DNA from: a virus
IMG/VR virus record: IMGVR_UViG_3300036827_000193
Coordinates: 1 to 64,000 of that record
Reading direction: 5' to 3' (one strand)
Length of the DNA stretch: 64,000 nucleotides
The notes below the pieces were generated by a model. That model ran no database searches. It worked only from the letters and a program-made list of their open reading frames with translations, and was not told the origin of the DNA. Below, one piece after another: positions 1 through 64,000 of the stretch; within the stretch, counting starts at the first letter, position 1, and every line of letters begins with the position of its first letter. Both the position numbers and the translations under genes were made by a program.

Positions 1-412
1 CGTAGCCCGAGACATAGGGGTAGTCGGACGCCGGAGCGGCGTAGGCGGCGGGCGAATAGGTCTTGTAGGGGACCATGATTCCGGGGCCGGAATATTGCGG
101 ACCCTGGTTGACCACGTAGATCGGCGACGGCGCGACCACCGTCGGCTGGGCATAGACGACCGAGCGCCCGCCGCAGCCGCATCCGCTCGAACCGTAGGAG
201 ATGGCCGGCGCGGCGTAGGTGATCGGCGCCGCATAGGCCGCGGTGCCGCAGCCGCCGCAGCCGCCCGCATAACCCGCATAGACGGACGGCGCAGCATAGC
301 CGAAGGGCTGCGCCGAGGCGCCCCAATCGCAACAGCCGGCAGACGCAATCGAAGTCATGCCGACGGTGAAGAGTGTGGTGATGGCCATGAGGCCGAGGCG
401 GTGCAGAGACAT
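1..412 (-). CDS. Secreted Gly/Tyr/Pro/Cys-rich hypothetical protein (runs off the window start)
   Basis: Manual translation from ATG 412 with GGGAG RBS: MSLHRLGLMAITTLFTVGMTSIASAGCCDWG...PIYVVNQGPQYSGPG; signal-peptide-like start; not in the ORF track. Confidence 0.7.
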   Translation of the reverse strand, partial: MSLHRLGLMAITTLFTVGMTSIASAGCCDWGASAQPFGYAAPSVYAGYAGGCGGCGTAAYAAPITYAAPAISYGSSGCGCGGRSVVYAQPTVVAPSPIYVVNQGPQYSGPGIMVPYKTYSPAAYAAPASDYPYVSGY

Positions 413-428
413 GATACTCCCTTACAGA

Positions 429-1034
429 TCAGCCCCGGTGACGAGGCGTGGTGGGGACAGGAACCGCCCTGCCCGGCGAACTTGACGAGCGACGATCCGG
501 CATCCGATGCCGCGTCCGTCCATCGTTGTCGTAGGTGTCGTTGCCGTACTGGCCGTTGCCGTACTGGCCGTTGCCGTACTGGCCGTTGCCGTACTGGCCA
601 TTCCTCGGCGCAACGATGACCTGAGGCGGATCGTATGGCGGATATTCCGTCACCGGATTCGGAGCGGATTCGATGCCGTATTCGCGGTGGTAGGTCGGTG
701 CCGGCGGCGGCAAGACGCGGTTGGCCGGCGGCTGGATTTCGTGGCGGCCATAGCCCGGACGGCGCCCGGTTGCCGGATAGTAGCCGCGCCCATAAAGGTA
801 ATCGCCGCGCGCATAGTACGGCGCCGGGATCAGCGGCCCATCGACGATGGTCGGCGCGACATGGCCGGGACGTTCAAGACCCCAGTCGCCCTCGACCACG
901 GCACCCGAAACGTCATATCCGTTGAGGATCACCGGAACGTCGGGACGGCCGGGAATGACGATGACCGGCTCGTGCTGGGCGAGCGCGGGCAACGTGCTTC
1001 CTGCGACCATCAACGCCGCGTAGACAAAACGCAT
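429..1034 (-). CDS. Secreted proline-rich hypothetical protein
   Basis: MRFVYAALMVAGSTLPALA signal peptide, PVIVIPGRPDVPVI motif, NGQYG repeats near the C-terminus. Confidence 0.7.
   Translation of the reverse strand: MRFVYAALMVAGSTLPALAQHEPVIVIPGRPDVPVILNGYDVSGAVVEGDWGLERPGHVAPTIVDGPLIPAPYYARGDYLYGRGYYPATGRRPGYGRHEIQPPANRVLPPPAPTYHREYGIESAPNPVTEYPPYDPPQVIVAPRNGQYGNGQYGNGQYGNGQYGNDTYDNDGRTRHRMPDRRSSSSPGRAVPVPTTPRHRG
541..601. repeat. 15-bp tandem repeat, about 4 copies, encoding NGQYG
   Basis: (ttgccgtactggccg)n read directly; in frame within 429..1034. Confidence 0.9.
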
Positions 1035-1215
1035 GGGCAACCCGAATATTTCCAAACACTTTACGGAAATACGGGCGTGAATTCGTTTATTTCGGCCGGA
1101 TCGCAATGGTGAATTGCGCGGTAACATTAATCATCGGCTACTTTTGCGCGTTGTGCGGGCAGCACGCCGATGCAATCGATTGGCGGGACGGGCGACAAAG
1201 GCCGTCCGCTTCTAT

Positions 1216-1479
1216 TTACGGACCATCGCGCCAGATCAGCCGCCGCGCGAGAACATTGCGCAGCGCGGCGGCAAATGCGCAGAGCAGCGCAAAAGCGAGC
1301 GCCGCCCCGACAAGTTCGCGGACGTTCGCCGCCGCCGAATGCGGCTCGCGCCATGGCGCGAATAGCTTGAATGCCGCGGCGAGCACCCCGATGGCCGCGC
1401 CGTAGGCCGCCGCGCGGACCGTGTTCCAGAGCTGCGGCGGCGAACGATCGTCGGCCGCGCGATAGAACAGCAACGGCAT
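1216..1479 (-). CDS. Small membrane protein with two TM helices
   Basis: 87-aa ORF abutting the cupin gene, two hydrophobic segments. Confidence 0.6.
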   Translation of the reverse strand: MPLLFYRAADDRSPPQLWNTVRAAAYGAAIGVLAAAFKLFAPWREPHSAAANVRELVGAALAFALLCAFAAALRNVLARRLIWRDGP

Positions 1480-2352
1480 CTATTCAGCGGCCTGCACGCT
1501 CTCCGGCCGGTGCATTTCGATGCCGGCGAGATCGGGCAGCACGAGGCACACGATTTCGGTCGGCTCGCGCGCCACGAAACTCGCCTCCTCGCCCTCATCG
1601 AGGTGGAGAGCAGTCAGCGGGCGATAGGGTTGATCGTGGACGATGCCGGTTCCGGCCACCACCAGATACACGCTGCGCGCCTCGGCGCGATAGGTTGCGC
1701 CCGGCGCAAGCTTCACGAGCGTCGCACCGCATTGCCGCTCAGTGAACGTGCCGAGAAATTTCTGCGACACGCCCGGCATATCGGCGACTGGCAGCCAATC
1801 ATAATGCGACGGGTCGACCATGATCGGATCGCGATAGCGCGGCTTGGGGTATTCCATGCGCTGGCCGTGCACGTGCTCCCAGATCGCCTGGTAGCCGTCG
1901 GTGTTGCGGCGGCCTTCGGCGTCGTCGTTGCGCCGGAAAATGCCGCCCTCGAACGTGCCGAATTTCTTCAGTTCGTTCTGGCCGGCGAACACTTCCTCGC
2001 GCGACAGATATCCGCTGCCGCTGGCGCTGCCGAACTGCAGCACCGCGGTGACGGCCTTGCCATCCGAGGACTGCGGGCCATAGGCCGCGCCTTCCGGAAA
2101 ATAACCGAACGTGCCGGCGCTCATCTTGCCGTTGCGGTCGAAATTCATGGTGCCTTCGACCTGGAAACGGAACTGATCGAAGTTGTGCCGGTGCCGCGGC
2201 GAAGCGAAATCGCCCTCGAGCTTACCGACGTTGAACTGGAAGTTGCCGAGCGTACCCGGCGTGCCATTGAGCAGATGCCGGTAATGGAACGTCCCGCCGC
2301 GGTGCTGCAGGCCGCGTTTCCATTCCACCTCATCGCCTTGGACAATCTGCAT
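1480..2352 (-). CDS. Cupin-fold (bicupin-like) hypothetical protein
   Basis: SPRHRHNFDQFRF metal-binding cupin motif; start MQIVQG at 2352. Confidence 0.75.
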   Translation of the reverse strand: MQIVQGDEVEWKRGLQHRGGTFHYRHLLNGTPGTLGNFQFNVGKLEGDFASPRHRHNFDQFRFQVEGTMNFDRNGKMSAGTFGYFPEGAAYGPQSSDGKAVTAVLQFGSASGSGYLSREEVFAGQNELKKFGTFEGGIFRRNDDAEGRRNTDGYQAIWEHVHGQRMEYPKPRYRDPIMVDPSHYDWLPVADMPGVSQKFLGTFTERQCGATLVKLAPGATYRAEARSVYLVVAGTGIVHDQPYRPLTALHLDEGEEASFVAREPTEIVCLVLPDLAGIEMHRPESVQAAE

Positions 2353-2758
2353 GGCCGTTTTCCCTTTGTTTCGGTCGCGAGCAAGAATGCGTCGCAATCA
2401 TCTTATTCCGTCTTCGATCGACTGTCAGGCCCTGCAATCCTGCGTCCACTGTGAGACGAATTCGTCTGGCAACCCAACACGTTGACCTCCTGAAATGACA
2501 TGAGGCGAGTGCCAGGCGCAGCGCCGCCACGCCACTCGCTGCGGGCGAAATGTCGCACGCAGAGGTGGTGCAGCTTTGCTTCAGCCCATGAATGTAGGGC
2601 AACGCGGGTGCGACGACGCGTGACGCTGGCTCATAATTCATTCCTCCACTAACATCACCCCGGTCGATCGAGGGGGACGTGGGGAACGGCACGCCCGGTG
2701 CGTGTGCCCGGCCGCGCCATGCGTCATGGTGCGCCATCTCCGCCAGTGAGGAGCGTTC

Positions 2759-4825
2759 ATGGAAACGGACATGCTGCATTCGGCATGGCATGCCCTGCTG
2801 ATCATTCTTGATCCAGTGCGATTGGCGTATCTGTTCGGCGGCGTTTGCATGGGCCTTTCGCTCGGCATCCTGCCCGGCATCGGCGGGATTGCCGGTACCG
2901 CCCTGCTGCTGCCCTTCACCTATAACCTCGATCCGCCGACCGCCTTCGCCCTGCTGCTGGGTCTCGGCGCGACGACGACCACCGCCGACCCGATATCGGC
3001 GATCCTGTTCGGCGCGCCCGGACACGCGGCGTCCGCGGCGACAACTCTCGACGGCTATCCGATGACCCGGCGCGGCGAGGCCGGCCGGGCGCTCGGCGCC
3101 TCCTATATGGCGGCCTTGATCGGCGGATTGTTCGGCGCCGCGCTGATGGCCGTGGCGTTGCCGGTGCTGCGGCCCATCATCCTCTACATCGGTTCGCCGG
3201 AACTGCTCGGCGTCGCCGTGTTCGGCATTTCGATGGTGGCCGTGCTGTCGGGCAACTCGCCGCTGCGCGGGCTGACCACCGCCTGCTTCGGCATGATGCT
3301 GGCGATGATCGGCACCGATCCGCAGTCCGGCACCCTGCGCTGGACGATGGACAGCCTCTATCTCTGGGACGGCTTGCCGCTGGTGCCGCTGACGCTCGGG
3401 ATATTTGCGCTGCCCGAACTCTGCGACCTCGCGATCGGCCGCATGGCGATCGTGGCCGAAGGCCAGACCATCGACACCAAGACCGGCATGATGCTTGGCG
3501 TGAAGGATTGCATGCGGCATTGGTTCCTGATCCTGCGCTGCTCCTGGATCGGTTCCGCGATGGGCGCGATCCCCGGCATCGGCGCCTCGGTGATCGACTG
3601 GATTTCCTATGGCCACGCGCTGCGCACCGAGAAAGGCGCGCAGGAAAGCTTTGGCAAGGGCGACGTGCGCGGCGTCATCGCGGCGGAGAGCGCCACCAAT
3701 GCGCGCGAAGGCGGCGCGCTCGTCCCCACCGTCGCGTTCGGCGTGCCGTCGAGCGCCGGCATGGCGATCCTGCTCGGCGCCTTCCTCATCCATGGCCTGG
3801 TGCCCGGACCAGAGATGCTCACCAAGCATCTCGACATCACCTATTCGATGGTGTGGAGCATCGCCATCGCCAACATTCTCGGCTCGGGCCTGTGCTTCGC
3901 GTTCAGCGGCCAGCTCGCGAAGATCGCGACGCTACGCTACACGCTGTTCATGCCGGGCGTGCTGAGCCTGGTTTACATCGGTTCGTTCGAGGCGTCGCGG
4001 AACTGGGGCGACCTGTTCTCGCTGATGTTCTTCGGCGTGTTGGGCTGGGCGATGAAGCACTTCAAGTGGCCGCGGCCGCCACTGGTGCTCGGCTTCATCC
4101 TCGGCGACGTGCTCGAACGCTACATGTTCATCTCGATCGAGCGTTACGGCGTGTCGTGGATGTTGCGTCCCGTCGTCGTCGTCATGTTCACCATGGCGGG
4201 TCTCAGCCTGCTGCGGCCGTTGCTGCAGGACATCCGCATCCATGGCGGCCTCAAGAAGATGGTGTCCGAGTTCGGTCATCCCATCTTCGCGAGCGACAAT
4301 CTGTTCCCGACGGCGCTGCTGTGCCTGTTCAGCTGGATGCTGTTGCAGTCGTTCCAATGGAGCTTCGCGGCCCGCATCATCCCGACCATCGTCGGCGTGG
4401 GGGCACTGCTGTTCTGCACGCTCAGCCTGCTGAACGAAATATTCGGTCTGCACGAACGCGATGGCGGGAAACCAATAATTGGTGCCGACGGCAAGGTGAT
4501 CGAGCAAAAGATCCACATGGACATTGCATCCAAGACCGCGCATCTGCCCGGCAATGTCATTCTCGCGCGCGGCGGCCTGTTCTTCGGCTGGATGCTCAGC
4601 TTCATGGCTGTCATGGCTGTGATCGGGCTCATTCCGACGGTACCGATCTTCATCATCTCCTACATGCGGTTCGAGGGCCGCGAGCCATGGAAGATCGCCA
4701 TCCCGATGGCCGCCGTCATGGTGCTGCTGATCTACGTCGTGTTCGATCAACTGCTGGCGATTCCGTGGCCGCCGACCTTGGCGGGCATGTACTTCCCGGC
4801 GCTGAAGTTCATTCCGAGCGTGTGA
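2759..4825 (+). CDS. tctA: Tripartite tricarboxylate transporter permease TctA with C-terminal TctB-like fusion
   Basis: GILPGIG, TTLDGYPM, GVIAAESATNA and PTVAFGVPSS motifs; many TM helices; 688 aa. Confidence 0.9.
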   Translation: METDMLHSAWHALLIILDPVRLAYLFGGVCMGLSLGILPGIGGIAGTALLLPFTYNLDPPTAFALLLGLGATTTTADPISAILFGAPGHAASAATTLDGYPMTRRGEAGRALGASYMAALIGGLFGAALMAVALPVLRPIILYIGSPELLGVAVFGISMVAVLSGNSPLRGLTTACFGMMLAMIGTDPQSGTLRWTMDSLYLWDGLPLVPLTLGIFALPELCDLAIGRMAIVAEGQTIDTKTGMMLGVKDCMRHWFLILRCSWIGSAMGAIPGIGASVIDWISYGHALRTEKGAQESFGKGDVRGVIAAESATNAREGGALVPTVAFGVPSSAGMAILLGAFLIHGLVPGPEMLTKHLDITYSMVWSIAIANILGSGLCFAFSGQLAKIATLRYTLFMPGVLSLVYIGSFEASRNWGDLFSLMFFGVLGWAMKHFKWPRPPLVLGFILGDVLERYMFISIERYGVSWMLRPVVVVMFTMAGLSLLRPLLQDIRIHGGLKKMVSEFGHPIFASDNLFPTALLCLFSWMLLQSFQWSFAARIIPTIVGVGALLFCTLSLLNEIFGLHERDGGKPIIGADGKVIEQKIHMDIASKTAHLPGNVILARGGLFFGWMLSFMAVMAVIGLIPTVPIFIISYMRFEGREPWKIAIPMAAVMVLLIYVVFDQLLAIPWPPTLAGMYFPALKFIPSV

Positions 4826-4922
4826 ACGGCCGACTGCCGGCGCGGCATTTCGCAGGCTTGCTGGCCTGACGGCCGCACGGTATTTTTGCCGATTGGAGCC
4901 GCCTGACACAAATGAGGGCGCC

Positions 4923-6788
4923 ATGAAACGCTGGTCGCTACTGGTCGCAATTTTCTTTGCGCTCGCGGGGCTGTTTGCCGCGCCGGCGCGCGCGGACTTT
5001 TCCGACGATCAGAAAGCCTGCAACAACGGCGCGACCGATCCGGATGTCGGCATCCCCGCCTGCACGCGTCAGGTCGCCTCAGGCCGTTTCAAGGGCCACG
5101 ATCTCGCGATCACGTTTTACAATCGCGGCAACTTCTGGAACCGGAAGTCTGATTACGACCACGCCATCGCCGACTACGACCAGGCGCTCCAGCTCGATCC
5201 GAACTACGGCTATGCCTACGGCAATCGCGGCCGGGCCTGGTACAACAAGGACAACCTCGACAAGGCGCTTGCCGATCTCAACGACGCGATCCGGATCAAT
5301 CCGCAAAACGCCATCGAGTACAATTCCCGCGGCAACGTGTGGAAGGATAAAGGCGATCTCGACAAGGCCATGGCCGATTACAATCAGGCCATCCACTTCG
5401 ATAACAAATTCGCCTCCGCCTACTACAATCGCGGCGCCGCGTGGGGCTCGAAGGGCAATGACGACCGCGCCATGGCCGACTACGATCAGGCCATCAAGCT
5501 CGATCCGAACTACGGCTACGCCTACGGCAACCGTGGCCGCATCTGGTACAACAAGAACAACCTCGACAAGGCGCTCGCCGACCTGAACGAGGCGATCCGC
5601 ATCAACCCGAGGAACTCGGTCGAATACAACTCCCGCGGCAACGTCTGGCGTGACAAGAAGGATCCAGATCGCGCCATCGCCGACTACAATTTGGCGATCC
5701 AGTTGGATCCGAAAGACGCGTTCGTTTACAACAATCGGGGCAATGCCTGGACCGACAAGGGCAATTTCGCCGCCGCCATCGCCGACTACGGTCAGGCCAT
5801 CGCCATCGATCCCGCCTACACCGCCGCGTTCACCAACCGCGGGCTCGCCTACGAGAAAAAGGGCGACACCGACAGCGCGCGCGCCGACTACAATGCGGCG
5901 CTTGCCGTCCCGGAGAAATACAGCAACGGCAAATGGGCGCACGACACTGCCACCAAGCATCTGGCGTCGCTGCCGGCCTCGACCGGGCGCGCATCCGCGA
6001 GCCGTCAGCCGAGCGGCCCGGTTGCGGTCGTGACGCCGCCGTTCGTACCGCAAGTGCCGCTGCGTCCGGCTGCATCGGGATTTGATCCCGGCCGCCGCGT
6101 CGCGCTGGTGATCGGCAACTCGTCCTACTCCGCCGTGCCGCAACTGCCGAACCCGCGCCACGATTCCGAAACCGTCGCCGACGCGTTGCGTCGCCTCGGC
6201 TTCAAGACCGTGACTCTATTGACCGATCTCACCCGCGAGAAGCTGATCGACGCGTTGCGAAAATTCGCGCGCGACGCCGAGAACGCGGACTGGGCGCTGG
6301 TCTACTACGCGGGCCACGGCATCGAAATGAACGGCACCAATTACCTGATCCCGATCGACGCCAAGCTCGAGATCGACCGCGATGTCGAATTCGAGGCGAT
6401 CCCGCTCTCCCAGGTGATGAGCGCGGTCGAAGGCGCGAAGAAAATGCGTCTGGTGATGCTCGATGCCTGCCGCGACAATCCCTTCGCCCACCAGATGCGG
6501 CGCTCGATCGGGACCAGATCGGTCAGCCGCGGGCTCGCGGCCGTCGAGCCGGAGGCCGGCACCCTCGTCGTCTATGCGGCCAAGGACGGCCAGACCGCGC
6601 TCGACGGCGACAGCGGCAACAGCCCATTCGTCTCCGCGCTGGTCAAGGAGATGACGACGCCGGGCCTCGAGATCCGCAAGCTGTTCGACCTCGTGCGCGA
6701 CGACGTGCTCGACGCCACCCATAACCGGCAGCAGCCCTTCACCTACGGCTCGGTCTCCGGACGCGAGGATTTCTTTTTCGCCAAGTGA
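4923..6788 (+). CDS. Secreted TPR-repeat plus caspase-family (peptidase C14) protein
   Basis: Signal peptide, tandem 34-aa TPRs (YNRG..W..KGD.D.A.ADY.QAI.LDP), RRVALVIGN, YYAGHG and LDACR catalytic motifs. Confidence 0.9.
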   Translation: MKRWSLLVAIFFALAGLFAAPARADFSDDQKACNNGATDPDVGIPACTRQVASGRFKGHDLAITFYNRGNFWNRKSDYDHAIADYDQALQLDPNYGYAYGNRGRAWYNKDNLDKALADLNDAIRINPQNAIEYNSRGNVWKDKGDLDKAMADYNQAIHFDNKFASAYYNRGAAWGSKGNDDRAMADYDQAIKLDPNYGYAYGNRGRIWYNKNNLDKALADLNEAIRINPRNSVEYNSRGNVWRDKKDPDRAIADYNLAIQLDPKDAFVYNNRGNAWTDKGNFAAAIADYGQAIAIDPAYTAAFTNRGLAYEKKGDTDSARADYNAALAVPEKYSNGKWAHDTATKHLASLPASTGRASASRQPSGPVAVVTPPFVPQVPLRPAASGFDPGRRVALVIGNSSYSAVPQLPNPRHDSETVADALRRLGFKTVTLLTDLTREKLIDALRKFARDAENADWALVYYAGHGIEMNGTNYLIPIDAKLEIDRDVEFEAIPLSQVMSAVEGAKKMRLVMLDACRDNPFAHQMRRSIGTRSVSRGLAAVEPEAGTLVVYAAKDGQTALDGDSGNSPFVSALVKEMTTPGLEIRKLFDLVRDDVLDATHNRQQPFTYGSVSGREDFFFAK

Positions 6789-6888
6789 ACTGTCGCCGTG
6801 AATCGTCACGGTGAATCGTCCCGGTGCATCGTCTCGCCGGTTGTCGCCCGCGTGTGGCTCACGACCGACGACGCCGCACCTGAAACAC

Positions 6889-7071
6889 TTATCGCGCCGG
6901 GGCTTCGATCGGAGCGCAATTTGTGCGGCCGGACAGGACGCAATCTCCCATCCGGCCGCTGCTGTAAAGTTCGCGCGCCAGCAGCCATCCGACCACGAAA
7001 ATAATCACGACCACAGCCAGTCCGATCAGCGGGCCGCGCCTGCTGTCGTTGTCTCCATCATCGTCGGCCAT
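6889..7071 (-). CDS. Small single-TM hypothetical protein
   Basis: TM helix followed by DCVLSGRTNCAPI. Confidence 0.6.
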   Translation of the reverse strand: MADDDGDNDSRRGPLIGLAVVVIIFVVGWLLARELYSSGRMGDCVLSGRTNCAPIEAPAR

Positions 7072-7177
7072 GCTGATCCCAGTGTCGCGCGCAACGTCAT
7101 CGCATTCGGACTATTCTGAACGAAGCCGCATCGACCTAGCAAGTATCGGTGAAACCTCACGGCTCGATATCTGGTCA

Positions 7178-7369
7178 TCAAGATAGAGTATTAACATCGT
7201 CCCTTCCGCTGCCATCCTGTTGCTTCTTGAGTTTGCGTTCGGCCTCTTCCGCACACTTTTCCCACGCGTCAGCTATTTCGAGCAGCACTGACCGGTCTTT
7301 TGCCGCGGCTCTTTCAGCCAGACGTTTGCACTCCTCCGCATACTCGCGAAACTTTTGGACGTTTTCCAT
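7178..7369 (-). CDS. Small helical hypothetical protein
   Basis: MENVQKFREYAEECKRLA...VLLEIADAWEKCAEEAE. Confidence 0.6.
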   Translation of the reverse strand: MENVQKFREYAEECKRLAERAAAKDRSVLLEIADAWEKCAEEAERKLKKQQDGSGRDDVNTLS

Positions 7370-7509
7370 GACACATCCACATTTCAATTGTTCCAGTGTT
7401 CCAAATGGCAACCGGTGACGAGATGCGGAGTTCCGCATCAAATCTGGATTGCATCGGGAACCGAATCGCGGGCTTTGCAGTTTGGCTGCGGTAAGCGGGG
7501 TTCGGCTGC

Positions 7510-7677
7510 ATGGTTTCCGGGGATCCATCGAAGCGCTACAGACGCTACGCCGCCGAGTGCATCAGGTTGGCGCAACTCTCCCGCGACCAAAAAGAAAAGA
7601 ACGTGCTGTTGCAGATGGCAGAAACGTGGCAGCGGCTGGCGGATGAAGCCGAAACGAAACAAACCCGCAAAGAATGA
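7510..7677 (+). CDS. Small helical hypothetical protein, paralog of 7178..7369
   Basis: Manual translation MVSGDPSKRYRRYAAECIRLA...VLLQMAETWQRLADEAE; same pattern. Confidence 0.6.
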   Translation: MVSGDPSKRYRRYAAECIRLAQLSRDQKEKNVLLQMAETWQRLADEAETKQTRKE

Positions 7678-7683
7678 AATCCG

Positions 7684-7899
7684 CTATTGATCAACCTCAA
7701 CTCCCGCCTTGCGCGGGAGCATTGCTTTGTCGCTGGGAAGCCGGGCGATACAACGGCCGAATTTCCAAATTTCAACGTCGTGGCCGCTCACCACCGAACC
7801 CACACATCGGACTGCATGCGCGTCGTCATCGCACTCAACTTGATGTGCTCTCAGATATCGACCGTCGCTACCCAATACGAGGATGCGATAGCTAATCAT
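7684..7899 (-). CDS. Small hypothetical protein
   Basis: YRILVLGSDG...VECDDDAHA...GHDVEIW pattern, typical of rhizobial small proteins. Confidence 0.55.
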   Translation of the reverse strand: MISYRILVLGSDGRYLRAHQVECDDDAHAVRCVGSVVSGHDVEIWKFGRCIARLPSDKAMLPRKAGVEVDQ

Positions 7900-8006
7900 C
7901 TCCGGTTCCCCTCGACGACTGTCCCGAGGGTCCCCACTAGCCGACGATTGCGATGAAAGGGTTGCCCGCGCCGTCGCAATTTTACAGAGCGCAAACGCCG
8001 GTGGAA

Positions 8007-8273
8007 TCAGCCGGCCAATTTCAGGCGATCACCTTTTGGTCCGAATCGCGACGCGAAAATGGCGGCATCGAATTCGTCTTCAAAACAGTAACGGACGAAG
8101 ACCGCGTATTCGTCCTCAACATACATGTCGAATTTCCCGGCGCTGTTTTCCAGGAATTCGAATATCTCGCCCTCTTCCCAAAGCTTGCGTCGTTCGAGCA
8201 CCACTTGATACGGCAGTTCCTCGTCCAGTTTTTTCAGCCACGCAGTTCTTTTGTCTCTTTTGTCCGAATCCAT
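8007..8273 (-). CDS. Hypothetical protein
   Basis: 88-aa ORF with GAGG RBS, VRYCF..E.DA..F..RF motif. Confidence 0.6.
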   Translation of the reverse strand: MDSDKRDKRTAWLKKLDEELPYQVVLERRKLWEEGEIFEFLENSAGKFDMYVEDEYAVFVRYCFEDEFDAAIFASRFGPKGDRLKLAG

Positions 8274-8569
8274 GGTTGCCTCTCCTCGACTCAGACCGCC
8301 GAATGTTCATGTTTCGTTCCCTTAAGTCAAGGGCCGGGATGCGATGACGGTCGAGACGTTTGGCGAGGCATTGTCATGGGCTGCCTCTCGTCATTCTCCA
8401 GGCATTGCTGTTTCTCCGGTCTCGCATCATCTGCCTTGATATAACCAGAGGATGCTGGGCCTATCCGCCCGGATCGGGTAATTCAGACTGCACTAACCAA
8501 TTCACCGTGAATCTTTAGCGAACAAACCTTGTAGAAGTTGGTGCCCAGAGAAAGTTGAGTCATTGATTA

Positions 8570-8644
8570 GCCGGGTTAGCTCAGCGGTAGAGCAGCGGTT
8601 TTGTAAACCGTTGGTCGGGAGTTCAATCCTCTCACCCGGCACCA
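8570..8644 (+). tRNA. tRNA-Thr: tRNA-Thr (anticodon TGT)
   Basis: Acceptor stem GCCGGGT/ACCCGGC, D arm AGCTCAGCGGTAGAGC, anticodon arm CGGTT-TTGTAAA-CCG region, GTTCAAT T loop, encoded CCA. Confidence 0.97.
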
Positions 8645-8752
8645 CAACAAAATCAAGGTTTTTGCGATGGCGCAGGCGTTTCTGCCACGTCGCCGAAGGC
8701 CGAATCCGCCGAATCCGCCGAATCTAAGCGCGATCTCCCGTATCGCAAAAGA

Positions 8753-8886
8753 GGTCACAACGGCATCGGTGACGATGTCGTTGACCAGCGGTCACAAAGC
8801 AGATCGAGGAGCGGCAGCAAGACCGCGCCGCCATGGCCCGTTCCACCACCGCCCGCTGCGCACGGTGGGTCACAAAATGGGTCACA
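8753..8886 (+). repeat. GGTCACA direct repeats (4 copies), candidate integrase arm-type sites
   Basis: Copies at 8753, 8790, 8868 and 8880 (tandem GGGTCACAAAATGGGTCACA), 110-240 bp from the tRNA 3' end. Confidence 0.55.
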
Positions 8887-9078
8887 GGATTTTCGGCCGC
8901 CGCCCGGCGTCTCGCGCGAAGCCTTCGACGCGCTGCTCGCGCGGTGCGTCCGCACCCCGCCAGGATCGCTGGCCGCTCGAGCGCGGTTCGAGCGCGCTTG
9001 CGATGATGCCGACCCCGAGGATGTCAATCCAGGCGTCACCGACGATCCGCTGCTGGCGGCGCTGCGGAGGGGGCGGCG

Positions 9079-9282
9079 ATGACAGCGCGCGCCATCGAAC
9101 GCGAGATCGAGGACTTCTGCCGACGCGAAGGCATGTGGGTCGGCGTGCCGACGAGGTTCCCGTTCGGCGTTCCGGCAATCCGGGTCAAGAGCAAGCGCGG
9201 CGGCTGGATCAATGTGCAGATCGCTGACCTTGCCGAGCACCTTGCGGTCGCGCTGGCCCACCAGCGAGGGATTGCAGCATGA
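9079..9282 (+). CDS. Phage hypothetical protein
   Basis: GGAGG RBS; stop overlaps next start (ATGA). Confidence 0.55.
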   Translation: MTARAIEREIEDFCRREGMWVGVPTRFPFGVPAIRVKSKRGGWINVQIADLAEHLAVALAHQRGIAA

Positions 9283-9509
9283 GCCAGCGCTCCATCATCG
9301 AGATCAACCACGACTGCTCGCACCTGATCGACCGGGAGGGCGGGCGCTTTGTCGATCTATTGTTGCGGGCACTCGCGAGCGGGGCAGACCGAAGCTGGGA
9401 GGACCTTGAGCGCTTCGGCATTCGCCGTATCGTGCAGTGCCACCATAGCGAGGATCGCAAGGTGGTGGTCGGCGCCGGCGGGCTCCAGCGGGAGTACCCG
9501 TTCGCATGA
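9279..9509 (+). CDS. Phage hypothetical protein
   Basis: Translationally coupled on both sides; MSQRSIIEINHD. Confidence 0.65.
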   Translation: MSQRSIIEINHDCSHLIDREGGRFVDLLLRALASGADRSWEDLERFGIRRIVQCHHSEDRKVVVGAGGLQREYPFA

Positions 9510-11329
9510 CCGTCCAGCACATCACCGGAGACTGTCGCGACAAGCTCCGCACCCTGCCCGCGGGATCCGTGCAGTGCATCGTGACGAGCCCGCCATACTG
9601 GGGCCTCCGTGATTATCGGATACCGCCGTCAGTGTGGGGCGGAGATCCCGCGTGCCGGCATCGTTTCGCCAAGGAGCGCACTTCCCTCGAGCTGCGCAAG
9701 GGCGCTGGCCTTGCCGTGCTCGGCGCGCAGATGAAGGGCGGTGGCCACAAGCAGGCCGGCATGGCTGGCAAGAAGTTCATCATCGAGCGCGGCTTCTGCC
9801 GCTGCGGCGCCTGGCGCGGCTGCTACGGCCTTGAGCCGACCTACCAGCTCTACATCGCGCACACCGTCGAAATCTTCCGCGAGGTTTGGCGCGTGCTGCG
9901 CGAGGACGGCACGCTCTGGCTCAACATGGGCGACTGCTATGCGACGCACCGGGCCGGATGGCCGGCAGCGAAGTACAAGGAGGAAGGCTGGGATCATCGT
10001 TTCGTCGACAAGCCGTTCGATACCTCGTCGCGCAAGCGCGCGAGCGACGGCAACGGGCGCTCGACGCCCGGCCGCGCGCACGGACGGATCGGCAGCAACG
10101 GCGCCTACCACGGCCCCGAGGCGCAGCCGAACCGCGATCCGCAGCCGGGCCTCAAGCCGAAAGACCTGGCCGGGATGCCCTGGCGCGTCGCCTTCGCGCT
10201 GCAGGCGGACGGCTGGTGGCTGCGCCGCGACATCATCTGGCACAAGAAAAATCCCATGCCCGAATCGGTCTGCGACCGGCCGACGACCGCGCACGAGTAT
10301 TTGTTCCAGTTCTCGAAGTCGGGCGACACGCTGCTGTGGCGGCATGATCTGACCCGGCAATGGGTCGAGACCAAGCCCGAGCCCGACTGGCGCTGGCGGC
10401 ACCGCATCACGCGTGACGTGACCGACGTTCCGCAGGCCGGGGAAGATTGGTTCAAGTTCAATCTGTGGAGCGGCTTCGACTATTACTACGAGTACGAAGC
10501 CATCATGGAGCCGTCGTCGCCGGACAGCCACGCGCGCGCTGCCAAAATCAAGTTCCCCGGCGGCTGGGATTTGGGCGAAGGCGCACACGGCACGATCAAT
10601 CGAAGCGGCCGGACCGAAGCCACCTACGTTGGCATCGGCCACAACGCTCGGCCGACAAAGGGTGTGCCGAACGGCGCCGTCGGTCGGCCGCAGGACGAGC
10701 GCTGGAAGCCCGGCGGCCCGAACTCGCGCTTCGCTAAGGACCGCATACCGGACAACCGCAAATCGCACGCCGGCTACGACGGCCCGCGGCCGAAGAACAA
10801 TGCCAACGCGGATGCGTCGCTGAAGGCGCGCGACCGCAAGCTTGCCGACTATGGCGATGGGCGCGGCCCGCGGCCGAAGCAGAACGAAAGTTTCTTCGAC
10901 GCCATCGGCTGCGGCGAACTCGTCCCCATGCGCAACAAGCGCTCGGTGTGGTCGATCGCGACCAAGCCGTTCAAGGAAGCGCACTTCGCGACATTTCCGC
11001 CTAGCCTGGTCGAGCCGTGCATTCTCGCCGGCTGCCCGAATGGCGGCGTGGTGCTCGATCCGTTCGGTGGCGCGGGCACCGTCGGCTTGGTCGCCGACCA
11101 GCTCGGCCGCAACGCCATCCTGATCGAGCTCAATCCCGCCTACGCCAAAATGGCGCAGGCGCGCATCGCGCGCGGGCGCATGGGCCCCGAGGAAAAAAAG
11201 CGCGCCACCATCAAGTCGAGCGGCAAGCTCAAGCGCGCGCGCGACCTGCCGCTGTTTCGGAAACGGAAGTCTGTCACGCGTGATGAAGAAAGCGTTCCAG
11301 CGCCGCTTTTGCTTCCTGCTTTGCGCTAA
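9506..11329 (+). CDS. N4-cytosine/N6-adenine DNA methyltransferase (beta class) with large insertions
   Basis: VTSPPYWGLRDY motif IV, IIWHKKNPMPESV, AHFATFP, VLDPFGGAGT motif I. Confidence 0.93.
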   Translation: MTVQHITGDCRDKLRTLPAGSVQCIVTSPPYWGLRDYRIPPSVWGGDPACRHRFAKERTSLELRKGAGLAVLGAQMKGGGHKQAGMAGKKFIIERGFCRCGAWRGCYGLEPTYQLYIAHTVEIFREVWRVLREDGTLWLNMGDCYATHRAGWPAAKYKEEGWDHRFVDKPFDTSSRKRASDGNGRSTPGRAHGRIGSNGAYHGPEAQPNRDPQPGLKPKDLAGMPWRVAFALQADGWWLRRDIIWHKKNPMPESVCDRPTTAHEYLFQFSKSGDTLLWRHDLTRQWVETKPEPDWRWRHRITRDVTDVPQAGEDWFKFNLWSGFDYYYEYEAIMEPSSPDSHARAAKIKFPGGWDLGEGAHGTINRSGRTEATYVGIGHNARPTKGVPNGAVGRPQDERWKPGGPNSRFAKDRIPDNRKSHAGYDGPRPKNNANADASLKARDRKLADYGDGRGPRPKQNESFFDAIGCGELVPMRNKRSVWSIATKPFKEAHFATFPPSLVEPCILAGCPNGGVVLDPFGGAGTVGLVADQLGRNAILIELNPAYAKMAQARIARGRMGPEEKKRATIKSSGKLKRARDLPLFRKRKSVTRDEESVPAPLLLPALR

Positions 11330-11353
11330 CCAAATCACGCGAGGTTGACGGCC

Positions 11354-13267
11354 ATGCATCCCATTCCAAATAACGCGCTCGATGACCGGCTCGGCTTCCT
11401 CGGAACATCCGGCTCCGGCAAGACCTACAATGCCGGCGGTGCGGTCGAGCGGCTGCTCGAACGCCGCGCCCGCGTCGTCATCATCGATCCGCTCGGCGTA
11501 TGGTGGGGCCTGCGCCTCACCGCCGATGGCAAGCACCCATCGCCCTACAATGTCGTGATCTTCGGCGGCCCGCGCGGCGATCTGCCGTTGACCGAGCACG
11601 CCGGCGCGCTGATCGGCGAGACCGCGGCGATCATCGCGGAAAGCTGCATCATCGACTTGAGCGAGATGCGCGGCCACTCGGCCGAGCGCCGCTTCATGAC
11701 GGCGTTCCTGGAAACCATCTACCGCAAGGCCGCCGGCGAGCCGTTCCACCTGATCGTCGACGAGGCCGACCTGTTCGCGCCGCAGAAGCCGCAAGGCGGA
11801 CAGGAGGTCCTGCTCGGCCACATGGAAAACATCGTGCGCCGCGGGCGCGTGCTGGGCTTCATCCCGTGGCTGATCTCGCAGCGCCCGGCGGTGCTGAACA
11901 AGAACGTGCTCTCGCAGGTCGATGGCCTGATCGCGTTCAAACTCACCTCGACGCAGGACCGCGATGCGCTCGACGCCTGGATCGAAGGCCAGGCCGACAA
12001 GGCCAAGGGCAAGGAGATCAAGGACTCGCTGCCTGTGATGTCGGTCGGGCAAGGCATCGTCTGGCTGCCCGGCCACGGCATCCTCAAGACGGTGCAGTTC
12101 CCGCCGAAGGTCACATTCGACAGCTCGCGCACGCCCAAGCGCGGCGAGAAGCAAAAGCGCGCCAAGACCCTCAAGCCGCTCGATGTCGGTGTGCTCAAGG
12201 GGCGGCTGGCGAGCGTCGAAGCCGAAGCCAAGGCCAACGACCCGAAGGCGCTGCGCTCGGAAGTGGCGGCGCTCAAGGCCGAGAAGGTGAAGCTCGAAAA
12301 GCAGGTCACCACGGCGAGCGAGGCAAAAAAACCGCCCGACAAGGACGCGCTCAAGAAGATCGAGCAGCGCGCCATCGAACAGGCGAAAAAACACTTCGCC
12401 CCCCTACTCACTGCTTTGGAGGCGGCCATGAAGTTCATCGTCGAGATCAATGCCAAGGGTTTCTTCAAGGCTGGTGGTGACGCCGTGGACAAGGACGCCG
12501 TCGAAAAGGCGATCAAGGAGGCCGCGCAGCAGGTCACCAGGCTTGTGGAAGGTCATCTGTCGCGACACGACAAGCGCCTAGATGCGCTTCGTGTCGAGGC
12601 GGAACGACTTGCGGCGCGCATCAAGTCCGCGATCGAGAAATCCGGGGAGGATGTCAACATAGCGGTGAACGTCACCCACAATGAGCCGTTCACTGTTCAA
12701 CCGGGAAAATCTTCGGCGGCCGTTGTCCCCCGGCCGGCAGTCGCAAGACCGTCTGCCGCGGCGAGCGGGGATGGCACGTATTCCCGTCCGCAGATGAAGG
12801 TCTTGCGGGCGCTCGCGATGTGGAAGGCAATCGGCCATGACAGGCCTTCGCGGGAAATGGTGGCGGCAGCCGCCGGCTATAGTCCTTCGTCGGGCGGCTT
12901 CAATAATCTTCTCGGCGGTCTCGGCCCCAAGGCCCTCGGCGTCATCGGAATTCCCGCGGCGGGCAATGTATCGCTCGAAATCGACGGCATCGACGTGCCA
13001 ACAATCGACGAAGGCCGCGACATGCTGCTCGATGTCCTGAGCCGGCCGCAACGCAGGCTCGTCGCCGCGCTCAACGGCGCGGGCGCGATCACGCGTGACC
13101 AGCTTGGCGAGGCCACTGGCTATTCGGCCTCAAGCGGCGGCTTCAACAATCTCATCGGCTCGCTCAACACGCTCGGCATCACCTACGTGCCGCAGCAGAG
13201 CCATGTCTCGCTATCCGATTGGGCGCAGGAATTGCTTTCGGGCTATACGATGGATGTCGCAGCATAG
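11354..13267 (+). CDS. HerA/FtsK-like (DUF87-type) ATPase with coiled coil and tandem C-terminal wHTH-like repeats
   Basis: Walker A GTSGSGKT, Walker B LIVDEAD, RRGR, SQRP; two copies of GYS.SSGGFNNL.G.L. Confidence 0.85.
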   Translation: MHPIPNNALDDRLGFLGTSGSGKTYNAGGAVERLLERRARVVIIDPLGVWWGLRLTADGKHPSPYNVVIFGGPRGDLPLTEHAGALIGETAAIIAESCIIDLSEMRGHSAERRFMTAFLETIYRKAAGEPFHLIVDEADLFAPQKPQGGQEVLLGHMENIVRRGRVLGFIPWLISQRPAVLNKNVLSQVDGLIAFKLTSTQDRDALDAWIEGQADKAKGKEIKDSLPVMSVGQGIVWLPGHGILKTVQFPPKVTFDSSRTPKRGEKQKRAKTLKPLDVGVLKGRLASVEAEAKANDPKALRSEVAALKAEKVKLEKQVTTASEAKKPPDKDALKKIEQRAIEQAKKHFAPLLTALEAAMKFIVEINAKGFFKAGGDAVDKDAVEKAIKEAAQQVTRLVEGHLSRHDKRLDALRVEAERLAARIKSAIEKSGEDVNIAVNVTHNEPFTVQPGKSSAAVVPRPAVARPSAAASGDGTYSRPQMKVLRALAMWKAIGHDRPSREMVAAAAGYSPSSGGFNNLLGGLGPKALGVIGIPAAGNVSLEIDGIDVPTIDEGRDMLLDVLSRPQRRLVAALNGAGAITRDQLGEATGYSASSGGFNNLIGSLNTLGITYVPQQSHVSLSDWAQELLSGYTMDVAA

Positions 13268-13361
13268 GCCGCAGCACAATGGCCGAGCCAGCGCTGGGAA
13301 GTTGTCGCGCTGCGCGGTCCGGACGAATGAACGATCACGTCTCGATAATGCGGAGCACACA

Positions 13362-13895
13362 ATGATCCAAGCACCGCGATTTACGCTTGAAGATGCTGAT
13401 CACGCCTATGACGGCTGGGGCGCAAACTGCGGGCCGGGCGCGCTCGCCGCGATCTTGGGCATGACGCTCGACGAGGTACGGCCGCATCTCATTGGCTTCG
13501 ATCAAAAGCGCTACACCAACCCGACGATGATGTTTGATGCCCTGGAAAGCCTAAAGGCCAAAATTCGGGTTCGCTCAGTTGCGGACAACGTACCCCATTT
13601 AGAATGGCCACGGTACGGCTTGGCTCGCATCCAGTGGGAAGGACCGTGGACAGCGCCCGGCGCGAACCCGAAGTGGCGCTATCGACAAACGCATTGGGTC
13701 GGAGCCGCACGCCGCAACGGCGAAATCGGCATCTTCGATATCAACTGCATGAACAACGGCACAGGATGGTGCCTGCTCAAAGATTGGTCGGAGACGATCG
13801 TGCCGCACTTGACCGCGCTTTATCCTCGCGCCAGCGGCAAGTGGCACCTCACGCATTCGATCGAGGTCACGTCGACAGTCATGGGGAGTTCATGA
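13362..13895 (+). CDS. Putative papain-fold (C39-like) protein
   Basis: ANCGPGALAAIL ... THWV ... IFD gives Cys-His-Asp order; GGAG RBS before ATG 13362. Confidence 0.6.
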   Translation: MIQAPRFTLEDADHAYDGWGANCGPGALAAILGMTLDEVRPHLIGFDQKRYTNPTMMFDALESLKAKIRVRSVADNVPHLEWPRYGLARIQWEGPWTAPGANPKWRYRQTHWVGAARRNGEIGIFDINCMNNGTGWCLLKDWSETIVPHLTALYPRASGKWHLTHSIEVTSTVMGSS

Positions 13896-14149
13896 GTATG
13901 AAACGGGACGGACCAGCAGCACGGGCGCGGATCGCATGGAAGGCGTTCGGCAAGGACGTGCGCAGTCTCCGGCTCAATTTGAACGTTGGGCTGCGGGAAT
14001 TGGCGCGAGGGTTTGGAATGCCGCCAGCAACGTTGAGCCGAGCCGAGCGCGGCAAGCCAGTCGATCCTGCGACATTCATGTTCTTAACCGATTGGTGTGG
14101 TCGTGATGCCCGCGAGTATCTTGCACCACTTTACACCAAAGAGCGGTAA
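13892..14149 (+). CDS. XRE-family HTH protein
   Basis: GLRELARGFGMPPATLSRAERGK; GGGGAG RBS. Confidence 0.8.
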   Translation: MSMKRDGPAARARIAWKAFGKDVRSLRLNLNVGLRELARGFGMPPATLSRAERGKPVDPATFMFLTDWCGRDAREYLAPLYTKER

Positions 14150-14206
14150 TTTGGGATGCACGTTGAAGCGGCGTTACTCGCGTCGTTGACATAGGAGAGA
14201 CCGGAG

Positions 14207-14647
14207 ATGCCAAGGCATACCGTCGAAAGCCTGGTGGAGGAATTGTTCGGCCTTGTTGAGCCGCATCAGGGGTATTTTCACGTCAGCGACGGGGAGACTT
14301 TTGATTCAAAGGAAGAGTTGTTTAGGCGCATTCGCGGCCGGTTGGCTCACGGGTTAGAGGCGTGCCGCAGAATGGATGCTTGGCTTAGGAAGCACGACCC
14401 GCTAGCGGGCAGCGACATTCACGGTCCCGGTAACGCACGCCGCGGGCCCCCACTGGAACACGCGATTTGCGGAAGCACTGGAGCCGATAATGCCGCAGGA
14501 ATGCGGTGCATGTGCGGATTACAGCGTGACGCTATTTCCGTCATGGGGCGAGGCCAGACTGACGACGGATCAGCAAAAGCTTTTCCGTTTTTTTGGATAT
14601 CCGCTTCGCTAAGGAAAAGCGGCGGGCCTCGGCCTTGTCTACGCTAG
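14207..14647 (+). CDS. Hypothetical protein; C-terminal half probably read-through into foreign sequence
   Basis: AGGAG RBS; 3' half overlaps another protein-like frame and a structured RNA. Confidence 0.45.
   Translation: MPRHTVESLVEELFGLVEPHQGYFHVSDGETFDSKEELFRRIRGRLAHGLEACRRMDAWLRKHDPLAGSDIHGPGNARRGPPLEHAICGSTGADNAAGMRCMCGLQRDAISVMGRGQTDDGSAKAFPFFWISASLRKSGGPRPCLR
14436..14612 (+). pseudogene. C-terminal remnant of a gene, possibly DUF3800 family
   Basis: Frame HAAGPHWNTRFAEALEPIMP...LTTDQQKLFRFFGYPLR* with no convincing start; family resemblance recalled, not searched. Confidence 0.4.
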
Positions 14648-14738
14648 AAGGCTTATAGGTCACTCCGTCGGTGACCGTCCTCCTAGTTGCCCATCGACTC
14701 GTGTTCGATGGGCCAAGGGTGTTCCGACGTATCCCGCC
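14621..14738. ncRNA. Multi-stem structured RNA candidate (DUF3800-motif-like position)
   Basis: Nested pairings GGCGGG/CCCGCC, TCGG/CCGA, CCTTG/CAAGG, CTAGAAGG/CCTCCTAG, GGTCAC/GTGACC, GCCCATCGA/TCGATGGGC. Confidence 0.6.
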
Positions 14739-14965
14739 ATTTCAAAATATAGAGGATTCATCTTGTTGAATCAATAGCTTACTAAGCCTTTGGCCAGACT
14801 CGACTTTTGGATACCTCTCCAAAGTCGAACGCCCCTGGACGGTCGAGGCCGCTCAGCAGATCGTCGATCGCATGAATGAGCGCGAGCGCGAAAAGACGCG
14901 TTGACAGCAGTTTTATGCGGGAGAAGCCTGCTATAATACAGGCGCGCATCCAGGAGGCTTGGCCG

Positions 14966-15157
14966 ATGGGACCACCAGACGACTACGGCCATCAACTGTC
15001 ATCCGAGGATCGCAGGACGATCGGCGTCGGATATATGGCAGGCTTTGCAGCAGCCTTGCTGCTGCTCACGGCGGCCATCGTGTGGCAGTGGCAAACGCCA
15101 AAAATGCCCCGCCCGGCGGATGGCCAGGCGGGGCAGGTGCAAATTCCGGGACGCTAG
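14966..15157 (+). CDS. Small single-TM protein (moron-like)
   Basis: AGGAGG RBS, one hydrophobic helix. Confidence 0.6.
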   Translation: MGPPDDYGHQLSSEDRRTIGVGYMAGFAAALLLLTAAIVWQWQTPKMPRPADGQAGQVQIPGR

Positions 15158-15326
15158 GCGTCGCCAAAACCTATTGTTCGGACGGGATCAGCTTTTCGTC
15201 ACCGCAGCCGACGACCTCCACCTCGCGCTCCTCGAACAGCGGATCGTCCTCGCCATCGTAGCTGCGCCGCCGCGCCACCCGGCGCACCCGGGCGCGAGGG
15301 CTGTGGCGGCGCTGGCGCATGGCATG

Positions 15327-15572
15327 TCACGCCAGGGGAATGTGCGGCAGGTAGCGATTGACGAACGCGCCGATGATCGTGCCGGCGCCGGCAAACCAGT
15401 ATTGCCGGTTCTCGACCTTGCGGGTGCGGACTTCGAGATTGGTTGTGCGGTCGTCCTGGGCCTTCATCTGGGTGATAAAGGTCGAAACGCCGCCCTCCAA
15501 TCGTCCGACGCTGTGTGTCAGGTCATTGATGGACGTCATCAGCGCGGTGAACTGGGTGTCGGTCACAGCCAT
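15327..15572 (-). CDS. Coiled-coil plus C-terminal TM lysis-module protein (holin/XhlA-like candidate)
   Basis: GAGG RBS, heptad region then WFAGAGTIIGAFV; follows the spanins. Confidence 0.6.
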   Translation of the reverse strand: MAVTDTQFTALMTSINDLTHSVGRLEGGVSTFITQMKAQDDRTTNLEVRTRKVENRQYWFAGAGTIIGAFVNRYLPHIPLA

Positions 15573-15573
15573 G

Positions 15574-15840
15574 TCACCTCTCCTTCGCGTAGTCGCGCTG
15601 GACGCCGGCATACCAGCCACGCTGCCCGGCGATGATCCTGTTGGCCTCGATGCGACCTGCGCGCTCGCGCGCGGCAATGGTCAGCAGCGCGTCGCCTTGC
15701 TTCGGCTCCGCGACCGCAACCGGCCGCACGAAGCTCGGCTCGTCCGGCAGGCTTCTGGCGATCGGCGGTTTACCGGATTGTGCGCAGGCGCTTAGCAAAC
15801 AAAGAGCGACGAGAGGTGCACTTTTTGATACGCTGCGCAC
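15574..15840 (-). CDS. Putative o-spanin lipoprotein (Rz1-like)
   Basis: GTG start inferred; lipobox LLSAC; Pro-rich segment after the Cys. Confidence 0.7.
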   Translation of the reverse strand: MRSVSKSAPLVALCLLSACAQSGKPPIARSLPDEPSFVRPVAVAEPKQGDALLTIAARERAGRIEANRIIAGQRGWYAGVQRDYAKER

Positions 15841-15855
15841 GATGGAGATTCCGCC

Positions 15856-16482
15856 GTGTCGAAAATAATTGATCGTTCGGGGCATCGGTTTGGTGACCTC
15901 GTTGCTATTCGAGTTGTTGGACGCAACGCCACGGGCGGAGCCGTTTGGCTTTGTAAGTGCGACTGCGGTCGAGAGACAAAAGTTGTGGGCCACCGCCTCG
16001 GCATGACGAAATCGTGCGGTCACCGACAAGCTGCGGCCCTTGATAAGGGGCGACGGGAGATCAGGCACGGGCATGCGCGAAAGGGGGCGCAGTCGGCTGA
16101 ATTTCTCGCTTGGCGGTCAATGCGGGCGAGGTGTCTTCTGCCAACGGCCGCTAATTACAATCGCTACGGAGCACGGGGCATCACTGTTTGCGAGCGGTGG
16201 ATGGTCTTCGAAAACTTTCTGTCGGATATGGGGAACAAGCCATCACCAAAACACTCGCTTGATCGATTCCCTAACAACGACGGCAACTACGAGCCGGGCA
16301 ACTGCCGATGGGCAACCCCAGCGGAGCAAACCAGGAACAGGCGCAGTAACCGCCGTGTGTTGGTCCGCGGTGAGGAGATGATCCTCATTGATGCGATCAA
16401 TCGATTTTGCCCTGATCGCAAGAAAACCGTGCAGTCCAGGCTGCACGCTGGTTGGGATATCGAGCGGGCGCTATTTACTTGA
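15856..16482 (+). CDS. Free-standing HNH-like homing endonuclease
   Basis: WLCKCDCG, KSCG, YGARGITVCERW, SLDR..NNDGNYEPGNCRWAT..EQ..N; lower GC; antisense to neighbours. Confidence 0.85.
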   Translation: MSKIIDRSGHRFGDLVAIRVVGRNATGGAVWLCKCDCGRETKVVGHRLGMTKSCGHRQAAALDKGRREIRHGHARKGAQSAEFLAWRSMRARCLLPTAANYNRYGARGITVCERWMVFENFLSDMGNKPSPKHSLDRFPNNDGNYEPGNCRWATPAEQTRNRRSNRRVLVRGEEMILIDAINRFCPDRKKTVQSRLHAGWDIERALFT

Positions 16483-16870
16483 TGGACCTCAACCGTTGCA
16501 GGCCATCAGTGTCGAGCTTGCAGACAGCAGCAATCGGCTTCTTGCTCAGCGCGTCATTAAGGGCGCTGATTTTCTCTGTATCGGCGGCGTGCGCCTGGTC
16601 GAGATCGGCCGCGCGTTTTTCGGCGTCGTCGGCGGCTTGCGTCCTGATCGCGAGATCGCGGGCAATCACGGCATTCTGCGCGCGCACGTCGGCTTCATGG
16701 CACGCCGCATTCGCGATCGAGCGGCCGTGAACGTCTGCGTAGACATAGACGGCAAGCGCCACGACGCCGAGGCGGACCCACTGGTTGGAGAGCACGGCGA
16801 GAGCGATGCCCCAGCCGCCAGTGGCGATCGAGGCGGCGCCGGGGATGAGGGCGATGAGACCGGCCAGCAT
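16475..16870 (-). CDS. Putative i-spanin (Rz-like)
   Basis: N-terminal TM, Ala-rich coiled coil, C-terminal Cys; downstream of the endolysin. Confidence 0.7.
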   Translation of the reverse strand: MLAGLIALIPGAASIATGGWGIALAVLSNQWVRLGVVALAVYVYADVHGRSIANAACHEADVRAQNAVIARDLAIRTQAADDAEKRAADLDQAHAADTEKISALNDALSKKPIAAVCKLDTDGLQRLRSIK

Positions 16871-16871
16871 G

Positions 16872-17198
16872 TCAACAATCCTTAATTGCGCCATTGCGCA
16901 CAAAGAAATGAGCCTCGCAGCCGCCTTTCAGCGCTACGGAGCTTGAGCCGGCGACCAATGTCAGATCGTCAATTCCGGTGCCTTGCATTTCCCAGCGACC
17001 AGGCGTCGGGCGAGTGTCTTGCGGGACCGACGGCGACCAACAAATGACGCCGTGCGTACCGATCGCGCCGTTATTGGCGGTGAAACACTTTGGGCACAGG
17101 AACTTAATGCCGTCCGCCTCAGCGAGCGTGGCAACACATTGAAAGCGGTGATTGTCTTCGCGCTTTAGAAACTGCGGTTCGAGATCGGAGAGGAGCAT
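16872..17198 (-). CDS. Zn-binding hypothetical protein (DUF6527-like)
   Basis: FLCPKC...H ... GGCEAHFFVRNG. Confidence 0.6.
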   Translation of the reverse strand: MLLSDLEPQFLKREDNHRFQCVATLAEADGIKFLCPKCFTANNGAIGTHGVICWSPSVPQDTRPTPGRWEMQGTGIDDLTLVAGSSSVALKGGCEAHFFVRNGAIKDC

Positions 17199-17199
17199 G

Positions 17200-18420
17200 T
17201 CAGGCCTCCGCCGATCCGGCGTGCACGCCGGTGCGATGGTCATCAAGCCGCGCCGCTTCGATCTTCTTGATATTGCGCCAGATGAAGAAGCCGCCGATCG
17301 CGAAGGCGACGGCAAAGAACGGCGCCGCCGGATGGCCGAGCAGCGGCCCGATCAGGTCGTGCACGCTTTGCCAGATGCCCTTGGCCTGGTTGGCCTTGTC
17401 GACCGCGCCCTGTGCGGTGTCGAGCAGGCCGAGACGCTCGGCGCCGGCGCCGGCGCCAAGGAGGCCGCCGAACCACATCTTGAGCTTGCCGATGAGGCCG
17501 GCCTGGTCGGAGGCGGCGATGGTGCGCGATCCCGCGGCGCGCAGATCCTTCACGGTCGCCTGGGCGCGCTCCGGCGCGACCTCGCGCGGGGCGGCGGTGT
17601 CCATGGCCTCGATCGTCGCCGGGTCGAGCTCGCCGTTGACCGGCAGCCCCTCATGGGCCTGGAATGCGGCCGTGGCGCCCTTGGCGCGGGTGTCCATCTC
17701 GTCGGTCGGCATGCCGACCTCGGCGTAGCCGAGCTTGCGCAGCTTCTCCTGCGCCGCCGCAACGACCGGCTTGGGCTGGGCCGCCGGCGCCGATGTCGGC
17801 GCCGTGGCCGCCGCCGCGAGCTTGCGGCTCCAGCGCGCCCATGCGGCGCGCAGCTTGACGTCGTACTGGTTGGCGGCATAGCCGGCGCCATTGTACTTGC
17901 GTGCCGCCGTCGACCATTCGTGCTTGTTGAGCGCGTCGGCGACGCCGGAATGCTTGAGCTCGCGCACCATGCAGTCGATCTGCGCGGCAACGCCGCCATC
18001 GACCATGTGGTCGATCATGGCGATGGCGTTGGCGAAGCCGAGTTCTTCGGCGAGGTTGCCCATGGTCTGCCCGATGCCCCACGAGCACGACCGATCGGCG
18101 CATTCCTCGTCGACGCCGCGCGCCCGGGCGATCAGGTCAAGGCGCATCGCGGAGGTGCGCTCGTCCTTGTACTGCGTCGCCTTCGACCAGTGCGGGATGG
18201 CGAGGCCCTTGGCGCAGGCAATGGCGAGCTTGGCCTTCGAGCGCTTTGATAATTCGCGGTAGAAGATATGCCGCTCGAACAGGAACGCCGGCGTGCGGCC
18301 GTCCTGCTCGAAGGTCTTGCCGCCGGTTTCGACCTCGGCGATGGCAAGCAGCGCCGCCGGCTCGATCGCATTGGCGGTGGCCGCAGCCGTCAGGTCGCGG
18401 ATCAGGCTTTCGGAAAACAT
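17200..18420 (-). CDS. Endolysin: N-acetylmuramidase (DUF3380-like) plus PG-binding domain and C-terminal TM segments
   Basis: AIAEVETGG, FERHIF, SWGIGQTMG, ARKYNG..Y..NQYD; QEKLRKLGY...AFQAHEGL..GELD. Confidence 0.9.
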   Translation of the reverse strand: MFSESLIRDLTAAATANAIEPAALLAIAEVETGGKTFEQDGRTPAFLFERHIFYRELSKRSKAKLAIACAKGLAIPHWSKATQYKDERTSAMRLDLIARARGVDEECADRSCSWGIGQTMGNLAEELGFANAIAMIDHMVDGGVAAQIDCMVRELKHSGVADALNKHEWSTAARKYNGAGYAANQYDVKLRAAWARWSRKLAAAATAPTSAPAAQPKPVVAAAQEKLRKLGYAEVGMPTDEMDTRAKGATAAFQAHEGLPVNGELDPATIEAMDTAAPREVAPERAQATVKDLRAAGSRTIAASDQAGLIGKLKMWFGGLLGAGAGAERLGLLDTAQGAVDKANQAKGIWQSVHDLIGPLLGHPAAPFFAVAFAIGGFFIWRNIKKIEAARLDDHRTGVHAGSAEA

Positions 18421-18436
18421 GGATACCCTCTTGTGT

Positions 18437-18742
18437 TCAGGATCGGTCGCCGTTGACGGCGCGCATCAGGTCTGGCGCCAGCTCGGCAGCGACCAGAACG
18501 GCCCGGCATATCTCGCCGCCGTCGCCCATCATGACGATGGCGCGCCGATCCATGAGGCGCACGATGACGACGGTGCGGTATTCAAACTCGGTCGGTGGCG
18601 GCTGCGCATTGACCCAGGCGACGGCGCGCGCCGCCTCGATGGGCGAAAGCTGATCGAGCGTGTCGGCATGGCGGTCGTGCACGAACGGCAGCAGCGCCGA
18701 CAGCAGCGGCACACACACGACTGCGGGCGGCGGCGGCGTCAT
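18437..18742 (-). CDS. Hypothetical protein
   Basis: Coupled ORF in the operon. Confidence 0.5.
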   Translation of the reverse strand: MTPPPPAVVCVPLLSALLPFVHDRHADTLDQLSPIEAARAVAWVNAQPPPTEFEYRTVVIVRLMDRRAIVMMGDGGEICRAVLVAAELAPDLMRAVNGDRS

Positions 18743-19254
18743 CGCCCGATCGCTGCGCCGACCACCCGCGCCTGCATGTGCGGATCGTTGGCGATCTGGA
18801 TATGGCCGTAGCCGGGAGATGGGACGTTGCGGGCGCCGGTGATCTCGCCGCCAAGCACGCCGACGAAATTGGTTGACCGCACCCCGCGCGAGGCCACTGC
18901 GCCATTGCGCGGCGGATCGATGCTCACGGCGCGCACGTTGCGCACCCCGCAGGCGCGCGCGGCATCGGCGGCGCGTGTGGCGGCCGGGCCGCCCAGCGAA
19001 TGGCCGATGAACACGATGGTGTCGTCGCGATGGCGGCAGGCGTCGGCCGCGAACGATCCTTCCTGCGTCCAGCTTCCGATGGTGACGATGGCGCCGCGGG
19101 CGCGCAGCCGTGCGCCGAGGCTTGGCATTGCGGCCGGCGCGAACACCCAGCCGAGCAAACCATTCATCAGGTAGGCCCGGGTCGCGGCGTGGGCCTCGCT
19201 CGACAACAGCATGATGAGCACGGCGACGAGCGCCGCGCCGAGGCGCGTTCTCAT
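18739..19254 (-). CDS. Small secreted alpha/beta-hydrolase-like protein
   Basis: Signal peptide (EAHA), GHSLGG nucleophile elbow, SIDP, GHIQI. Confidence 0.75.
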   Translation of the reverse strand: MRTRLGAALVAVLIMLLSSEAHAATRAYLMNGLLGWVFAPAAMPSLGARLRARGAIVTIGSWTQEGSFAADACRHRDDTIVFIGHSLGGPAATRAADAARACGVRNVRAVSIDPPRNGAVASRGVRSTNFVGVLGGEITGARNVPSPGYGHIQIANDPHMQARVVGAAIGR

Positions 19255-19285
19255 TTTGGGTTGTCCTGTTAGGGGATGGGCGCGC

Positions 19286-19693
19286 TTAGACGGCGCCGTT
19301 CTGCACGTAACAAAACGGCTGGTTGCTGTAGCTCAGGAAGATGATGATGTGCCCGGTCGGATTGCCCCGGTCGAATTTGATCTTGGCCTGCGGGACCGGG
19401 ATGCGGGTGCCGATGTCGACGTGATGGCGATGCAACGGCTCGTCGGGCCGGTCATCGGTGACGACCGCGATCAGGCTGCCGTCGGGTGCGGTCTCGACCT
19501 GGTCGGCCCAGTAGCCGTCGGCCTCCCCGCAGCACGACACTGTCGGATTGTCCGGCTGCATCAGCGTCGCGTACCAGTCCCGCACGATATCGGACTGATT
19601 GCTCCACTGCCCGTAATCGCGCGCCGATGCCGGCGCCAACGCGAACAGGCACAGCACCGCCATGGCGATCAGGTGTCGCATTGTCGTCTCCAT
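19286..19693 (-). CDS. Secreted Cys-containing hypothetical protein
   Basis: Signal peptide, SCCGEAD, GNPTGH, FCYV. Confidence 0.75.
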   Translation of the reverse strand: METTMRHLIAMAVLCLFALAPASARDYGQWSNQSDIVRDWYATLMQPDNPTVSCCGEADGYWADQVETAPDGSLIAVVTDDRPDEPLHRHHVDIGTRIPVPQAKIKFDRGNPTGHIIIFLSYSNQPFCYVQNGAV

Positions 19694-19742
19694 TGAAGAT
19701 GATGCCGGGGACTGTTAGCGTCCCGGCTCGATCGAGGTGCCC

Positions 19743-20087
19743 ATGGTCAAGACAGCGCTTGCGGCGTTCTTTGCCGCGCTCGTTTCAACCGGCGCCCTGG
19801 CGCAGGACCAGGCCACGGCGTATTGCCGCGGCATCGGCGCGCGGCCGAACAGCGCCGATGACCGCGAATGCCGGCTGCTGGTGGCGCAGTTCTATTCCGG
19901 CGATCCGTTCTATGCCGCGCTGGCGCGCGCGCAACTGTGGCGGCTGCAACACCGCATGATCGAGCGGCAGCGCGAGCGCGAGGCGCCACCCGACTTCTCG
20001 CAATACGGCACCACCGCCGCTCCTTCCGCGCAACAGCGCCCGGGGACGAGTTGCGTTGTGGTGGGCAACCTTATCGACTGCGATTGA
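19743..20087 (+). CDS. Secreted hypothetical protein (moron-like, opposite strand)
   Basis: GAGG RBS, signal peptide ALA-Q, two Cys pairs, ends TSCVVVGNLIDCD. Confidence 0.65.
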   Translation: MVKTALAAFFAALVSTGALAQDQATAYCRGIGARPNSADDRECRLLVAQFYSGDPFYAALARAQLWRLQHRMIERQREREAPPDFSQYGTTAAPSAQQRPGTSCVVVGNLIDCD

Positions 20088-23000
20088 TCACATCGCGCCG
20101 GCGGGAAGAGCACCGGCCGGAATTGCCGGCAGATGGACCTGCCGGTTGACCTCATTCTTCACCGTCTGGTGGGCTTTTGGCCAATAACGGTTGCGCTCGT
20201 CCTTGCTGGCCTGGAGCAGGATTGCCTTCTGGTCCTCGTTCGGCAGCCGCGAGAACAGATAGATGTCGGTCGGAACGACGCCGACGTTTTGCATGTAGCC
20301 CGGCTTGAGGCCCAGCGCCTTGCCGCGCTGGTAGGCGTCCTGCAGGGCCTTGCTGTCGTGGTCGCGCTTGGCGATGAGGATGGCGCTGCGCACCGCCATC
20401 TTTTCTTCGGTGCCCTGGGCCTGCTCTTCCGGGCGGCTCGTCGGTGCGACATGCTCGCGGTACAGATAGCTGATGCGGTTCTGGATCGGCGACTTCTCGA
20501 CATAGGCCGGTGCCGGGCCGAAGCCCAGCACGCTCATGCCGACGCCCTTGGCCTTGAGCGCATCGAGATATTGTTCCGGGTGCCGGATTGCTTCGGCGGC
20601 GGACGGGAATGGCTTGCCGGACAACTCGGCCGCATGCTTGGCGCCCGACACCGACATCGGGTTGGTCTGGTCGCCGAAGAAGTGCTTCACGCCCTGCCAG
20701 ACCTGCTGGTAGATCGGCGCGTTCTCGTCCCAGATGTTGTAGCCGTAATAATCGCGGTTGGTGAGGAGCTCGTGGAACGGCTCGAACATGAGCTTGTTCC
20801 ACAGCATCTCGCCGGCGCCCGAGAGCCAGTTGCCGCCGCGCTCCTGCACGTGCTTGAGCAGCATCGGGACTTCGCGAAGGTAGAACATGGTCGTGTAGCG
20901 GCGCGGCGAGCCATCCGGGTTTTCCCCGCCGGCTCTCGGAAACACATAATCGATACCCTCCGGCTGCTTGCCGGTGAAAAGGTTTGTCATTATCCCGGCA
21001 ATGAGGGCGGCGGTGCCGACATAGGCCAGCACGAACGGGATCTTGTTGGTCGCATCACGCGTGACGGCGCGCCCGGCGCTCGGCTTGAAGGGCGGCAGAA
21101 GCCCCGCCGTTCGCGTGCCTGCTTCCAGCGTCGCGCCACCAAACTCGCGCACGAAGCCCAGGTTCCAGCCGAGCGAGAGGAACGAGCCGATCGCCGCGTC
21201 CTTCGTGGTCCGGTTCCAGAACAGCGTGCCGTAGCTCATCTCGCCATAGCGGTTGTCGATCGACTTTGCGATTGCGCGCAGCGCGATGCGCCGATTGGTG
21301 TCGTCGGCCAAAAGTCCCGGGCGGCGCTTGAGCAGCGATGCCGCCTGATCGAGATAGGCCGCGGCCTTGAGCGCGGGGATCCATTTTTCGAACAGCGGGG
21401 CCTGCAGCACCTCGATCGGCCGGCGCATCGCCGCGGACACCGCCTTGCGCCAGTCCGAAGCGCCGGCCTCGCCACGCAGCACCTTGCGCCACGCGACCGC
21501 CAATTGACGCCTGGCGGCAATCTTCAATTGCTCGGACAGTTGCGGCACAAATCCGCCGTCCGTCATCAGCGCGACGACCGCCTTGTCCTGTGGCGTTTGC
21601 TGCGAGGGCCGCTTTGCCCAAGCCGCGCGGGCCTTGGCGCCCTTGCGGTAGTGGATCATGCCGAGCGTCGGGATCGTGCCGACGCCCTCTGCGGCAGCCT
21701 TGAGCGCCGCCGGCAGGTCGTGGCCCTTGGCGAGATCGTCCCATGCGCGCGCGAGCGAGTTTGCCTGGTCGATGTGCAGCACGTGCAGCGGGTGGAACGC
21801 CGAGAGCGCGAGCTTGATCGGCACCCAGGCATTCTTCAACGCCATCCATCCGCGGAACATCGAGCCGCCGACATGCTCGGCCTGCCAAAGCCCCTTGGCT
21901 TCGACGCCGTTCTGCCACAACTTCTGCACGTCGGGCACGATCACCCATTGCTGGCGATCGGGCGCATTGATGGCGCGCCAGCCGCGGCGCACCAATTGCT
22001 CGCCGCCCTGCTTGCCCTCCCAGGCAAGTCCCATGTCCTTGAGCTGGTAGAGCAGCTCCATGCGCTGGCGCATGTCGACGCCCGACAGCAGGCGGTGCAC
22101 CACAATATCGACGGGGTTCGTGAAGCGAAGCTTGAGGCCCGCAGCCAGGCCTTCGGAAATGTAATCGTAGGTCCGCTTCTTCTGGAACCAGGTCGGCCCG
22201 ACCTGGGCGCTGCGCGTCTCCGAAAAAGCGCGCCACTCGTCGGGCTGTTCCCAGATGTGCGGGAAATAGTCGTCCACGAATGCTGCGCGCGAACCGTAGC
22301 GCTGCTCCTCGGCCCAGTTGGCATCGAGGATGCGCCGGTAGCGCCGCGCCATGTCGGCTTGCGTTGCGTCGGCCGGCGTATTGTTGCTCTCGACATCATC
22401 GAGAAAGCGGATGCGCTCGGCGTCGCCGCGCTTGTTCCAGTAATTCCACTGGCTCTCGCTTTGGCGGACGACGGCGTCTTTTTCCTGCGCCTGGCGCGCC
22501 TTGTAGCGGGCAAACAGCGGATCGGCCTCGAGCGCGCGGTCGCTGACAAGTTCGGGCTGGAATGCGGAGGTCCAGAAGTCCTTGAACACCTTGATGGTGC
22601 GGATCGGGTCGCCCATCGCGCCGAGTGTGTAGTGGCGGCCCTCTTCGGCAAGTCCTGTGCCGGCAAGTTCTGTGCCGGCAAGTTCTGCGTCGCCAAGCCC
22701 TACGCCGTGCGCGGCTCGCGCCGCTTGCGCTCGATCATCTGCTCCGCCGACGCGATCATGTCCTGGCGCAGCAACGTGTCCTGCGGCAACTTCCGCAGTT
22801 CGTGCAAATGATGCTCCCAGGTCGCCAGCGTGTCGAAGGCTCCCGGCGGATCGATCATCTGGAAGTTCGTCTGGGCCATGAACAGTCCCTCTCGCGGCAT
22901 GGGCCGCCAATTCAATGTAGGCGCCGAGCCCAAGCTTCTCAATATCGTCGCCGAACGTGCTGTTCGAGCGGTAATCGATGATGCCGGCGCGGTGCAGCGC

Positions 23001-26000
23001 TACCGCGACGGCGTGCGGCAGCAGCGCGTTGGCGGTATCGCGATCGATTCGCCCCGACAACAACGCCGTGTTGATGATGTCGTAGAGCTTGTTCTGGACC
23101 GCCTCGTGGGCGGCGTAGAGGTATTTCGCCGCCGTAACCGGATCGAAGCGGCGCAGCGCTGCGCGTGCTGACGGTGTCAGTTCGGCGCGCGCGACATGGC
23201 CGCCATGGCCGTGCGCCCAGACCGCATGCAGGCCGGGCAGTCCGAGAAACCCGATATCGGGGCCGCTCAAGGTGCCATCGCGCGGGTGATTGTGGTGGAT
23301 GACGATCGCGTTACGCGGATCGCTCGCGATCGCGAAGAGCTTGAGGTCTTGACCGGTGTTGCCAGGACCGCCGCGGGTGTGCGCCACGACCTTGCCGTTC
23401 TGGTCGACCGCGACAAGATGTTCCAAGCCGGTAGCGATGCCCTGCCTGAGGACGTGGCGCTGTGCCCAGTCGCCGGCGAGCATGTGCTGGGGGATGGCGA
23501 TCGGGCCGAGATCGTGCGCCGTGACCTTTGCGGGCTTGGTCTCGCCGGGCTGGAACAGGGCGAAGCCCTGCCCGGTTGCGGCCTGGCGCAGCGCTGGGGC
23601 GATGTCCAGGGTGTGGACGGTGTGCCCCGGATATTTGCTTTTATCCTGCTCCAGAACCAACCCGCGACTTAGATCATTTTGGAAATCGGCCGGTACTGTT
23701 GGCAATTTCCCTTGCCCGACTTTGCCGCCGTACTTCTTGACCAGCTTGTTCGCGGTCTTGGGCAGGATGTCGTCGTAGAAGCCGCGCATGCCTTCGCCGC
23801 CGACCTTGAGGTCGAGGCCCGAGAGCGTCCTTCGGCCTTTGTCGGTGCCATAAAATCCCGAAGGCTTGCCCTCGCCGGCAGCGATGCGCGCCGCAACGTC
23901 CTTGCCGACGTGGTCGGGCAAGTCCTTTTCCGGAACGCCTTCTGCAATGCGGGTGTTGTCACTACGGCCCTTGAGACGAGCATCGATCGTGTAGTGTCCG
24001 TCCGCGCCCTTGATGTAGTGCAGGTCGTCGATCTGCTTGCTCAGGTCGTAGCGATCCGCCTGCACATCTCCCGGCGTCCATGCAATCTTGTCGTAGCCGT
24101 GCTCTGCGGCGTAGCGGATGATCCGCTTCAGCGAGAGTTCGGGCCATGTGGTTTTGAACGGGGCGTCGGGGACGCGGGTTCCTTGTTCGTAGTCCCCATG
24201 GATTTTTGCGGAGCGCTGATAATTGTCGACAGCCTCTGCCCGCGCCACGTCTACCGTGTCGCCCCAGCCGGGCCGCTCCGAGCCGTCCGGCAATGCGAAC
24301 CAGTGCTTGCCATGATCGCCGTCGGTGCGCACAAACTTGAAATCGCTGTCCGTAAACAGTTTTTGCGGCGGCTGCTTGTAGCCCTTTTTCTTCCCCGCCT
24401 GGTGCCAGTCGCTCTGCACTTCCTCGATGAACAGCGTTTTCTTGCCGTCGATGGTGCGGTCGTTGAAACGGATGTGGGCGAGGACGTTGGGCTCGTCGAA
24501 GTGGGGGGAACGGAAATCTTGATTGGCGGAAGGGGGGCGGTATTCGCGGTCAAACTGCGCGTACCTCTCACGCTCAGCGGGGGACATGGCAGCCAGCGTA
24601 TCATCAGTGCCGGTCGTGCCGTATTTACGGCGCATCTCCATCTCGAAGTCATGCCACGCATCGACTTGCGCGTTGCGCGACGCTTCTTCACCCGGCAACT
24701 TCTCCGGCAGCGTCAGCAGCAGCTCGCGGTAGTTCTCGCCGCCCGGCAGTGTGTACTGCCTGTATTGCGTACCGCCGATGTCGCCACCGATTTCTCGCGC
24801 AAGATCGGCAACCGCGCCCTCAAAGGACTCGTGATCGCCAAGCATGGTGCCGCGGACAAACGCGGCGTATCCGGTCAGCTCTCCGTTCTTGTCGTGATAA
24901 ACATCGATGCCCGTCCCCGTCGACCGGCCAGGCAAGGTCAGTTGCGTGGTCGTCCCGCCTTCATCGTTTTCGACTGGCTCGCCTTGTGTCCAGTCCTCGA
25001 TGTCTGACGGCGGTTGCGCGTCGCTTTTCTCCACTTCGCGCACTTCGACCTGATGCGCGCGGACGTAATCGTGCACTTCGGCTTTCGTCACCGCGCCCTT
25101 GTGCTCGCGTAGCCAGTGCTCAAGGCCGAGCCATTCGATCTCCTCGGGCTTGACGCCCGGCGCATTCCTGATGGTGCCGAGCCAATGGTTCGGCGCCGCC
25201 TTGTCCTGCTTGACCGCGGCGACGGCGCGCTCCACTGCGGAGTAGAAGGCTGGCGCATGGCCGAAGGCGTCTTCGCTCTCGGCCAAGGCAAAGCCGTGTC
25301 CCGCCGGTCGCGCCTCTATCGTCTCGAACAAGTGGTCATAGGCCGCTCGGATGCCTTGGTCCCGCATCTCGTCGGCGGTTGGATAAGCACCACCGGCCGT
25401 GTCGATGTTGGCAAGGTAGTCGTTGGCTGCGCCTTTGTCGGCAAGCCGATCGACAATATATCGTTCAAATGAACGGGCGGCCTTCTCGATGGTCGTGTTC
25501 CAGTACGGCTTGGCACGAACCTTGTCGAATTTCGCCGCGCGATCCGCAAAGCCGCCTTTTTGCAGACTGGCCTCGACATTCTTCCACGCTTGATAGACCT
25601 CGTGACGAACCGGGCCACCGTCGCGGCGGCGCTCGCTGATGTATCCGCTGGCCTGATCCTGCCGCGCGAAGTAGTTATCGAGCGCGTGCAGCCATTCGTG
25701 CGCGAGGGAGCCAGGGCCGCCGCCCTTTGTCAGATTGATGACGACTTGGCCCGGCTCGTAGTGGGCCGATGCCGCATCGCGTCCGCCATGGCCGCGAGCG
25801 CCGAAGGCAAGCCCGAGCTCGCCGTTCAACGACAATGCCTGGGGCGGAACGCCGACGACATCGGCAAGGTCCATCAGCGCGTCAAAGGCGCGGTTAAGGT
25901 CGGCTTGTCGGCGTTGCCCTTCGACATAATTGCCGAACTGAACCCCGCGGAAGCCGAACGCGCCTGAGAACATTTCCGGGGTGACGTCGCCCTCGCGCAA

Positions 26001-29000
26001 GGCCTCGCCGCTGCGCGGTCGGTTTTCCGTGCCGCGCATGTTCGGACCCTTGCGCAGTGCGTCGATGGCCGCCTGCAGGTCGTCCCGGTTCTCTTGCAGA
26101 TATTCTCGCGCAGCCTGCGGTGTTTCAAAGCCGGCCTTCAGCCTTATGACCGTGCTGCGTACCTTAAAACCGAGGAATGCGCCCTTGGTCTCTCGATCGC
26201 GATAAATGCCGACATCGGTATATTTGGACCGCTCCCCGGCCCCCTCGGTGGGCTTTTCTGCCAGGTCGTGAGCGATGATCTTTTTCGCCAGCGCAACCGC
26301 GTCCTCTGGATTGTCGCGATAGGTATACGGGTTGGCGGGGTCGTTACTAAATGGATCGCGCGCGCTGCGACGGTCTGGTGATTCCAAAAACCAGAACGAC
26401 TTGGATGGCGAATATCGCTGTCCGTTGAGTATCGAATAGTGACCGGAGTTGACCCGGTAACGCGCGGCCCTTGGCAGATCGGCCGGCGCAATGTCCTCGA
26501 TCGCTTTCGCCGTCAGCGGCAGAGTTTGCAGTGCGTAGTTTCCACGCGCTGCCTGCTCAAGCTTGGCGACATCGATCTCGCCGTCCAGGAGCTGGCGAGC
26601 GAAGGTGCGCAGCGTCTCCACCTGTTCAGCCCACCGTTTCGCCTTCCCGGCGACCCGCGGCCGGTTCGGGATCATGTCGCGCATGATGGCGATGTGCGAA
26701 AGCACGCGCGCGTCGACACCGGCGGCGGCCAGCTTTTCGTAGTCTGGCTGCGGAAACGATTTTGACAGCGGCACCGCTGCGACATCGAACTTCTCGCGCA
26801 GCGAATCGCGAAAGCCCGCAAATGTTTCCTTGCGTGCGCCGCCGATCTTCTCGCCGAAATCCTCGACCTTGGCGACCTTCTCAGGGGCCGATGTTCTTGT
26901 TTCCGATTTGGCGCCGGGCGCGGAATCAGAAGGCCCGGCTGCCCGGGCCTGTGCTGCTTCCGTGTCTGCTGGTTTGTCCGCGGGCTCGGGCGGTTGCGAT
27001 GTCAAAACGGGTGGCAGCGCCTTGGCGGGCTTTCGCGCCAGGTCGACAAGATCGGTTTGTTTGCTCTCATCGCCGAACAGCCCTTCATCCGCCGGCTTCT
27101 GTACTGCCTTCGGCTTCAGGCTTCGGTCGGCGGCTCGCTGGGCGCGCTCGGCGTCTGAGATTTGCTCGGCACCAGGGAGGACGTGCTGCTGTCCTGCGGC
27201 TGTTCGCTCTGTGACAGGTTGAGTTCGTTCACCTGATCGCTTTCCGCCTTGGGCGCGTACTTCTCCGCGTCCCGGTCCTGCGCTCGCGCCAGCGCCAGAT
27301 GCAACCCCGCCAGCTTGTGCGCGCTGTGCCGCTTCTTCAACGGCAGGTTCGGTGCGCTCTGGCGCAGGCTTTTCGCCATGCCTCGGTGGGTGTCGCTCGT
27401 CAAGCGCATTGAACACTTCCTCTCCGGCAAGGATACCCTCGACTTTGTCCCGGTGCAATTCATCCGCGATCATGTCCTCATCGCGGGCATATTGCATGAT
27501 GACCGATTCGAGGGCGTCCAGCGGGTCCTCGCCGCGGTCGAGCATCCGCTCCATAGCGTCAAACCGCAGCGCCTCTGGCACACTATCGAGTGGGATTTTC
27601 TGTTCTTTCAGCGCGGCATCGAAGATCGGGCGCTGGGTTTCGATCTCTTGCTTGCGCCGTGCGTTGTCCTGCCGGACGCTGGTGCCTTGGGCGCGAAGTT
27701 TTTCTTCCGTGGTCTTGTAGGTCGGCCAAGGCGACCCGCGTCCCTCGTCGCGCATCCTTTGTGCGCGGGCGCGATAGGCCTCCTGATTCGCGATCATGCC
27801 GCCAAATGGCTTGCCGCCGCTTACGGCATCTTTGGCAGCCCGGGCAGGCTTGTGTTCAACAGCGGCTTCGGCGCCGCCGCCAGTCCGCCCGTCATCGGCT
27901 TCGGCAGTGCGTTCCCCGCCGGCGGTGTCACCCCCAGCGCCGGCCCCTGTCGCGGGATGACCGGTTGCGGCGGCTTGAGGCTCGCGCCCGGTGCCTTCAC
28001 CGCGAGCGGGCTCTTGGGGCCGAGCAGGTTCTTCAGGCCGTGCAGCTTCAACGCCGCCTTGATCGACAGCTTGCGCGCCCGCGGCAGTCGCCCGATCAGT
28101 TGTGGCGCCTGATGCCGCAGCGCCCAGCCCGCGTTCAGACCCGTCGCGGGCTTCCAGTAGCTCGGTTGTTGCTTCATCGCCGATGTCCTTCGCGATCTCG
28201 TCGCGGCTCATGTGACCGTCTTCGACCAGCGAGCGCACCACGGCCGTGGTGAAGGCATCATCCGGTGGCGCGCCTTCGTTGGCGTGGATCTCGGCGGCGC
28301 GAACTATATCGGCTGGCCGTACGGTGTCCGGGTCGACGCCGGCGGCGCGCAGCGTGTCCTCGATGGCCTGGTGGTGCTCGGGGCCCGCTTCGGGGGCGGC
28401 TCCAGCCCGTTCGCCGGAAATTGGAGTAGTCTTGGCGGTGGGTTCCGGCTCCGCCCTTACATTATTAGTAGGCGAGCCATGCGCGGTTCCCGCTTCGGTC
28501 CCGGCCGCTTGCATGGCGGGTGCGGTTTCCGGCGGGGTTTCCGGCGGGTTTTCCGCCGCCATCGCCTCGGAGGCCGCAGCCTTGGTGTTGCCGGTCTTGA
28601 GCCAGTCCTTGAACTCGCCGACCGGCATCGCCCGCATGCCGCCGATGTGCTGGGGCTTCTTCGAGCTGGTGCCGAGATAGGCCTGGATGGCTTCGGAGGG
28701 GCCATCGAACCCGATCATCGCCTTGTGCTGGCGGAACGCGCCGGTCGCCTCGTCCTTCTCGTCGAGCACATAGACGGTCGGACGCTGCGGGTTTGGTCCC
28801 ATGAAGACGTCGACGTGCATGCCGTCGGCGCCTTCGGTGCCTTTTACATAGCCATAAGGTACCGAGTGGGTGGTCTGCCACGCCTCACCGGTTTCCGGAT
28901 TGGTACCGCGGCGCACGCCGCCGGCCGGCGCCTCGATCGTGATGTCGAGACCGTTCCAGCGCATGTGGCCGCGTTGGACATTGTTGGCTTCACCTTGCTC

Positions 29001-30926
29001 CGGTGAGTGATCCTGGTCGGCGACGGATGCGGCGCGCGCGACGTCATCGGCGGTCTTGACCTCGACCGGCGCCTCGCGCGTGCCTTCCTGCGGCGCTTCG
29101 GCGCCGGCATGCACGCCGTTCTTCAACGCCTCATCGACCGCGTCGGCCTTCTCATCCGGCTTCATGCCGGCGACGTCGTCCTTGGAGTAGCCGTAGCGGC
29201 GCAGCACCTCGTCATCGTCGGCGCGCTGTGAGCCGTAGCCGAACTTGGTGTTGACGTAATCCTTGAGGTCGTCGTCGTTCCACGAGCGGATCGTGTCGCG
29301 ATCGAATTCCTTGTAGTAGGCCGCGGCCTCCTCGAGCTTGAAGCGCGCGCGCGCGCCCATCTTGGTCTCGAACGGTTGCGGTTTTTCGCCCGGCTGCTGT
29401 TGCTGCGCGCCGGATCCCGGCGCTGATCCCGAACCGCCGCCGGTTTGCTGCTGTTGGTCACCGCCCGCCTGATGGTCCCACTCCCCATTCATCGGGTTGT
29501 AGTACCAGCGCCCCCCGGCGGCATCGTCGCGATACCACGTGCCATTGAAGCCGCGGCCGCTGGTGCCCCATTGGTAATCGGGATCGTAGGGATCATCGCG
29601 GCGTGGCGACCCGGTCGGGCGCGCGCCCGCGCCGGCAGCACCGGCGCCGCCGGGCGATTCACCCGGGCGAGGACCGCCGCCCGAACCCGCTGCCGCGCCA
29701 GGCGCTTCGCTTCCCGGCAGTGCGCCCGACACCGCGGCTGCCGGCTGATCCGCTGTGGCGGCCGGCTCGGCGGCATTGCGATTGCCGAATGTCGAAAGCC
29801 CGTGCGTGCCGCCACCGACCGCGAGACCGGTGATGTAGCTCGCCAGCATGCGCTTGAAGTCGGGCGTGTAGGCCGCGTTCTTGTCGTAGTAGGCCGCGGC
29901 GATCTTCTGGTTGAGGTAGTCCTGCGCCTCGCCGATGCCGGTAAAGACGACACCGTCACGCAGCGCGTGTTCGAGGGTTGCCGCTGCCCAGCCGGCGAGG
30001 CCAGGTGCAACCTGCTTGACCGGCGCGAGCACGGAGCCGAGCGGGATCATGCCGAGGCCGCCGCCGACAAGCCCGGAGAGCCCGGCCGCCTTCGCGGCAT
30101 CGTCGTCGCTCGCGCCCTTTTGCTTGGCGGCGTCGAAAGTTTCCCCCGCAGACGACAGCCCCATGCCGAGTCCGCCCATGGCGAGACCGGTGAGCGGGCC
30201 GGCTGCGAGACCGCCAGCGACGTACGGCGCTATGCCGCCGATGCCACCCGCCACCTTGCTGGTGAGCGTTTCCTTCTCGGCTGGCGACAGCGGCGCGGCT
30301 GCCTCGCCGAATTGCTTGACCGATCGTCCGGCCCGGTAGAGCGCGTTGTCCTCGATCGGCGTGGCGCCGACGGTTGCGGTGCCGGTGATGTCGCCGCTGT
30401 TGGGGTCGACGGTGTCCTGAATATCGGACGGAGCGGTGTTGCCCGATGCTCCGGTGACGGCACGGCCAAGCCGGTCAAGGCCGACGGCTGCGCCCTGCAT
30501 GATATCGCCGGTCTGCCCGGTGATGCCCTGCACCGCCGATTTTGCCGCGACGCCAGGCAACGACGACCACGGCACATCCTCGGGCTTTGCAGCTTTCGCC
30601 GACTGGCCGCCGACCGTCGCGGTGCCGGTGATCGGCGGCTCGTCGCTTGGTGCTTCGCCGTACTGCGAGAAGTCGATGGCCGGCGCCTTGTCGACTTCAT
30701 CCTGCGTCTTGCCGAACGCGCCGAAATCGGGCTGCGCCTTCTGCGCATCCTGGTGCTGCTGCAGTTGCTGCTGCTGGCGCTTATCGAGTGTCTTGCGGAT
30801 GAGGCGGTTGAGCACCGCCTGCGGGTCGACGGCATTGTTCTGGACAAGCTCGGGCGCGCGCTCGGTGATGAGATCGTTGACGATGCCTTGCGGGTCGACC
30901 GCCCCAAGCGCGTCGGCGAGGCTCAT
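20088..30926 (-). CDS. Giant polyvalent internal-virion/ejection protein (3612 aa)
   Basis: N-terminal Gly/Ala hydrophobic helices; InPase-like domain (YGYVKGT.GADG.HVDVF); DFGEKIGGARK; LPD1-type zincin (FRGVQFGN, SLAHEWLHALD); IEEVQSDWHQ domain; JAB-like E...HNHP..GTLSGPD; last gene of the ejection cluster. Confidence 0.88.
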   Translation of the reverse strand: MSLADALGAVDPQGIVNDLITERAPELVQNNAVDPQAVLNRLIRKTLDKRQQQQLQQHQDAQKAQPDFGAFGKTQDEVDKAPAIDFSQYGEAPSDEPPITGTATVGGQSAKAAKPEDVPWSSLPGVAAKSAVQGITGQTGDIMQGAAVGLDRLGRAVTGASGNTAPSDIQDTVDPNSGDITGTATVGATPIEDNALYRAGRSVKQFGEAAAPLSPAEKETLTSKVAGGIGGIAPYVAGGLAAGPLTGLAMGGLGMGLSSAGETFDAAKQKGASDDDAAKAAGLSGLVGGGLGMIPLGSVLAPVKQVAPGLAGWAAATLEHALRDGVVFTGIGEAQDYLNQKIAAAYYDKNAAYTPDFKRMLASYITGLAVGGGTHGLSTFGNRNAAEPAATADQPAAAVSGALPGSEAPGAAAGSGGGPRPGESPGGAGAAGAGARPTGSPRRDDPYDPDYQWGTSGRGFNGTWYRDDAAGGRWYYNPMNGEWDHQAGGDQQQQTGGGSGSAPGSGAQQQQPGEKPQPFETKMGARARFKLEEAAAYYKEFDRDTIRSWNDDDLKDYVNTKFGYGSQRADDDEVLRRYGYSKDDVAGMKPDEKADAVDEALKNGVHAGAEAPQEGTREAPVEVKTADDVARAASVADQDHSPEQGEANNVQRGHMRWNGLDITIEAPAGGVRRGTNPETGEAWQTTHSVPYGYVKGTEGADGMHVDVFMGPNPQRPTVYVLDEKDEATGAFRQHKAMIGFDGPSEAIQAYLGTSSKKPQHIGGMRAMPVGEFKDWLKTGNTKAAASEAMAAENPPETPPETAPAMQAAGTEAGTAHGSPTNNVRAEPEPTAKTTPISGERAGAAPEAGPEHHQAIEDTLRAAGVDPDTVRPADIVRAAEIHANEGAPPDDAFTTAVVRSLVEDGHMSRDEIAKDIGDEATTELLEARDGSERGLGAAASGATTDRATAAGAQAVDQGGVEAARPEEPARPQEPARGEGTGREPQAAATGHPATGAGAGGDTAGGERTAEADDGRTGGGAEAAVEHKPARAAKDAVSGGKPFGGMIANQEAYRARAQRMRDEGRGSPWPTYKTTEEKLRAQGTSVRQDNARRKQEIETQRPIFDAALKEQKIPLDSVPEALRFDAMERMLDRGEDPLDALESVIMQYARDEDMIADELHRDKVEGILAGEEVFNALDERHPPRHGEKPAPERTEPAVEEAAQRAQAGGVASGAGASAGPGRGEVRAQGGKRSGERTQPVTERTAAGQQHVLPGAEQISDAERAQRAADRSLKPKAVQKPADEGLFGDESKQTDLVDLARKPAKALPPVLTSQPPEPADKPADTEAAQARAAGPSDSAPGAKSETRTSAPEKVAKVEDFGEKIGGARKETFAGFRDSLREKFDVAAVPLSKSFPQPDYEKLAAAGVDARVLSHIAIMRDMIPNRPRVAGKAKRWAEQVETLRTFARQLLDGEIDVAKLEQAARGNYALQTLPLTAKAIEDIAPADLPRAARYRVNSGHYSILNGQRYSPSKSFWFLESPDRRSARDPFSNDPANPYTYRDNPEDAVALAKKIIAHDLAEKPTEGAGERSKYTDVGIYRDRETKGAFLGFKVRSTVIRLKAGFETPQAAREYLQENRDDLQAAIDALRKGPNMRGTENRPRSGEALREGDVTPEMFSGAFGFRGVQFGNYVEGQRRQADLNRAFDALMDLADVVGVPPQALSLNGELGLAFGARGHGGRDAASAHYEPGQVVINLTKGGGPGSLAHEWLHALDNYFARQDQASGYISERRRDGGPVRHEVYQAWKNVEASLQKGGFADRAAKFDKVRAKPYWNTTIEKAARSFERYIVDRLADKGAANDYLANIDTAGGAYPTADEMRDQGIRAAYDHLFETIEARPAGHGFALAESEDAFGHAPAFYSAVERAVAAVKQDKAAPNHWLGTIRNAPGVKPEEIEWLGLEHWLREHKGAVTKAEVHDYVRAHQVEVREVEKSDAQPPSDIEDWTQGEPVENDEGGTTTQLTLPGRSTGTGIDVYHDKNGELTGYAAFVRGTMLGDHESFEGAVADLAREIGGDIGGTQYRQYTLPGGENYRELLLTLPEKLPGEEASRNAQVDAWHDFEMEMRRKYGTTGTDDTLAAMSPAERERYAQFDREYRPPSANQDFRSPHFDEPNVLAHIRFNDRTIDGKKTLFIEEVQSDWHQAGKKKGYKQPPQKLFTDSDFKFVRTDGDHGKHWFALPDGSERPGWGDTVDVARAEAVDNYQRSAKIHGDYEQGTRVPDAPFKTTWPELSLKRIIRYAAEHGYDKIAWTPGDVQADRYDLSKQIDDLHYIKGADGHYTIDARLKGRSDNTRIAEGVPEKDLPDHVGKDVAARIAAGEGKPSGFYGTDKGRRTLSGLDLKVGGEGMRGFYDDILPKTANKLVKKYGGKVGQGKLPTVPADFQNDLSRGLVLEQDKSKYPGHTVHTLDIAPALRQAATGQGFALFQPGETKPAKVTAHDLGPIAIPQHMLAGDWAQRHVLRQGIATGLEHLVAVDQNGKVVAHTRGGPGNTGQDLKLFAIASDPRNAIVIHHNHPRDGTLSGPDIGFLGLPGLHAVWAHGHGGHVARAELTPSARAALRRFDPVTAAKYLYAAHEAVQNKLYDIINTALLSGRIDRDTANALLPHAVAVALHRAGIIDYRSNSTFGDDIEKLGLGAYIELAAHAARGTVHGPDELPDDRSAGSLRHAGDLGASFARTAEVAAGHVAAPGHDRVGGADDRAQAARAAHGVGLGDAELAGTELAGTGLAEEGRHYTLGAMGDPIRTIKVFKDFWTSAFQPELVSDRALEADPLFARYKARQAQEKDAVVRQSESQWNYWNKRGDAERIRFLDDVESNNTPADATQADMARRYRRILDANWAEEQRYGSRAAFVDDYFPHIWEQPDEWRAFSETRSAQVGPTWFQKKRTYDYISEGLAAGLKLRFTNPVDIVVHRLLSGVDMRQRMELLYQLKDMGLAWEGKQGGEQLVRRGWRAINAPDRQQWVIVPDVQKLWQNGVEAKGLWQAEHVGGSMFRGWMALKNAWVPIKLALSAFHPLHVLHIDQANSLARAWDDLAKGHDLPAALKAAAEGVGTIPTLGMIHYRKGAKARAAWAKRPSQQTPQDKAVVALMTDGGFVPQLSEQLKIAARRQLAVAWRKVLRGEAGASDWRKAVSAAMRRPIEVLQAPLFEKWIPALKAAAYLDQAASLLKRRPGLLADDTNRRIALRAIAKSIDNRYGEMSYGTLFWNRTTKDAAIGSFLSLGWNLGFVREFGGATLEAGTRTAGLLPPFKPSAGRAVTRDATNKIPFVLAYVGTAALIAGIMTNLFTGKQPEGIDYVFPRAGGENPDGSPRRYTTMFYLREVPMLLKHVQERGGNWLSGAGEMLWNKLMFEPFHELLTNRDYYGYNIWDENAPIYQQVWQGVKHFFGDQTNPMSVSGAKHAAELSGKPFPSAAEAIRHPEQYLDALKAKGVGMSVLGFGPAPAYVEKSPIQNRISYLYREHVAPTSRPEEQAQGTEEKMAVRSAILIAKRDHDSKALQDAYQRGKALGLKPGYMQNVGVVPTDIYLFSRLPNEDQKAILLQASKDERNRYWPKAHQTVKNEVNRQVHLPAIPAGALPAGAM
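22700..22879 (-). CDS. Nested +1-frame small gene (59 aa) inside the giant gene
   Basis: GAGAGGGA RBS, ATG 22879; GC3 bias shifts to this frame. Confidence 0.6.
   Translation of the reverse strand: MAQTNFQMIDPPGAFDTLATWEHHLHELRKLPQDTLLRQDMIASAEQMIERKRREPRTA
27116..27409 (-). CDS. Nested +1-frame small basic gene inside the giant gene
   Basis: GGAGAGGA RBS, ATG 27409, MRLTSDTHRGMAKSLR; host frame is a low-complexity linker here. Confidence 0.5.
   Translation of the reverse strand: MRLTSDTHRGMAKSLRQSAPNLPLKKRHSAHKLAGLHLALARAQDRDAEKYAPKAESDQVNELNLSQSEQPQDSSTSSLVPSKSQTPSAPSEPPTEA
27821..28177 (-). CDS. Nested +1-frame Lys/Pro-rich gene inside the giant gene
   Basis: AAGGA RBS, ATG 28177; host frame has AT-rich third positions here. 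Confidence 0.4.
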   Translation of the reverse strand: MKQQPSYWKPATGLNAGWALRHQAPQLIGRLPRARKLSIKAALKLHGLKNLLGPKSPLAVKAPGASLKPPQPVIPRQGPALGVTPPAGNALPKPMTGGLAAAPKPLLNTSLPGLPKMP

Positions 30927-32188
30927 TAGGTTCCGGTCATCGCGAGATAGTCGTCATTGTTGGATGCGGTCGGCGCCGTCGTGGTGGCCGGCGCCGCACT
31001 CTGGCCGCCCGGTGGTTTGGTGCGCTGGCGCGCCACGCCATTCTGGTCCTTGAACCACGCGCCCATCGGCACCTGCGTATTGAAGTCGTCGAGCGTCATG
31101 CCCTTCGTTTCGAAGGGATTGTCGGCCGCGGTGCCCATGTCCTTGATCTTGTCGGCCTGCTTGGGATCAACGCCGGCGGATTTGTAGAGCCGGCCGCGGT
31201 AGGCCTCGACGTTCTTCGACAGCCGGTCGAGATCCTGCTGCTGCTGCTCGGGCGTCGCGCCATTGAGCGCCCAGCGCTTCTGCAGCACGATCTGCTGGCC
31301 CTTCTCATATTTCTGGGCTTCGTTCTCGACCGAGATCACCTTGCCGTAGGGTGTGTTCTGCCAGGCGCCCGAGCCGCCCTTGCCGGTCTGGCCAAGCTCC
31401 AGGCTTTTTGCGCGTGCTGCGAGATAGTTGCCTTGCGCGGCGCGGTAGGCCGACTTGTCGTCGGCGTCCTGCGCCGACAGCATGTCCTTGAATGCGCCCG
31501 ACGACTGCGTGAACAGGTCGTTCTTGGCCTGGCGCAACTGCGCCTGCTGCTTGCCCTCCTGATCGAGACCGCCTTCGAGGCCGCCGCCAAAGCCAGCGGC
31601 GAATGCCGTGCCGGCCGAGGCGCCCGGCGCCGTCTTGCCGACCGCGCTCATGCCCTTGCCGAGCGCGGCGAGCGAGTTCTGCCATGGATTGGTGTTGGTG
31701 AGCCCGAGTGCGCCGGCGAGGTTTCCGGTCGAGGTCGGCGGCGGCGCGCCCATCGCGGATGACGGCGGCGGCGCAACCGGCATCGTGTTCACGCCAAGCG
31801 TCGGCCTGGCGTTGGGGGGCAGCGCTGCACCACCGGACGTGATGGCGCCTGCTGGCGTCGGGCCTGACGCAAGGTCTGGCCGCGTTATGGCGCTGTCGGG
31901 AGTGGGGCCGGAGGCGAGGTCGGGCGTTGCCGACAATGGCCGCGGCTGTGGCAGGGGAATGTCAGGCAGCGCATTCGGCGGTGCCGGTGGCGGCCCAGGT
32001 GGCGGCCCAGATGGCGCCCCAGGCGGCGGCCCAGGTGGCGGAGCTGCTGCCGCGCCCGGCGCCGGCGCAACTGGCGGCGACATCGACGGTGGCGTCAGCG
32101 GTGTCGACGACAGCGCGCCGCTTGCACCGGGAATACCGAGCAGCGCGCGCATCGCGTCTGCATCGTCAAAAAGGTCTAAAAACCCCAA
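30926..32188 (-). CDS. Internal virion/ejection protein
   Basis: Pro-rich N-terminus, Gly/Ala hydrophobic stretch, Gln-rich coil; position in the podophage ejection cluster. Confidence 0.7.
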   Translation of the reverse strand: MGFLDLFDDADAMRALLGIPGASGALSSTPLTPPSMSPPVAPAPGAAAAPPPGPPPGAPSGPPPGPPPAPPNALPDIPLPQPRPLSATPDLASGPTPDSAITRPDLASGPTPAGAITSGGAALPPNARPTLGVNTMPVAPPPSSAMGAPPPTSTGNLAGALGLTNTNPWQNSLAALGKGMSAVGKTAPGASAGTAFAAGFGGGLEGGLDQEGKQQAQLRQAKNDLFTQSSGAFKDMLSAQDADDKSAYRAAQGNYLAARAKSLELGQTGKGGSGAWQNTPYGKVISVENEAQKYEKGQQIVLQKRWALNGATPEQQQQDLDRLSKNVEAYRGRLYKSAGVDPKQADKIKDMGTAADNPFETKGMTLDDFNTQVPMGAWFKDQNGVARQRTKPPGGQSAAPATTTAPTASNNDDYLAMTGT

Positions 32189-32203
32189 GGCCGCCTCCTG
32201 TTG

Positions 32204-33469
32204 TTAAGCGGCGATGCCGAGCTGGCGCGCGAGGCCGGATGTCTCGGGCTTGATCGCGGCGCGCTTGGCGAGCGCCGCGCGCAGCACTTCGTACGGCACG
32301 ACGGTGCCGGCCTCGTGCGGCACGAACAATTCCGGACCGCGCTCGCCGACGATGGCGGGCTTACCCGGCTCCGGCGTGCCGCCATCGGCGTACATCGGAT
32401 AGGAGTAACCATTGCCGTACGAACCTGCCCCGGTCGCCGGGCTCATCGTCAGCGGCGCGCCGGAGCCGGTCTGCTGCGACGAACTCAGCATGCCCGGGAT
32501 CGCCATCAGCGAAGTGCCGCCGGTCATCGGCGCGAGCGCTGCGGCACCGAGCGAGCCGACAATGCCCCAGCCGGAATTGTCGGGCGCAGAGGCGACCTGC
32601 GTGCCGTTGGTGGTGCCGTTGGTCGACGTCGTGGTCGGCGCCGCACCCTTGGCGGCGGTGAGATCGGCATTGACGAGCTGCGAGGTCTGGAACGGATACT
32701 GCTGCGCCAGCAGCCATTGATTGTAGGCCGCATTCAAGCCGGCCTGGCTCTGCGCAGTCTGCTGGCCGCCGAACGTATTGTTCAAGGTCGCGGCGCCGGT
32801 ATTGGCGGCAAGAATGGCGTTGGCGCCGGTGAGATTGCGATTGAGCGCGGTCTCGTTGAGGTTGGCGTTGGTGGTCGAGGCATTGAGGCTGTTTGCCACG
32901 TCCTGCGCACCAGCGCCGATTGCCGTGTTGAAGGCGGCGTTGTAGGCGTTGCCGACAAGACCCTGCCGCGCGATGTCCTGCTGGTTGGTCAAGTTACCCT
33001 TGCCGAGCGCCCAGCTTGTGTCGCCGAACGCACCGGCGCCGGTCGCGCCGGCATCGAAGCCCTTGTTCTGCGTCGCGAACTGCTGGTTCTGCGCCTCGAG
33101 CTGCGGCTGCAAGGCCTGCGAGACGTACTGGTTCATGTACGGCGACATCGCCGAGTAGATTGGATTTGCCGACACCGAGGAGGCCGGCGCCGTGGTGTAG
33201 TTGAGAAGCGCGCTCGGCACCGCGGAGAGCGCCGGCGAGGTGGCGCCGGCGACGTCGGTGGCAAGGCCAAACGAGGAATTCTGCTGCGGGCTGAAGCTTG
33301 CGACCTGCGGGCCGGAGTATGGCGTGAAGCCGTTCGCCTGCAGGCCAGAGGCGAAATTGACGTTGTTTTGCGCCGCCGTCGTCAGCCACGGCGCCGGCGT
33401 CGCGGTCGAGGTCGAGGCCGTGCTCGAATTGCTGTTGGTTGTCTTCTGGGTCTCGTTACCGAAGCACAT
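32204..33469 (-). CDS. Internal virion/DNA transfer (pilot) protein
   Basis: MCFG start, Q/N/A/T-rich, MSPYMNQYV, GAFG; C-terminal ADGG...IVGERGPELFVP. Confidence 0.75.
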   Translation of the reverse strand: MCFGNETQKTTNSNSSTASTSTATPAPWLTTAAQNNVNFASGLQANGFTPYSGPQVASFSPQQNSSFGLATDVAGATSPALSAVPSALLNYTTAPASSVSANPIYSAMSPYMNQYVSQALQPQLEAQNQQFATQNKGFDAGATGAGAFGDTSWALGKGNLTNQQDIARQGLVGNAYNAAFNTAIGAGAQDVANSLNASTTNANLNETALNRNLTGANAILAANTGAATLNNTFGGQQTAQSQAGLNAAYNQWLLAQQYPFQTSQLVNADLTAAKGAAPTTTSTNGTTNGTQVASAPDNSGWGIVGSLGAAALAPMTGGTSLMAIPGMLSSSQQTGSGAPLTMSPATGAGSYGNGYSYPMYADGGTPEPGKPAIVGERGPELFVPHEAGTVVPYEVLRAALAKRAAIKPETSGLARQLGIAA

Positions 33470-33893
33470 GGGGCGCCTCCTCGCGCGGTTGCGCGCGAAC
33501 CTGTCGGTTGTTGCTCTTGTTGAAGATCGTCACCGAGCCGCGGGCCTCTGAAATGACGTGCAGCTCGAGGCCGGAGGCAACCGCGATTGCGGTCGCCTCG
33601 CGCAGCATCGGCTTCCAGGCCCGCGAGCCCGGCAGCGCGAACGCCCAGCGGTTGGCGAGAAAGGGAAGCTTCGCGTTCCACCAGAACGTCGGCCGGATCA
33701 GGCCGATGGTGCCGACGAGGCGCTCCTCGGAAATCGCCATGATCGCCACGCTCTCGCGCGCGACGCGCCAGATTTCCGTGGCGCTGTCCTTGTGGTCGAT
33801 CGGACCGGGCAATGTCGGCCCGGCGACGACACAGAGGAATTCGTGGATGGCAATGACGTCGGCGTCGGTTTCGGCGTAACGGATACTGATCAC
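33456..33893 (-). CDS. GNAT-like protein
   Basis: IRYAE..D, LVGTIGL...FWW...L...WAF.LP..R pattern; usual position between nozzle and ejection genes. Confidence 0.6.
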   Translation of the reverse strand: MISIRYAETDADVIAIHEFLCVVAGPTLPGPIDHKDSATEIWRVARESVAIMAISEERLVGTIGLIRPTFWWNAKLPFLANRWAFALPGSRAWKPMLREATAIAVASGLELHVISEARGSVTIFNKSNNRQVRAQPREEAPHVLR

Positions 33894-34120
33894 GTGGTGC
33901 GATTGAGCCCGCCGCGTTGCAGGATCTGCAACAGCGTCGCGAGCACCGCGTTGGTGTTGGCAAGCGTCGGGGAGGCGACCAGGAGCTCAAGCGTCTGCGT
34001 CACCGCGGCATCGAACATGATGTTCTGCGCCATCTCGACGATGTCTGCCTCGTGGCTGGCGCGTTCGACTTCGCGCAGCGACGACACCGGGTCGTGCGGA
34101 TTGAGGGTGACAGGACGCAT
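33890..34120 (-). CDS. Small phage structural-module protein
   Basis: Coupled ORF MRPVTLNPH. Confidence 0.6.
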   Translation of the reverse strand: MRPVTLNPHDPVSSLREVERASHEADIVEMAQNIMFDAAVTQTLELLVASPTLANTNAVLATLLQILQRGGLNRTT

Positions 34121-34121
34121 G

Positions 34122-35963
34122 CTACCGCCGTGTTGCCGAGGCGCGCGCGAACGCCGCCGGTTTGCCAAGCCGCATGTAGTTGCCGAGGTCGGAACAGGTC
34201 AGCGACAGCGAGATGTAGCGGCCGGACACGCGATAATCGGTAATGCCGGCAGCGACGTCCGGGACGTCCTCGGTTTCCGTATCCATCGGCACCGTGTCGG
34301 TCAGGCGGTCATACGTCGTGACCGTCATCGCGATGGTGCCGCTCTGCTGGAAGAAGTCGGGGACGATGCCCTCGATGTCGAGGTTCTGCTGCCCTTCCTT
34401 GAGGGCGTACGGCGACAGCGACAACGTCCAGGTCAGCGGATTGCCGTTGTCGTCGAAAGTGTCGCCGATCGGGTCGTGGTTATAAAGGAAGCCATCATTG
34501 CCCGCCATGATCGGCGAAGTGTCGCCCTGCGTGAAGTGGCCGCCGCTCGCGCGCCCGGCGGTGACGCCGACGCTGGAATAGAAATTGGCAAGCCCGACCG
34601 ACCAGACCTGGTCGTTGATGTGGAAGATGACGTAATTGGTCGGGTTGACGCTGCCGGTGGTCGGGTAGAAGAACCAGATTTCGTGGTACTTCGGCACATA
34701 GATGGCCGAACACTGGAACGCCAGCGTATCGGGCAGCGCGTCGAACACGTATTTGCGGATGTCCTCGACGTTGGGCATCGGCGACACAGCGCCGTTGTAG
34801 ACATAGAAATTATCCGGCCCCTGCCAGTAGGCGAGGCCGTCGACCGTCACCGCGGCATTGGGCGAGATCAGGCCGCAGTCGCGGCCGGCAAGGCTCGAAT
34901 TGTAGACGAATTGCGAGCCGGTATATTGGAACAGGTAGGCCGCGCTGTCGCTCCACACCATGGAGATGAAGGGCGCGAGCGCGCGCCCGCCGACAAGCTT
35001 CGAGCCTTCCTGCAAGGTTCGCGAAAACGCGGTGTTGGCGGTTGCCGGCGTCCAGGTCGTGGGATCGTTCTGGCTGCAGACATTGACCACCATGGAATCG
35101 CACAGGCCGAAGATGAAGCGCTCCGGCGTGACGAACATGGCGCGGAAGTTGGTCGGCGCACCGTCGACCGGATTGCCGCCGAAGGTCGCGACCGCGCGCG
35201 GCCATGGCTCGGCCTGGGTCGGATCGAAGAACCACAGCGAGCCGCCGTTGTAGGTCGCAATCGCGACCTGCCCGAAGCGATCGAGCGACCACACGCGCGG
35301 TTCATAGAAGATGGTGGACGAGCCGCGTGCCGTGCCCCAGGTCCCGAGCCCCCACGGCCCCGAGCCCCAGCCCTGGCCGAACGAGCCGAGCTCGGTGCCG
35401 ACCGGGATCTCGTATTCGTAGGCGACCGCGGCACCGCCGCCGGCGCCGCTGCCGCTCGCCGTCGTCGTCGCGGTGACGGTGTAATTGTTGAGGTCGATCA
35501 CGGTCGCGACGATGAAGGTGCCGTTCATCGTCACGTTGTTGAACGTGGTCGCGCCCGAATAGATCGCGGTGTCGCCGACGTTGAGGCCGTGGGAGACGTG
35601 ATGCACCTCGACAGAAGCCGAGCCCGACGCGGTGGTGAACGGATTGGTGCCGAGCGTCCCGGTGGCCCGGAACGGCGTGATGTCGGTCAATGTGAAGCTT
35701 GAGTCGAAGGCATAGAGCTTGCGATAGGTGCCGCAGGCGACGTAGCCGTTCTGCAGGAAGTCCTGCCAGCACATGGTCGCGCGCGGCGTGCCAGACATCG
35801 CGCTCGAGCTGATGCGGATATTGCCGCCGATCTTCTGCGGCCGGCCGTGCACGAAGCGGATCTTGTCGAACGGCAGGATCCAGCGGCCCTCGGCGACGCG
35901 GTCGGATTCCGTGACCACGACACCCGGCGGCGGGTTGATCGGGATCGGCACCAGCGCAGACAT
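34122..35963 (-). CDS. Tail nozzle / DNA stabilization protein (P22 gp10-like)
   Basis: 613 aa beta-rich; IRF..GRPQKIGG, WSLDRFG, CGLIS, EIWFFYP; position. Confidence 0.75.
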   Translation of the reverse strand: MSALVPIPINPPPGVVVTESDRVAEGRWILPFDKIRFVHGRPQKIGGNIRISSSAMSGTPRATMCWQDFLQNGYVACGTYRKLYAFDSSFTLTDITPFRATGTLGTNPFTTASGSASVEVHHVSHGLNVGDTAIYSGATTFNNVTMNGTFIVATVIDLNNYTVTATTTASGSGAGGGAAVAYEYEIPVGTELGSFGQGWGSGPWGLGTWGTARGSSTIFYEPRVWSLDRFGQVAIATYNGGSLWFFDPTQAEPWPRAVATFGGNPVDGAPTNFRAMFVTPERFIFGLCDSMVVNVCSQNDPTTWTPATANTAFSRTLQEGSKLVGGRALAPFISMVWSDSAAYLFQYTGSQFVYNSSLAGRDCGLISPNAAVTVDGLAYWQGPDNFYVYNGAVSPMPNVEDIRKYVFDALPDTLAFQCSAIYVPKYHEIWFFYPTTGSVNPTNYVIFHINDQVWSVGLANFYSSVGVTAGRASGGHFTQGDTSPIMAGNDGFLYNHDPIGDTFDDNGNPLTWTLSLSPYALKEGQQNLDIEGIVPDFFQQSGTIAMTVTTYDRLTDTVPMDTETEDVPDVAAGITDYRVSGRYISLSLTCSDLGNYMRLGKPAAFARASATRR

Positions 35964-35965
35964 CG

Positions 35966-37432
35966 TCAGAACTTGATGATGAAATTGGTGACGCTGGTCG
36001 GCTGGGTGTTCTGGTGGGCCTGGTCGGAGCCGGCCGAGGCGGTGCTGCCGCTCAGCGTGCCGCTGGCGCTGCTGTTGGCGCTGATGCCGGTCAGGGCGGT
36101 GTTGGTCGCAACGTTGATGACCGATCCGCCGTTGCCGGAGTTGTTGAAGCCGGAAAAGCCGCTCGAGCCGCCGCCGGACGCATAAATGGCAACGGCGTTG
36201 TGCTGGTGGCCCGGGTCATTGATGCTGGTGCCGACGGCGATGCCGACGCTCAAGCCGACATTGCTGTGAACGTGCGCGGCCAACTGCGCGGTGACCAGCG
36301 TGACGGTCTGCGAGCCGCCCGAGGCATTGAGCGCGATGCCGTTGATGCCGGCGCCCGCTGTCGTCAGGCGGCCGGCTGCCGCGGAGCCGGCGACACCCAT
36401 GTTGTCACGCCCGGCGAGCGTGCGGCCCTTGCCATCGCCGAGCTGGAACGTGGTCGCGCCATCGCCATTGCCGTAGGGATAGGCGAGGAAGCTCTGCGCC
36501 GAGCCCGAGGAGGTCGCGTTGCCGCTGAGCGCCATCGAGGTCGCCGCGATCGAGGTGATGGTCAGCGCGTTGACGCCGGTGCCTTCGAGCACCGCGCCTT
36601 CGAGCCCGAGGTTGCGCAGGTCGACGGGGATGCTGGTGATGGTGTTGACGCCGAGCGCCACAGTGCCGGTGAAGGCGGCGCGCAGGGCTGCGAGCAGGTT
36701 CGGATATGTCGCGCGTGACACGATCTGGCCGTTGCGCCAGAGAAAGCCCGCCGGCAGCGCGACGCCGTCATAGGGCAGCACGGTTCCGGGCGGGATCAGC
36801 GCCACGCCGGCCTGCTGGAGCTGGTTGGGCGCCAGGATATTGACGATGCTCGGTGCGCTCGCGCCGGGCCCGGTGACCTGCAGCACGTCGCTGCCGTTGA
36901 TCGAGAGCCGGTAGTCCTGGGTGCCGTTGCGGTACCAGCCGGTGCCGGTCTCGTTGACGTTCGAATAGGCCGGCGCAGCGGCGCTGCCGTCCGGCATCTG
37001 CACCTGCTGGCTGTTGAACGGCGACACCACGATGGCGTCGGCGCCGTCGCACTGCACCAGTTGCCAGCCTGAATTCTGCGGGATGAGCACGCTCGCGCCA
37101 GATGGCGTCTTCATCGTCAGCGTGAAGGCGCCCGACGTTGCGTTGTTGACCCACCACCATTTGGTGAGGTTGGGCACCTTGACGATCTGGTTCGAGCCGA
37201 GCGCGCCGTTAAAGATCAGCGCCGCGTAGCGCGCCTGCGATGCCGCTGCCGGCGGCGGCGTGCCGGAGAGGTCGAGCGTGCCGCCGGTGATGCTTGAGGT
37301 CAGCGCATTGGCAATCGCGTCCTCGAAAATCTGGAACACGGCGCTGTTGGCGTTGGCGCCCCACGAATTATTATCATTGCCGGTGCCCATCAGCAGGACA
37401 CCGATCGTGCTGGAGAAGGTGTCTGCGGTCAT
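35966..37432 (-). CDS. Tail fibre protein with collar domain
   Basis: PPGTVLPYDG..LPAGFL..NGQ.VSRATYPNL, GNGDGATTF, AHQNTQP....NFIIK. Confidence 0.85.
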   Translation of the reverse strand: MTADTFSSTIGVLLMGTGNDNNSWGANANSAVFQIFEDAIANALTSSITGGTLDLSGTPPPAAASQARYAALIFNGALGSNQIVKVPNLTKWWWVNNATSGAFTLTMKTPSGASVLIPQNSGWQLVQCDGADAIVVSPFNSQQVQMPDGSAAAPAYSNVNETGTGWYRNGTQDYRLSINGSDVLQVTGPGASAPSIVNILAPNQLQQAGVALIPPGTVLPYDGVALPAGFLWRNGQIVSRATYPNLLAALRAAFTGTVALGVNTITSIPVDLRNLGLEGAVLEGTGVNALTITSIAATSMALSGNATSSGSAQSFLAYPYGNGDGATTFQLGDGKGRTLAGRDNMGVAGSAAAGRLTTAGAGINGIALNASGGSQTVTLVTAQLAAHVHSNVGLSVGIAVGTSINDPGHQHNAVAIYASGGGSSGFSGFNNSGNGGSVINVATNTALTGISANSSASGTLSGSTASAGSDQAHQNTQPTSVTNFIIKF

Positions 37433-38331
37433 GGGATTTCCGGATCAAGCTCGAGGCCGCGGTACTGCATGTCGTTCTCGGCGCTGATCTTCTCGATCAT
37501 CGCGACAAGCCGCGTGAATTGTTTCTGGTATTCCTCGCTGTCCTTCATGAAGTCGGCGGCTGCCGCGACGCAGGCGACGCGCATCAGGTTGGGATAGCGA
37601 TCGGTCAGGAAATTGCTCTCGTTCGAGGCCGAGAGCAGCGGCAGGCTCTGGTAGTATTGCAGCCGGCACAGCGAGGCCTGGAAGAACGCGGCATCGAAAT
37701 AAAGCCGCTCGTTCCAGATCCCGAAGTAGACCGGCGAGCCCGCCGTGAGCACGTCGCAGATGTAATTGACCGCAGCGCCGCCGCCGGTGCCCGAGCCGCT
37801 CGGCGCGCTGCCAAGGCTCGCGACGTCGATCGTGAAGGTGCTGGCGTCGAGGATTGCGGTAACCGGAAACGTGCCGGCTATGGTGACGCCGTTGAAGGCA
37901 GACGCGCCGCTGGTGTTGAACACCGAGTCCTGGGTGAAGCCATGCGCGGTGAGCGCCACCGTGACGGTGTACGAGCCGCTCGCCGTGGTGAACGGATCGG
38001 TGCCGAGCGTGCCCGAGGTCTCCGCATAGCTGCGGCTGTTCTGCAGCAGGCCTGAATCCTTGTGGCGGATGAAAGTGTTGAAACTCGACACGAAGATGCG
38101 GCCGATCGGATCGAGAAAGCGCGGCGGCAATGGCGTGTAGGAGCCGTTGACCGCCATCGCAAACTGCGTCGCCGTCATCATCTCGCGGCAGCGCATGCGG
38201 CCTTCGCCGTAGATCAGCGCCTGCGCCTCATCGACGATCACGGTGGGTTGCAGCTTGGAATAGTTGACCCATGACGCGATCGAGCCCGTCACGGACTTGT
38301 CCGCGACGAGGCTGGTGTATGTCATCGCCAT
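37429..38331 (-). CDS. Head-tail adaptor protein with an inserted beta domain
   Basis: YTSLV..IASW, RMRCREM, PLPPRFL, NFLTDRYPNL; position after the head genes. Confidence 0.7.
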   Translation of the reverse strand: MAMTYTSLVADKSVTGSIASWVNYSKLQPTVIVDEAQALIYGEGRMRCREMMTATQFAMAVNGSYTPLPPRFLDPIGRIFVSSFNTFIRHKDSGLLQNSRSYAETSGTLGTDPFTTASGSYTVTVALTAHGFTQDSVFNTSGASAFNGVTIAGTFPVTAILDASTFTIDVASLGSAPSGSGTGGGAAVNYICDVLTAGSPVYFGIWNERLYFDAAFFQASLCRLQYYQSLPLLSASNESNFLTDRYPNLMRVACVAAAADFMKDSEEYQKQFTRLVAMIEKISAENDMQYRGLELDPEIP

Positions 38332-38367
38332 GGCTCAACCTCCGCCGCGCGCGGCGCCGCAAACGGC

Positions 38368-38937
38368 TTACGACTGCGGCAGCAACCGCTTGAACTGCGG
38401 GCAGAGCTCGTCTTCGGGGATCAGCTTTTCGTCGCGCACCAGGTCCTCGATCAACGAGCGCATGAACTGGTCGCCGGCCGAATAGTTCTTGTGGTAGCGC
38501 TTCTTCGCCGCCATGCGCAGTTGGAACGGCTGGTATCTGACTTCGCCACGCAGAAAGGATTCGAAATTGACATCGTCCTCGGCGCTGCCGCCGCTGCCTT
38601 CGACCGGCTCGGCGAGCCCGTCATCCTCGACCGGCGCAAGGCTCGTTGCCGTGGCAAGACGGCTGCGCTTGGCGGCGAGATAGGCGCGCATCGATGTGTT
38701 GTAGAGCGGGTGATACTCGATCGGCTTGCCTTCGGGGCCCATGCCGATGAACTTGACGTCCTTGCCGTCGTCGGCGACGAGCTCGCCATTGCTGTCGAAC
38801 GGCAGCAGCACGGTGTCACGGCCGACCTTGCCGCCCTGCCAGAAATGCACGCGATAAAGCGGATCGTCCGGTGTGCGCTCGCCGCGGCATTCCCCGAATG
38901 GCCTGCTGCGATCAAGACGGATCAGGGTTTCACTCAT
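38368..38937 (-). CDS. Phage hypothetical protein
   Basis: ATG 38937 with GGAG RBS, RLDRSRPFG. Confidence 0.7.
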   Translation of the reverse strand: MSETLIRLDRSRPFGECRGERTPDDPLYRVHFWQGGKVGRDTVLLPFDSNGELVADDGKDVKFIGMGPEGKPIEYHPLYNTSMRAYLAAKRSRLATATSLAPVEDDGLAEPVEGSGGSAEDDVNFESFLRGEVRYQPFQLRMAAKKRYHKNYSAGDQFMRSLIEDLVRDEKLIPEDELCPQFKRLLPQS

Positions 38938-39039
38938 GAAGACTCCACTCTTTTCGGTTTGTGGTGTATGAAAAACATGCGGCCCCCAACGGCGCTTCAA
39001 CGCCGATGAGGGCCTAACCTCGGTGCACGGAGCTAACCC

Positions 39040-39588
39040 ATGACCAAGGCTGACACAGCCTACATTAGATTCATTGACGCAGGGCGGCGGTTTAACCGCC
39101 TTACCGCCATCGAATTTGTCGGCTACGAAGCGACGCCGCGCAGAAAGCCGCTCTGGCGTTTTCGGTGTGACTGCGGGAACGAGTGCATCAGCCGCACCGA
39201 GAGCGTCAGAAGCGGGAATACAAAAAGCTGCGGATGTCAAAAGGTCGACAGCACTCGGAGGGTTGGCCATGCCAATTTTGTGCACGGCCAGAGCGACACG
39301 AGGATTTACCGAATCTGGCACGCCATGCTGCATCGCTGCAGCAACCCGAAGAATGAAAAATTTGAATACTATGGCGGTCGCGGAATTTCGGTTTGCCGCG
39401 AATGGCACTCAATCCACGATTTCAGAGATTGGGCGCTGGCCAATGGTTACGCCAAGAACCTCACGATCGACCGGTATCCCGACAAAGACGGAAACTACGA
39501 GCCCCGCAATTGCCGGTGGGTGACGATAGAAGAGCAGCAGACGAACCGCCGCCCGCGCCGCTGGTTGAAACGACCCCCCGTCGCGTGA
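39040..39588 (+). CDS. Free-standing HNH-like homing endonuclease
   Basis: WRFRCDCG, TKSCGC, YGGRGISVC.EW, TIDRYPDKDGNYEPRNCRW; paralog of 15856..16482. Confidence 0.85.
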   Translation: MTKADTAYIRFIDAGRRFNRLTAIEFVGYEATPRRKPLWRFRCDCGNECISRTESVRSGNTKSCGCQKVDSTRRVGHANFVHGQSDTRIYRIWHAMLHRCSNPKNEKFEYYGGRGISVCREWHSIHDFRDWALANGYAKNLTIDRYPDKDGNYEPRNCRWVTIEEQQTNRRPRRWLKRPPVA

Positions 39589-39616
39589 CGAGGGGTCGCA
39601 TTCGCATTCACCCAAA

Positions 39617-39928
39617 TCAATGATTCGGGATGATCACATGGCGGACCTTGCCAGCAGCACCGACTTCCTCATTCACCGCCGAGGAGCCGGTCAGCGAGTG
39701 CTTGAGGTTGTCGACGCTGCCGCCGAAGCCGCCCTCGTCCTGCAGCGAGGTCTCGATGTCCATCGCCAGCTTGACGTTGTCCATCGCAAAGGCGGTCATG
39801 ATCGACTGGTCCGGACGATCGATCTTCTTGGAGACGATCTCGTTCGAGGGACCGCTGCCGCCGGTGAGCGCGTGGGAGATGAAGCCCTCCGCACCCTTCG
39901 CCGGACGGTCCTTGCCGTATTTGGCCAT
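39617..39928 (-). CDS. Phage hypothetical protein
   Basis: AAGGAGG RBS; 103 aa. Confidence 0.7.
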   Translation of the reverse strand: MAKYGKDRPAKGAEGFISHALTGGSGPSNEIVSKKIDRPDQSIMTAFAMDNVKLAMDIETSLQDEGGFGGSVDNLKHSLTGSSAVNEEVGAAGKVRHVIIPNH

Positions 39929-39939
39929 GGTTGGCCTCC

Positions 39940-40170
39940 TTATTGTTCGAAGCTTTGGTCAGGCCCCTGATAGGCGTACCCATCGGTGCCGGCGACCAGC
40001 GGGGGATTGCCCTGCGCTTGCGGGTTGGCCTTCGACAGCAAACTGAAGCCATCGCGCCCGGCATCGCCGGATTCGATGTCGTTCTCGCCGTAGTTCGTGA
40101 GCGGACGCGGATCGACCAGTTTGACCGGATCGTTCCGTCGTGCCGTGCCAAAGAAAAAGCCACCGCGCAT
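39940..40170 (-). CDS. Small phage hypothetical protein
   Basis: GGGAG RBS; fills the gap in the operon. Confidence 0.5.
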   Translation of the reverse strand: MRGGFFFGTARRNDPVKLVDPRPLTNYGENDIESGDAGRDGFSLLSKANPQAQGNPPLVAGTDGYAYQGPDQSFEQ

Positions 40171-40242
40171 GACGCAGTTCTCCCTTGCTGGAAAATGAAA
40201 ACGGAGAGGCGCTCAGGCCTCTCCGCCGTATGCGAGCGGGGC

Positions 40243-41001
40243 TTAGACCGTTTCCGGCCCGACCCACTGGACCTTGACGCGCGGGATGCCGCCGCCAGCG
40301 CCGGAGCCGGCGCCATTCGCCGCCAGCGTCACCACGACGACGAGCCACATGATGCCGCCGTTGGTGTAGGTGCCGGTGAAGGTCTTGGCGACCTCGATGT
40401 ACTGGAAGTTGGTATCGATCGCCGTGATGGCCATCAGGTTGGCGTTGGCGTTGGTGCCGCCGCCGACGATGCCCTGGGCCGAGACGAGTTGGCCCGTGAC
40501 AAGGTCCTTGAACGGCTGCTGGCCAGCCGCAAAGATGCGGCAGTGGCTGGAGTCGACACCCTGGACCACGGATGTGATCACCCAGCCGCTCGCCGGGATG
40601 CGGCCCGCCGGCACAACCGTGCCATAGGAGCCGCCGGCGATGCCCTTCGACGTCAGCGGTCCGCCGTCGAGGACGACGTGACCGGCGAAGTCGCTGAGCG
40701 CGCGCGGGGGATTACCCGTGATCGCTTCGGCGCTGGCGCGGTAGGGACCAACGCCATAGCCCGTTGCGGTCGCGGTGCCGAGCCGGTAGCGCCCGTAGGT
40801 GAAGTCACCCGACGAGATGCCAACCATGAGCTCGGGCACCGTGGTGGTGCCGACCATCGAGGTCGTGACATCGACCATCAGGTCGCGCACGAACCCGACT
40901 TTGCCGCGTGGGCCGACGATGTAGTGGACCACGCTTGCCGCAGCCCAGCCGGTCGATTCGGCCCACTGCTGCAGTTCGACGTCGGAGTTTTCGTATGCCA
41001 T
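40243..41001 (-). CDS. Putative capsid-associated (decoration) protein
   Basis: Directly after the capsid gene, GGAGG RBS, Gly/Thr-rich beta composition. Confidence 0.65.
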   Translation of the reverse strand: MAYENSDVELQQWAESTGWAAASVVHYIVGPRGKVGFVRDLMVDVTTSMVGTTTVPELMVGISSGDFTYGRYRLGTATATGYGVGPYRASAEAITGNPPRALSDFAGHVVLDGGPLTSKGIAGGSYGTVVPAGRIPASGWVITSVVQGVDSSHCRIFAAGQQPFKDLVTGQLVSAQGIVGGGTNANANLMAITAIDTNFQYIEVAKTFTGTYTNGGIMWLVVVVTLAANGAGSGAGGGIPRVKVQWVGPETV

Positions 41002-41016
41002 GTTCTGTTTCCTCCG

Positions 41017-43710
41017 TTACGCCGCGCTGTCCCACATCACGACCCGCGAGTTGAGCGAGTCGGTGTGGACCAAACCAAAACCGCCGAGGTAATTGATTGT
41101 GTTCACCCGTCGTCGCTAACGACGGGCCGAGACGACCTTTTTGTAGGTCAACTCTGCTGGCTCTTTCGAACCAGTCCAGACCATATCTTCAGTGACGCAA
41201 GTTGCTTTTTTGCGTTACTGCTGGGGGCTTCGGTGCGCTTGCACCTACGAGCTTTCGCTCTGGTCGTTGAAGCTTCCTCTGCGTGAGAGGCTCGCCTGCT
41301 GATTATCCAATCTCAGAACTTTTCAGGCCGTCACGCCTGCGGTCGCCCGCTACGTTGTGGCGTTCTGAGCTTTAGGAACTTCCAGCAATTCTCCCAGTTT
41401 TTACGCCTAGCATTATTCTCTACCAGGCGATGCCCCGGCTGCGACCGTAGTCGCCCGGGATCTTCGCGCGGACTTCCTCGGGTACGCACACGGCTTCAGT
41501 GACCGTGTCACCGCCGCAGAAGAACGCCCAGGAAGACAGGCCATTCGTCCACGGTTGCGCAACGCCGCTCCACGGATCGTACGACGTGGCATTCGCCGCG
41601 CCGCCCTTGGGAACGAACGTCTGCTCGATGAAGCGGCAGGACTCGTACCTGCCGATTTCGCCGTTGAAGATGTGCGCGAGACCGGTCTCGGTGTACTGGT
41701 GGATGGTCTCGAGCGAATTCTTGAAGTTGCGATACGTGGTCGGATGCGACACCGCCACGTAGTCATCCGCCGTGAACGGCGGAATGTTTCGCTCCTTCAT
41801 GGTGTCGACGATCGCCTTGACGTGCCCGGTACCGAGCGCGACGTTGTTCGTCACGGTTGCGGTGCCGTTGGTGTCGAGGTTGATGGCGGTCGTCGAAGTG
41901 CTGGAAGACGGCTCGGCGCGCAGCAGAGTGTTCTTGAACTGCAAGAACGACTCGATGTCGAAGTATTTGCGCGCGTCGTCCTTCAGCGTTTTGTCGATGA
42001 TCGCGGCGACCTGATGCTTCGCCAGCGCGACCAGCTTGCCGGTGTAGGGAACGCTATTCCCAGCTTCAAAGCAGAATTGTTCTTTGCCGCGGCTCTTTAT
42101 CCGCAGCCTCAACCGCTCGCGCGATTGCTCAGACTATCTCTTGCAGATTACTGTGATCTGCCCGGGCGCTCGTGGTCGGATTATTCTTTCGTCACCGACT
42201 AGTCGTTACGCCTTCCGCGCCCCTGGGGCTCTCGCCTTACATGCGCGACTTGGCTCGGGATTGTCTCTGAGAGAGGTTCCCCGAATTCACCCGGTGTTTC
42301 ACCTTACGCGGCGAGCGCGAAGGTGCGGCCTGTGTTGACCGTAAGCTGGTGTTGCAGCATGACGAACCCGGTCTCCGGGATCGGGGCGCTTTCGTCCAGC
42401 CGGCGGCCTTGCGTGCCGAGGTTGGAATAAACGTCCCAGTTGAACTTGTCGCCGCGGTTGAGGCCTTTCTTGGTGCCATCCTCGGCGTCGCAGAGCTGCC
42501 GCATCTTGGTCAGCGGCTGCACCTGCTGGCGGAGCACGTCCGACAATTCGTCGGAGTACATGAATCCGCCCTCAGTGGGGACTGCCTTTTGTTCGCACGA
42601 TCCCGTTTGTGGATCGTTCCTGCATCTTTCAATGCAGAGCAGACTATATCTTGAAATCTTCTGCCGGTATCCCACATACATCCCTAGCGGGGAAACACAT
42701 GCGCATCACCAAATCACAACTCGTCGCCCTCTACGCAAAGAGGACTGACGATCAAATCGGCAAGCTGTTCGGCGTAACCGGCCATTCAGTTGGCGATTGG
42801 CGACGGCATTATGGCATCCAGCGCAAACCAAGAGAGACTTACAACAAGTATACCCTTGATCGCGATTTTTTCGCGAAGATTGACACCGAAGAGAAGGCGT
42901 ACGCGCTCGGTCTTATAGCGTCCGATGGATGGGTGGCCCGATCTGGAAAGCAAGTGAGCCTTGCTCTTCAGGTTCGAGACCGGCACATCCTTTATGATCT
43001 TCGACGCGCCCTGAAGTCGGATGCTCGTGTCTTCGACAAGGCGAGAGGCGGCTTTGCCGGCTCTGGCCCGCGGAAACAGATTACCTTCGACAGCAAGAAG
43101 CTGGTCGCCGATCTGGCGCGCTGGGGTGTCATCCCCGGAAAATCAGTCACCCTCCGCTACCCCCGTATTCCGAAACATCTTGAGTGCCATTTTGCGCGAG
43201 GACTTTTTGACGGGGATGGGCACATTCGCGCCCACCCGAAAAAGCTCTTTTATTTTCTTGGCACTTCCGACCTGATCGACGGACTACGAAAGTCGATCAT
43301 CCGACATACGGGCGCGGCGCTCGCCAAGTACGAGGCCGTGGGCTGTTGGCGGATTTCTGGATACGGTGGCAGCGTCGCGGTGCTGCGGTGGATGTATGAA
43401 GATGCGACGATCTGCCTTCGCAGGAAGCATCGCGTCTTCTTGAGGTACTGGAAGTGATGTCCTGGGCGCTCGTGGGACCGATTATCGTCGGGGTCTCACA
43501 GTCCTAGTCGTTGAACCTTCCGAGCTACAGTTTCCCCTGCTCGGCTTGGCTGCTGATCGGCCAATCCCTGATCTTTTCGCGCATTCACGCTCGCCCTCTC
43601 GGGCCACGTTGTAGCGATCAAGGCTCTAAGGCTGTTCCAGCAATTCACCCAGTGCGCACTCTGAACTCGCATTCAGAGGGGGGCTAAGTTACCCACAATT
43701 GTCCTGCCAT
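41017..43710 (-). CDS. Major capsid protein (N4-gp56-like family), about 330 aa, four exons: complement(join(41017..41093,41422..42071,42338..42584,43692..43710))
   Basis: Joined frame reads MAGQLW/AVPTEGGFMYSDELSD...QHQLTV/FEAGNSVPYTGKL...GEIGRYE..RF...IPGDYGRSRGIAW/YYLGGFGLVH...VVMWDSAA*; AAAGGA RBS; follows the scaffold gene. Confidence 0.88.
41094..41421 (-). mobile_element. Group I intron 3 (328 nt, no ORF; two hairpins between P7 and P3, IA2-like); apparent terminal A
   Basis: P1 CGCCUGGU/GCUAGGCG with U.G; P AAUUGCUGGAA, Q AAUCAGCAG, R UUCAACGACCAG, S GAAGAUAUGGUCU (compensatory GACCA/UGGUC). Confidence 0.9.
42072..42337 (-). mobile_element. Group I intron 2 (266 nt, no ORF, canonical splice sites)
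   Basis: P1 CGGU|C/GGCCG with U.G; P AAUUCGGGGAA, Q AAUCCCGAGC, R GUAACGACUAG, S AAGAGAUAGUCU; ends ...AAUUCUG; removal restores GT|C TTT GAA. Confidence 0.92.
42585..43691 (-). mobile_element. Group I intron 1 (about 1107 nt) with an antisense LAGLIDADG ORF in the P8 loop
   Basis: P2 CUCUGAA/UUCAGAG, P3 CUGGGU/GCCCAG, P AAUUGCUGGAA, Q GAUCAGCAGC, R GUUCAACGACUAG, S AAGAUAUAGUCU, P9 UGCAU..GAAA..AUGCA; boundaries uncertain by 1 nt. Confidence 0.88.
42699..43457 (+). CDS. Double-motif LAGLIDADG homing endonuclease with N-terminal HTH
   Basis: AYALGLIASDG and HFARGLFDGDG; N-terminal DQIGKLFGVTGHSVGDWRRHYGI; GGGGA RBS before ATG 42699. Confidence 0.9.
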   Translation: MRITKSQLVALYAKRTDDQIGKLFGVTGHSVGDWRRHYGIQRKPRETYNKYTLDRDFFAKIDTEEKAYALGLIASDGWVARSGKQVSLALQVRDRHILYDLRRALKSDARVFDKARGGFAGSGPRKQITFDSKKLVADLARWGVIPGKSVTLRYPRIPKHLECHFARGLFDGDGHIRAHPKKLFYFLGTSDLIDGLRKSIIRHTGAALAKYEAVGCWRISGYGGSVAVLRWMYEDATICLRRKHRVFLRYWK

Positions 43711-43744
43711 CTGACAGGGTCCTTTCTCATGAATGCCCGTGCCG

Positions 43745-45073
43745 TCACAGTCCGATGGCCTGGCCGCGCAACTTCGCTCGTCGCGCCTTTTCGGCGTTGA
43801 CGATTGAGGAGCGATCCCGCGGTTGCGGGGTCGCTTGCGGGTCGGGCCGCGGAGCGGCGGTGCGGGCGGGTTGTTGCGGTATTGCGGCCCGGCGTTGGGT
43901 GCGGTCGACGGTGACGTCGATGCGCGGTGCCGCACGAGGCGGCGTCGCCGGGTCGTCTGGGGTTTGCGTCTTGACCCCTTTCCATTCCAGGAAATTGTCC
44001 CGCGCCTGCTCAAGCAGAGCCTGCGGCGTGAGGACGTTGAAGCCATTCGCCCGGTAGAACCGGTGGGCGTTGGCGATGTCGCCTGGTGTTGGCGGCAAGC
44101 CGTCTGGCCTGATCCTGGCGGGGTCGAGCCCGAGCGCCGTGATGTCAGCGAGCTGCAATTCGAACATCTTGGATTCGATTGCGGCGCGAGCCATCGGGTC
44201 TTTGGCGAGATCGGGGTGGCTGTCCTGGAAGTCCTTCAGCGTCTTCGCAGCCCGAGCGCCTTCGTCTCTGAGGCGTTGCTGCAAGAGTTCCTGCTGGACC
44301 GTGTGCGTGGTCGCTGTGTCGATGGTGTTTCGCAACAGCTCGCGCGCTTCCGAGGGATCGCCAAACTGGATCGTTTCAATCAGCTTGCCGTACGGGTCCT
44401 CCTGGTTTGGAGGCTCCGTCGTCGCAGCCGGTTGATCCGATCCTTGCGTCCTGGTGTCCGGCGTGGTGTTCGCCGGAAGGTCGGGACGCGCGACCTTGTT
44501 ACGGGCCTGTTCGAGGATGCCGTCGAACTCCTTGAGCTTCGACTTGGCCTCGTCGAGGATGTTTTCGGCCGCGAGAGATTTCTGCGCATGCGCGACAATC
44601 TCTTCGAGCGGCAATTCCTGTTCCTTGCCGTGAACCTTGACCTTGATCCGCGGCGGCGCTGCGGGCGCGGGCTCGGGCGCGGGATCGACGTCATCGGCCG
44701 GCGGCTGCAGGTCGTCCTGCGGCGCCTGCGGGGCGGGCGGCGGTGCGGCGATCTCGGGCGGCAGGCCGCTGCGCGCAAAGTCGCTGACGTCGTCGCGATC
44801 GGCATCGGCGTCGGCGGTGCGCTCGGTGCGAAACCGCGCCGAGATGGCGTCGCGCTTGCGGTCGAAGGCGCTGACCGCGGGCGGCGTCTCGCGCGGTGCG
44901 GGCTCGGCTGCCGGTTGCGGTGCGAGTGGCGGGACGGCGGGCCCGGGATCCTGGGGCGCGCCATCGGCGACGACGTCGAGCGCGGCGGCGTTGGTCTCGC
45001 CCGGCTGAATTCCCGCCTGCTCGCGTGAAGCCGCTTCCACACGCTGCGCCTCATGGCTCGGTGTCGTGACCAT
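43745..45073 (-). CDS. Capsid scaffolding protein
   Basis: Acidic Pro-rich N-terminus, KVKVHGKEQELPLEE, helical core, basic C-terminus; directly upstream of the capsid gene. Confidence 0.8.
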   Translation of the reverse strand: MVTTPSHEAQRVEAASREQAGIQPGETNAAALDVVADGAPQDPGPAVPPLAPQPAAEPAPRETPPAVSAFDRKRDAISARFRTERTADADADRDDVSDFARSGLPPEIAAPPPAPQAPQDDLQPPADDVDPAPEPAPAAPPRIKVKVHGKEQELPLEEIVAHAQKSLAAENILDEAKSKLKEFDGILEQARNKVARPDLPANTTPDTRTQGSDQPAATTEPPNQEDPYGKLIETIQFGDPSEARELLRNTIDTATTHTVQQELLQQRLRDEGARAAKTLKDFQDSHPDLAKDPMARAAIESKMFELQLADITALGLDPARIRPDGLPPTPGDIANAHRFYRANGFNVLTPQALLEQARDNFLEWKGVKTQTPDDPATPPRAAPRIDVTVDRTQRRAAIPQQPARTAAPRPDPQATPQPRDRSSIVNAEKARRAKLRGQAIGL

Positions 45074-45091
45074 TCGTATGCTTTCCCCTTG

Positions 45092-45122
45092 AAATGCAGA
45101 AAGGCCGCCCGGTGGGGCGGCC
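45092..45122 (-). terminator. Intrinsic terminator/attenuator-like hairpin
   Basis: GGCCGCCC-CACC-GGGCGGCC followed by TTTCTGCATTT on the - strand. Confidence 0.6.
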
Positions 45123-45160
45123 TGCTGCCGAAAATTGAAGCTCTCGTTGTGTTGGCGCGA

Positions 45161-45559
45161 TCAGTCCTGCGGCGCGCCGTCGATCAGGCCGAGCTCGATG
45201 GCCTGGCGCTCGCCGTCGGGCTGTTGCGCCAACAGGTCGAGCATCTCGTCGCGCTCGGCGTCGCGCATTTCGCGGTCATAGGCGACGCCTTCGGCGATGA
45301 TCGCGCGCAGCCAGGCGACCCATTCGTCGTAGCGCTTGACCTCGTTCTGCATGGTCGTGATCTTGATGCGGTCCTTGGGGTCGTGGACGTTGAGATAGAC
45401 GAGCGCCGCGAGCGATTCGGCGGCCGCCTCGCGCAGCCGGCGCAGGATCTCGATGGTCGGGCCGCCGCCGCTGCGCTCGCTGAGCTCGACTTCAAGGTCG
45501 GCGCTCGCCTTGATGATGCGCTGGCGCGCCAGCAGGACGGTCGGATCGGCTGACGACAT
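45161..45559 (-). CDS. Phage head-module hypothetical protein
   Basis: 132-aa helical ORF upstream of the scaffold gene. Confidence 0.7.
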   Translation of the reverse strand: MSSADPTVLLARQRIIKASADLEVELSERSGGGPTIEILRRLREAAAESLAALVYLNVHDPKDRIKITTMQNEVKRYDEWVAWLRAIIAEGVAYDREMRDAERDEMLDLLAQQPDGERQAIELGLIDGAPQD

Positions 45560-45562
45560 TCT

Positions 45563-46849
45563 TCACCCTTCGTCCTTGAACAATCCAAGCGCGCGCAGCA
45601 CGGCGATGGCGTCGCTTTCGTCCTGTGCCTGCTGCAGGCGCTTCGCTGTCGCCATGGCGTCATGCGGGACGAATTCGTTGAACGTCGGCAATCCACTCGG
45701 CGACATCACCTGCATCGGCGCCGGCTGGCCGAAGATCGAGAGCGGCGGCAGCGGTGGCGGCCCGGCCGGGGCGACGACCGCGGGCTTCTCCGGCTCCTCG
45801 ACCTTGCCGCCGCGGTCCCATATCGGCTTGAACGGCTTGCGCGGCTTTACGTCGTAGGGCGGCTCGGGGATGTAGGAGGGGAAGTCCTTGCGCCGGCCCG
45901 AGCCTGGCGGTTTGAACTCGGGGACTTCGCCTACGAGATCCCAGACCGAGAAGATCTGGCTCGCGACCGGGAACGGTTTGGCGAACTGGACCGGCGGCTC
46001 GGGGTAGAACTGGAATTCAATGCCGGTCGCGACCGGCCGCGGCGCCTTGATCTCATATTGCTGTTGCGAGACCGGAAACGGCTTGGCGAACTGGATGTCG
46101 AACTGGTAGCCCCAGAAACCCTGCGGGAACGCAGTGCGGATCGAACCGCGCGGCGTGAAGTTTGAATACTGCTGTGACGCGATCGGGAACGGCCTGGCGA
46201 AAGCGTGCTCAAGTTGCTCGCCGAACCAGCCCTCGACCTCGGCCGCTTCCGGGACATGCTCATCGGCGTGCGCGAGGAACTGCTGCGCGGTGACCGACAG
46301 CGGCACCGCAAAGGCATAGCTCCACTGGAAGCCGCTCCACCCATCCGGGAAACTGCTCCTGATCCTTCCGGCCGGCTGGAACGCCGTGTACTGCTGCGAT
46401 GCGACCGGGAACGGCTTGGCGAAGACGTCCGGCGGCTGCGGATAGAAGCCCTCGCTGTCCTCGGCGACCCGGACATGCTCGGGGATGTGAGCGGCGTATT
46501 GCTGCGCCGCGACCGGGAACGGCTTGGCGAAGCGGCGCTCGAGCTGCTCGCCTTCCCAGCCGTGCGGCGTGATCGCGGTCGGGACCGGCTCGGGGCCGTG
46601 CGCAACATATTGCTGCAGGTGCGCCGGAAACGGGCGGGCAAAGACCTCCGGATTGAGCGGCTGCTGCTTCCAGGGCGAGGTGTTGGTTGCGCCAGACGTT
46701 GTCGCCAGAACCAGCGTCGAGAAGGCGGTGAGCGCGGCAACCGAGATCCGCCGCACGATCGGCGGATCGGAAAACCCGGATATTGCCGTCGCGGACCGCG
46801 ATGGCAATTGCCCGAGCGCAAGCTGACCGAGTGCGCCGAAACCAAGCAT
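45563..46849 (-). CDS. Repeat protein with 7 FA(K/R)PFP.A.QQY units
   Basis: MLGFGALGQLALGQLP start; about 30-aa periodic repeats. Confidence 0.75.
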   Translation of the reverse strand: MLGFGALGQLALGQLPSRSATAISGFSDPPIVRRISVAALTAFSTLVLATTSGATNTSPWKQQPLNPEVFARPFPAHLQQYVAHGPEPVPTAITPHGWEGEQLERRFAKPFPVAAQQYAAHIPEHVRVAEDSEGFYPQPPDVFAKPFPVASQQYTAFQPAGRIRSSFPDGWSGFQWSYAFAVPLSVTAQQFLAHADEHVPEAAEVEGWFGEQLEHAFARPFPIASQQYSNFTPRGSIRTAFPQGFWGYQFDIQFAKPFPVSQQQYEIKAPRPVATGIEFQFYPEPPVQFAKPFPVASQIFSVWDLVGEVPEFKPPGSGRRKDFPSYIPEPPYDVKPRKPFKPIWDRGGKVEEPEKPAVVAPAGPPPLPPLSIFGQPAPMQVMSPSGLPTFNEFVPHDAMATAKRLQQAQDESDAIAVLRALGLFKDEG

Positions 46850-46895
46850 TTACGGCCCCTCGGAAATTCTCTTATTGATCGCCGTTGCCTTAGAG

Positions 46896-47660
46896 CTAGT
46901 CGTACCAGCCCTCTTCGGCGTAGCCGTATGAGTCGTGCGTGCCCGGCAGATAGTTCACGTTGCCGGTCTCGGTCGTGACCATACCGAGCTTATCTACGTT
47001 CCACTTTTGGCCGGTGAAGTTCTGGCAATTAACGAATGTAGCGCCCGCATAGACCTGACCGGCCCAAATGCCGACAGCAAATTGCTCGAATGTATAAGTG
47101 CCGCCGAGGCCGTCCACGGTGATTCCGTCGGCAAGAACATAGCTGCCGCTTTCGGCGTCGTAATGCGACTTCGCGCCGCCGCAGATCGTGTAATTATTCA
47201 GCAAAAAGATTCCACTGCCGCCGACTGCGCGATTGTGCTGTAGCGAGCATGGGCCGAAAAACAGTCCGTCAAGACCGGCAATTGTCGCGCCATTCGAGAA
47301 GATCGCACCGCCGTTGGCGCCGACAAACGTCGCGCGCCTCACGGCAAGCTGTATGCCCTGCGCGTTGACAGGGTCAGCGTCCGCATCCTGACCACCGCCC
47401 GATATGGCAAAGCGGCCGTTTGTCATGTTGATCGTCGAGCCGTTGAAGTCGATCAGCACGCTGCGCGCGCCGTTGGCGCCGACCATTCCCTGCCAAGTCC
47501 GCAGGCCGCCGTTCGTGTAGGTCAGCCCCGGCGCGGACAGGAAGGTGAGCTTGTGGCCGCGCAGATCGTAATTGTTGGCGTAGTTGTCCCACACCGATTG
47601 AAGGCTGGTGGTGGCGTCGAAGTTGACGACTGTGTCTGCTGTCAGGTCCGTGCGCGGCAT
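46896..47660 (-). CDS. Beta-helix-like hypothetical protein (possible receptor-binding module)
   Basis: G/N/aromatic beta-rich sequence, lower GC, coupled to the fibre-like gene. Confidence 0.55.
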   Translation of the reverse strand: MPRTDLTADTVVNFDATTSLQSVWDNYANNYDLRGHKLTFLSAPGLTYTNGGLRTWQGMVGANGARSVLIDFNGSTINMTNGRFAISGGGQDADADPVNAQGIQLAVRRATFVGANGGAIFSNGATIAGLDGLFFGPCSLQHNRAVGGSGIFLLNNYTICGGAKSHYDAESGSYVLADGITVDGLGGTYTFEQFAVGIWAGQVYAGATFVNCQNFTGQKWNVDKLGMVTTETGNVNYLPGTHDSYGYAEEGWYD

Positions 47661-48802
47661 CAGGCGTTCCTCCCGCGATCATCGAACCAGCCGTAACTAA
47701 CGGTGTATGCGGTCATGCCACTGCCGGTCGTAGACCATCGCACCTGGGCGCTGGTGTTGGTCCTGACGATAAGATTGCCGAAGTTGCCGCTGGCACTCGG
47801 GGCGGTTACGTCGGCGTTGCCGAGCGTCGCATTGGCAATCGCGGAGGTTTCATCCGGCGACTGGACGAGCACGTGCTGCACGCTGGCGTTGAGCACAATG
47901 ATCCGAAGCCGCGCACGCACCTTGACGCCACTTGGAATGCCCCCCAGCGACAGTAACGTCGCCGAAGTCGGAACCGTAGCGGCGCTGGTCTCCTGGATCA
48001 CCGCGCCCCACAGGAATTCCTCGCCGAACTGGGAAAACGCGAGGATGTGCGCGGAGGCGTCGGTCTTGAACGATCCGATGCGCCGGAACGCCGTCGTGCT
48101 CGCCGGCTTGTTCGCGGCTCCGGCGTCGGTGTCGAAGTAGACGTCCGCGCTGCCGGCGTTGATGATTGCAAAGACGTGGTACCAGGTGCTCACGGCAATC
48201 GTCAGCCCGGCGCCCATGCCGTTGCTGCCCGAACCCGCCGCCCATGCCCCGCCGGTGCTCTTGGTGAAAGCCGCGAGGACGATGTTGGTGGCGTCCGTGC
48301 CGTCGCGGCACGACCCGGCGCTGATATCCAGAATGGTGTTAGGTGTGCCGCCGTCGTTCGAGAGCGTCAGGCCAGCCAGATAGCTGCGCGGCAACGCAAT
48401 GGTGTTAGCGGCATAGGTGTAGTCACCGGCTGTCGCGGTGATGGCAGGCCCCGAGCGCGCGAACACGCTGGTGACGATGTCCTCGGCCAGCGCGGTGATG
48501 GCGACCTGCGCCTGCGCCGAGCAGTTGATGGCGGCGTTGCTGTTGGTCGACTTGAGCACGGTGGTGCGCGCGAGCGTCGTGCCGCTTGCCGTATAGGTGC
48601 CGTGGCCGACTTCGCTGGCGCCCGGGCTTGCCGGATCGTTGATGGCGTAAGAAACGACGTCGCCATCCGAGACGCCGGCCTGCGCGAACGTCAGGAACAG
48701 CGTGCCGTCAGGACCGCGCGCGGCCGAGCCGAGCGTAATGGTGCCTGAGCCCGGAGCCGACGCAACGGTCATCCGGGCGAGGTCATAGAGCTTCGCCGCC
48801 AT
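47660..48802 (-). CDS. Fibre/spike-like structural protein
   Basis: GSGTITLGSA...EVGHGTYTASGTTLAR; LAGLTLSND, WYHVFAI, RRIGS motifs common in phage fibres. Confidence 0.7.
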   Translation of the reverse strand: MAAKLYDLARMTVASAPGSGTITLGSAARGPDGTLFLTFAQAGVSDGDVVSYAINDPASPGASEVGHGTYTASGTTLARTTVLKSTNSNAAINCSAQAQVAITALAEDIVTSVFARSGPAITATAGDYTYAANTIALPRSYLAGLTLSNDGGTPNTILDISAGSCRDGTDATNIVLAAFTKSTGGAWAAGSGSNGMGAGLTIAVSTWYHVFAIINAGSADVYFDTDAGAANKPASTTAFRRIGSFKTDASAHILAFSQFGEEFLWGAVIQETSAATVPTSATLLSLGGIPSGVKVRARLRIIVLNASVQHVLVQSPDETSAIANATLGNADVTAPSASGNFGNLIVRTNTSAQVRWSTTGSGMTAYTVSYGWFDDRGRNA

Positions 48803-48835
48803 CAGATCGGTCCTGGAAAGGGGAAGTTCGGGGCG

Positions 48836-49135
48836 CTATCCGCCCAAAAGCTCGCGCCGGAAGCGGTCGTTTGCTTCCCAGCGCTCAAGCTTCTTCTCGA
48901 TGACGTCGCACGTCATGGTGCGCGCGCGCTCGGTGTCGCAGGCAAGGCAGATGTGGCGACGACAGCCCCAGCACAGCGCGTAGGTCATGTCCTGCGGCTT
49001 GCACATGGGCGGCACCAGCACGATGCGATTGCAGTGCCCGCAGGTGATCGAATCGCTCTCGACGACCGTGCTCTGGCCGCGGCTTTTGGTCGGGTCCGGG
49101 TCGGTCGAGACGAAGTATCCACCGGGCCGCAGCAT
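48836..49135 (-). CDS. Cys-rich zinc-finger protein
   Basis: CGHC...CWGC..HIC..C...C. Confidence 0.7.
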   Translation of the reverse strand: MLRPGGYFVSTDPDPTKSRGQSTVVESDSITCGHCNRIVLVPPMCKPQDMTYALCWGCRRHICLACDTERARTMTCDVIEKKLERWEANDRFRRELLGG

Positions 49136-49440
49136 CAGAATTCCATCATCGACAGTTGCGTGCCGCCGTCGCCCTCGATGTCATGGGAGAAGGTCACGTC
49201 GGACACGGCGTCGGCGCAGTTGACGATCAGCGAGCCTTTGTCGTTGACCTTGGCCTGGATGAATTCCGGCATCCATTCGTGATTGATGGCCCTGGCGAGG
49301 CTCGCGGTTACGTCGCGGGCGGTTTCCTTGGCGGCGACGCGGTGCATCACATGGGTGCGCCCGCCGCGCGGCGCGCGATACTGCACGATGACGAGGTCGC
49401 CCGCGGCCGGCGTCTTGATGTCCATCACCAGCGTTTTCAT
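49135..49440 (-). CDS. Hypothetical protein
   Basis: Coupled ORF MKTLVMDIK. Confidence 0.6.
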   Translation of the reverse strand: MKTLVMDIKTPAAGDLVIVQYRAPRGGRTHVMHRVAAKETARDVTASLARAINHEWMPEFIQAKVNDKGSLIVNCADAVSDVTFSHDIEGDGGTQLSMMEF

Positions 49441-50822
49441 TGACGGCCTTCGGCTTTGGCTTTGAGCCATGCGGTTGCGCGGCCGATCGGCTCCTGCCAG
49501 TCCGACAGGCGCTGCTGGCGCAGCAACCGCATGCTCGGATACCAGATCGAATGCTCCGCGCCTTGCGGCACCGCATCCGGCGCAAGCCATGGCCAGTAGC
49601 CGGAATGCCGCACGAAATTCCACACCGGCTTGCCGAGCGCACCGGCGAGGTGGGCAACGGACGTGTCGACCGAGATCACAAGATCAAGCCCGTCGACCAG
49701 CGCCGCGGTGTCGGCGAAGTCGTGGCAGTCGCCCATCCAGTCGGTGATCGGGATGTCAGGTAGAATCGGCTCGACCGGGTACTGCAGCGAGATCAGGTTG
49801 ACGCCGGGCATTACCAGCGGCTTGAGCCAGGCGAGCGGGATCGATTTGGCCTGCTGCGCGGCGCGCGCGGTGTTGAGGTGGCCGCCCGATGACCAGCACA
49901 GGCCGACATTAAGACCCGCCGGCAGCGTGGCGAGGCGTCCTCTCCAATAGAGCGTATTGGAGAGGCGCGCATTAAGGTACTTGAGTGGCAGCCGCTGTAT
50001 CGATGCCGGCTCCATGTTCATGACCATTGGAACGTCAAGCAGCGGGCAGGAGAAGTCCGCCTCCTGATCGACGTCGTCGTGCATCCCTGCCACGCGCAAG
50101 CGGCGACAACTCCACGACCATCGCGAGAGCGCGAGCATCGGCGCGCGCGCCAGCAGGATCACCGAGCAGTCATAGGCGCCGACAACCGTGTCGGCGAAAC
50201 GTTGCGCCATGATCTCGTCGCCATAGCCCTGCTCCGGATAAAGCAGGATGGTCTTGCCGGTAAGGTCCTCGCCCTGCCACTTGGGATAGTTGCGGTAAGC
50301 CCGCGGCGGATACGGCGTGTTCTGCCAGCGGCACTCGTATTCGCGGAAACCCTCCGCCCACTGCCCCATGCCAAGCAGCGTCACGCCGAGATTGAAGTGG
50401 GCGTCGGCATCGGCACCGCGCGCGATTGCGGCGCGATATTGCGCTGCCGCCTCCGGCAGCCGCAGCAGCGTGCAGTACATGTTGGCGAGCCCCATGTGGG
50501 GCTCGATCGCATCGCACTGCGCAATCGATTTGGCGAAACTGTCCTCGGCGGCTGCCCACATGCCGATGTCGGCAAAGGCGATGCCGCGGTTGTTCCAGGC
50601 GTCGTGCAGCCGCTCGTCGATGTTGAGCGCGCGGTCGTAGTGCAGGATGGCGTCGAAGTGGCGTTCGGTGGCGTGCAGCAGGTTGCCGCGCACCGTCCAG
50701 GCCTCGCAGAAATCCGGCTTGAGCTTGATGGCCTCGACCAGCAGCAGCATCGCGCGCTCGTAGTCGCGGCCCTTGACCGCACCGAGCGCTTTTTCGAAGT
50801 AGCGTTCGGCGAGCTCGCTCAT
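49437..50822 (-). CDS. TPR-repeat glycosyltransferase (GT-B, GT9-like C-terminus)
   Basis: TPRs, EQGYGDEI, VGLCWS, DFADTAALVDGLDLVISVDTSVAHLAGALG, WYPSMRL.RQ. Confidence 0.88.
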   Translation of the reverse strand: MSELAERYFEKALGAVKGRDYERAMLLLVEAIKLKPDFCEAWTVRGNLLHATERHFDAILHYDRALNIDERLHDAWNNRGIAFADIGMWAAAEDSFAKSIAQCDAIEPHMGLANMYCTLLRLPEAAAQYRAAIARGADADAHFNLGVTLLGMGQWAEGFREYECRWQNTPYPPRAYRNYPKWQGEDLTGKTILLYPEQGYGDEIMAQRFADTVVGAYDCSVILLARAPMLALSRWSWSCRRLRVAGMHDDVDQEADFSCPLLDVPMVMNMEPASIQRLPLKYLNARLSNTLYWRGRLATLPAGLNVGLCWSSGGHLNTARAAQQAKSIPLAWLKPLVMPGVNLISLQYPVEPILPDIPITDWMGDCHDFADTAALVDGLDLVISVDTSVAHLAGALGKPVWNFVRHSGYWPWLAPDAVPQGAEHSIWYPSMRLLRQQRLSDWQEPIGRATAWLKAKAEGRQ

Positions 50823-51607
50823 CCACCCACGATCCGGATTTTTTCCAGCACCTTGTCGCTCTCGTGGATGGCGAGGATCGACATGCCGGCCGGGATGAAG
50901 CGATAGCCGGACAGGCGCTTCTTCACTTCCTCGGCACCGCACAGCGCAATCTCGGCAAAGATGATCGGGCGACAGCGCACGATGGTGGCGTAGGCGCCGT
51001 CAAGCGCCGCCGGTTCGGTGCCTTCGATGTCGAGCTTGAGAAGATCGAGCCGTGTCAGGTTCAGGCTGTCGATCGTGACTAGGCGGCAGGCCTCGTTGAC
51101 GCCGAGCGGCTGGCCGATCGCGCCATTGAGATCGAACCGCAGCGACAGGCCGCCGAAGTTTGCGGGCTTTTCGTGGTCGAGCTTCACAATCGGCGTTGTC
51201 CCGAGCACATCGGCAAGCGCCGCCATGGTGGCCTTGGCATTGAAGCAGTTGTTGAGCGCGATGTTGCCGGCGAGCGCATAGAACACCCGCTCCTGCGGCT
51301 CGAACGCCAGCACCGAGCCCCAGCCGGCCATGGCCTTGGCCCAGGCCAGCGTGTGGGTGCCGATATTGGCGCCGCCGTCGATGACGACGACACCGTCGCC
51401 ATAGGCCTCGCGATGTGCGACCAGCAGCCCGAACAGTTCTTCGATGTCGCCTTGTTCGTGGCTGCCGGTGCCGAGCAGGCTTGCGCCGACGCCGGCATAG
51501 CCACCCCCGGCGACCCGGCAATAGTCGAGTCGGTTCAGGATCATCGGGCCGTTTTCGGTCGCGGCCAGAACGAAGGCGACTTGCGGCAAATCGGGCTCCC
51601 CTCCCAA
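50819..51607 (-). CDS. FkbM-family methyltransferase (start may be TTG 51589)
   Basis: IDGGANIG, AFEP, LLKLDIEG.E, RPIIFAE. Confidence 0.9.
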   Translation of the reverse strand: MGGEPDLPQVAFVLAATENGPMILNRLDYCRVAGGGYAGVGASLLGTGSHEQGDIEELFGLLVAHREAYGDGVVVIDGGANIGTHTLAWAKAMAGWGSVLAFEPQERVFYALAGNIALNNCFNAKATMAALADVLGTTPIVKLDHEKPANFGGLSLRFDLNGAIGQPLGVNEACRLVTIDSLNLTRLDLLKLDIEGTEPAALDGAYATIVRCRPIIFAEIALCGAEEVKKRLSGYRFIPAGMSILAIHESDKVLEKIRIVGG

Positions 51608-51648
51608 CGCACTACGCCGAGAGGGTTACCGATTTGCTGCCATCGGCC

Positions 51649-52122
51649 TTATTCGTGGTAGCTGACCTGGCCGTCGAACGTCGAGTTGTAGGTCGAGGAC
51701 TGCGCCCGCATGTAGAGACCGTTCACCGCGGTCGCCGGCGCAACCAGCGCAAACGACTCGTCGGCCGCGATCCAGCGGGTGGTGGCGCGCTGGTTAAGGC
51801 CGGTGTTGAACAGCGAGGTTGCGATCAGCGCGGCCGACGGCTCGGTGGTCTCGTTGGTGGCGGCGACGATCAGGGCGGCGCCGTCGGCGGGATCCAACGC
51901 ATTGGGCGTCGCGGCGGTGCCGGCGAGCGACGTCGTCTGCGACAGCCGCGAAATGTCGACCTGGATGTAGGTGTCGGTGGCGTTCGGGTTGGCGGTCGCG
52001 CCGAGCACGAACTCGAACCACTTGTGGCGCTTGGTGTTGGAGGCCGGGCACCACGAGGCGACGACGCCCTTGTACGAGGAGGCGATCGAAGCCTGGTTGC
52101 CGCCGAGGGCATACTTAGCCAT
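51649..52122 (-). CDS. Ser/Thr/Ala-rich putative virion protein
   Basis: 157 aa, beta-rich, strong codon bias. Confidence 0.65.
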   Translation of the reverse strand: MAKYALGGNQASIASSYKGVVASWCPASNTKRHKWFEFVLGATANPNATDTYIQVDISRLSQTTSLAGTAATPNALDPADGAALIVAATNETTEPSAALIATSLFNTGLNQRATTRWIAADESFALVAPATAVNGLYMRAQSSTYNSTFDGQVSYHE

Positions 52123-52173
52123 GGGGGTAATCCTTTTGCTTGAGCGTTGAGAGGGTGCAGCGCGAGAGCTGCG

Positions 52174-53706
52174 TCAGGCAGCGGCGCGCTGCGCCGCCAT
52201 TGCGTCCAGATCACGCGTGACGTGATCGAGAACCGTCTGCCAGTCGCCCACCTTGGGCTGCCGGTAGAGTGTTGCGCGCGGGTACCACGGCGAGTCGGTG
52301 CGCCCGAGTTGCCAGCGCCAATCGGTTGAATAGGCCGGGATCAGGATCCAGGTCGGCACGCCGAGCGTTGCGGCGAGGTGCGCGACCGCAGTGTCGACGG
52401 TGACGACCAGGTCGAGCGCGGCGATCGCGGCTGCGGTATCGCGCAGGTCGTCAAGCCACAGCGCACTCAGGAACGGATGACGCCGCTGCAGCGCCGCGAA
52501 TTCATTGGTCTCGCCGGCGCGCATCTGCTGGATCGAGACGAAGTTCGCCTTGGCCTCGAAGATGGCGCCGAATTTGGCGAGCGGGATCGAGCGATGGGCG
52601 TCGTTCTTGTGCTGGAAGTTGCCGGCCCAGCACACCCCGACATTCAATTCGTTCGCCGGCGGGTCGAGACTGGCGCGCAGGCGCGCAACACGCTCCGGCT
52701 CGATCGAGGGCTGCCACGGCGGCGGCAGGTCCTGCTCGGTGTCAATGCCGAGATAAAGCGGCAGCGACATCAGCGCGGCCCAGCGCTCGAAGCCTTCGAC
52801 CGTATCGCCGGCGGCAAGCTCCAGCACCGTGACGCCGGGGATATCGCGCACCAGCGGCGTGAGCTTGTCATGGACGCGCAGCAGCACATTACCGGCGCGC
52901 TCGCGGATCAGCGGCACGAAGCGCAGGAACTGGATGGTGTCGCCGAGCCCCTGCTCGGCGTGGATCAGGATGGTCTTGCCGGTCAGCGCCTCGCCCTGCC
53001 ACTTCTTGTCGGCCGGCAGATTGAGGTTGGGCGTATCGTTCTCGCTGCTGGTCAGCCGCGCCTCGTAGTCGGCAAAGCCGCGCAGGTCGCCGAGCAGGAG
53101 CCGCGCCATGGCGCGGTTGTAGCGCGCGTCGGCCTCATTGAGCCGGCTGACGCTGTCGGTTGCCGGTGCGCGCAGTTCGAGCGAGTGATCGAGCGAGGCG
53201 ATTGCCTCGCGATGGCGATTGAGGCGCAACAGCGCGATGCCGCGGTTGTAGTGCGGAAACGGGTCGCTCGGATCGAACGCGATGCCCTTGTCGAGCGCAA
53301 CGAGCGCCGCCTCGTGGCGGCCAAGCCGTTCCAGCGTGTTGCCGAGATTGTTGTAGATCAGCGCCTTGGCGGCCGGTGACAGCGGCGTCTTGGCGGTGTG
53401 GTGGGCGGCGCGCTCAAGGTCGGCAAGGCCTTCCTCGGGATGGCCGAGCTGCGCGACGCACAGTCCGTAATGGCTCAGCGCAATCGGATTGCGGCGGTTG
53501 ATCTTGCGCCCGCGCCAGAACCAGTACAGCGCCTCGTGCAGCTTGCCGGTCTCAAACAGCGAGGTGCCGAGCCGCTCGATGGCCTCGAAGTTCTCGGGCT
53601 CGTGCACCAGGACGCCGCGAAACATCGCCATCGCGCTGGGATGGTCGCCGGCCATGGCGTAGCCGGCGCCGAGGTCGAGCGCTTCGCCGATCGAGAGGTC
53701 GCTCAT
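52174..53706 (-). CDS. TPR-repeat glycosyltransferase (GT-B, GT9-like C-terminus)
   Basis: TPRs, EQGLGDTIQF.RF, VGVCWAGN, LDLVVTVDTAVAHLA, DWRW, SPWYP. Confidence 0.9.
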   Translation of the reverse strand: MSDLSIGEALDLGAGYAMAGDHPSAMAMFRGVLVHEPENFEAIERLGTSLFETGKLHEALYWFWRGRKINRRNPIALSHYGLCVAQLGHPEEGLADLERAAHHTAKTPLSPAAKALIYNNLGNTLERLGRHEAALVALDKGIAFDPSDPFPHYNRGIALLRLNRHREAIASLDHSLELRAPATDSVSRLNEADARYNRAMARLLLGDLRGFADYEARLTSSENDTPNLNLPADKKWQGEALTGKTILIHAEQGLGDTIQFLRFVPLIRERAGNVLLRVHDKLTPLVRDIPGVTVLELAAGDTVEGFERWAALMSLPLYLGIDTEQDLPPPWQPSIEPERVARLRASLDPPANELNVGVCWAGNFQHKNDAHRSIPLAKFGAIFEAKANFVSIQQMRAGETNEFAALQRRHPFLSALWLDDLRDTAAAIAALDLVVTVDTAVAHLAATLGVPTWILIPAYSTDWRWQLGRTDSPWYPRATLYRQPKVGDWQTVLDHVTRDLDAMAAQRAAA

Positions 53707-56246
53707 GCGGCGCGCGGTCCCTGCTGCGGCAGCCGCACACCGGAGATGCGCCCGGTCTTGGGATCCCGCGTGAAGTCGAGCTTGCCGTCCGTGAGCAACT
53801 GCATCAGCGCCTCATGCGGAGCCGGTGCGGGAGGAGCGGCCGGCGCAGCAGCGGGAGGCGAGGACGCGGAGGGCGGACCGCTTGGACCCGTGCCGGAAGG
53901 CGCACCCTGCGGGGACGCAGGCGCGGCATCTTCCATCTCCGCGCCCTCGCCAGCTTGTGCCGTGGTATCGTTGGCGAGATCGCGGCGGTGCTTGGCGATG
54001 GCGAGGCCATGCCGGTGGCCGTGCTCGAGCGCGGCGAGGTGGGTCTGGTTGGTGCGATGGCCGTGGTCGAACCCGGTGCGCTTGGCCTCGACCTGGTGGC
54101 CGAGCATGCGGTCGATGATGTCGGCCTCGAGCTCGCGCTTGCCGAGCGCGACCTTGGCGAGCGCGGCCATGCCAGTGAAGTAGGCGGCTTCGCCGGTGCG
54201 GTTGTCCTTGGCGATCTTGGCCTGCAATTCCTGCGTCTTGAGGTCGGCCATCGGGTTGGCGCGGGGTTGCCCGTTGTCCTTGAAGAAGCGCGCGCCGCCG
54301 TCCTTGTAGCCGGCCGCGCCGAACACCTCCTCGATCACCGCCTCGCTGTTGATTTCTTTCTGCCCGGACTGGAACTCGGGCGCCTGCGCCAATAGCGGCG
54401 CGACGATCTGCGCAGCGGCCTGGAACTTGGCCAGCCGCTGCTGCGGGTCGCCGGCGCCGAGGCCGGCGCTGACGCGAATGGTGATCTGCTGCTCCAGCAA
54501 GTCGTCGTCGATCTTGCTGATGCCGTGCTTCTCGAACAACTGCGCGCGCTGGCCGCACAGGCCGAGCACGACCGGGTCGCTCTCGTAGTATTGCTCGCAG
54601 CGCACGATCTGCGCCAGCGCCGGCTCGACCCAGGTCTCGATCCAGACCCGGATATCGAATTCCTGCACCGCATTGGCAGCGCCGGCGGCGAGTTTGAGGC
54701 CGCCCAGCGTCTTGCCGAGCGCGTTGTTGTTCTCGACATTGCCGTAGTTCTGCTGGCCGGCGAGGTCGTCGAATTCGAGATCGAGCTCGCGGCCCATCAG
54801 GATCGGCCCCTGGCCCAACTGCGGCGGTGTCTCCCACACCACGTCGTCCTTGTCGTCGACGAAGATCGAGGAGCCGGACGAGCGGCGCTTGACCTGGTCC
54901 ATGTCGATGCGCCGGCCGCGCTTGACCTTCGAGATCGGCATGACGTTTTGCTTGACGGCGTCGAGCGTGAGATTGCGCAGGTCGTTGGTTTCGACCTGCA
55001 GCGGCTGCCAGGATTCCACCGCCGACATCGGAAAGATGCGGTGCGATTCGAGGTTGCCGTAGCCCAGCACCAAAGGGCGCTCGCCGTACTGCTCGGGATA
55101 GACCTCGCGCGTCGGCTTGGGATCAGTGAGGTAATACTTGTCGCCGACCGACCAGAACGTCCAGTCCTCGCCCGCCACCCGCATGAAGGTCTCGTACACC
55201 CACACGATCTGGAATTCGGTGCCGGTCTGGGTCTCGTCGAGCCGGTCGAGCCCCATCTCGCGGGCGCGGCGGATCGCCTCCATGTCCTGCTTGCCGAGGT
55301 TTGCGGCCTGGCGCAGCGCCTGCTCGGAGACCTGCTTCCACGGATTGACCGGGGCGTCCTGCTTGCCGAGGATTTCCTCGACCGTCATCGGGTATTTGAG
55401 GATGACGAAGGCGGCATTCTGCGCCGGGTTGAGCCAGTTGGCGGCTGAATCGATGACGAAGTTTTCCGGCGGGAACAGCACCATGTCGGGGCGGTCGACG
55501 TCGAGCGTGTAGACCTCGCGCACGCCCTTGACGAGAGCGCCGTTGCCGTCGTCGACATCGGCGTCTTCCTCGCCGGTCTTGCGATGCTCCTGCTTCCAGC
55601 ACTGCTTGGAGAGGCAGATGCCGGTGAGCAGCGTGTCTTCGCGCGCGCCCATCGAGATCAGGAACCAGGGCAGCGACGCCTTGCCGCTGGTGCGGTCGGT
55701 GCGGTAGTTGACCAGTTCCTCCATCACACCGGCGGCGGCGCGCTGTTTCGGATCGGCCTCGTTGCCGGGCAGGCAATTGATGGCGTCGACGTTGTTGAAC
55801 AGGCTTGCGGCAACGGCAGCGAGATCCTTGCGCACCGCGGCGCGCGTCTTGGGCACGAACAGCCGCGAGCGGCCGCGCCATTCGGGCCGGGTGTACTTGG
55901 ACCCGACGTAGTGCTCGTTGTGAAAGGCGCGCAGCGACTGCGACCAGGCGCGGCGGTTGACCTGCGCCATGTAGAGCTGCGACTGCTGCTCGGCCTCGCG
56001 CACCAGGCGCAGGAATTCGATTCCCGGACCGGGCTGGCCGTCGTCAACGCCTTCGGGATTGGCGGCCTCGTAGGCCGCGGTGTTCTCCAGCTCCGGACCA
56101 CTCTGGCCACCACCTTGGCCGCCAGCTTCGCGCGCGCGCTCGATCGCATCCTCGCCCGGGGGCTGGCCCGGGCCGGTGAACGAGATCGGCCGCGCCCGGG
56201 TGTTGGCGAGATCGTCCTCGCCGGGCGGATAAGTGCGGAGCGCCAT
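53703..56246 (-). CDS. Portal protein (P22-like)
   Basis: 847 aa; RSRLFVPKTR, PLQ.E.NDLRN..LD, helical organisation, disordered tail. Confidence 0.82.
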   Translation of the reverse strand: MALRTYPPGEDDLANTRARPISFTGPGQPPGEDAIERAREAGGQGGGQSGPELENTAAYEAANPEGVDDGQPGPGIEFLRLVREAEQQSQLYMAQVNRRAWSQSLRAFHNEHYVGSKYTRPEWRGRSRLFVPKTRAAVRKDLAAVAASLFNNVDAINCLPGNEADPKQRAAAGVMEELVNYRTDRTSGKASLPWFLISMGAREDTLLTGICLSKQCWKQEHRKTGEEDADVDDGNGALVKGVREVYTLDVDRPDMVLFPPENFVIDSAANWLNPAQNAAFVILKYPMTVEEILGKQDAPVNPWKQVSEQALRQAANLGKQDMEAIRRAREMGLDRLDETQTGTEFQIVWVYETFMRVAGEDWTFWSVGDKYYLTDPKPTREVYPEQYGERPLVLGYGNLESHRIFPMSAVESWQPLQVETNDLRNLTLDAVKQNVMPISKVKRGRRIDMDQVKRRSSGSSIFVDDKDDVVWETPPQLGQGPILMGRELDLEFDDLAGQQNYGNVENNNALGKTLGGLKLAAGAANAVQEFDIRVWIETWVEPALAQIVRCEQYYESDPVVLGLCGQRAQLFEKHGISKIDDDLLEQQITIRVSAGLGAGDPQQRLAKFQAAAQIVAPLLAQAPEFQSGQKEINSEAVIEEVFGAAGYKDGGARFFKDNGQPRANPMADLKTQELQAKIAKDNRTGEAAYFTGMAALAKVALGKRELEADIIDRMLGHQVEAKRTGFDHGHRTNQTHLAALEHGHRHGLAIAKHRRDLANDTTAQAGEGAEMEDAAPASPQGAPSGTGPSGPPSASSPPAAAPAAPPAPAPHEALMQLLTDGKLDFTRDPKTGRISGVRLPQQGPRAA

Positions 56247-56251
56247 CGGAT

Positions 56252-56563
56252 TTACGTCGTAATCACTGCCGAAATCTTGTCGCCGGGCTTGACCAGGAAG
56301 TATTCGGTCTGCCCGGCCGTCATGCGCTGGTGCGAGGTGGTGGCGACCGGCGCCTTGGCGATGATGACGCAGCAGATCGAGTCGGTGTGCACGCGAACGA
56401 GCCGCGTGTTGGTGCCGAACGCCGCCGATTCAGCGTGCCCGCCGCTGTAGTCGATCGGCGCCTGCAGGATCGCGTCATCGGAGAAGAACGCCAGCGGCGG
56501 AAACATGCCGCCCATGGCGTTCTGCGGCGCCTCGAACTCGGTGACGTAGAGCTTGGATGTCAT
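56252..56563 (-). CDS. Small putative virion protein
   Basis: LYVTEF...SAAF..NTRLVRVHTD...EYF.V.PGDKISAVI. Confidence 0.7.
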   Translation of the reverse strand: MTSKLYVTEFEAPQNAMGGMFPPLAFFSDDAILQAPIDYSGGHAESAAFGTNTRLVRVHTDSICCVIIAKAPVATTSHQRMTAGQTEYFLVKPGDKISAVITT

Positions 56564-56566
56564 GGT

Positions 56567-56836
56567 TCAGTCCTCAGCGCATGCGGCGCTCAGTGGCGAA
56601 GGCCACCGATCAAGCAAGTAGGTCATGACGTGGTTGGCAATGTCGTTTGGGACGCCGATGGCAAGCATCGTGTCGAAGACCGGCCGTACGCGGCGCAGGT
56701 CGGCCTCGATGCTGGCGTGGCAGGCATCGCAGACCGTGACCGCGGTTACCTCACCGTCGCATTGCAGATCGAGCGGAGCGCCCGGACCGCCGCACGCACC
56801 GCAGCGATGCAGCGGCACGACGTTGGCTGCATTCAC
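56567..56836 (-). CDS. Small Zn-ribbon hypothetical protein
   Basis: CGAC...CDAC; coupled. Confidence 0.55.
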   Translation of the reverse strand: MNAANVVPLHRCGACGGPGAPLDLQCDGEVTAVTVCDACHASIEADLRRVRPVFDTMLAIGVPNDIANHVMTYLLDRWPSPLSAACAED

Positions 56837-57303
56837 TCCGGCACCTTGCGCGAGGGCAGGACCAGCGCCGAGTGCTTGGCGCGCGCATCGAGGAAGGATT
56901 CGAGATTGAAGCGGCCGCGCGAGACGCCGTAGCGTTCCAGCAACTGGCCACCGGCGCGGCGCAAGAGGCCGTCGCTCAATTCATCGGTGGTCAGGTTGAT
57001 CGCCCAGAACTTGTTGATGCCCATCAGGATCGGCACCGAGACGTAGGCCATCTTCTGCGCGCCGTCGTAGATGCAGCGCCATGGGATGCCCGGGTAGGTT
57101 TGCGTCAGGACCTCGTGCATCCACGTCGCGTTGGCGATGTCCATGCGCTCGAACGGATCGTCGAGCACTTCGCCGTTCGGCCCGGCCGGCGCGTCGTGCT
57201 TGGTCAGCACGACCATGTCGTGGCCGCCGTGGCTGACTTTTGGGATCACGTCCTGGCGGAGTGTGATGGCGTCGTGCGGCATGGCGGGTGTCCACAAATG
57301 CAA
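56833..57303 (-). CDS. Phage hypothetical protein
   Basis: L..TYPG.PW ... RAGGQLLERYGVSRG. Confidence 0.65.
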   Translation of the reverse strand: MHLWTPAMPHDAITLRQDVIPKVSHGGHDMVVLTKHDAPAGPNGEVLDDPFERMDIANATWMHEVLTQTYPGIPWRCIYDGAQKMAYVSVPILMGINKFWAINLTTDELSDGLLRRAGGQLLERYGVSRGRFNLESFLDARAKHSALVLPSRKVPE

Positions 57304-57324
57304 AAGGCCGCCCGGTGGGGCGGC
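57296..57324 (-). terminator. Hairpin nearly identical to 45092..45122
   Basis: GCCGCCC-CACC-GGGCGGC then CTTTTGCATTT on the - strand. Confidence 0.55.
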
Positions 57325-57354
57325 TCGCGGCAGCGGATGGAGGTTGGGAGGCGT

Positions 57355-58269
57355 CTAGAAGGGCGGCGAACGCATGCAGAGCGCGAATGCCGCGATGCGA
57401 TTGGCAATCTTGAGCGCGGCCGGCTCGTCGGTCTCCAGCGTGATCTTCTGCGCCAGCATGATGTCGCCGATCGCCGGCGCATCGACCGGCTGCAGGCAGA
57501 TGCGATCAACAACGTCGCCCTGCTGGTCCAAACATTCGACGTTGTAACTGCGCCCGGTTGTGATCCGATAGCGTCCGCCGGCGGAGCCTGTCACCGCGAA
57601 GCTCTTGGTTGCCTTGTACTGTTTGCGCTGTGCCGGCGAGAGCCAGCCGGTGAGCAAGGCGAGCGATCTGGCGTGGGCCTTGCGGTCGGCCTCGGAATTG
57701 ACCGGCACGCTCAAATACAAATAGCCGCCGGTGGCAGGGGTCGTCCAGAATTGTAGGTCGCGCCGGTCGATCGAAAGGGTGTTGTTGTCTGGTTGAACGG
57801 TCACGCTGGGGTCGGTGTCGACGGCCAGCATCGGCGTCGCCACCCCGTACATCACGGCGTCGTTGACGCGGCGATTGACCTCGCGCTGCACCTCGTGGCG
57901 CGCTCTAAGGTCCTCGAACAGGCCGACATAGTCGCGATCGGCAACACGCTGCCAGTCGATGTCCTGGCGAAGCTCGTGCCTCGTCACGATCCAGTGCTGG
58001 TCGCGATCATCGAAAAAATGCGCGGTGAATTCGACGGCGTCGTGGATGAGACGATCACGCCACCGCACCGAGCGGATATGCGGCAATGGACGATCGCCGT
58101 AGGAATACAGAACGTGGCGAAACGCACGCTCAGCGGCGCGAAGCACAACGTCCTGGCCCCGCCGTCGCGGACGCGGCACCAGACGGCGCCAGCCGGTCAC
58201 CTCATCGATTGTCGATCGAGCATCGTCGACGGTGGTAAAATAATCGCTCGACCACCATTGAGCCGCCAA
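57355..58269 (-). CDS. Hypothetical protein with a compact C-terminal Cys-containing domain
   Basis: ALL..WLS..Q...F.VTGS.GGRYRI...ICLQP.....GDIMLAQK..LETDE; start uncertain. Confidence 0.65.
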   Translation of the reverse strand: MAAQWWSSDYFTTVDDARSTIDEVTGWRRLVPRPRRRGQDVVLRAAERAFRHVLYSYGDRPLPHIRSVRWRDRLIHDAVEFTAHFFDDRDQHWIVTRHELRQDIDWQRVADRDYVGLFEDLRARHEVQREVNRRVNDAVMYGVATPMLAVDTDPSVTVQPDNNTLSIDRRDLQFWTTPATGGYLYLSVPVNSEADRKAHARSLALLTGWLSPAQRKQYKATKSFAVTGSAGGRYRITTGRSYNVECLDQQGDVVDRICLQPVDAPAIGDIMLAQKITLETDEPAALKIANRIAAFALCMRSPPF

Positions 58270-58272
58270 GTC

Positions 58273-58500
58273 TCACCCGCCCTGCATCTGCGGCCGGAAC
58301 AGGGTCTCGTCCTTGGTGTCCTTGAACGAGCGCGCCAGCGTGTAGTCGCTCTCGCCGGCGTTGCGCGTCACCGCGATGTGCTTGTCCTCGCCGACCAGTT
58401 TCTCGAACCGCGCCATCGCCTCCGTGACCTGCGCGTCGTTTTTCGGATCGAACGCGACGGTGCTGTGGCCGCTGTGGTCCATGATGATGTGCGTTGCCAT
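58273..58500 (-). CDS. 75-aa protein ending in Gly-Gly (ubiquitin-like candidate)
   Basis: GAGGGAG RBS; ends TLFRPQMQGG*. Confidence 0.7.
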   Translation of the reverse strand: MATHIIMDHSGHSTVAFDPKNDAQVTEAMARFEKLVGEDKHIAVTRNAGESDYTLARSFKDTKDETLFRPQMQGG

Positions 58501-58725
58501 ATGGGGCTCCCTCATGAATGAGACGCGCACGGCATAGCCTGATTTGGTTAAGATCAACAAGAGTCAGGCGGCCTTGCCCACGCGTTTGGGCCGCAGCATA
58601 CCCAGATGCCGCCCCGCCACCGTCATGATGGCAATCCAGTGCTCGCGCTCGATCGGCGCGCCGGCGCGCACGATCGCCGACACCGAAGTCGTGCGCATGG
58701 CAATGGCGCGGTAGAACGCGAGCAT

Positions 58726-58959
58726 TCAGATCCCCGTCAGGCCGTCCGGATAGCGCCACGTTCCCGATACCGTGCCGGTCGGGTCGAACGAAACATTCTG
58801 CTGGTCGGCGGTGGCGCCGCCCGGGGCAAACGTGGTGAGCCGCACCAGCCCGCTTGCCGCCGCGACCGCAATCACGATGGCCGGATAGGTGTTGGTCGCG
58901 GTCTCGGTGTAGATGACCGACTGGCACATCTGCGGGCCGGCAGCCTGGTTCTCGGCCAT
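58726..58959 (-). CDS. Small hypothetical protein
   Basis: PAIV....GLVRLTTF.PGG...GTWRYP. Confidence 0.65.
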   Translation of the reverse strand: MAENQAAGPQMCQSVIYTETATNTYPAIVIAVAAASGLVRLTTFAPGGATADQQNVSFDPTGTVSGTWRYPDGLTGI

Positions 58960-58970
58960 GCTCGAAACTT

Positions 58971-59990
58971 TCAGGCCGCGCGGCGATGCTTCTGCCGCGC
59001 GATCCAGTTGAAGGTGCGCTCAAGCCCGACATCGAACGGCGTCGAGGCCTTCCAGCCGAGATGCTTCTCGGCAAGGTCGGTCGTCATGTGCAGGGTCTGC
59101 TTGCCGATCGGGCCGGGCACGTTCTTGATGGTGAGCCGCTTGTTGGACAGCGCAATCGCCTTCTCGGCGATATCGTTGCAGGTCGTGAGCTCCTGCGTCG
59201 CGATGTTGACCGGGCCACTGAAATCGTTCGACCGCACCAGCGCCGTCATCGCCTCCAGCAGATCGTCGATGTAGACCAGCGGCCGGATCTGGTTGCCGTC
59301 GCCCCAGACCTCGACCTCGCCGCCGTTTGGTGCATCGAGCACCTTGCGGCAGATCGCGGCCACTGCCTTTTCGCGGCCGTCGTCGAACGCGGAGCCCGGG
59401 CCATAGATGGTCGAGAAGCGGGTGACACAGACGTTGAGGCCGTGGTTGCGTTTGTACGCGGCGTACAATTGCTCGCTGAACAGTTTCTCCCAGCCATAGG
59501 CGTTGCTGGGGTTGGCCGGATAGGCGTCTTCCTCGCAAATGGGGACCGTCCAAAGGTCGAAGCCAATTTTAACGGTCGCCCTAGCCCGGTAGGCATTAGA
59601 CCCCATCTCGTCGTCGTAGACGCACGACGATGAGGTGTAGAGCAGCCGGCCGCAGCCGATCCGGCTGAAGGCTTCGGCGACGCGGGCGTTGATCAGCACG
59701 TTGTCGCGGATCACCTCGGCGTCGTGATGCCCGGTGAAGATGTAGCCGGCGCCGCCCATGTTGCAGGCGAGCTGGTAGACCTCGTCGAACGGTTGCCCGT
59801 TCGGCGCCGTCATCCGCATCACGTCATCGAGCCAGCGCAGGTCGAGCCCCGCAAAGTAGTCGGCGGCACTCGGCTCGAACGGCGGCCTCCTGATGTCTGC
59901 GGCCGCGACCCAGTAGCCCTCTTCCTTGAGCCGCCTTGTCAGCGCCATGCCGATGAAGCCGGCGCCGCCGAGCACCAGGGCGGTTTTCAT
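58971..59990 (-). CDS. NAD-dependent nucleotide-sugar epimerase (GDP-mannose 3,5-epimerase-like)
   Basis: GGAGFIG, YQLACNMGGAGYI, SSSCVY, YGWEK, GREKA, EVWGDG. Confidence 0.9.
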   Translation of the reverse strand: MKTALVLGGAGFIGMALTRRLKEEGYWVAAADIRRPPFEPSAADYFAGLDLRWLDDVMRMTAPNGQPFDEVYQLACNMGGAGYIFTGHHDAEVIRDNVLINARVAEAFSRIGCGRLLYTSSSCVYDDEMGSNAYRARATVKIGFDLWTVPICEEDAYPANPSNAYGWEKLFSEQLYAAYKRNHGLNVCVTRFSTIYGPGSAFDDGREKAVAAICRKVLDAPNGGEVEVWGDGNQIRPLVYIDDLLEAMTALVRSNDFSGPVNIATQELTTCNDIAEKAIALSNKRLTIKNVPGPIGKQTLHMTTDLAEKHLGWKASTPFDVGLERTFNWIARQKHRRAA

Positions 59991-60736
59991 TTCCGTGTTG
60001 CCCCGTTGATCGCCTGCAGGAAGGCCTGCGGTGTGTTCGGTATGATGTTGAGGAGTTTCATCTGCTCGTCCCAATCGGACTGAAACGGCATATGCGCGGC
60101 GCTGTACATTACGCCCAGCGGTGATCGAAAATTCCCGACAATGCCAAGCCCGGTCGGTGGGCAGGCGACGGTGAAGGCGACGAGGTCGGTCCGCTCGACG
60201 ATGGCTGCCATCAGGCGCCAGACATCGCCGGTATGGAACGAGGACTGCGGCAACGGCGTCGCGGTGCGCTCATCCATCGGGATGACGTCATGGATGGCGA
60301 TGATCGAGGAAGGCTTCGCCAGCCGTTCGAGGCTCTCAAAGTCGCGCAGCGCATGGTCGAAGCTGTGATCGCCGTCGATGAAGGCAAGGTCGAAGCCCGC
60401 GACAAGCTGGCTGTTATGCGGGTTGGCGAAGAAGGCGTCGCTGGTCGAGACGGAAAAGGCCGTGTTCGGCTTGCCCTTTTCAACGAGCGCCTGGCTCGGC
60501 GCCGGATCGATCGCGATGCACCGGGTATTGGCGTGCGCAAGCTCAAGGCTTTTGCCCTCGCGCACGCCGATCTCGACGTAAAGCTTCGGCCACAGCGTCA
60601 TGTGCAGCGCGCGCAGCACCTGGAGATAGTTCGGCCCGGGCAGCTTGAGATAGGCCAGCGCCTCGTAGCCGAGGTGATCGTGGATCGGCGCCGTCGCCAG
60701 CGTGTGGGCGATGCGCTCGCAGAGTTCACGCTGCAT
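59987..60736 (-). CDS. Class I SAM methyltransferase (Methyltransf_24-like)
   Basis: YVEIGVREGKS, IDP, DLAFIDGDH, IAIHD, GDVWR. Confidence 0.88.
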   Translation of the reverse strand: MQRELCERIAHTLATAPIHDHLGYEALAYLKLPGPNYLQVLRALHMTLWPKLYVEIGVREGKSLELAHANTRCIAIDPAPSQALVEKGKPNTAFSVSTSDAFFANPHNSQLVAGFDLAFIDGDHSFDHALRDFESLERLAKPSSIIAIHDVIPMDERTATPLPQSSFHTGDVWRLMAAIVERTDLVAFTVACPPTGLGIVGNFRSPLGVMYSAAHMPFQSDWDEQMKLLNIIPNTPQAFLQAINGATRK

Positions 60737-61012
60737 TCAATCCCACCGGTTTGTGAACGTCACTGGAGTGCGCAGCGGAATGAATTGCTTGACCATTTCC
60801 GCGTGCTTGAGGCCGTGCCAGACGTCGCCTAGTGCCGGGCCTCCGGTTCCTTCCAGGAACATGATGTTGTAATGCGCCGCCACCCCGAGACAGGCATCGC
60901 GCGCCACGATCACAAGCGGCCCGCTGACGATGTTGTACTGCCGCGCGAGGAACGGTGTGTCCGGCAGCGGCGAGGCGACATCGGTAGGCTCGTTGTGGAT
61001 ATCGATCTTCAT
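60737..61012 (-). CDS. Hypothetical protein
   Basis: Coupled 91-aa ORF. Confidence 0.5.
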   Translation of the reverse strand: MKIDIHNEPTDVASPLPDTPFLARQYNIVSGPLVIVARDACLGVAAHYNIMFLEGTGGPALGDVWHGLKHAEMVKQFIPLRTPVTFTNRWD

Positions 61013-62361
61013 ACCGCCACCATGATGTCGCGTGGCTTGCCGGTGTACTCCTTGCGCCCGGCGTGGATCAGCGCGGCGTCCGGATCGATCCAGATTTCAC
61101 CGCCGATGTCGCGCCAGCGCTGGCAGAACGAGTAGTCCTCCGAGAGCCGCTCGCGGTCCATGCCGTCGCCTGAATAGATCACGTCGAGAAACAGCGCCCA
61201 CTCCGGCGGCTTGTCCTTGGTGTTGTAGCGGAGCTCGGGGTAGCCCTCGATCATCTTGTCGATGACGGCGCGCTTCATCATCACGAAGGCCATGCCGACG
61301 TGGCGCGCGCCGAGGAATTTTGTCACCGGGTGCAGTTGCGGCGGCCCGGGCAGCGCGTTGAAGCACAACGCCAGCTCCTCGACCTTCTTGACGCCGGCGG
61401 CGGCGCAGAACTCGTGATCGGCGCAGACCAGCCGCGAGACGAGGCTCGCGTCCCAGCCCATGTCGTCGTCGATCCAGAGGAAATGCGTGCATTCCGGCTT
61501 GGCGTAGTACGCCATCCACAAGGCGCGCTCGCGGCCCTTGCCGATGTGCGAGCCGCCGGCGGTCTCGAACACCGAGACGTTGATGCCCTTCTGCTGGCAG
61601 TGTTTCATGGTCTCATGAAACGAGTGATGGAACGCCCAGTCGACCACCATGTCCTGCATCGGCACGCAGATGCCGATTCGCACCTTTGAGAAGTCGGTTG
61701 CGGTGATGGTGAGCCCGAGCAGGCTTGCGACGCGGTCGCATTGCGCGCGGCGCTCGTCGCTGTTGAGCCATTCGCGGTAGAGCGCGCGGTCGGCGTCGAT
61801 GTCGGCGGAGCCGCGCCGGTAGGTTTCGTCCTTCTCGGCCTTGCCGAACAGGTGGTGATGGTGCTCGACGATGACGTCCTCGAGCGGGCGGTAGACGCCG
61901 AAGTCCTGGGCAAAGCGCGCCCAGGTATCGTCGCAGAAGTTGTGCCGCATCCGGCCTGGCGCCAGCGTGCCGATCGCGCGCGCCAGCGCCCCGCCCATGA
62001 CGCGGCAGGTGTAGGGCGAGGGGAAGTTCTCGCGGTTGTTGGCGACCGCAACGCCGGTGCCGCCGGCCGCCGCGATCATGGTGTCGTACCAGCCGGGTGT
62101 CACCGGCCAGTAGTCGTCGTCGATGATGCCGTAATAGGTGCGATCGGGGTACTGGTCGAACGCGAACCGGATCGCCTCGCAGAACCGCGACCCCGTCGGT
62201 GCCGTCAGCAGCCGCCACGGCGGCCCGATCTTGGCGAGATAGTCCTGGTAACAGGGGTCGTCGGCGTTGACGATCACCGTCACGTTTCCGGGCATACCGC
62301 CCGGGGCATCGAGAAGCTTGCGCGGGGCGTCCGGCCGCCCATAGCTTGGCATCAGCCACAT
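61009..62361 (-). CDS. Two-domain glycosyltransferase (tandem GT-A/GT2-like)
   Basis: Domain 1 PSYGRP, IIDDD, FCDD, VEHHH; domain 2 HFLWIDDDMGW, GMAFVMMKR, LSEDYSFCQRW..IGGEIW.D. Confidence 0.85.
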   Translation of the reverse strand: MWLMPSYGRPDAPRKLLDAPGGMPGNVTVIVNADDPCYQDYLAKIGPPWRLLTAPTGSRFCEAIRFAFDQYPDRTYYGIIDDDYWPVTPGWYDTMIAAAGGTGVAVANNRENFPSPYTCRVMGGALARAIGTLAPGRMRHNFCDDTWARFAQDFGVYRPLEDVIVEHHHHLFGKAEKDETYRRGSADIDADRALYREWLNSDERRAQCDRVASLLGLTITATDFSKVRIGICVPMQDMVVDWAFHHSFHETMKHCQQKGINVSVFETAGGSHIGKGRERALWMAYYAKPECTHFLWIDDDMGWDASLVSRLVCADHEFCAAAGVKKVEELALCFNALPGPPQLHPVTKFLGARHVGMAFVMMKRAVIDKMIEGYPELRYNTKDKPPEWALFLDVIYSGDGMDRERLSEDYSFCQRWRDIGGEIWIDPDAALIHAGRKEYTGKPRDIMVAV

Positions 62362-62402
62362 GGGCGCCGGACTAGGCCCGTTTGGTTGATTCCCGGTTAC
62401 CG

Positions 62403-63041
62403 TTAGCGGAAATATTCGACCGTAAAGCCGTCCAGGAACACGTTGGACTGGGCCGCGGAGGCATCCGCGCAGGTCACCGAGATGGCGATCGTGCCGGTGT
62501 CGACCGAGGTATCGGTCTGGAATTTCTGCGTGACGATGCCACCCGAGGCAACGCCGGAGAAGAAGTTGGTCTGGGCATTGGCCGCGGTCTTGAGCGTGGT
62601 GCAGGTGAGCTCCCAGGCATAGCCGCTGCCGGTCTGGGTGCCGGTGGTGACGGCGGCACCGCCGACATTGAGCGCGACCGTCTTCGGCGCGGCATTGCCG
62701 GCGACGTGGCCCCAGGCGGTGATATTGAGCTCGCGGCCGGCGGCATCGAGCGTGTTGGCCGGCAGGGTGTAGCTGGTGAGCGTCTGCGTGGTGTTGGTCG
62801 CGCTCGATCCGACCTCGGTCGAGACCACCGTCAGGTTGCCGGCGGCCTTGTAGGTGCCGGTGCCGGTGCCGGCGGGAAACGAGACGCCGGAGCCGCTATA
62901 GAGATCGGTGAACATCGCGTTGAGCTTGGCGACGGCGGTGTCCCAGGTGTCGCCCTGGTCGGAGCCGACGCCCTGGTTGGGTCCGCCGAGCGGCTGGGTC
63001 GAATTCGAGTTGATGGTCTGCTGGGCCACGGTAGCCTCCAA
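62403..63041 (-). CDS. Thr/Ser/Gly-rich putative virion protein
   Basis: GD....A..KLNAMFTDLY N-terminal motif seen in phage fibre/structural proteins. Confidence 0.7.
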   Translation of the reverse strand: MEATVAQQTINSNSTQPLGGPNQGVGSDQGDTWDTAVAKLNAMFTDLYSGSGVSFPAGTGTGTYKAAGNLTVVSTEVGSSATNTTQTLTSYTLPANTLDAAGRELNITAWGHVAGNAAPKTVALNVGGAAVTTGTQTGSGYAWELTCTTLKTAANAQTNFFSGVASGGIVTQKFQTDTSVDTGTIAISVTCADASAAQSNVFLDGFTVEYFR

Positions 63042-63113
63042 AACAAAAAGGCCGCCGAGCGGCGGCCGGGGATCACGAGGCCTGTGGCCTCTTGAGCGGA
63101 GACGGCGCGACGG

Positions 63114-63368
63114 TCAGATGCCGTTCGCCTCGTCATAGGAGCGCAGGATGTCGTGCGCGAAGTCGTAGGCATCCTCGGGATCAAGCGCGAAGGCGCTCGA
63201 AGGTGCGCCGGGCTTGGCGACCTCGATGCAGATCGTGCGGAACGCGCCGCACTCGACATGCCATTCGATCAGCGTGGCGCGCACCGATTGCGGAAACCGC
63301 TGCGCGCGGCTGTGCCGCATGCTGGCGCGCCCGCTGCGGCGGCGCCTGGCGCGAGCTTTTATGCCCAT
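63114..63368 (-). CDS. Small hypothetical protein
   Basis: Coupled ORF. Confidence 0.45.
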   Translation of the reverse strand: MGIKARARRRRSGRASMRHSRAQRFPQSVRATLIEWHVECGAFRTICIEVAKPGAPSSAFALDPEDAYDFAHDILRSYDEANGI

Positions 63369-63670
63369 GCGCCGGTCGCGACGCCTTCATAGAGACCGGG
63401 CACGACGTTGCCGACAGTCGGAGCGAGTGCCGCCGCGATGAGCGGATCGGGGCCGCCTTGCTGCGCGCCGACCGGATAGGTGTTGCTCAGCCGGCTGTAG
63501 GCGCCCGAGGTGTAGGGATTGAAGATGAAGGAGCGGCGCTGGAAGTTGTATTCGACCTCGCGGTACTTGTAGCGCTGGAAGTCGGGGTCGGCCTTGCTCA
63601 CCAGCGCCAGATAGGGCTGCTCGCAAGTCGTGACTTTCGTTGGCGGATTGTAGAGCGCCATGGGCTTCAC
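63359..63670 (-). CDS. Hypothetical protein
   Basis: AGGAG RBS region, GC3-biased codons. Confidence 0.6.
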   Translation of the reverse strand: MKPMALYNPPTKVTTCEQPYLALVSKADPDFQRYKYREVEYNFQRRSFIFNPYTSGAYSRLSNTYPVGAQQGGPDPLIAAALAPTVGNVVPGLYEGVATGAWA

Positions 63671-63776
63671 TCCTGCTCGTCGATGTCCGGCGCATTGAAG
63701 CGGCGCGGCGGTGTAGTATTTGACAAACCAATACCCCCGGGGGGTAGGCCGCCCAGATGCGGTTAGCGTTCCAGTG

Positions 63777-63947
63777 TCACTTCCCCTGCAGGCGCTCGAT
63801 CAAATCCGCCGCATCGCTGGCAAGCTTGGACAGCGCAGCGCCCCAATTGTTTGGTGCGTCAAGCCATTCAGGCAGCGGGCCGCCGATCTGCAGCGCCGCC
63901 AGCTCGCGAAGCTTCCTGACGGTTTCGGTGGCGTCGCCAGAGGCCAT
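63777..63947 (-). CDS. Small hypothetical protein
   Basis: Manual translation MASGDATETVRKLRE...DAADLIERLQGK*; GGAG RBS. Confidence 0.5.
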   Translation of the reverse strand: MASGDATETVRKLRELAALQIGGPLPEWLDAPNNWGAALSKLASDAADLIERLQGK

Positions 63948-64000
63948 GGGCGTTACTCCGCTTTCTTGGGCTTGCGCTTCGCCGCCGCCTTGACCGTCGG

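Follow-up and report, generated by a model that had tools for sequence, protein, structure and literature searches.

We analysed a 64-kb window of viral DNA, the first part of an IMG/VR record of 81,387 bp that CheckV rates as complete (100%), and found that its major capsid gene lies in four separate pieces. The source is an uncultured soil podophage whose virion protein genes occupy a minus-strand block between about 20 and 56 kb; their products include a 3612-aa internal protein, a portal, tail fibre proteins and an SU10-type adaptor. At the capsid locus, four exons alternate with three group I introns, the first of which contains an antisense homing endonuclease gene (Table 1).

Table 1. 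Positions of the capsid exons, introns and endonuclease gene in the window
Feature	Position	Strand	Description
Capsid exon 1	43710–43692	minus	19 nt: Met, 5 codons and base 1 of codon 7; N-terminal hexapeptide identical in intron-less relatives
Group I intron 1	43691–42585	minus	1107 nt, IA-like, antisense ORF in P8 loop; RF00028 match at 42620–43700, 50.7 bits, E 6.2e-10
LAGLIDADG homing endonuclease gene	42690–43457	plus	255 aa; antisense to intron 1 and the capsid gene; intron positions 235–1002
Capsid exon 2	42584–42338	minus	247 nt; tblastn match with PTXU04 and Vibrio capsid proteins and L009 capsid residues 7–89
Group I intron 2	42337–42072	minus	266 nt, ORF-less; RF00028 match at 42110–42323, 42.4 bits (below the gathering score), E 9e-9 on a 3-kb region
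Capsid exon 3	42071–41422	minus	650 nt; PHROG 1357 major head protein, E 3e-8; 47–50% identity to PTXU04/Vibrio, up to 91% to IMG/VR relatives
Group I intron 3	41421–41094	minus	328 nt, ORF-less, P7.1/P7.2; last base A; RF00028 match at 41157–41493, 68.1 bits, E 3.8e-15
Capsid exon 4	41093–41017	minus	77 nt including the TAA stop (41019–41017); tblastn match to capsid C termini; continuous at this exact junction in an intron-less relative from soil run X4

Searches with tblastn using the intact capsid proteins of Escherichia phage PTXU04 and of Vibrio phages matched the four pieces in collinear, non-overlapping order. Exon 3, the largest of the four open pieces in the minus-strand translation, matches the PHROG major head family, and the gene product is a major capsid protein with the HK97 fold, of the PTXU04/N4 type. 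With the exon junctions set by intron-less relatives, the joined exons (minus strand, 43710 to 41017) form a 993-nt coding sequence that specifies 330 aa and contains no internal stops. The joined protein aligned with four intron-less 330-aa relatives at 87–91% identity with 0 gap columns. A preliminary description of the locus had proposed four exons separated by three inserts; the insert lengths that it gave (1107, 266 and 328 nt) proved exact, its coding-sequence length and junction peptides were right, and the joined protein ran continuously along its intron-less homologs, as had been anticipated. It made no mention of the minus-strand position of the gene, of the antisense orientation of the endonuclease gene or of the two non-canonical splice sites.

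A covariance-model search, which had been suggested as a check on the inserts, matched all three to the Rfam model RF00028, introns 1 and 3 above and intron 2 below its gathering score of 50 bits. Members of the intron 2 family that occupy a neighbouring site in relatives scored 59.8 and 63.4 bits. The whole 81-kb record yielded no further RF00028 group I matches. The Rfam alignments revealed a P3–P9 core in each intron, which bears out the complete catalytic core ascribed to every insert. In all three introns and in their relatives, the P7 strands read ACGAC(C/U)A and U(G/A)GUCU, with a G-C guanosine-binding pair beside a bulged base. All three alignments also contain inserted hairpins between the P7 5′ strand and the P3 3′ strand, a subgroup IA trait; judged from these hairpins in general RF00028 alignments, introns 1–3 are classed as subgroup-IA type. 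The GAACA motif noted earlier near the 3′ ends is indeed common to the three introns (42594–42590, 42082–42078 and 41104–41100). We considered a pairing of GAACA with the conserved GUUC of J6/7 and dropped it because intron 2 lacks GUUC. Together with the protein alignment, the sequence comparisons confirmed that three genuine group I introns interrupt the capsid gene and that their predicted removal would give the full-length protein.

We next read the pairings that define the splice sites. Intron 3 has a six-pair P1 (CCUGGU/GCUAGG) with its U.G pair at 41422 and a four-pair P10 (AUUA/UAAU) formed with the start of exon 4; its P9.0, two pairs between UC and GA of J7/9, directly precedes the last base. 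Intron 2 combines a short P1 (CGGU/GCCG) with a P2 hairpin and a P9.0 of CU/AG, and has U at position −1 (42338) and a terminal G (42072). Intron 1 has a P2 hairpin, a 768-nt insertion in the P8 loop and a P9.0 of AG/CU that precedes G 42585; in the homologous intron of viral contig L008 this P9.0 is CA/UG, covarying with AG/CU. The P9.0 pairs covary and directly precede each inferred last base. The preliminary description had each insert pairing through P1 with its own upstream exon, which is clear for introns 2 and 3 but not for intron 1, where the obvious GGGU/GCCC pairing is offset by one base from the reading frame. When we applied RNAalifold to seven homologs of intron 3 from different contigs, all at the same site, it recovered P1–P9 with compensatory changes at 42 of 68 pairs, and the U.G pair was kept in all seven. 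This consensus indicates that the introns at this site are ribozymes kept by selection, and excludes chance matches. P7.1 and P7.2 in this family are likewise backed by compensatory changes.

The translation of the endonuclease ORF shows two copies of the LAGLIDADG motif. It matches Pfam LAGLIDADG_3 (PF14528) with 30.9 bits (cutoff 22.5) and, over residues 17–251, the PHROG 4645 endonuclease (E 1e-45). Intron 1 recurs at its site in contig L008, again with an antisense ORF, whose product has 71% amino acid identity; L008 and the window are about 77% identical in intron 1 and 80–82% identical in the exons. Another intron in the capsid gene of L008 bears an HNH gene, likewise antisense. When viral contigs were scanned by pattern for further introns at the intron 1 site, the L008 contig alone was returned. 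A contig from another soil run appears to skip positions 42653–43503, which would give a version of intron 1 that lacks the endonuclease ORF, and the same metagenome also holds an intron-less allele. Scanning the surroundings of the antisense gene for sigma-70 promoters revealed no promoter-like site.

To place the interrupted gene among its relatives, we scanned IMG/VR. About 70 of the 80 closest relatives listed were intron-less at all sites and others had introns elsewhere; the closest relatives reach 91% identity over exon 3. Mapped on an intron-less reference protein, the insertion points number about ten, at residues about 6/7, 35, 53, 82, 89, 96, 175–180, 275, 305 and 309. In several of the relatives, the capsid gene has two or three introns, located elsewhere than in the window. 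Across the clade, the capsid gene has 0 to 3 introns, with endonuclease genes in sense orientation, in antisense orientation or absent. By these comparisons, the capsid gene of this phage clade is a recurrent intron target, and the clade offers a natural series for the spread of group I introns within one essential gene. Identical pieces of the window sequence are also present in two more soil runs that belong to other studies; the soil DNA contigs compared came from four runs.

Intron 2 has the same 3′ hairpin and tail as a family of higher-scoring introns found 21 nt downstream in relatives, and the usual site of this family is after codon 96, behind CGGU. The window copy is likewise behind CGGU, 21 nt upstream of the usual site, which here reads GCGU. 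This placement suggests an ectopic move of intron 2 through its 4-nt guide sequence.

Relatives with an uninterrupted capsid gene lie inside Bradyrhizobium, Aestuariivirga and Xanthobacteraceae assemblies, some within very large contigs, and the best capsid match (91%) is in a Xanthobacteraceae metagenome-assembled genome. These locations make an alphaproteobacterial host and a temperate habit plausible for the clade. For the record itself, which had been described as a temperate alphaproteobacterial phage, that label is tentative: we searched the 81 kb for a tyrosine integrase and found none.

The distribution of the introns also bears on their role. The preliminary description had suggested that they place capsid production under a timing or metabolic checkpoint, tying it to the GTP level or to timing. 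One can reason in its favour that group I splicing needs guanosine and that three serial events must succeed. However, uninterrupted genes encode this protein in the closest relatives, and intron number and position vary freely in the clade, which is the signature of mobile elements and not of conserved control. We found no support for a checkpoint and regard it as scarcely credible. Selfish mobile elements account better for the patchy occurrence of the introns in close relatives, for their many insertion sites and for the homing endonuclease genes associated with them. We consider it highly probable that the locus is a capsid gene with three IA-type self-splicing introns that are selfish mobile elements and not regulators, and whose odd boundary bases, described below, appear to be tolerated.

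In this reading, the minus strand would be transcribed as one capsid pre-mRNA, in which each ribozyme would fold, cut its 5′ splice site using guanosine and ligate the flanking exons. Three such self-splicing events would leave the 993-nt mRNA from which the 330-aa capsid protein could be translated. Intron 1 carries its own LAGLIDADG gene and, because that gene is on the opposite strand, the endonuclease could be expressed independently of the capsid mRNA. The enzyme would be expected to cut intron-less capsid alleles of co-infecting relatives, leading to homing. Introns 2 and 3 may be ORF-less derivatives that either lost their ORFs or have their endonucleases supplied in trans. One likely, if speculative, side benefit would be harm to the capsid genes of competitors, by analogy with gp210 of phage PhiPA3, an intron-encoded endonuclease that serves phage competition (PMC11620839). 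Like the enzyme proposed here, gp210 is a group I intron homing endonuclease directed at an essential gene of co-infecting relatives. It differs in that its target is an RNA polymerase gene, in a jumbo phage, and competition was demonstrated there, whereas it is conjecture here.

Two boundary bases depart from the usual rules. The first is the end of intron 3, where the last base is A (41094 or 41093) under every frame-preserving junction; the near-universal base is G. P10, P9.0 and a fixed spacing of 11–12 nt from the last hairpin agree on this end. Because an identical contig (X3) ends at 41101, the A at 41094 rests on the source assembly and on the homologs. A junction pattern applied to viral and metagenome contigs yielded 17 distinct introns that share this site, of which 13 end in G and four in A. 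The A-ending introns, those of the window, L068, L219 and L231, all end in UC-A. Their terminal hairpins differ, with the changes compensated, and three of the four introns carry apparently open HNH frames. Of the two A-ending introns whose core is complete, neither is the closest relative of the other. The guanosine-binding pair of the A-ending introns, examined for a change that might compensate, showed none; their P7 is identical to that of G-ending relatives. Editing of the last base from A to I was also considered and dropped, since the context is unlike that of known bacterial editing sites.

In model ribozymes, as studied in Tetrahymena, changing the terminal G to A blocks exon ligation. 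Canonical splice sites were reportedly found in the study of the introns of orf142 in Staphylococcus phage Twort. The terminal-A state is rare but not unprecedented, because a natural group I intron with a terminal A is spliced in sea-anemone mitochondria (PMC8146996). That hexacoral intron, ND5-717, resembles intron 3 in its last nucleotide and in still being spliced; it differs in being organellar, obligatory, giant and non-mobile and in its presumed reliance on host factors, and has no relationship with phage IA introns. A literature search for phage group I introns with a terminal A or with a base other than U at position −1 returned none, a weak result as Greek-letter notation is not queryable.

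The second unusual base lies before intron 1. The frame-preserving 5′ splice site follows G 43692 and not U, and the U of the U.G pair in the apparent P1, GGGU/GCCC (43691), would then be the first base of the intron. Since P9.0 sets the terminal G at 42585, G 43692 must be the last base of the 5′ exon. Intron 1 of L008, where the endonuclease gene is intact, likewise has G at −1, and this common arrangement indicates that it has persisted through substantial divergence (about 20%). When we enumerated other junction placements for introns 1 and 3 by hand, they broke the frame, deleted a conserved W or required C or U as the last base.

One way to save both rules is to suppose that canonical sites are used instead: the 5′ site would have its U.G pair, and the terminal G would stand just ahead of the conserved YGAAC. 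The 5′ cut of intron 1 would then follow 43691 and its last base would be 42596, with intron 3 ending at 41106; each intron would leave a four-residue insertion in a conserved motif of the capsid protein. Both alternative junctions are in frame and stop-free in the window, and both textbook rules would be obeyed. Several observations nevertheless make this very unlikely. The equivalent junction of intron 1 in L008 is out of frame, and in contig L051 the same tail starts with an in-frame stop codon. The P9.0 and P10 pairings favour the junctions set by homology. Every intron-less relative is exactly 330 aa long, with the conserved motifs free of any insertion.

A cultured phage provides a further comparison. 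In Vibrio phage 1.232.O._10N.261.51.E11 (MG592596), we found an unannotated 313-nt capsid intron (RF00028, 83 bits). It occupies the intron 3 site of a homologous capsid gene, after base 1 of the codon that follows the conserved W, and shares the tail motif GAACACAA with intron 3. Unlike intron 3, it ends in G, and it does so at the homology junction despite having the same tail, which again speaks against the canonical sites in the window. It also differs in being the only intron of its gene, and the capsid gene there is followed closely by a free-standing HNH gene on the sense strand.

With the homology junctions retained, the two bases could instead mean that the gene is decaying, such that intron 3, with its terminal A, or intron 1, with its G at −1, or both, mis-splice in a defective phage or prophage remnant. 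Both bases violate near-universal splice-site rules, and relatives do occur as prophages. Yet all exons are intact and highly conserved, the record is rated complete and pieces of identical sequence recur in the two further soil runs. Nor are the bases private to this genome: the terminal A recurs in four of the 17 introns with differing but compensated hairpins and apparently open HNH frames, including two full-core introns that are not closest relatives, and the G at −1 is kept in L008 next to an intact endonuclease gene. The in vivo splicing of the sea-anemone intron also argues against decay, which we judge quite improbable.

Both odd bases appear to be tolerated. A stronger proposal is that a mobile phage intron lineage ligates exons with a 3′-terminal A despite an ordinary G-C guanosine-binding pair, that a second intron of the same gene uses G-C instead of U.G at its 5′ site, and that both work in the most highly expressed phage gene. 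We put the chances of this combination at about even. If it is true, either nature is laxer than ribozyme biochemistry suggests about the two splice-site rules that are best conserved in group I introns, or a cofactor compensates. If accurate splicing holds, introns 1 and 3 would be natural exceptions to both textbook rules that could be rebuilt from synthetic DNA and could be of interest to RNA biochemistry.

Three introns in the capsid gene had been presented as unusual in the preliminary description, which overstates the case given the relatives with two or three and several precedents. Capsid-gene introns have been described in phages LittleE and Tuc2009 (PMC3706429). In mycobacteriophage LittleE (Pope et al. 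2013), the capsid intron is spliced in vivo and the capsid protein has normal length. As at our locus, it is a probable group I intron in the major capsid gene with a bottom-strand LAGLIDADG-like frame; an antisense LAGLIDADG gene in a capsid intron is therefore not new. LittleE differs in having one intron and not three, in being a siphovirus of an actinobacterium and in the bases at its splice sites (U at −1 and a 3′ G). For three introns in a single gene, the precedent is orf142 of Twort, which, as summarized in PMC6669764, contains three self-splicing group I introns (Landthaler and Shub 1999). These are also phage introns of the IA type; according to the same summary, they interrupt another host gene in another phage. 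The triple interruption of the capsid gene is thus a genuine, sharply bounded instance of something already known in phages, to which the clade-wide hotspot and the two non-canonical bases are added.

Interrupted capsid genes also affect annotation. Gene callers split the capsid gene into pieces, and capsid-based phage classification will therefore misjudge such genomes. The cultured Vibrio phage 1.232.O is already mis-annotated in this way: because its intron is unannotated, its capsid protein in GenBank is truncated at 290 aa.

We found that a cultured phage also carries an intron in its capsid gene. Vibrio phage 1.232.O (MG592596, 2094-3350) contains an unannotated group I intron of 313 nt within this gene, which scores 83 bits against the Rfam group I intron model RF00028 and is inserted at the same point as intron 3 of the window. 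The capsid protein recorded in GenBank for this phage is 290 aa long and ends within the intron, and the final 25 codons of the capsid lie 3' of that end.

Introns 1 and 3 have a P4-P5 core sequence in common, which recurs in IMG/VR: more than 117 further contigs of varied sizes contain it (L088-L204 among the matches listed). This intron family is therefore widespread among uncultured phages, far beyond capsid genes. We also identified intron-less capsid homologs, 67-71% identical, in contigs whose lengths range from 65 kb to 2.9 Mb and which belong to Bradyrhizobium sp. sGM-13 and BRP22 and to an Aestuariivirga MAG (L256, L258 and L267). Their location within such contigs suggests that integrated prophages of the same phage group exist in Alphaproteobacteria.

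The endonuclease genes borne by introns have no uniform orientation across the clade. The relative L008, which has an intron homologous to intron 1, carries a LAGLIDADG gene and one HNH gene, both antisense; in four other relatives (L068, L065, L219 and L231), sense-strand HNH genes lie near the 3' end of introns at the intron-3 site. The window additionally encodes two free-standing HNH genes of a single PHROG family, one of which (39040-39588) is antisense amid the minus-strand late genes and 1.4 kb from the capsid gene. The introns that lack an ORF could receive homing activity in trans from these two genes.

Coordinates of the open reading frames and endonuclease genes
Feature	Location	Strand	Remarks
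Open frame, 125 codons	window 42304-42681	-	starts within intron 1 (3' part) and runs on into exon 2
640-aa ORF, partial large-terminase match	window 11345-13264	+	profile positions 321-518 of 555
3612-aa ORF, single	window 20088-30926	-	minor head/virion protein, DarB-like antirestriction and endolysin-segment matches
Free-standing HNH gene	window 39040-39588	+	phrog_374, E about 1e-61
Free-standing HNH gene	window 15856-16482	+	phrog_374, E about 1e-61
Intron-borne endonuclease gene	L008 3059-3775	-	
Intron-borne HNH gene	L068 4629-5428		intron-3 site
Intron-borne HNH gene	L065 4644-5446		intron-3 site

Through the read-through frame that joins intron 1 to exon 2, unspliced RNA could yield an N-terminally altered product. 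A comparable frame is present in L008, unrelated in sequence to that of the window, and the latter is probably a chance product of GC-rich DNA.

Elsewhere in the window, the 640-aa ORF matched only the C-terminal third of the profile for a large terminase, and no group I intron match was found at this ORF; the terminase could be split, or part of a fusion with something else. The 3612-aa ORF probably encodes an ejected internal virion protein.

What the first reader, a model, noticed from the sequence alone, without database searches (positions are those of the whole stretch)
41086..41430. Intron 3 appears to end in A instead of the near-universal terminal G
Seen: P1 fixes the 5' site after TGG T. 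The frame giving W-Y-Y-L-G-G needs exon 4 to start at AUUACCUC, so the intron ends ...GAACACAAUCA. Independent support: the guide segment GAGAAUAAU forms a good P10 with AUUACCUC, and the end aligns base for base with intron 2 (...GAACAAUUCUG). The P7 G-binding pair looks normal. Known: omega-G is almost invariant in group I introns, with rare omega-A cases. Inference: a natural omega-A intron, a slow or regulated second step, or an inactivating mutation or assembly error. The nearest in-frame G alternative would add four residues and break a P9-region stem.
Basis: partly seen in the sequence, partly recalled or inferred. Interest (0 to 1): 0.8.

Follow-up and report, generated by a model that had tools for sequence, protein, structure and literature searches.

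The report
Phage capsid intron ending in A
The third self-splicing (group I) intron in this soil phage's only capsid gene really ends in A instead of the near-universal G; a diverged relative keeps the same A, so it is most likely a working natural exception of a rare, already documented kind.

Summary
Observation confirmed. The minus strand carries a 330-aa N4/PTXU04-type major capsid gene split by three group I introns. About 95 intronless homologs read ...GIAW-YYLGGFG... without a gap, which fixes the exon 3/exon 4 junction at TGG T|AT TAC. Intron 3 is therefore 41421..41094, and its last base is A41094. P1 (a U.G pair at U41422) and P10 (UAAU/AUUA next to P1) place the same sites. The A is not an assembly slip: an independent Logan assembly of the probable source run agrees at depth about 25. 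A diverged metagenome contig (L087; exon 4 only 74% identical) ends its intron ...GAACACAAUCA|AUUAUC, also with A. A third homolog at the same site (L063) ends in G. Its P7 G-binding region is identical to the window's, so nothing compensates for the A. Exon 4 differs between the two A-bearing phages by 12 synonymous and 3 non-synonymous codons. This is the only capsid gene in the record, which CheckV rates complete. I conclude it is a heritable omega-A intron that most likely still splices (about 0.6). No RNA evidence was obtainable. Published precedents exist: hexacoral mitochondrial ND5-717 and Coxiella Cbu.L1917. This scan has also noted capsid introns ending in A on other DNA. It is a new member of a known rarity.

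The parts
43692..43710 (-). Exon 1 of the major capsid gene (ATG 43710; MAGQLW + first base of codon 7). The border with intron 1 is uncertain by one base.
   Evidence: relatives begin MAGQLW(A/S/V)xxxEGG.
42585..43691 (-). Intron 1 (group I, 1107 nt). It holds an antisense LAGLIDADG ORF at 42699-43454 (+).
   Evidence: Rfam 50.7 bits; Pfam LAGLIDADG_3.
42338..42584 (-). Exon 2.
42072..42337 (-). Intron 2 (group I, 266 nt). It is canonical: U42338 at -1, omega G42072, tail GAACAAUUCUG.
   Evidence: Rfam 42.4 bits, below the gathering score; junction HQLTV|FEAGNSVPYTGKL fixed by relatives.
41422..42071 (-). Exon 3. Its last 8 nt, CGCCUGGU (41429-41422), form the 5' strand of P1; the 5' splice site lies after U41422.
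41094..41421 (-). Intron 3, a 328-nt group I intron with no ORF. It starts with an in-frame stop (TGG|TAG).
   Evidence: Rfam RF00028 68.1 bits; borders from homologs.
41404..41420 (-). Internal guide: GAGAAUAAU (41420-41412, the P10 strand) followed by GCUAGGCG (41411-41404, the P1 3' strand).
   Evidence: Direct reading. UAAU pairs with exon 4 bases +1..+4 (AUUA), and GAG pairs with +6..+8 (CUC).
41260..41271 (-). J6/7 and the P7 5' strand, UUCAACGACCAG. The G of GACC belongs to the G-binding G-C pair.
   Evidence: identical in the omega-G homolog L063.
41178..41190 (-). J8/7 and the P7 3' strand, GAAGAUAUGGUCU.
   Evidence: identical in L063.
41106..41126 (-). P9.2 hairpin CCCGUCG-UUAGCGA-CGACGGG. 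It contains G41106, the nearest in-frame alternative G.
   Evidence: Fold. The loop UUAGCG is kept while the stems differ in L087 and L063.
41094..41105 (-). Unpaired 3' tail UGAACACAAUCA. Its last base, A41094, is omega (T on the + strand).
   Evidence: L087 has the same tail and the same A. Omega lies 11 nt after the P9.2 stem in L063 (G) and L087 (A), and 12 nt after it in the window (A).
41017..41093 (-). Exon 4: AT TAC CTC GGC ... TAA, encoding (Y)YLGGFGLVHTDSLNSRVVMWDSAA*.

Best explanation
Intron 3 is an intact phage-type group I ribozyme with P7.1/P7.2-like hairpins, inserted between W305 and Y306 of the phage's only major capsid gene. Its terminal nucleotide is a heritable A rather than G. 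The first step should run as usual: free guanosine binds the unchanged G-C pocket in P7 and attacks after U41422 at the U.G pair of P1. In the second step the tail is held by P10 (UAAU/AUUA stacked on P1) and by a likely 2-bp P9.0 (GA in J7/9 with UC at omega-2 and omega-1). This presents the A41094|A41093 bond to the 3' OH of exon 3. A fits the G pocket poorly, so exon ligation is expected to be slower than with G. It would still be accurate and sufficient, and it would yield the normal ...GIAW-YYLGGFG... capsid protein. The shown parts are the borders, the A, its recurrence in a second lineage, the intact core and the selection on exon 4. The inferred parts are that ligation really occurs and how fast it is.
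For: (1) About 95 intronless homologs fix the junction, and the spliced product aligns gap-free to a 330-aa relative. (2) The Logan contig of run X1 (probable source; different assembler; depth 24.7) is identical across 40900-41700. (3) A metagenome scan with N at omega gave one hit, L087, and it has A...GCCGCGAACACAAUCA|AUUAUCUCGG. L087 is a different phage: exon 4 is 56/76 nt identical and the next gene is about 68% identical over the parts that align, with a roughly 80-aa insertion in the window. Its copy of the intron still carries an ORF and has a P9.2 stem with different but pairing letters. (4) Exon 4 differs between the window and L087 by 12 synonymous and 3 non-synonymous codons (binomial P about 4e-5 against 72% non-synonymous). 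Exon 4 can only be translated after exact splicing. (5) Against the omega-G sibling at the same site (L063), the core is about 80% identical, with compensatory changes in P3, the P5 extension, P7.2 and P9. Both ribozymes have therefore been kept foldable. (6) The record holds a single capsid gene. It has no integrase and is rated 100% complete. The same sequence turns up in runs of three soil studies. (7) Precedent: ND5-717 introns end in A and yield ligated ND5 mRNA (PMC8146996, PMC6545197).
Against: No RNA run holds the stretch, so splicing is unobserved. The G-binding region (J6/7, P7, J8/7) is letter for letter that of the omega-G sibling, so nothing compensates for the A. From memory (Price & Cech 1988; Michel 1989; Been & Perrotta 1991), omega G-to-A changes in model introns strongly impair exon ligation. 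L087 has lost the capsid stop codon (TAA to TAT), which gives a 180-aa read-through. That copy may be decaying, or the short contig may carry an error. Only two A-bearing lineages were found, and the search pattern required the tail GAACACAAUC, so sampling is biased.
Confidence: 0.6

Rival explanations
1. The A is an inactivating G-to-A mutation. Intron 3 no longer completes the second step, translation stops at the in-frame TAG that opens the intron, and the genomes carrying it are defective.
For: The G pocket is unchanged. From memory, omega-A mutants of Tetrahymena and td-type introns block or cripple exon ligation. L087 has also lost the capsid stop codon. The homolog at the same site in L063 has G.
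Against: The A occurs in two diverged phages. Exon 4 shows 12 synonymous against 3 non-synonymous codon changes between them. Exon 4 of the window is no more diverged from relatives than the rest of the protein (3/25 against 35/330). This is the only capsid gene, in a record rated complete with no integrase. The sequence sits at depth about 25 and appears in several soil runs. The ribozyme helices carry compensatory changes.
Confidence: 0.22
2. Splicing uses a G elsewhere. One option is G41106, which gives W-LNTIN-YLGG (+4 aa). Another is G41085, which gives W-CGFG (-3 aa). The capsid protein would then differ from all relatives.
For: Both Gs are in frame, and the -13 G is also present in L087.
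Against: WYYLGGFG is invariant in length and nearly invariant in sequence in about 95 homologs. G41106 is paired in P9.2. No P10 can form at either site, whereas UAAU/AUUA places A41093 as +1. The closest G (41104), joined to the U41422 site, gives TGG TAA, an immediate stop.
Confidence: 0.05
3. Sequencing or assembly error: the real base at 41094 is G.
For: The window is a metagenome assembly. Only contigs, not raw reads, could be laid. The one run that covers the base is probably the source sample.
Against: Two assemblers agree at depth 24.7 with no difference. An unrelated GenBank metagenome contig with diverged exons has the same A.
Confidence: 0.03

Closest known systems
Hexacoral (sea anemone, mushroom coral) mitochondrial ND5-717 group I intron
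   Same: It is a natural group I intron with an otherwise conventional compact core that ends in A instead of G, sits in an essential protein-coding gene, and is inherited with the A (PMC8146996; PMC6545197).
   Different: ND5-717 is organellar, obligatory and strictly vertically inherited. It carries whole genes in P8 and may be removed by back-splicing. The intron here is a 328-nt ORF-less phage intron from a mobile lineage: its siblings carry HNH genes, and most relatives lack it at this site. An omega-G sibling exists at the same site.
Coxiella burnetii 23S rRNA intron Cbu.L1917 (Raghavan et al. 2007, J Bacteriol 189:6572)
   Same: It is a bacterial-world self-splicing group I intron that 'lacks the canonical omega G' (title seen in the reference lists of PMC3428280 and PMC11270868). 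That the replacement is A is from my memory.
   Different: It sits in rRNA rather than an mRNA, and in a cellular rather than a phage genome. The paper is not held here, so details were not checked.
Phage group I introns in structural and other genes (T4 td/nrdB/sunY; Twort orf142 with three introns; mycobacteriophage LittleE and lactococcal Tuc2009 capsid genes)
   Same: These are group I introns in phage genes, including capsid genes and one gene with three introns. Some have HNH or other homing endonucleases and efficient splicing late in infection (PMC3706429; Twort and T4 from memory).
   Different: The described ones end in G. LittleE is explicitly stated to have U at -1 and G at the 3' end (PMC3706429).
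Engineered adenosine-specific Tetrahymena ribozyme (Michel 1989; Been & Perrotta 1991; from memory)
   Same: A terminal A is used at the 3' splice site.
   Different: There the G-binding pair was changed from G-C to A-U to accept the new base. Here the pair is still G-C, so the specificity was not switched.

Membership tests
Group I intron (Rfam RF00028) | Conserved catalytic core (P3-P9) scoring above the curated threshold | tested here: met
   68.1 bits against a gathering score of 50, full model 1-253.
Group I intron (Rfam RF00028) | P1 helix between the 5' exon and the internal guide, with a U.G pair at the 5' splice site | tested here: met
   CGCCUGGU/GCUAGGCG, with U41422 paired to G41411. 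The helix is kept with a one-sided change in L063 (GCCAGGCG).
Group I intron (Rfam RF00028) | G-binding G-C pair in P7 | tested here: met
   CGACCA/UGGUCU by sequence, identical to the omega-G sibling. Binding itself was not tested.
Group I intron (Rfam RF00028) | Terminal guanosine (omega G). This is near-universal rather than strictly defining, because published exceptions exist. | tested here: not met
   The last base is A41094.
Group I intron (Rfam RF00028) | P10 between the guide and the 3' exon | tested here: met
   UAAU (41415-41412) pairs with AUUA (41093-41090) and GAG pairs with CUC. This is pairing by inspection only.
Group I intron (Rfam RF00028) | Self-splicing with exon ligation | not testable with these tools
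   No RNA holder was listed. There is only indirect support from selection on exon 4.
Natural omega-A group I introns (ND5-717, Cbu.L1917) | Terminal A fixed by the exon junction and inherited across lineages | tested here: met
   Both the window and the diverged L087 have A. That is only two lineages, and a third (L063) has G.
Natural omega-A group I introns (ND5-717, Cbu.L1917) | Accurate removal shown at the RNA level | not testable with these tools
Subgroup IA (phage-type) group I introns | Extra helices P7.1/P7.2 between P7 and P3' | tested here: inconclusive
   Two hairpins, GAGCGAAAGCUC and GGUGCAAGCGCACC, lie at that place; the second covaries with L063. No formal subgroup classifier was run.
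N4/PTXU04-type (HK97-fold) major capsid protein | Full-length similarity to annotated major capsid proteins | tested here: met
   Exon 3 is 49% identical to the PTXU04 putative major capsid protein. The spliced product is 89% identical and gap-free against L007. The Pfam Phage_capsid_3 match is only weak.

The most novel reading that the evidence does not exclude
The terminal A is a selected feature rather than a tolerated defect. In a ribozyme whose guanosine pocket is unchanged, omega-A would be kept because it suppresses side reactions of the 3' splice site (hydrolysis, intron circularisation) or delays capsid synthesis. The same gene's intron 1 also cannot obey both canonical splice rules. 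This phage intron pool may therefore have relaxed the U(-1)/G(omega) rules in general. The window (A) and L063 (G) would then be a natural sibling pair at one insertion site for measuring what omega-G is really needed for.
Probability: 0.25. Interest if true: 0.65.

Novelty: new member of a known kind. Interest (0 to 1): 0.45.

Why it matters
Omega-G is treated as a universal rule of group I splicing and is used by annotation tools to place 3' splice sites. A small, ORF-less, 328-nt phage intron that keeps a terminal A in the one capsid gene the phage has would be a convenient natural system. It comes with an omega-G sibling at the same site and an identical G pocket. With it one could measure how much the second step depends on the base at omega, and whether an A lowers 3'-site hydrolysis, as proposed for ND5-717. 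On the practical side, capsid genes of soil phages can be mis-annotated as broken if a terminal G is demanded.

Tried and rejected
- **RNA evidence:** no RNA holder was listed.
- **Independent runs:** X3's contig covers only 41101-41460, so neither independent run informs base 41094.
- **Pattern scans:** the strict pattern and the N-at-omega pattern in viral contigs and genome contigs gave 0 hits.
- **Core pattern:** GGGAGAATTGCTGGAA gave 93 viral loci, but only the L063 contig lies in a capsid homolog.
- **HNH-based search:** it found mostly free-standing HNH genes just downstream of intronless capsid genes, plus one more intron at the YYLG|G site (L182). It found no new intron at W|YY.
- **Search with L087's downstream gene:** two loci, both intronless at this site.
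- **Genome-contig relatives:** all are intronless here.
- **Raghavan 2007 and Hicks 2011:** these papers are not held. Only the 2007 title is verified.
- **Alternative G sites (41106, 41104, 41085):** rejected on protein conservation, pairing and frame.
- **Border shift by one base:** it gives the same mRNA and still a terminal A.
- **Split capsid (305 aa plus a 29-aa peptide from the in-frame GTG at 41105):** rejected. There is no usable ribosome-binding site, and the GTG is absent in L087.
- **Second capsid gene or prophage remnant:** rejected. There is one capsid gene and no integrase.
- **Switched nucleoside specificity (A-U pocket):** rejected. The pair is G-C.
Full report
**What is there**

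The window is part of an 81,387-base IMG/VR virus record that CheckV rates 100% complete. On the minus strand, 43710..41017, lies a major capsid gene related to that of E. coli phage PTXU04 (Xuquatrovirus) and of Vibrio podophages. Exon 3 is 47-49% identical to them. The gene is split by three group I introns. Rfam RF00028 scores them 50.7 bits (42620-43700), 42.4 bits (42110-42323, below the gathering score) and 68.1 bits (41157-41493). Joining the four exons in a script gives a 330-aa protein. It aligns without a gap to the 330-aa intronless protein of a relative, L007, with 295/330 identical. It is the only capsid gene in the record, and no integrase is present.

**The observation**

Exon 3 ends ...GGC ATC GCC TGG T, and the next letters, AG, make an in-frame TAG. 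Downstream, the letters AT TAC CTC GGC GGT TTT GGT ... TAA encode (Y)YLGGFGLVHTDSLNSRVVMWDSAA*.

- PTXU04 reads GVAWYYMGGFG and Vibrio phage 219E41.1 reads GVAWYYLGGFG.
- About 75 of 80 related IMG/VR contigs read GIAWYYLGGFG continuously. So do 15 of 16 relatives in bacterial genome bins, the closest being a Xanthobacteraceae MAG at 91%.
- The mature mRNA must therefore read TGG TAT TAC CTC. The intron is 41421..41094 (328 nt), and its last base is A41094 (T on the + strand).
- Shifting both borders by one base gives the same mRNA and again a terminal A.

The RNA structure points to the same sites.

- P1 is CGCCUGGU/GCUAGGCG with U41422 paired to G.
- The four guide bases just 5' of it (UAAU) pair with exon 4 bases +1..+4 (AUUA). 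GAG pairs with CUC at +6..+8, completing P10.
- GA in J7/9 can pair with UC at omega-2 and omega-1 (P9.0). I infer this from the sequence.
- The tail UGAACACAAUCA is unpaired in the predicted fold. The nearest in-frame upstream G (41106) lies inside the P9.2 stem.
- G41104 joined to the U41422 site would give TGG TAA. G41085 would give W-CGFG.

One claim needs trimming. The match with intron 2's end concerns register only: both tails have GAACA followed by six bases up to omega, and the letters beyond GAACA differ.

**Is the A real?**

- Only contigs, not raw reads, were available.
- The Logan assembly of run X1 is probably the source sample, so it is an independent assembler rather than an independent sample. 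It is identical over 40900-41700 at word depth 24.7.
- X3, from another study, carries the identical intron, but its contig stops at 41101.
- The decisive result came from a scan of metagenome contigs with the pattern GAACACAATCNATTAYCTNGGNGG, leaving omega free.
- The single hit, L087 (VFSW01418483.1), reads ...GCCGCGAACACAATCA|ATTATCTCGGTGGGTTCGG. Omega is A again.
- L087 is a clearly different phage. Exon 4 is 56/76 nt identical. The next gene is about 68% identical over the parts that align, and the window carries a roughly 80-aa insertion there. Its intron still carries the end of an HNH-like ORF.
- The last hairpin keeps the loop UUAGCG but has a different, still pairing stem: CUGAU/AUCAG against CCCGUCG/CGACGGG.
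- An assembly error is therefore very unlikely. The A has been inherited, or moved by homing, across diverged genomes.

**Relatives with G**

nhmmer found a homolog of intron 3 at exactly the same site in L063 (IMGVR_UViG_3300002461_000087). It starts after ...GCCTGGT, carries a 159-aa HNH gene in the P9 region, and ends ...GCGAAAAUCUCCG|ACUAUCUCGGCGG, that is with omega G. Omega lies 11 nt after the P9.2 hairpin in L063 (G) and in L087 (A), and 12 nt after it in the window (A).

A related intron nine bases downstream, at the YYLG|G site in L052, ends GUGAACAUGAUUG|GGAUUC. That tail aligns in register with the window's GUGAACACAAUCA.

The window and L063 ribozymes are about 80% identical. J6/7-P7 (UUCAACGACCAG) and J8/7-P7' (GAAGAUAUGGUCU) are identical. 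P3, the P5 extension, P7.2 and P9 show compensatory changes. Both ribozymes have thus been kept foldable, and the guanosine pocket has not been altered to suit an A.

**Does it work?**

No RNA data could be had, so this part is inference.

In favour:
- Between the two A-bearing phages, exon 4 has 12 synonymous and 3 non-synonymous codon differences. The binomial P is about 4e-5 if 72% of changes were expected to be non-synonymous. These 25 codons can only be read after exact splicing.
- The window's exon 4 is no more diverged from relatives than the rest of the protein.
- The gene is the only capsid gene of a complete-looking phage with no integrase. That phage was assembled at depth about 25 and is detectable in runs of three soil studies.
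- A homing-competent form (L087, with an ORF) and an ORF-less form (the window) both carry the A.

Against:
- The pocket is unchanged.
- From memory, omega G-to-A mutants of model introns are severely impaired in exon ligation.
- L087 has TAT where all relatives have a stop codon, giving a 180-aa read-through. This is either decay or an error in a 1.2-kb contig.

I put a heritable, splicing-competent omega-A at about 0.6. A defective allele gets about 0.22, use of another G about 0.05, and error about 0.03.

**Comparison with what is known**

Natural omega-A introns are documented. [quoted passage not shown] For Coxiella burnetii, the title of Raghavan et al. 2007 states that one 23S intron 'lacks the canonical omega G' (seen in the reference lists of PMC3428280 and PMC11270868). 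The paper itself is not held.

Capsid-gene group I introns in phages are also known, in LittleE and Tuc2009. LittleE ends in G (PMC3706429). I did not find a published phage intron ending in A, but my literature search was limited.

Earlier notes of this scan report capsid-gene introns ending in A on other DNA, two of them with RNA support. I could not test those, and they did not enter my score. I file this finding as a new member of a known rarity.

**Noticed besides**

- **Intron 1 splice rules.** The homologous intron 1 of the window and of L010 cannot satisfy both canonical rules. Relatives have exactly five residues between MAGQLW and GG(F/Y). Only G(-1) with omega-G (giving W-A...) or U(-1) with omega-C (giving W-V...) keeps that frame, and this holds in both genomes.
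- **Intron hotspot.** The capsid gene of this phage group holds introns at five or more sites.
- **Free-standing HNH genes.** HNH genes homologous to L063's intron-borne one sit directly downstream of intronless capsid genes in several relatives.

Noticed in passing
window 43685-43710 and 42575-42600 (minus strand); L010 675-700 and 1770-1800: Intron 1 cannot obey both splice rules. P1 (GGGU/GCCC) predicts cleavage after U43691, yet relatives have exactly five residues between MAGQLW and GGF. Only G(-1) with omega-G (W-AVPTE) or U(-1) with omega-C (W-VVPTE) is in frame. The homologous intron in L010 shows the same dilemma (W-AIPAE or W-VIPAE).
   Followed up: partly
window 42699-43454 (+): A 252-aa LAGLIDADG-type ORF (Pfam LAGLIDADG_3, E 3e-7) lies inside intron 1 on the strand opposite to the intron. 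An antisense intron endonuclease gene has a precedent in mycobacteriophage LittleE (PMC3706429).
   Followed up: partly
L010, L013, L052, L063, L182 versus the window capsid gene: The capsid gene of this phage group is an intron hotspot. Group I introns occur at five or more sites: W6|, TV|F, NSV|P, W|YY and YYLG|G. Each is present in only a few of about 100 relatives, and their 3' tails share a GAACA motif.
   Followed up: partly
L183-L190, about 60-170 bases downstream of the capsid stop codon: Free-standing HNH genes 45-52% identical to the intron-borne HNH of L063 sit directly after intronless capsid genes. This suggests exchange between free-standing and intron-borne endonucleases at this locus.
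   Followed up: no
L087 1066-1068 (minus strand): In the second omega-A contig the capsid stop codon is TAT instead of TAA, so the frame runs on for 180 aa across the next gene. Whether this is real decay or an error in a 1.2-kb contig is unknown.
   Followed up: partly
window 41106-41126; L063 4411-4437; L087 about 1160-1182: The last hairpin before the 3' tail keeps the loop UUAGCG(A) in three lineages while its stem letters differ but still pair. In L063 and L087 the endonuclease stop codon lies in the 5' strand of this stem.
   Followed up: no
L203 (Xanthobacteraceae MAG), L204, L206 (Bradyrhizobium sp. BRP22): The closest capsid homologs in bacterial genome bins are in Xanthobacteraceae and Bradyrhizobium (91-70% identity). 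This hints at a Hyphomicrobiales host for this soil phage.
   Followed up: no

Follow-up and report, generated by a model that had tools for sequence, protein, structure and literature searches.

A phage capsid group I intron whose 5′ splice site appears to lie at a G-C pair next to a U·G wobble

Group I splicing is considered to have a single strict sequence requirement, the U·G wobble at the 5′ splice site, and this rule guides intron annotation and the design of trans-splicing and circular-RNA ribozymes. According to established biochemistry, the first step strictly requires a G:U pair in which the exon strand contributes the U (PMC6155759), and in the Anabaena intron, reversal of the splice-site pair abolished the reaction (PMC12355055). 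In 72 bacterial tRNA-Leu introns, a Watson-Crick C(-1):G pair has been inferred at the 5′ site (Williams 2020, bioRxiv 10.1101/2020.01.27.920355). The 3′ site has its own exception, i.e., the hexacoral/corallimorph mitochondrial ND5-717 intron lacks the terminal G, and its exons are correctly ligated in vivo (PMC6545197). Among phages, the T4 td gene (thymidylate synthase, with the endonuclease I-TevI) contains a group I intron whose upstream exon ends in ...UUGGGU and whose own sequence begins with UAAUUGAGGCC. In the T4 record, TAATTGAGGCC comes after ...TTCTTGGGT, so that exon 1 is exactly 549 nt long if it ends at GGGT; this junction was read directly from the sequence, and td gave no match to Rfam at the gathering score.

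The window analysed here, a stretch of 64,000 nucleotides (positions 1 to 64,000 of IMGVR_UViG_3300036827_000193), is part of an 81-kb soil phage contig that is complete according to CheckV. The sole major capsid gene lies on the minus strand (43710-41017), and its coding sequence is interrupted by three group I introns (Table 1), the first of which is inserted only six codons into the gene. Exon 1 is preceded by a Shine-Dalgarno-like AAAGGA and encodes MAGQLW, the N-terminus in all intron-less relatives. A homologous intron occupies the same site in a distantly related phage, L007 (capsid dS about 0.9 between the two). All capsid exons are open, with dN/dS of 0.07-0.09 against L007 (0.09 for exon 3; pN 0.07 and pS 0.65 for exon 2), which indicates strong purifying selection. 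Exon 1 differs from that of L007 at three nucleotides, and the encoded peptide is identical; its first 14 nt carry 2 differences where about 7 would be expected under neutrality (P about 0.004).

Table 1. Coordinates of the capsid gene parts, intron 1 elements and endonuclease ORF in the window
Feature	Position	Strand	Remarks
Capsid exon 1	43692..43710	-	19 nt, ATG GCA GGA CAA TTG TGG G; end at G43692 under the favoured explanation
Intron 1, group I	42585..43691	-	1107 nt, first base U43691, last base G42585; RF00028, L007 homologue at same site
P1 hairpin	43681..43694	-	G43694-C43681, G43693-C43682, G43692-C43683, U43691·G43684, loop AACUUA
P2 hairpin	43660..43677	-	UCUGAAU GCGA GUUCAGA; compensatory changes in L007 and X4
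LAGLIDADG homing-endonuclease ORF	42699..43457	+	antisense to intron 1; Pfam PF14528
P7 3′ strand UAGUC (42646-42642) and J7/9 UGCU (42641-42638)	42638..42646	-	L007 alignment
P9 (42637-42620), P9.1 (42617-42597), tail GCGAACAAAAGG	42585..42637	-	P9.1 compensatory changes in L007
Capsid exon 2	42338..42584	-	CA GTC CCC ... ACG GT; homology to intron-less capsids
Intron 2, group I, canonical	42072..42337	-	exon end U42338, intron end G42072
Capsid exon 3	41422..42071	-	tblastn to phage capsids and relatives
Intron 3, group I	41094..41421	-	canonical 5′ site (U41422·G), last base A41094
Capsid exon 4	41017..41093	-	AT TAC CTC ... TAA

Intron 1 is recognised as a group I intron by Rfam at 42620-43700 on the minus strand, with 50.7 bits (gathering score 50; E 6e-10 for the whole window). 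The conserved core is present, with P3, P4, P6 and P7 readable in the Rfam alignment, and so is the G-binding G-C pair of P7 (GACUA/UAGUC), both strands of which are identical in L007. A partial variant of the same site comes from a separate study (X4, record 21); its contig is diverged but leaves 43673-43710 unchanged and shows the P2 compensatory changes at 43672/43665 and 43671. In J4/5 and J5/4, which form the wobble receptor, reading of the sequences revealed no shared change that separates the two full site-1 introns from their relatives.

It might be supposed that the capsid gene is simply broken, whether by a one-base insertion, an assembly error or decay of the phage, and the last base of intron 3, a second oddity in the same gene, could hint at decay. 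The original prediction had likewise allowed for an inserted or misread G (GG for GGG). However, an independently assembled Logan contig at a depth of about 25 (run X1, possibly from the source sample) covers 40900-43800 without differences, and TGGGT is common to the window, L007 and the X4 variant, which excludes the G insertion or sequencing error. Together with the open and constrained exons, the complete contig and the compensatory changes in the ribozyme helices, this makes a broken gene scarcely credible.

The 3′ splice site can be located through P9.0. Across the introns of the capsid family, positions 3-4 of J7/9 pair with the dinucleotide that precedes the final base of the intron; in 7 of 11 introns both pairs are Watson-Crick (shuffle P about 0.0007). 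Intron 1 ends in ...GAACAAAAGG, in which GG is 42586-42585, followed by CA GTC CCC; the 5′ half of its P9.0 consists of C42639 and U42638, and the tail supplies the 3′ half, A42587-G42586, before the terminal G42585. These pairs covary at site 1, where CU/AG of the window corresponds to UG/CA of L007. The rule thus identifies G42585 as the terminal G and C42584 as the first base of exon 2, so that the intron ends in a G positioned by P9.0, as is usual for group I introns. The shared GAACA motif lies at differing distances from the 3′ site in different introns and therefore provides no ruler, and P10 pairings in the window and L007 were weak and inconsistent under every junction reading.

At the 5′ end, the minus strand reads ATG(43710) GCA GGA CAA TTG TGG G-T-AACTTAGCCCCCC, where GGG occupies 43694-43692 and T follows at 43691, and the strands GGGU/GCCC form P1. 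If exon 1 comprises 20 nt, through U43691, its ligation after either terminal G of the intron is out of frame, whereas a 19-nt exon 1 joined to CAGTC reads TGG GCA GTC (W-A-V-P), in frame. The sequence and this frame arithmetic are as given in the original prediction, and its observation on the site is confirmed. If the frame and the terminal G42585 are both kept, exon 1 must end at G43692, paired with C43683. Frame and homology thus suggest that the last exon base is not a U in wobble with the guide G.

The reading frame itself is fixed by more than 60 intron-less relatives, which begin with M-x-G-Q-x-W-(A/S/T/G)-V. Trp6 occurs in all of the more than 60 listed, conservation extends over the 14 N-terminal residues in all relatives, and position 7 is occupied by A, S, T or G, or by V in distant relatives; one intron-less relative (L080) has exactly TGG GCA GTC at the site. 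When the capsid is spliced at G43692|C42584, the 330-aa product aligns end to end with the intron-less relatives at 87-91% identity. L007 again has TGGG-U...G-C, and among the junctions that keep Trp6, only an exon 1 ending in GGG, an intron running U...G and an exon 2 beginning with C satisfy the frame in the two phages and still end the intron in G. The claim that the 5′ site is non-canonical if the frame is kept is therefore supported by the comparison, this being the sole in-frame, G-ending and Trp6-keeping solution. The boundaries that homology assigns to about eight other introns of the capsid family are canonical, which argues that the method is sound. The site-1 intron is represented by just two complete copies and a partial one. 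DNA-pattern searches of viral, metagenome and genome contigs returned only the contig of L007 or chance matches in unrelated coding DNA; L085 was likewise a chance match.

Several other ways of reaching a capsid N-terminus fail in L007. Re-initiation at a GTG brought into frame, which had been put forward as an alternative, would require the intron to end at G42586 and the start to lie at the GTG of 43696-43694, and it is rejected because L007 has A and CTC TGG at these places. An upstream ATG (43730) would yield MRKDPVRWQDNCGS-VPTEGG after canonical splicing, but this is rejected, since L007 lacks any such start (ATG, GTG or TTG) in the frame concerned. With exon 1 ending at TGG and the intron at the first of its two terminal Gs, the intron of L007 would end in A and P9.0 would fail.

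Two further junctions are in frame in both phages. With cleavage after U43691 and a 3′ cut after C42584, the product would read TGG GTA GTC (W-V-V) in the window and GTG ATA at the corresponding place in L007. Such an intron would end in C; valine at residue 7 has its precedent in the distant relatives, and P9.0 of the window would still pair (C-G and U·G). However, the last base would be C in both phages, yet nothing about the G-binding G-C pair of P7 seems unusual, and P9.0 of L007 would be reduced to one wobble and one mismatch compared with two Watson-Crick pairs when the intron ends in G. This junction is most improbable. We regard cleavage three bases upstream, after U43695 (TTGT|GGG), as equally doubtful: it would place a U at position -1, retain the terminal G42585 and give MAGQL-S-VPTEGG, but this product is one residue short and lacks the Trp found in every intron-less relative listed, and in P1 of both phages the U faces a C (U x C), with no alternative guide that pairs.

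Cleavage one base before the U·G, at the G-C pair, is therefore the main reading that the sequences support. This cut had been foreseen in the original prediction, together with an intron ending in G, and it matches P9.0 as well as the register of a sister intron described below. In its entirety, the explanation that we consider moderately probable is as follows. Intron 1 would be a working group I intron that leaves as a 1107-nt RNA, U43691...G42585. The 19-nt exon 1 would end in G43692, Watson-Crick paired with the guide C43683, so that the wobble would be absent at the cut and U43691·G43684 would sit one step inside the intron. The terminal G42585 would be placed by the P9.0 pairs C42639-G42586 and U42638-A42587, and exon 2 would begin at C42584, which could pair with the guide G43684 in P10. 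Ligation would then create TGG GCA GTC and MAGQLW-A-VPTEGG, the usual N-terminus of the capsid family, and the expected N-terminal peptide would be MAGQLWAVPTEGGF, with or without its initial Met. On this account, the phosphodiester between G43692 and U43691 would be the one attacked, and splicing would presumably reach the efficiency that a capsid gene demands, perhaps aided by a protein.

What counts against a cut at the G-C pair is the good U·G pair one base further along the same P1 helix, where a standard ribozyme would be expected to cleave. It is conceivable, though rather unlikely, that the canonical cut after U43691 does take place and is followed by ligation at G42585, leaving one extra base (UGG GUC AGU ...), and that the capsid is rescued later by a +1 ribosomal frameshift, by internal initiation at Met15 or by a minority of mis-registered splicing events. 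U43691·G43684 is the pair that known group I biochemistry would use, P1 with this pair is the MFE fold, and Met15 is conserved, with GAGG 8 nt upstream, in both the window and L007. However, apart from UGG GUC itself, the two phages share no frameshift signal, and a 0-frame stop follows the junction in the window but is absent in L007. A low-efficiency event is also ill-suited to a major capsid protein. Moreover, the conservation of MAGQLW in exon 1 would be pointless unless this exon were joined in frame, and the conserved 14-residue N-terminus of the relatives also speaks against such a rescue.

Cleavage at the G-C pair also agrees with a sister intron in an unrelated capsid gene (L216, IMGVR_UViG_3300005471_000256), whose junction was checked against the intron-less L218. 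The two introns have the same P2/P3/P4 core, and L216 matched a 26-nt pattern from this region with four positions free. They also have in common an antisense LAGLIDADG layout, a 5-nt spacer between the guide and P2 and an 8-nt loop whose first base is U, and L216 and the window further share the exon flank AUUGUG. L216 is cut opposite the guide base that lies 5 nt before P2; its pairs run U·G, A-U, G-C, UxC, G-C, UxC, and its loop begins with U. Transferred to the window and L007, this register puts the cut after GGG. L216 is canonical throughout, with U·G at the cut, whereas the window has G-C at the same position of the helix; the step occupied in the window by U43691·G43684 is in L216 a U-A pair of the P1 extension. 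It should be noted that the register argument is drawn from this one sister intron. It may be, with the chances evenly balanced, that this ribozyme lineage picks its 5′ site by position in P1, at a fixed distance from P2, and tolerates G-C there. By the same token, the neighbouring U·G might be ignored or purely structural, and the first splicing step might proceed with no need for a U·G.

The intron also encodes a putative homing endonuclease. Its ORF contains a LAGLIDADG domain (PF14528, E 3.2e-7; 31 bits, cut-off 22.5), and two motifs, LGLIASDG and RGLFDGDG, are visible in the ORF. The corresponding ORF of L007 is intact and 71% identical at the protein level, with dN/dS 0.11 and a dS of about 1.9. 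A large protein collection holds 31 homologues, about 15 of them at 56-84% identity; protein and alignment searches for intron-bearing contigs returned only that of L007, and genomes yielded distant LAGLIDADG genes at 25-31% identity. Putative intron-less target alleles exist (TGG GCN/TCN GTC). A search of sequencing runs for 41000-43760 gave matches among DNA contigs and no RNA run.

The likeness to T4 td pointed out in the original prediction is borne out by the T4 record. The td junction is close to GGG(U)-UAACUUAG-CC of the window and GGGU-UAAU-GCC of L007, and both td and intron 1 are group I introns of essential phage genes with an endonuclease ORF in a peripheral loop. However, td has two U's, and its wobble U stays exonic and in frame, whereas the single U of the window is put into the intron by the frame; the td endonuclease is of the GIY-YIG type and encoded in the sense direction, compared with an antisense LAGLIDADG enzyme in the window. 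The tRNA-Leu introns of the Leu.3Cg type resemble intron 1 in that a Watson-Crick pair takes the place of U·G at the 5′ site, inferred there too, from exon mapping. In those introns, the exon base is C and the guide is the usual G, whereas in the window the exon base would be a purine, G, with a guide C and an adjoining U·G. ND5-717 offers a natural breach of a supposedly universal splice-site rule, which bears on introns 1 and 3 alike, but it breaks the 3′ terminal G rule and not the 5′ wobble, and it is organellar and probably dependent on host factors.

If this interpretation is true, an intron of an essential gene, under selection in diverged phages, would be cut at a G-C pair beside an unused U·G, and the wobble rule would be relaxable. 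L216 would provide a matched canonical sister for a direct comparison of how the cut site is chosen. For annotation, there is a warning that boundaries drawn as 'U before, G at end' can be one base off, with the result that a good capsid gene seems frameshifted.

The other two introns of the gene are also recognised by Rfam. Intron 2 (42.4 bits, E 9e-9) has P9.0 AG/CU and a junction, LTV-FEAGNSVPY, that fits the relatives exactly. Intron 3 (68.1 bits) has P9.0 GA/UC, and relatives show no variation at its junction, AW-YY-LGGFG. The intron ends in A instead of G, and the homologous intron in another phage sequence (L060) ends in G.

The window belongs to an 81,387-bp IMG/VR viral contig that is rated complete by CheckV and whose sequence is present in soil metagenomes. 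The pieces of its major capsid protein gene share 47-49% identity with Escherichia phage PTXU04 and several Vibrio phages, and 370 viral contigs carry matches as well, the best at 91% identity. The gene contains three group I introns (Rfam, 68.1, 50.7, and 42.4 bits), and joining the four exons yields a 330-aa protein that aligns end to end and without gaps with intron-less relatives. Because more than 60 of these relatives have the N-terminus M-x-G-Q-x-W-(A/S/T/G)-V-x-x-E-G-G, ATG 43710 is the true capsid start and sets the frame; one intron-less relative, L080, has exactly TGG GCA GTC at the junction site. Seven or more group I intron sites are found among relatives of the gene (L007, L010, L049, L058, L060, L064, and L074), located after codons 6/7, about 35, 53, about 80, about 90, 96, 306, and 309, although the boundaries in L058 could not be cleanly resolved. 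The capsid gene is an intron hot spot.

Features in the window and in L216
Feature	Coordinates	Strand	Remarks
Major capsid protein gene	43710-41017	-	capsid homology
Upstream ATG	43728-43730	-	20 bases 5' of capsid start, in the frame that canonical splicing would open
LAGLIDADG endonuclease ORF of intron 1	42699-43457	+	strand opposite intron
tRNA gene	8570-8641	+	Rfam 69.5 bits
L216 sister intron (L216 coordinates)	2986-4246	-	after second base of codon 10 of an unrelated capsid gene resembling Pelagibacter-phage capsids

As originally described, exon 1 reads ATG GCA GGA CAA TTG TGG G and is followed by T43691, whereas intron 1 ends in ...GAACAAAAGG, then CA GTC CCC. In P1, which is also the MFE fold, GGGU pairs with GCCC around a loop of six bases. 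A 20-nt exon 1 running through the wobble U is indeed out of frame with either terminal G, as had been claimed. The suggestion that a G insertion or sequencing error accounts for this is rejected: an independently assembled Logan contig (depth ~25) from X1, a run on the possible source sample, shows zero differences over 40900-43800, and TGGG-T is kept both in a contig from X4, a run of another study, and in L007 (IMGVR_UViG_3300050119_000072), a phage with a homologous intron. The X4 contig (record 21) differs at 10 positions, with 43673-43710 unchanged and compensatory changes in P2 (A-U to G-C, U·G to C-G). One contig of run X4 joins 42653 to 43503 and lacks 849 bases, roughly equal to the endonuclease ORF. 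With just 23 bases on its shorter side, this contig is weak evidence that intron 1 may also occur without the ORF.

Boundaries of the other introns in the capsid gene family were set by protein homology. This method works, since these introns come out with a U before the intron and a terminal G (window intron 2, the second intron of L007, both introns of L010 and of L049, and those of L060 and L074); in L064, read on the 5' side, a U also precedes the intron. Within the family, J7/9 bases 3 and 4 (position 1 counted directly after the P7 strand UAGUC/UGGUC) form P9.0 with the two bases preceding the last intron base. Two Watson-Crick pairs form here in 7 of the 11 introns, a count equalled with P about 0.0007 when tails are shuffled among introns. 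By this rule, intron 1 ends at G42585 in the window (CU with AG) and at the single G before CG ATA in L007 (UG with CA), both pairs having changed in a compensatory manner. Other ends fare worse: one base earlier, the last base would be A in L007; one base later, the last base would be C in both phages, and P9.0 of L007 would be reduced to one wobble pair.

If exon 2 begins at C42584, an exon 1 of 19 or 16 nt is needed to keep the frame. The shorter form, ending at U43695, is unlikely: it would lose the Trp found in every relative, and U43695 faces C in P1 in both phages. The 19-nt form ends at G43692, which is paired with C43683. The comparative evidence supports the original prediction of a cut one base earlier, with G-C at the splice site and an intron ending in G, and we slightly favour cleavage of intron 1 between G43692 and U43691. 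If this is true, intron 1 would belong to group I yet lack the wobble at its 5' splice site; no literature report of G at -1 in a group I intron was found.

It is possible that intron 1 is instead cut canonically, with later rescue. A G:U pair with U on the exon strand is regarded as a strict requirement at the group I 5' site (PMC6155759), and in the Anabaena intron, the reaction was abolished when this pair was reversed (PMC12355055). A usable U·G does lie one base further along the same P1 helix, and the wobble-receptor joints show no change shared by the window and L007 site-1 introns, both of which count against the noncanonical cut. On the other hand, the window and L007 have neither a frameshift signal nor an alternative start in common. 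The proposed re-initiation at a GTG is rejected, as L007 has CTC TGG at the place of that codon, and the upstream ATG is probably fortuitous, its frame containing no start codon in L007.

Conservation of exon 1 likewise speaks against an untranslated or out-of-frame exon. At the intron 1 site, L007 carries a homologous intron with the same antisense endonuclease and reads ATG GCA GGG CAA CTC TGG G-T-TAATGCCCCC ... GAACATCAG-CG ATA CCC. The two phages are far apart (dS about 0.9 and dN/dS 0.09 in capsid exon 3; pS 0.65 and pN 0.07 in exon 2; dS about 1.9 and dN/dS 0.11 in the endonuclease). Nonetheless, the exon 1 peptide is identical, and the first 14 bases of the exon contain only 2 differences, whereas the synonymous rate predicts about 7 (P about 0.004). 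From the shared peptide and the few differences, it appears that exon 1 must be translated as MAGQLW, requiring joining in frame.

A natural control for the cut site is at hand in the sister intron of L216, which matches a 26-nt pattern from the P2/P3/P4 region and carries an antisense LAGLIDADG ORF. Its junction is GTG AT/G CAA, compared with GTA ATG CAG (A-I-V-M-Q) in the intron-less homologue L218 (1469-1510). Since wobble, terminal G, P9.0, and frame all agree, this intron is canonical. When the P1 regions of the window, L007, and L216 are aligned from P2, L216 is seen to be cut across from the guide base that stands 5 nt ahead of P2, with the pairs U·G, A-U, G-C, UxC, G-C, and UxC and an 8-nt loop starting with U. 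The window, read in this register, has G-C, G-C, G-C, UxC, G-C, and UxC, also with an 8-nt loop starting with U, and L007 is like the window; exon bases -3 to -8 (AUUGUG) are the same in the window and L216. The window U·G pair corresponds to the first intron pair of L216 (U-A). The cut position required by the frame is thus also homologous to the verified canonical splice site of L216. The L216 exon flank AUUGUG..GCA resembles the window insertion site, a likeness that suggests movement of the intron between unrelated capsid genes via a similar endonuclease target.

Precedents show that group I splice-site rules can be broken in nature: a C(-1):G pair has been inferred from exon mapping for 72 bacterial tRNA-Leu introns (Williams 2020, bioRxiv 10.1101/2020.01.27.920355), and the corallimorph ND5-717 intron lacks a terminal G, yet its exons are correctly ligated in vivo (PMC6545197). 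The start originally given for the T4 td intron proved accurate, the T4 record reading ...TTCTTGGGT TAATTGAGGCC. T4 td has two U's where window intron 1 has one, and an end at GGGT gives its exon 1 a length of 549 nt, which keeps the frame.

Intron 3 (41094-41421, minus strand) ends in A41094 rather than G, a base read in the possible source run only. This end is fixed by the AW-YY-LGGFG junction, invariant in all relatives, and by P10 (AUUA/UAAU plus CUC/GAG) and P9.0 (GA/UC); the P7 G-C pair is normal-looking. The L060 homologue has the same hairpin plus 12-nt tail, but a terminal G. Intron boundaries from the Rfam model alone are unreliable here: the match to intron 2 (42110-42323, minus strand; the 42.4-bit match) is below the gathering threshold, the T4 td intron (L228, 7200-9150) has no match at that threshold, and P1 of introns 2 and 3 is placed wrongly.

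The intron 1 endonuclease ORF is antisense, a layout also seen in L007 and L216, so the capsid transcript cannot serve as its mRNA. The ORF is under purifying selection (dN/dS 0.11), and 31 homologues were found in a large protein collection.

Follow-up and report, generated by a model that had tools for sequence, protein, structure and literature searches.

The major capsid gene of a soil phage is split by three group I introns, the first of which holds, in its P8 loop and on the opposite strand, an intact gene for a predicted LAGLIDADG endonuclease. The arrangement is best read as a mobile group I intron that carries its homing endonuclease gene backwards, an interpretation that we consider likely to be correct. 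The DNA analysed (64,000 nt, hereafter the window) belongs to the genome of a complete 81-kb soil phage, probably with Xanthobacteraceae-like hosts. Nearly all likely genes in a block of about 16.5–64 kb lie on the minus strand. A second endonuclease gene, at 39040-39588, is likewise antisense to the late genes. A megablast search of positions 40000-46000 against cultured phages gave no match.

The capsid gene, on the minus strand, has four exons and three group I introns (Table 1). The summed exons amount to 993 nt (330 aa), which equals the length of the intronless relatives, and they are colinear with them. Intron 1 begins 19 nt inside the gene, counted from the start codon, and its removal restores an intact capsid reading frame, as expected of a group I intron. 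Introns are absent from about 70 of 80 capsid relatives, and the combinations of introns vary among the relatives. Three soil DNA runs contained identical fragments and no joints, so that no variant lacking the intron or the ORF was seen in them. No RNA run was listed as containing the sequence.

Table 1. Positions of the capsid exons, the introns and the elements of the endonuclease gene in the window.
Feature	Position	Strand	Description	Basis
Capsid exon 1	43691..43709	-	19 nt, ATG GCA GGA CAA TTG TGG G	tblastn with intronless capsid
Group I intron 1	42585..43690	-	1106 nt	RF00028, 50.7 bits; intronless alleles; homologous L007 intron
Capsid exon 2	42338..42584	-		tblastn with intronless capsid
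Group I intron 2	42072..42337	-	ORF-less; U at -1, terminal G	RF00028, 42.4 bits, E 1e-8
Capsid exon 3	41422..42071	-		tblastn with intronless capsid; PHROG 1357 major head protein
Group I intron 3	41094..41421	-	ORF-less; last base A by homology	RF00028, 68.1 bits
Capsid exon 4 and stop codon	41017..41093	-		tblastn with intronless capsid
P8 5' strand	43450..43461	-	GACAUCACUUCC; holds the complement of the endonuclease stop codon	Hand reading
P8 3' strand	42653..42665	-	GGCAGAAGAUUUC	Hand reading
J8/7-P7' core	42642..42652	-	AAGAUAUAGUC; complement GACTATATCTT is 46 nt upstream of the endonuclease ATG	
Shine-Dalgarno-like GGGGA	42689..42693	+	5 nt ahead of ATG	
Homing endonuclease gene (predicted)	42699..43457	+	ATG to TGA, 252 aa; antisense to intron 1 and capsid gene	
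N-terminal three-helix (HTH) domain	42711..42812	+	Residues 5-38	Model
LAGLIDADG motif 1	42897..42929	+	AYALGLIASDG, catalytic D76	Invariant columns in alignment of relatives
LAGLIDADG motif 2	43188..43220	+	HFARGLFDGDG, catalytic D173	
Weak terminator-like hairpin	43701..43720	+	Overlaps the capsid start codon, about 245 nt past the endonuclease stop	

The covariance model RF00028 was aligned with intron 1 over its full length (model positions 1-253; minus strand 42620..43700; 50.7 bits, E 6.2e-10), which is above the gathering score of 50. The alignment places an insert of about 800 nt between P3' and J8/7, that is, in P8, the two strands of which are 780 nt apart. At the same position in the homologous intron of locus L007, GACUUC is paired with GAAGUC. 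The endonuclease ORF fills the P8 loop almost wholly, and its TGA (43455-43457) falls within the 5' strand of P8 (43450-43461). An antisense ORF in the P8 loop with a stop overlapping the stem had been proposed in the initial annotation, and the alignment and the coordinates agree with it.

The boundaries of intron 1 were chosen to restore the intronless allele TGGG|CAGTCCCC. The last base of the intron is then G (42585), as the rule for group I introns has it. The base preceding the 5' splice site is also a G (TGGG|U) in place of the usual U, given that the intronless sequence TGGGCAGTCCCC is restored, an assumption based on homology and not on RNA; the homologous intron of L007 has a G at -1 too. 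Because G replaces U at this position, splicing of intron 1 does not fully conform to the rules on paper. Both rules can be satisfied by other 3' splice sites for introns 1 and 3, at the cost of four additional codons. These sites were rejected because the A-rich tails that follow the final hairpin (12, 11 and 13 nt in three homologous introns) have a non-coding pattern, and because the exon sum fits 330 aa exactly.

The product of the endonuclease gene is, as judged from profiles and a structural model, a monomeric two-motif LAGLIDADG nuclease that has both catalytic aspartates and an HTH at its N-terminus. The protein matched Pfam LAGLIDADG_3 (PF14528; 31 bits against a cut-off of 22.5, E 3.2e-7) and PHROG 4645, 'endonuclease' (E 1.3e-45). 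The AlphaFold2 model (mean pLDDT 92.5) has a three-helix N-terminal domain (helices 5-12, 17-23 and 28-38) and a stretch of lower confidence around residues 41-50 (block mean pLDDT 63); after this stretch come two pseudo-symmetric alpha-beta-beta-alpha-beta-beta-alpha halves, as expected of a monomeric two-motif LAGLIDADG enzyme. The top Foldseek match was I-Tsp061I (2dch; E 1.7e-9, probability 1.00), followed by intein endonucleases, bI3 maturase, I-AniI and I-SceI. I-Tsp061I, I-AniI and I-SceI are likewise monomeric, with a two-lobed fold and two catalytic motifs, at 9-21% sequence identity to the window protein. To our knowledge, all three lack an N-terminal HTH and are encoded sense to their introns. 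HTH_23 was matched by the homologue at L010 (5e-10). In an alignment of 24 relatives D76 is invariant and D173 is kept in at least 90%. The description of the ORF as intact, with an HTH, two LAGLIDADG motifs and a ribosome-binding site of its own, was borne out; Shine-Dalgarno-like sequences stand at similar spacing in two homologues (GGAGG in L086, AGGAG in L087).

The homologous intron of L007/L086 carries a copy of the gene that is 72% identical and likewise antisense; comparison with it yielded a dN/dS of 0.11 (dN 0.21, dS 1.95) across 250 codons, synonymous sites being close to saturated. A chance ORF is excluded by this value together with the profile E-values, and the substitution pattern indicates that the gene is under purifying selection. 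It seems unlikely, then, that the ORF is a decaying relic in a fixed, immobile intron whose nuclease is no longer expressed or active. The dN/dS value speaks against such decay, as do the intact frame with both catalytic aspartates, the confidently predicted fold, and the Shine-Dalgarno sequences, which have been retained in three relatives (the window, L086 and L087) despite sequence differences. Targets exist as well, given the intronless majority among the relatives; L246 is a natural intronless allele in which the target sequence is nearly unchanged. Decay would nevertheless fit the empty promoter scan described below and the missing signature of recent co-conversion. Between the window and L007, exon 2 is 81% and exon 3 82% identical, and since exon identity is not raised beside the intron, this pair gives no sign of recent homing. 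The introns of the two have diverged about as much as the exons, as expected under long vertical descent. The idea in the initial annotation that homing could carry introns 2 and 3 along by co-conversion thus gains no support from this pair, and the varying intron combinations among relatives do not favor it either.

The protein could also serve mainly as a maturase, an RNA chaperone for folding a ribozyme with a 780-nt insert in P8, with DNA cleavage lost or secondary. The wide separation of the P8 strands, the non-canonical 5' splice site of intron 1 and the fold matches to bI3 maturase and to the bifunctional I-AniI are all compatible with such a role. Pure maturases, however, commonly lose the catalytic aspartates, which are conserved here throughout the clade; the extra domain is an HTH of the DNA type; and introns 2 and 3, which have a related core type and interrupt the same gene, are without a protein of their own. 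We regard a mainly RNA-directed function as improbable.

Transcription of the capsid strand cannot express the endonuclease, because the block around it is nearly all minus strand, and a plus-strand promoter is therefore logically needed. This part of the initial annotation stands. A scan of 42200-43800 on both strands for sigma-70-type promoters returned 0 sites. A looser search (TTGNNN-N16-19-TANNNT) in the 180 nt upstream of both plus-strand endonuclease genes found nothing. Upstream, the sole -10-like element, CTATAT/TATCTT, is simply the ribozyme's conserved J8/7-P7 read on the complementary strand, and it has no -35 partner. A motif shared by the upstream regions of the two endonuclease genes with 9/10 matches (CGGTTTGTGG / CCGTTTGTGG) was dismissed as chance-level, about 0.9 such matches being expected by our estimate. 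The terminator-like hairpin is not above chance either (1 found against 1.7 expected from shuffles).

Any plus-strand transcript would by geometry be a perfect complement of 759 nt of the capsid pre-mRNA. It might then act mainly as a regulatory antisense RNA on splicing or output of the capsid gene, the protein being incidental; that the second endonuclease gene is also antisense to late genes would be in line with this. We consider such a role highly improbable, as selection has acted on the protein sequence (dN/dS 0.11) and splicing removes the complementary part. There is no 'mirror' open frame on the capsid strand, where the three frames across the gene have 4, 8 and 6 stops; TCA is used three times and CTA once.

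For the mobile intron that we favor, the following course of events is proposed. The nuclease would be made from its own plus-strand transcript. In a relative infecting the same cell, it would bind the junction that lacks the intron (...GGACAATTGTGGG^CAGTCCCC...) and cleave it, and repair templated by the intron-bearing genome would then copy the intron into the break. Within the capsid pre-mRNA, the entire gene would be no more than an insert in the P8 loop and be spliced out. The backwards orientation may free expression of the nuclease from the very strong late transcription and translation of the capsid gene, and may keep ribosomes off the ribozyme.

Textbook homing endonuclease genes of phage introns lie on the sense strand, and they are either coupled in expression to the host transcript or carefully shielded from it. 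The orientation of the ORF in related introns, for which the initial annotation had suggested a survey, was examined among relatives of the nuclease at 160 loci. At the Rfam gathering threshold, almost all ORF-bearing introns among 20 loci were missed and the E-value mode was needed. The sense orientation, presumed by the initial annotation to be the norm, is that of the majority in this nuclease family: 47 relatives look sense and 14 antisense. Nine of the antisense cases are supported by a covariance-model match or by capsid exon structure, and all nine are in major-head-protein genes; the covariance model itself confirms the orientation in L007, L010, L088, L090, L134, L135, L136 and L160. 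Three further antisense candidates (L126, L170 and L176, the last flanked by a rIIA-like gene) have the motif alone, without support from the covariance model, and were left out of the supported set. The host genes of the sense relatives encode DNA polymerase, primase/helicase, topoisomerase (topoisomerase II) and NrdD.

The supported antisense nucleases form one clade (SH-aLRT 93), and the 5' cores of their ribozymes are homologous to that of the window, with 68-86% identity. Ribozyme and backwards gene are thus inherited together, as one lineage, in head-protein genes of several phage groups; the host genes match two or more PHROG head families, 1357 and 1328 among them. Unrelated HNH genes in the capsid introns of L007 and L053 have the same antisense orientation.

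[quoted passage not shown] 2013, PMC3706429); splicing of this intron was proven by RT-PCR and N-terminal sequencing (PMC3706429). Common to both phages are a major capsid gene with a group I-type intron (RF00028, 30.7 bits, E 2.3e-5 in LittleE) and a LAGLIDADG ORF on the opposite strand within it (LAGLIDADG_3, E 8e-5). In contrast to the window, LittleE has a single intron instead of three, canonical U/G splice sites and an actinobacterial host; its gp14 is shorter (177 aa) and without HTH, and the ORF follows the ribozyme core instead of lying in P8. Pairwise similarity between gp14 and the window protein was not significant (BLASTP E 0.059). By blastn, neither the halves of the window intron-1 core against the LittleE locus nor the LittleE intron against the compared introns of relatives gave a match. 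Sequence comparison thus indicates the same layout in a different lineage. The initial annotation had regarded this layout as unusual; with LittleE published and nine supported cases here, it is not exceptional for capsid introns.

Nor are LAGLIDADG enzymes rare in phage introns, as the initial annotation implied by assigning phage intron enzymes mostly to the GIY-YIG and HNH families: relatives of this family occur in introns of staphylococcal Kayvirus and in hundreds of viral contigs. The Kayvirus enzyme, encoded in a split DNA-repair gene, also belongs to PHROG 4645 (28-33% identity over more than 90% of the length) and is also housed in a group I intron of a phage gene, but its ORF is on the strand of the host gene. 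The sense relatives in PHROG 4645 fall outside the antisense clade and have host genes of replication and nucleotide metabolism. Outside phages, antisense His-Cys box genes with a promoter of their own are found in nuclear rDNA group I introns, namely I-DirII of Didymium iridis and the L2066 introns (PMC3073962, PMC9548176). These share with the window an endonuclease gene placed antisense inside a group I intron, but differ in being eukaryotic (Pol II promoter, spliceosomal intron, poly(A)), in the nuclease family and in the host gene, which specifies rRNA and not a protein.

The basic layout has thus been published once, for LittleE, and the window adds breadth and no new principle. What is added is an antisense lineage that, in the supported cases, appears confined to head-protein genes, with sense cousins in replication genes. 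The backwards orientation might itself be an adaptation to the capsid gene, with an early promoter whose -10 would be the complement of J8/7-P7 (GACTATATCTT) and which head-on late transcription would shut off; we put this forward tentatively and hold it to be doubtful. It would explain why the supported backwards members are in head-protein genes and the sense members in replication genes, and also the same orientation of unrelated nucleases in capsid introns (LittleE gp14; HNH in L007 and L053). If the orientation is adaptive, it would offer a general lesson on how selfish elements survive in a virus's most strongly expressed gene, and would be relevant to the way in which related soil phages may target one another's capsid genes in co-infection. 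Of modest practical value is a meganuclease scaffold that is new, probably specific and extended by an HTH. The gene also provides a natural test case for the splice-site rules of group I introns, intron 1 having a G ahead of its 5' site and intron 3 ending in A.

The frame lying antisense in intron 1 of the major capsid gene (252 aa) encodes a protein that scores over the cut-off for LAGLIDADG_3 (Pfam) and matches PHROG 4645 (1.3e-45). The structure model (mean pLDDT 92.5; 24 relatives in the alignment) contains three N-terminal helices (residues 5–38), a region of lower confidence around residues 41–50, and two alpha-beta-beta-alpha-beta-beta-alpha halves. Its Foldseek neighbours are I-Tsp061I, intein endonucleases, bI3 maturase, I-AniI and I-SceI, and D76 and D173, the acidic ends of the two LAGLIDADG motifs, are conserved among the 24 relatives. 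The start codon was fixed by the N-terminus of the family, MR[IVP][TS]K, and is preceded by GGGGA at −10 to −6. Alignment to the covariance model places the insert carrying the ORF in a hairpin between P3' and J8/7, i.e. P8, the strands of which were located by our own reading of the sequence beside the homologous intron of L007, a related capsid locus. The stop codon falls inside the 5' strand of P8 and the start lies 33 nt from the 3' strand. The alignment and the homologue comparison thus show the anatomy given in the initial annotation (an antisense ORF in the P8 loop, with its stop overlapping the P8 stem) to be correct.

Capsid relatives were collected by searching viral contigs with capsid exon 3 (410 found, 80 kept); about 70 of the 80 have an uninterrupted 330-aa capsid gene. 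The exons in the window were mapped by tblastn with the capsid protein of one intronless relative. Together they measure 993 nt, exactly 330 codons plus stop, as in the intronless relatives, and the gene matches PHROG 1357, major head protein. We therefore regard the capsid gene with three introns as real, as had been proposed. It is preceded by a scaffold-like gene, upstream of which a 428-aa protein carries about seven F[AG][KR]PFP..(Q)QY repeats.

Coordinates of features in the window and, where a locus handle is given, in related contigs.
Feature	Position	Strand	Basis
Endonuclease ORF	42699–43457	+	
ORF stop codon	43455–43457	+	
P8 5' and 3' strands	43461–43450 and 42665–42653		
Group I intron	42620–43700	−	RF00028, 50.7 bits
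Group I intron	41157–41493	−	RF00028, 68.1 bits
Third group I intron	42110–42323	−	local search, 42.4 bits, E 1e-8
Capsid exons (four)	43709–43691, 42584–42338, 42071–41422, 41093–41017	−	tblastn
Intron 1 splice boundaries	43685–43695 and 42580–42590	−	TGGGCAGTCCCC as in L246 (intronless allele)
Intron 3 terminal base (region)	41094 (41085–41100)	−	homology and P10
HNH endonuclease gene	39040–39588	+	PHROG 374, E 7.8e-61
Weaker frames	19719–20087, 60125–60832	+	coding heuristic
428-aa protein gene	45563–46849	−	
Single open frame	20088–30953	−	
HNH gene, L007	3059–3775	−	PF01844
HNH gene, L053	3176–3763	−	PF01844
Group I intron matches, L088	2001–2230 and 2256–3445	−	
Nuclease relative, L171	1488–2151	+	

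Two of the introns are predicted from homology to have unusual splice sites. In the natural intronless allele L246 the sequence is ...ATTATGGG CAGTCCCC..., against ...ATTGTGGG | CAGTCCCC... for the window exons at intron 1; if TGGGCAGTCCCC is restored on the model of L246, the base ahead of the 5' splice site is G in place of U. From this comparison intron 1 would follow G and start with U, the expected partner of the guide G. In L007 the homologous intron has the same G before its 5' site, and only such a placement gives a terminal G. The last base of group I introns is near-universally G. Intron 3 would end in A, as placed by the homology GIAW|YYLGG and P10; it has a good P1 (CCUGGU/GCUAGG) and a 4-bp P10 (AUUA/UAAU), and the canonical G-C of the G-binding site is present in its P7. 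Alternatives for intron 3 that conform to the rule would lengthen the coding sequence by 4 codons or delete YYLG. At the capsid site of intron 3, L059 has an intron with a terminal G. Intron 2 conforms to both splice-site rules.

In this phage group the 330-aa capsid gene is a hotspot for introns: 7 of the 80 loci have them, at no fewer than 6 sites (aa 6/7, 35, 54, ~77, 89/90 and 305/306), and the endonucleases in them are of five different types. ORFs of the window's LAGLIDADG family are antisense in L007 intron 1 and L010 intron 2, as are HNH (PF01844) ORFs in L007 intron 2 and L053 intron 1. Sense ORFs are of other LAGLIDADG types (L010 intron 1, L052, L069 and L070) or HNH_3 (L053 intron 2 and L059). 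The ribozyme cores of window introns 1 and 3, L007 intron 1, L010 intron 2 and the L059 intron are mutually related. The antisense HNH genes of L007 and L053 sit in capsid introns at the LTV|F site, for which Rfam gave no call at E ≤ 0.01; the core of these introns is homologous to that of window intron 2, their ORF-less relative. In L088 two group I intron matches on the capsid strand are spaced by about 25 nt, which may mean that a very short exon separates them or that they form a twin; the second holds the antisense endonuclease.

The closest known case is the capsid intron of mycobacteriophage LittleE: Pope et al. 2013 (PMC3706429) demonstrated its splicing by RT-PCR and protein sequencing and noted that its bottom strand has a LAGLIDADG-like frame. 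In the GenBank record gene 14 lies inside gene 13, on the − strand. The LAGLIDADG_3 match of gp14 was confirmed and its intron is a weak match to RF00028, but gp14 and the endonuclease of the window share no specific similarity. In nuclear rDNA introns, His-Cys box genes are known that lie antisense and have Pol II promoters of their own (PMC3073962, PMC9548176). Given the LittleE precedent and the supported antisense relatives of the endonuclease in capsid introns, the initial annotation made too much of how unusual the layout is.

Orientation in the nuclease family was surveyed in viral and metagenome contigs, where the alignment of 24 relatives retrieved 160 loci. The invariant core segment AAGATATAGTC, with one mismatch allowed, served as strand marker beside the ORF; its positional enrichment lay far above what shuffling gave (0.175 hits per locus). 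By this marker the ORF was classed as sense in 47 loci, antisense in 14 and undecided in 99. Rfam in E-value mode confirmed introns on the − strand that enclose or adjoin the ORF in L088, L090, L134, L135, L136 and L160, and the covariance model also supports the antisense layout in L007 and L010. Head-protein exons (PHROG 1357 and 1328) flank L090, L135, L136 and L160; L134 shares its flanking ORF with L136, and L088 has the capsid family of the window itself. In the sense cases, the flanking ORFs match DNA polymerase, primase/helicase, topoisomerase II, NrdD and helicases, and head protein is absent from their 25 commonest families. Because the nine supported antisense proteins form one side of a branch in the maximum-likelihood tree (SH-aLRT 93), and the ribozyme 5' cores of the antisense cases are 68–86% identical to the window's, the intron and its backwards gene are one lineage that spread among capsid genes; on the same grounds, repeated inversion inside the nuclease family is rejected. 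Independent antisense cases are found in capsid introns with unrelated nucleases, namely the HNH genes of L007 and L053 and LittleE gp14. A sense relative in L171 lies just downstream of group II intron matches (RF02004, RF00029) and could be a case of a LAGLIDADG gene linked to a group II intron.

At the capsid site of window intron 1, a related contig (L007/L084/L086) has a homologous intron (72–73% nucleotide identity across ~1.1–1.4 kb) with the same ORF, again antisense; the proteins are 72% identical (dN 0.21, dS 1.95, dN/dS 0.11). L010 and L088 have a remoter copy (52%, duplicated HTH), also antisense, in a different intron inserted at LTV|F. SD-like sequences are retained in three relatives despite differing in sequence. 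The low dN/dS, the retained antisense homologues and the kept SD-like sequences show the endonuclease gene to be under protein-level selection.

A search for sigma-70-like promoters on both strands of 42200–43800 yielded none, no RNA run was found to contain the sequence, and a terminator-like hairpin at 43701–43720 was not over chance. The complement of J8/7-P7 reads CTATAT/TATCTT, 46 nt upstream of the ATG, which we take to resemble the rhizobial −10 consensus. The same element lies just 7–9 nt before the start codon in the related loci L134 and L135, a spacing that would fit leaderless transcripts. Since the ribozyme accounts for the conservation of the element, and no −35 partner accompanies it, it was not counted as promoter evidence; a promoter built into the ribozyme is unsupported in the window. 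A 'mirror' stop-free frame on the capsid strand across the ORF is absent, the three frames holding 4, 8 and 6 stops. The observation of an antisense ORF in a capsid intron is confirmed, and its interpretation is right in anatomy and logic; expression from its own + strand transcript is a prediction.

The IMG/VR record (81,387 bp, of which the window is the first 64 kb) is complete by CheckV, and three soil metagenome runs contain fragments identical to the window sequence. The probable host is a soil bacterium of the Hyphomicrobiales, as the bacterial genome bins with the closest capsid relatives belong to Xanthobacteraceae, Hyphomicrobium and Bradyrhizobium. Between ~16.5 kb and 64 kb almost every likely gene is on the − strand, the clear exceptions being the two endonuclease ORFs; a coding heuristic gave two weaker + strand frames. 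The second endonuclease gene encodes a free-standing HNH enzyme and sits, antisense to its neighbours, in a ~700-nt gap between two − strand late genes, with no intron detected around it. One uninterrupted frame spans 3621 codons, has GC3 of coding type (0.76) and may encode a giant structural or tail protein.
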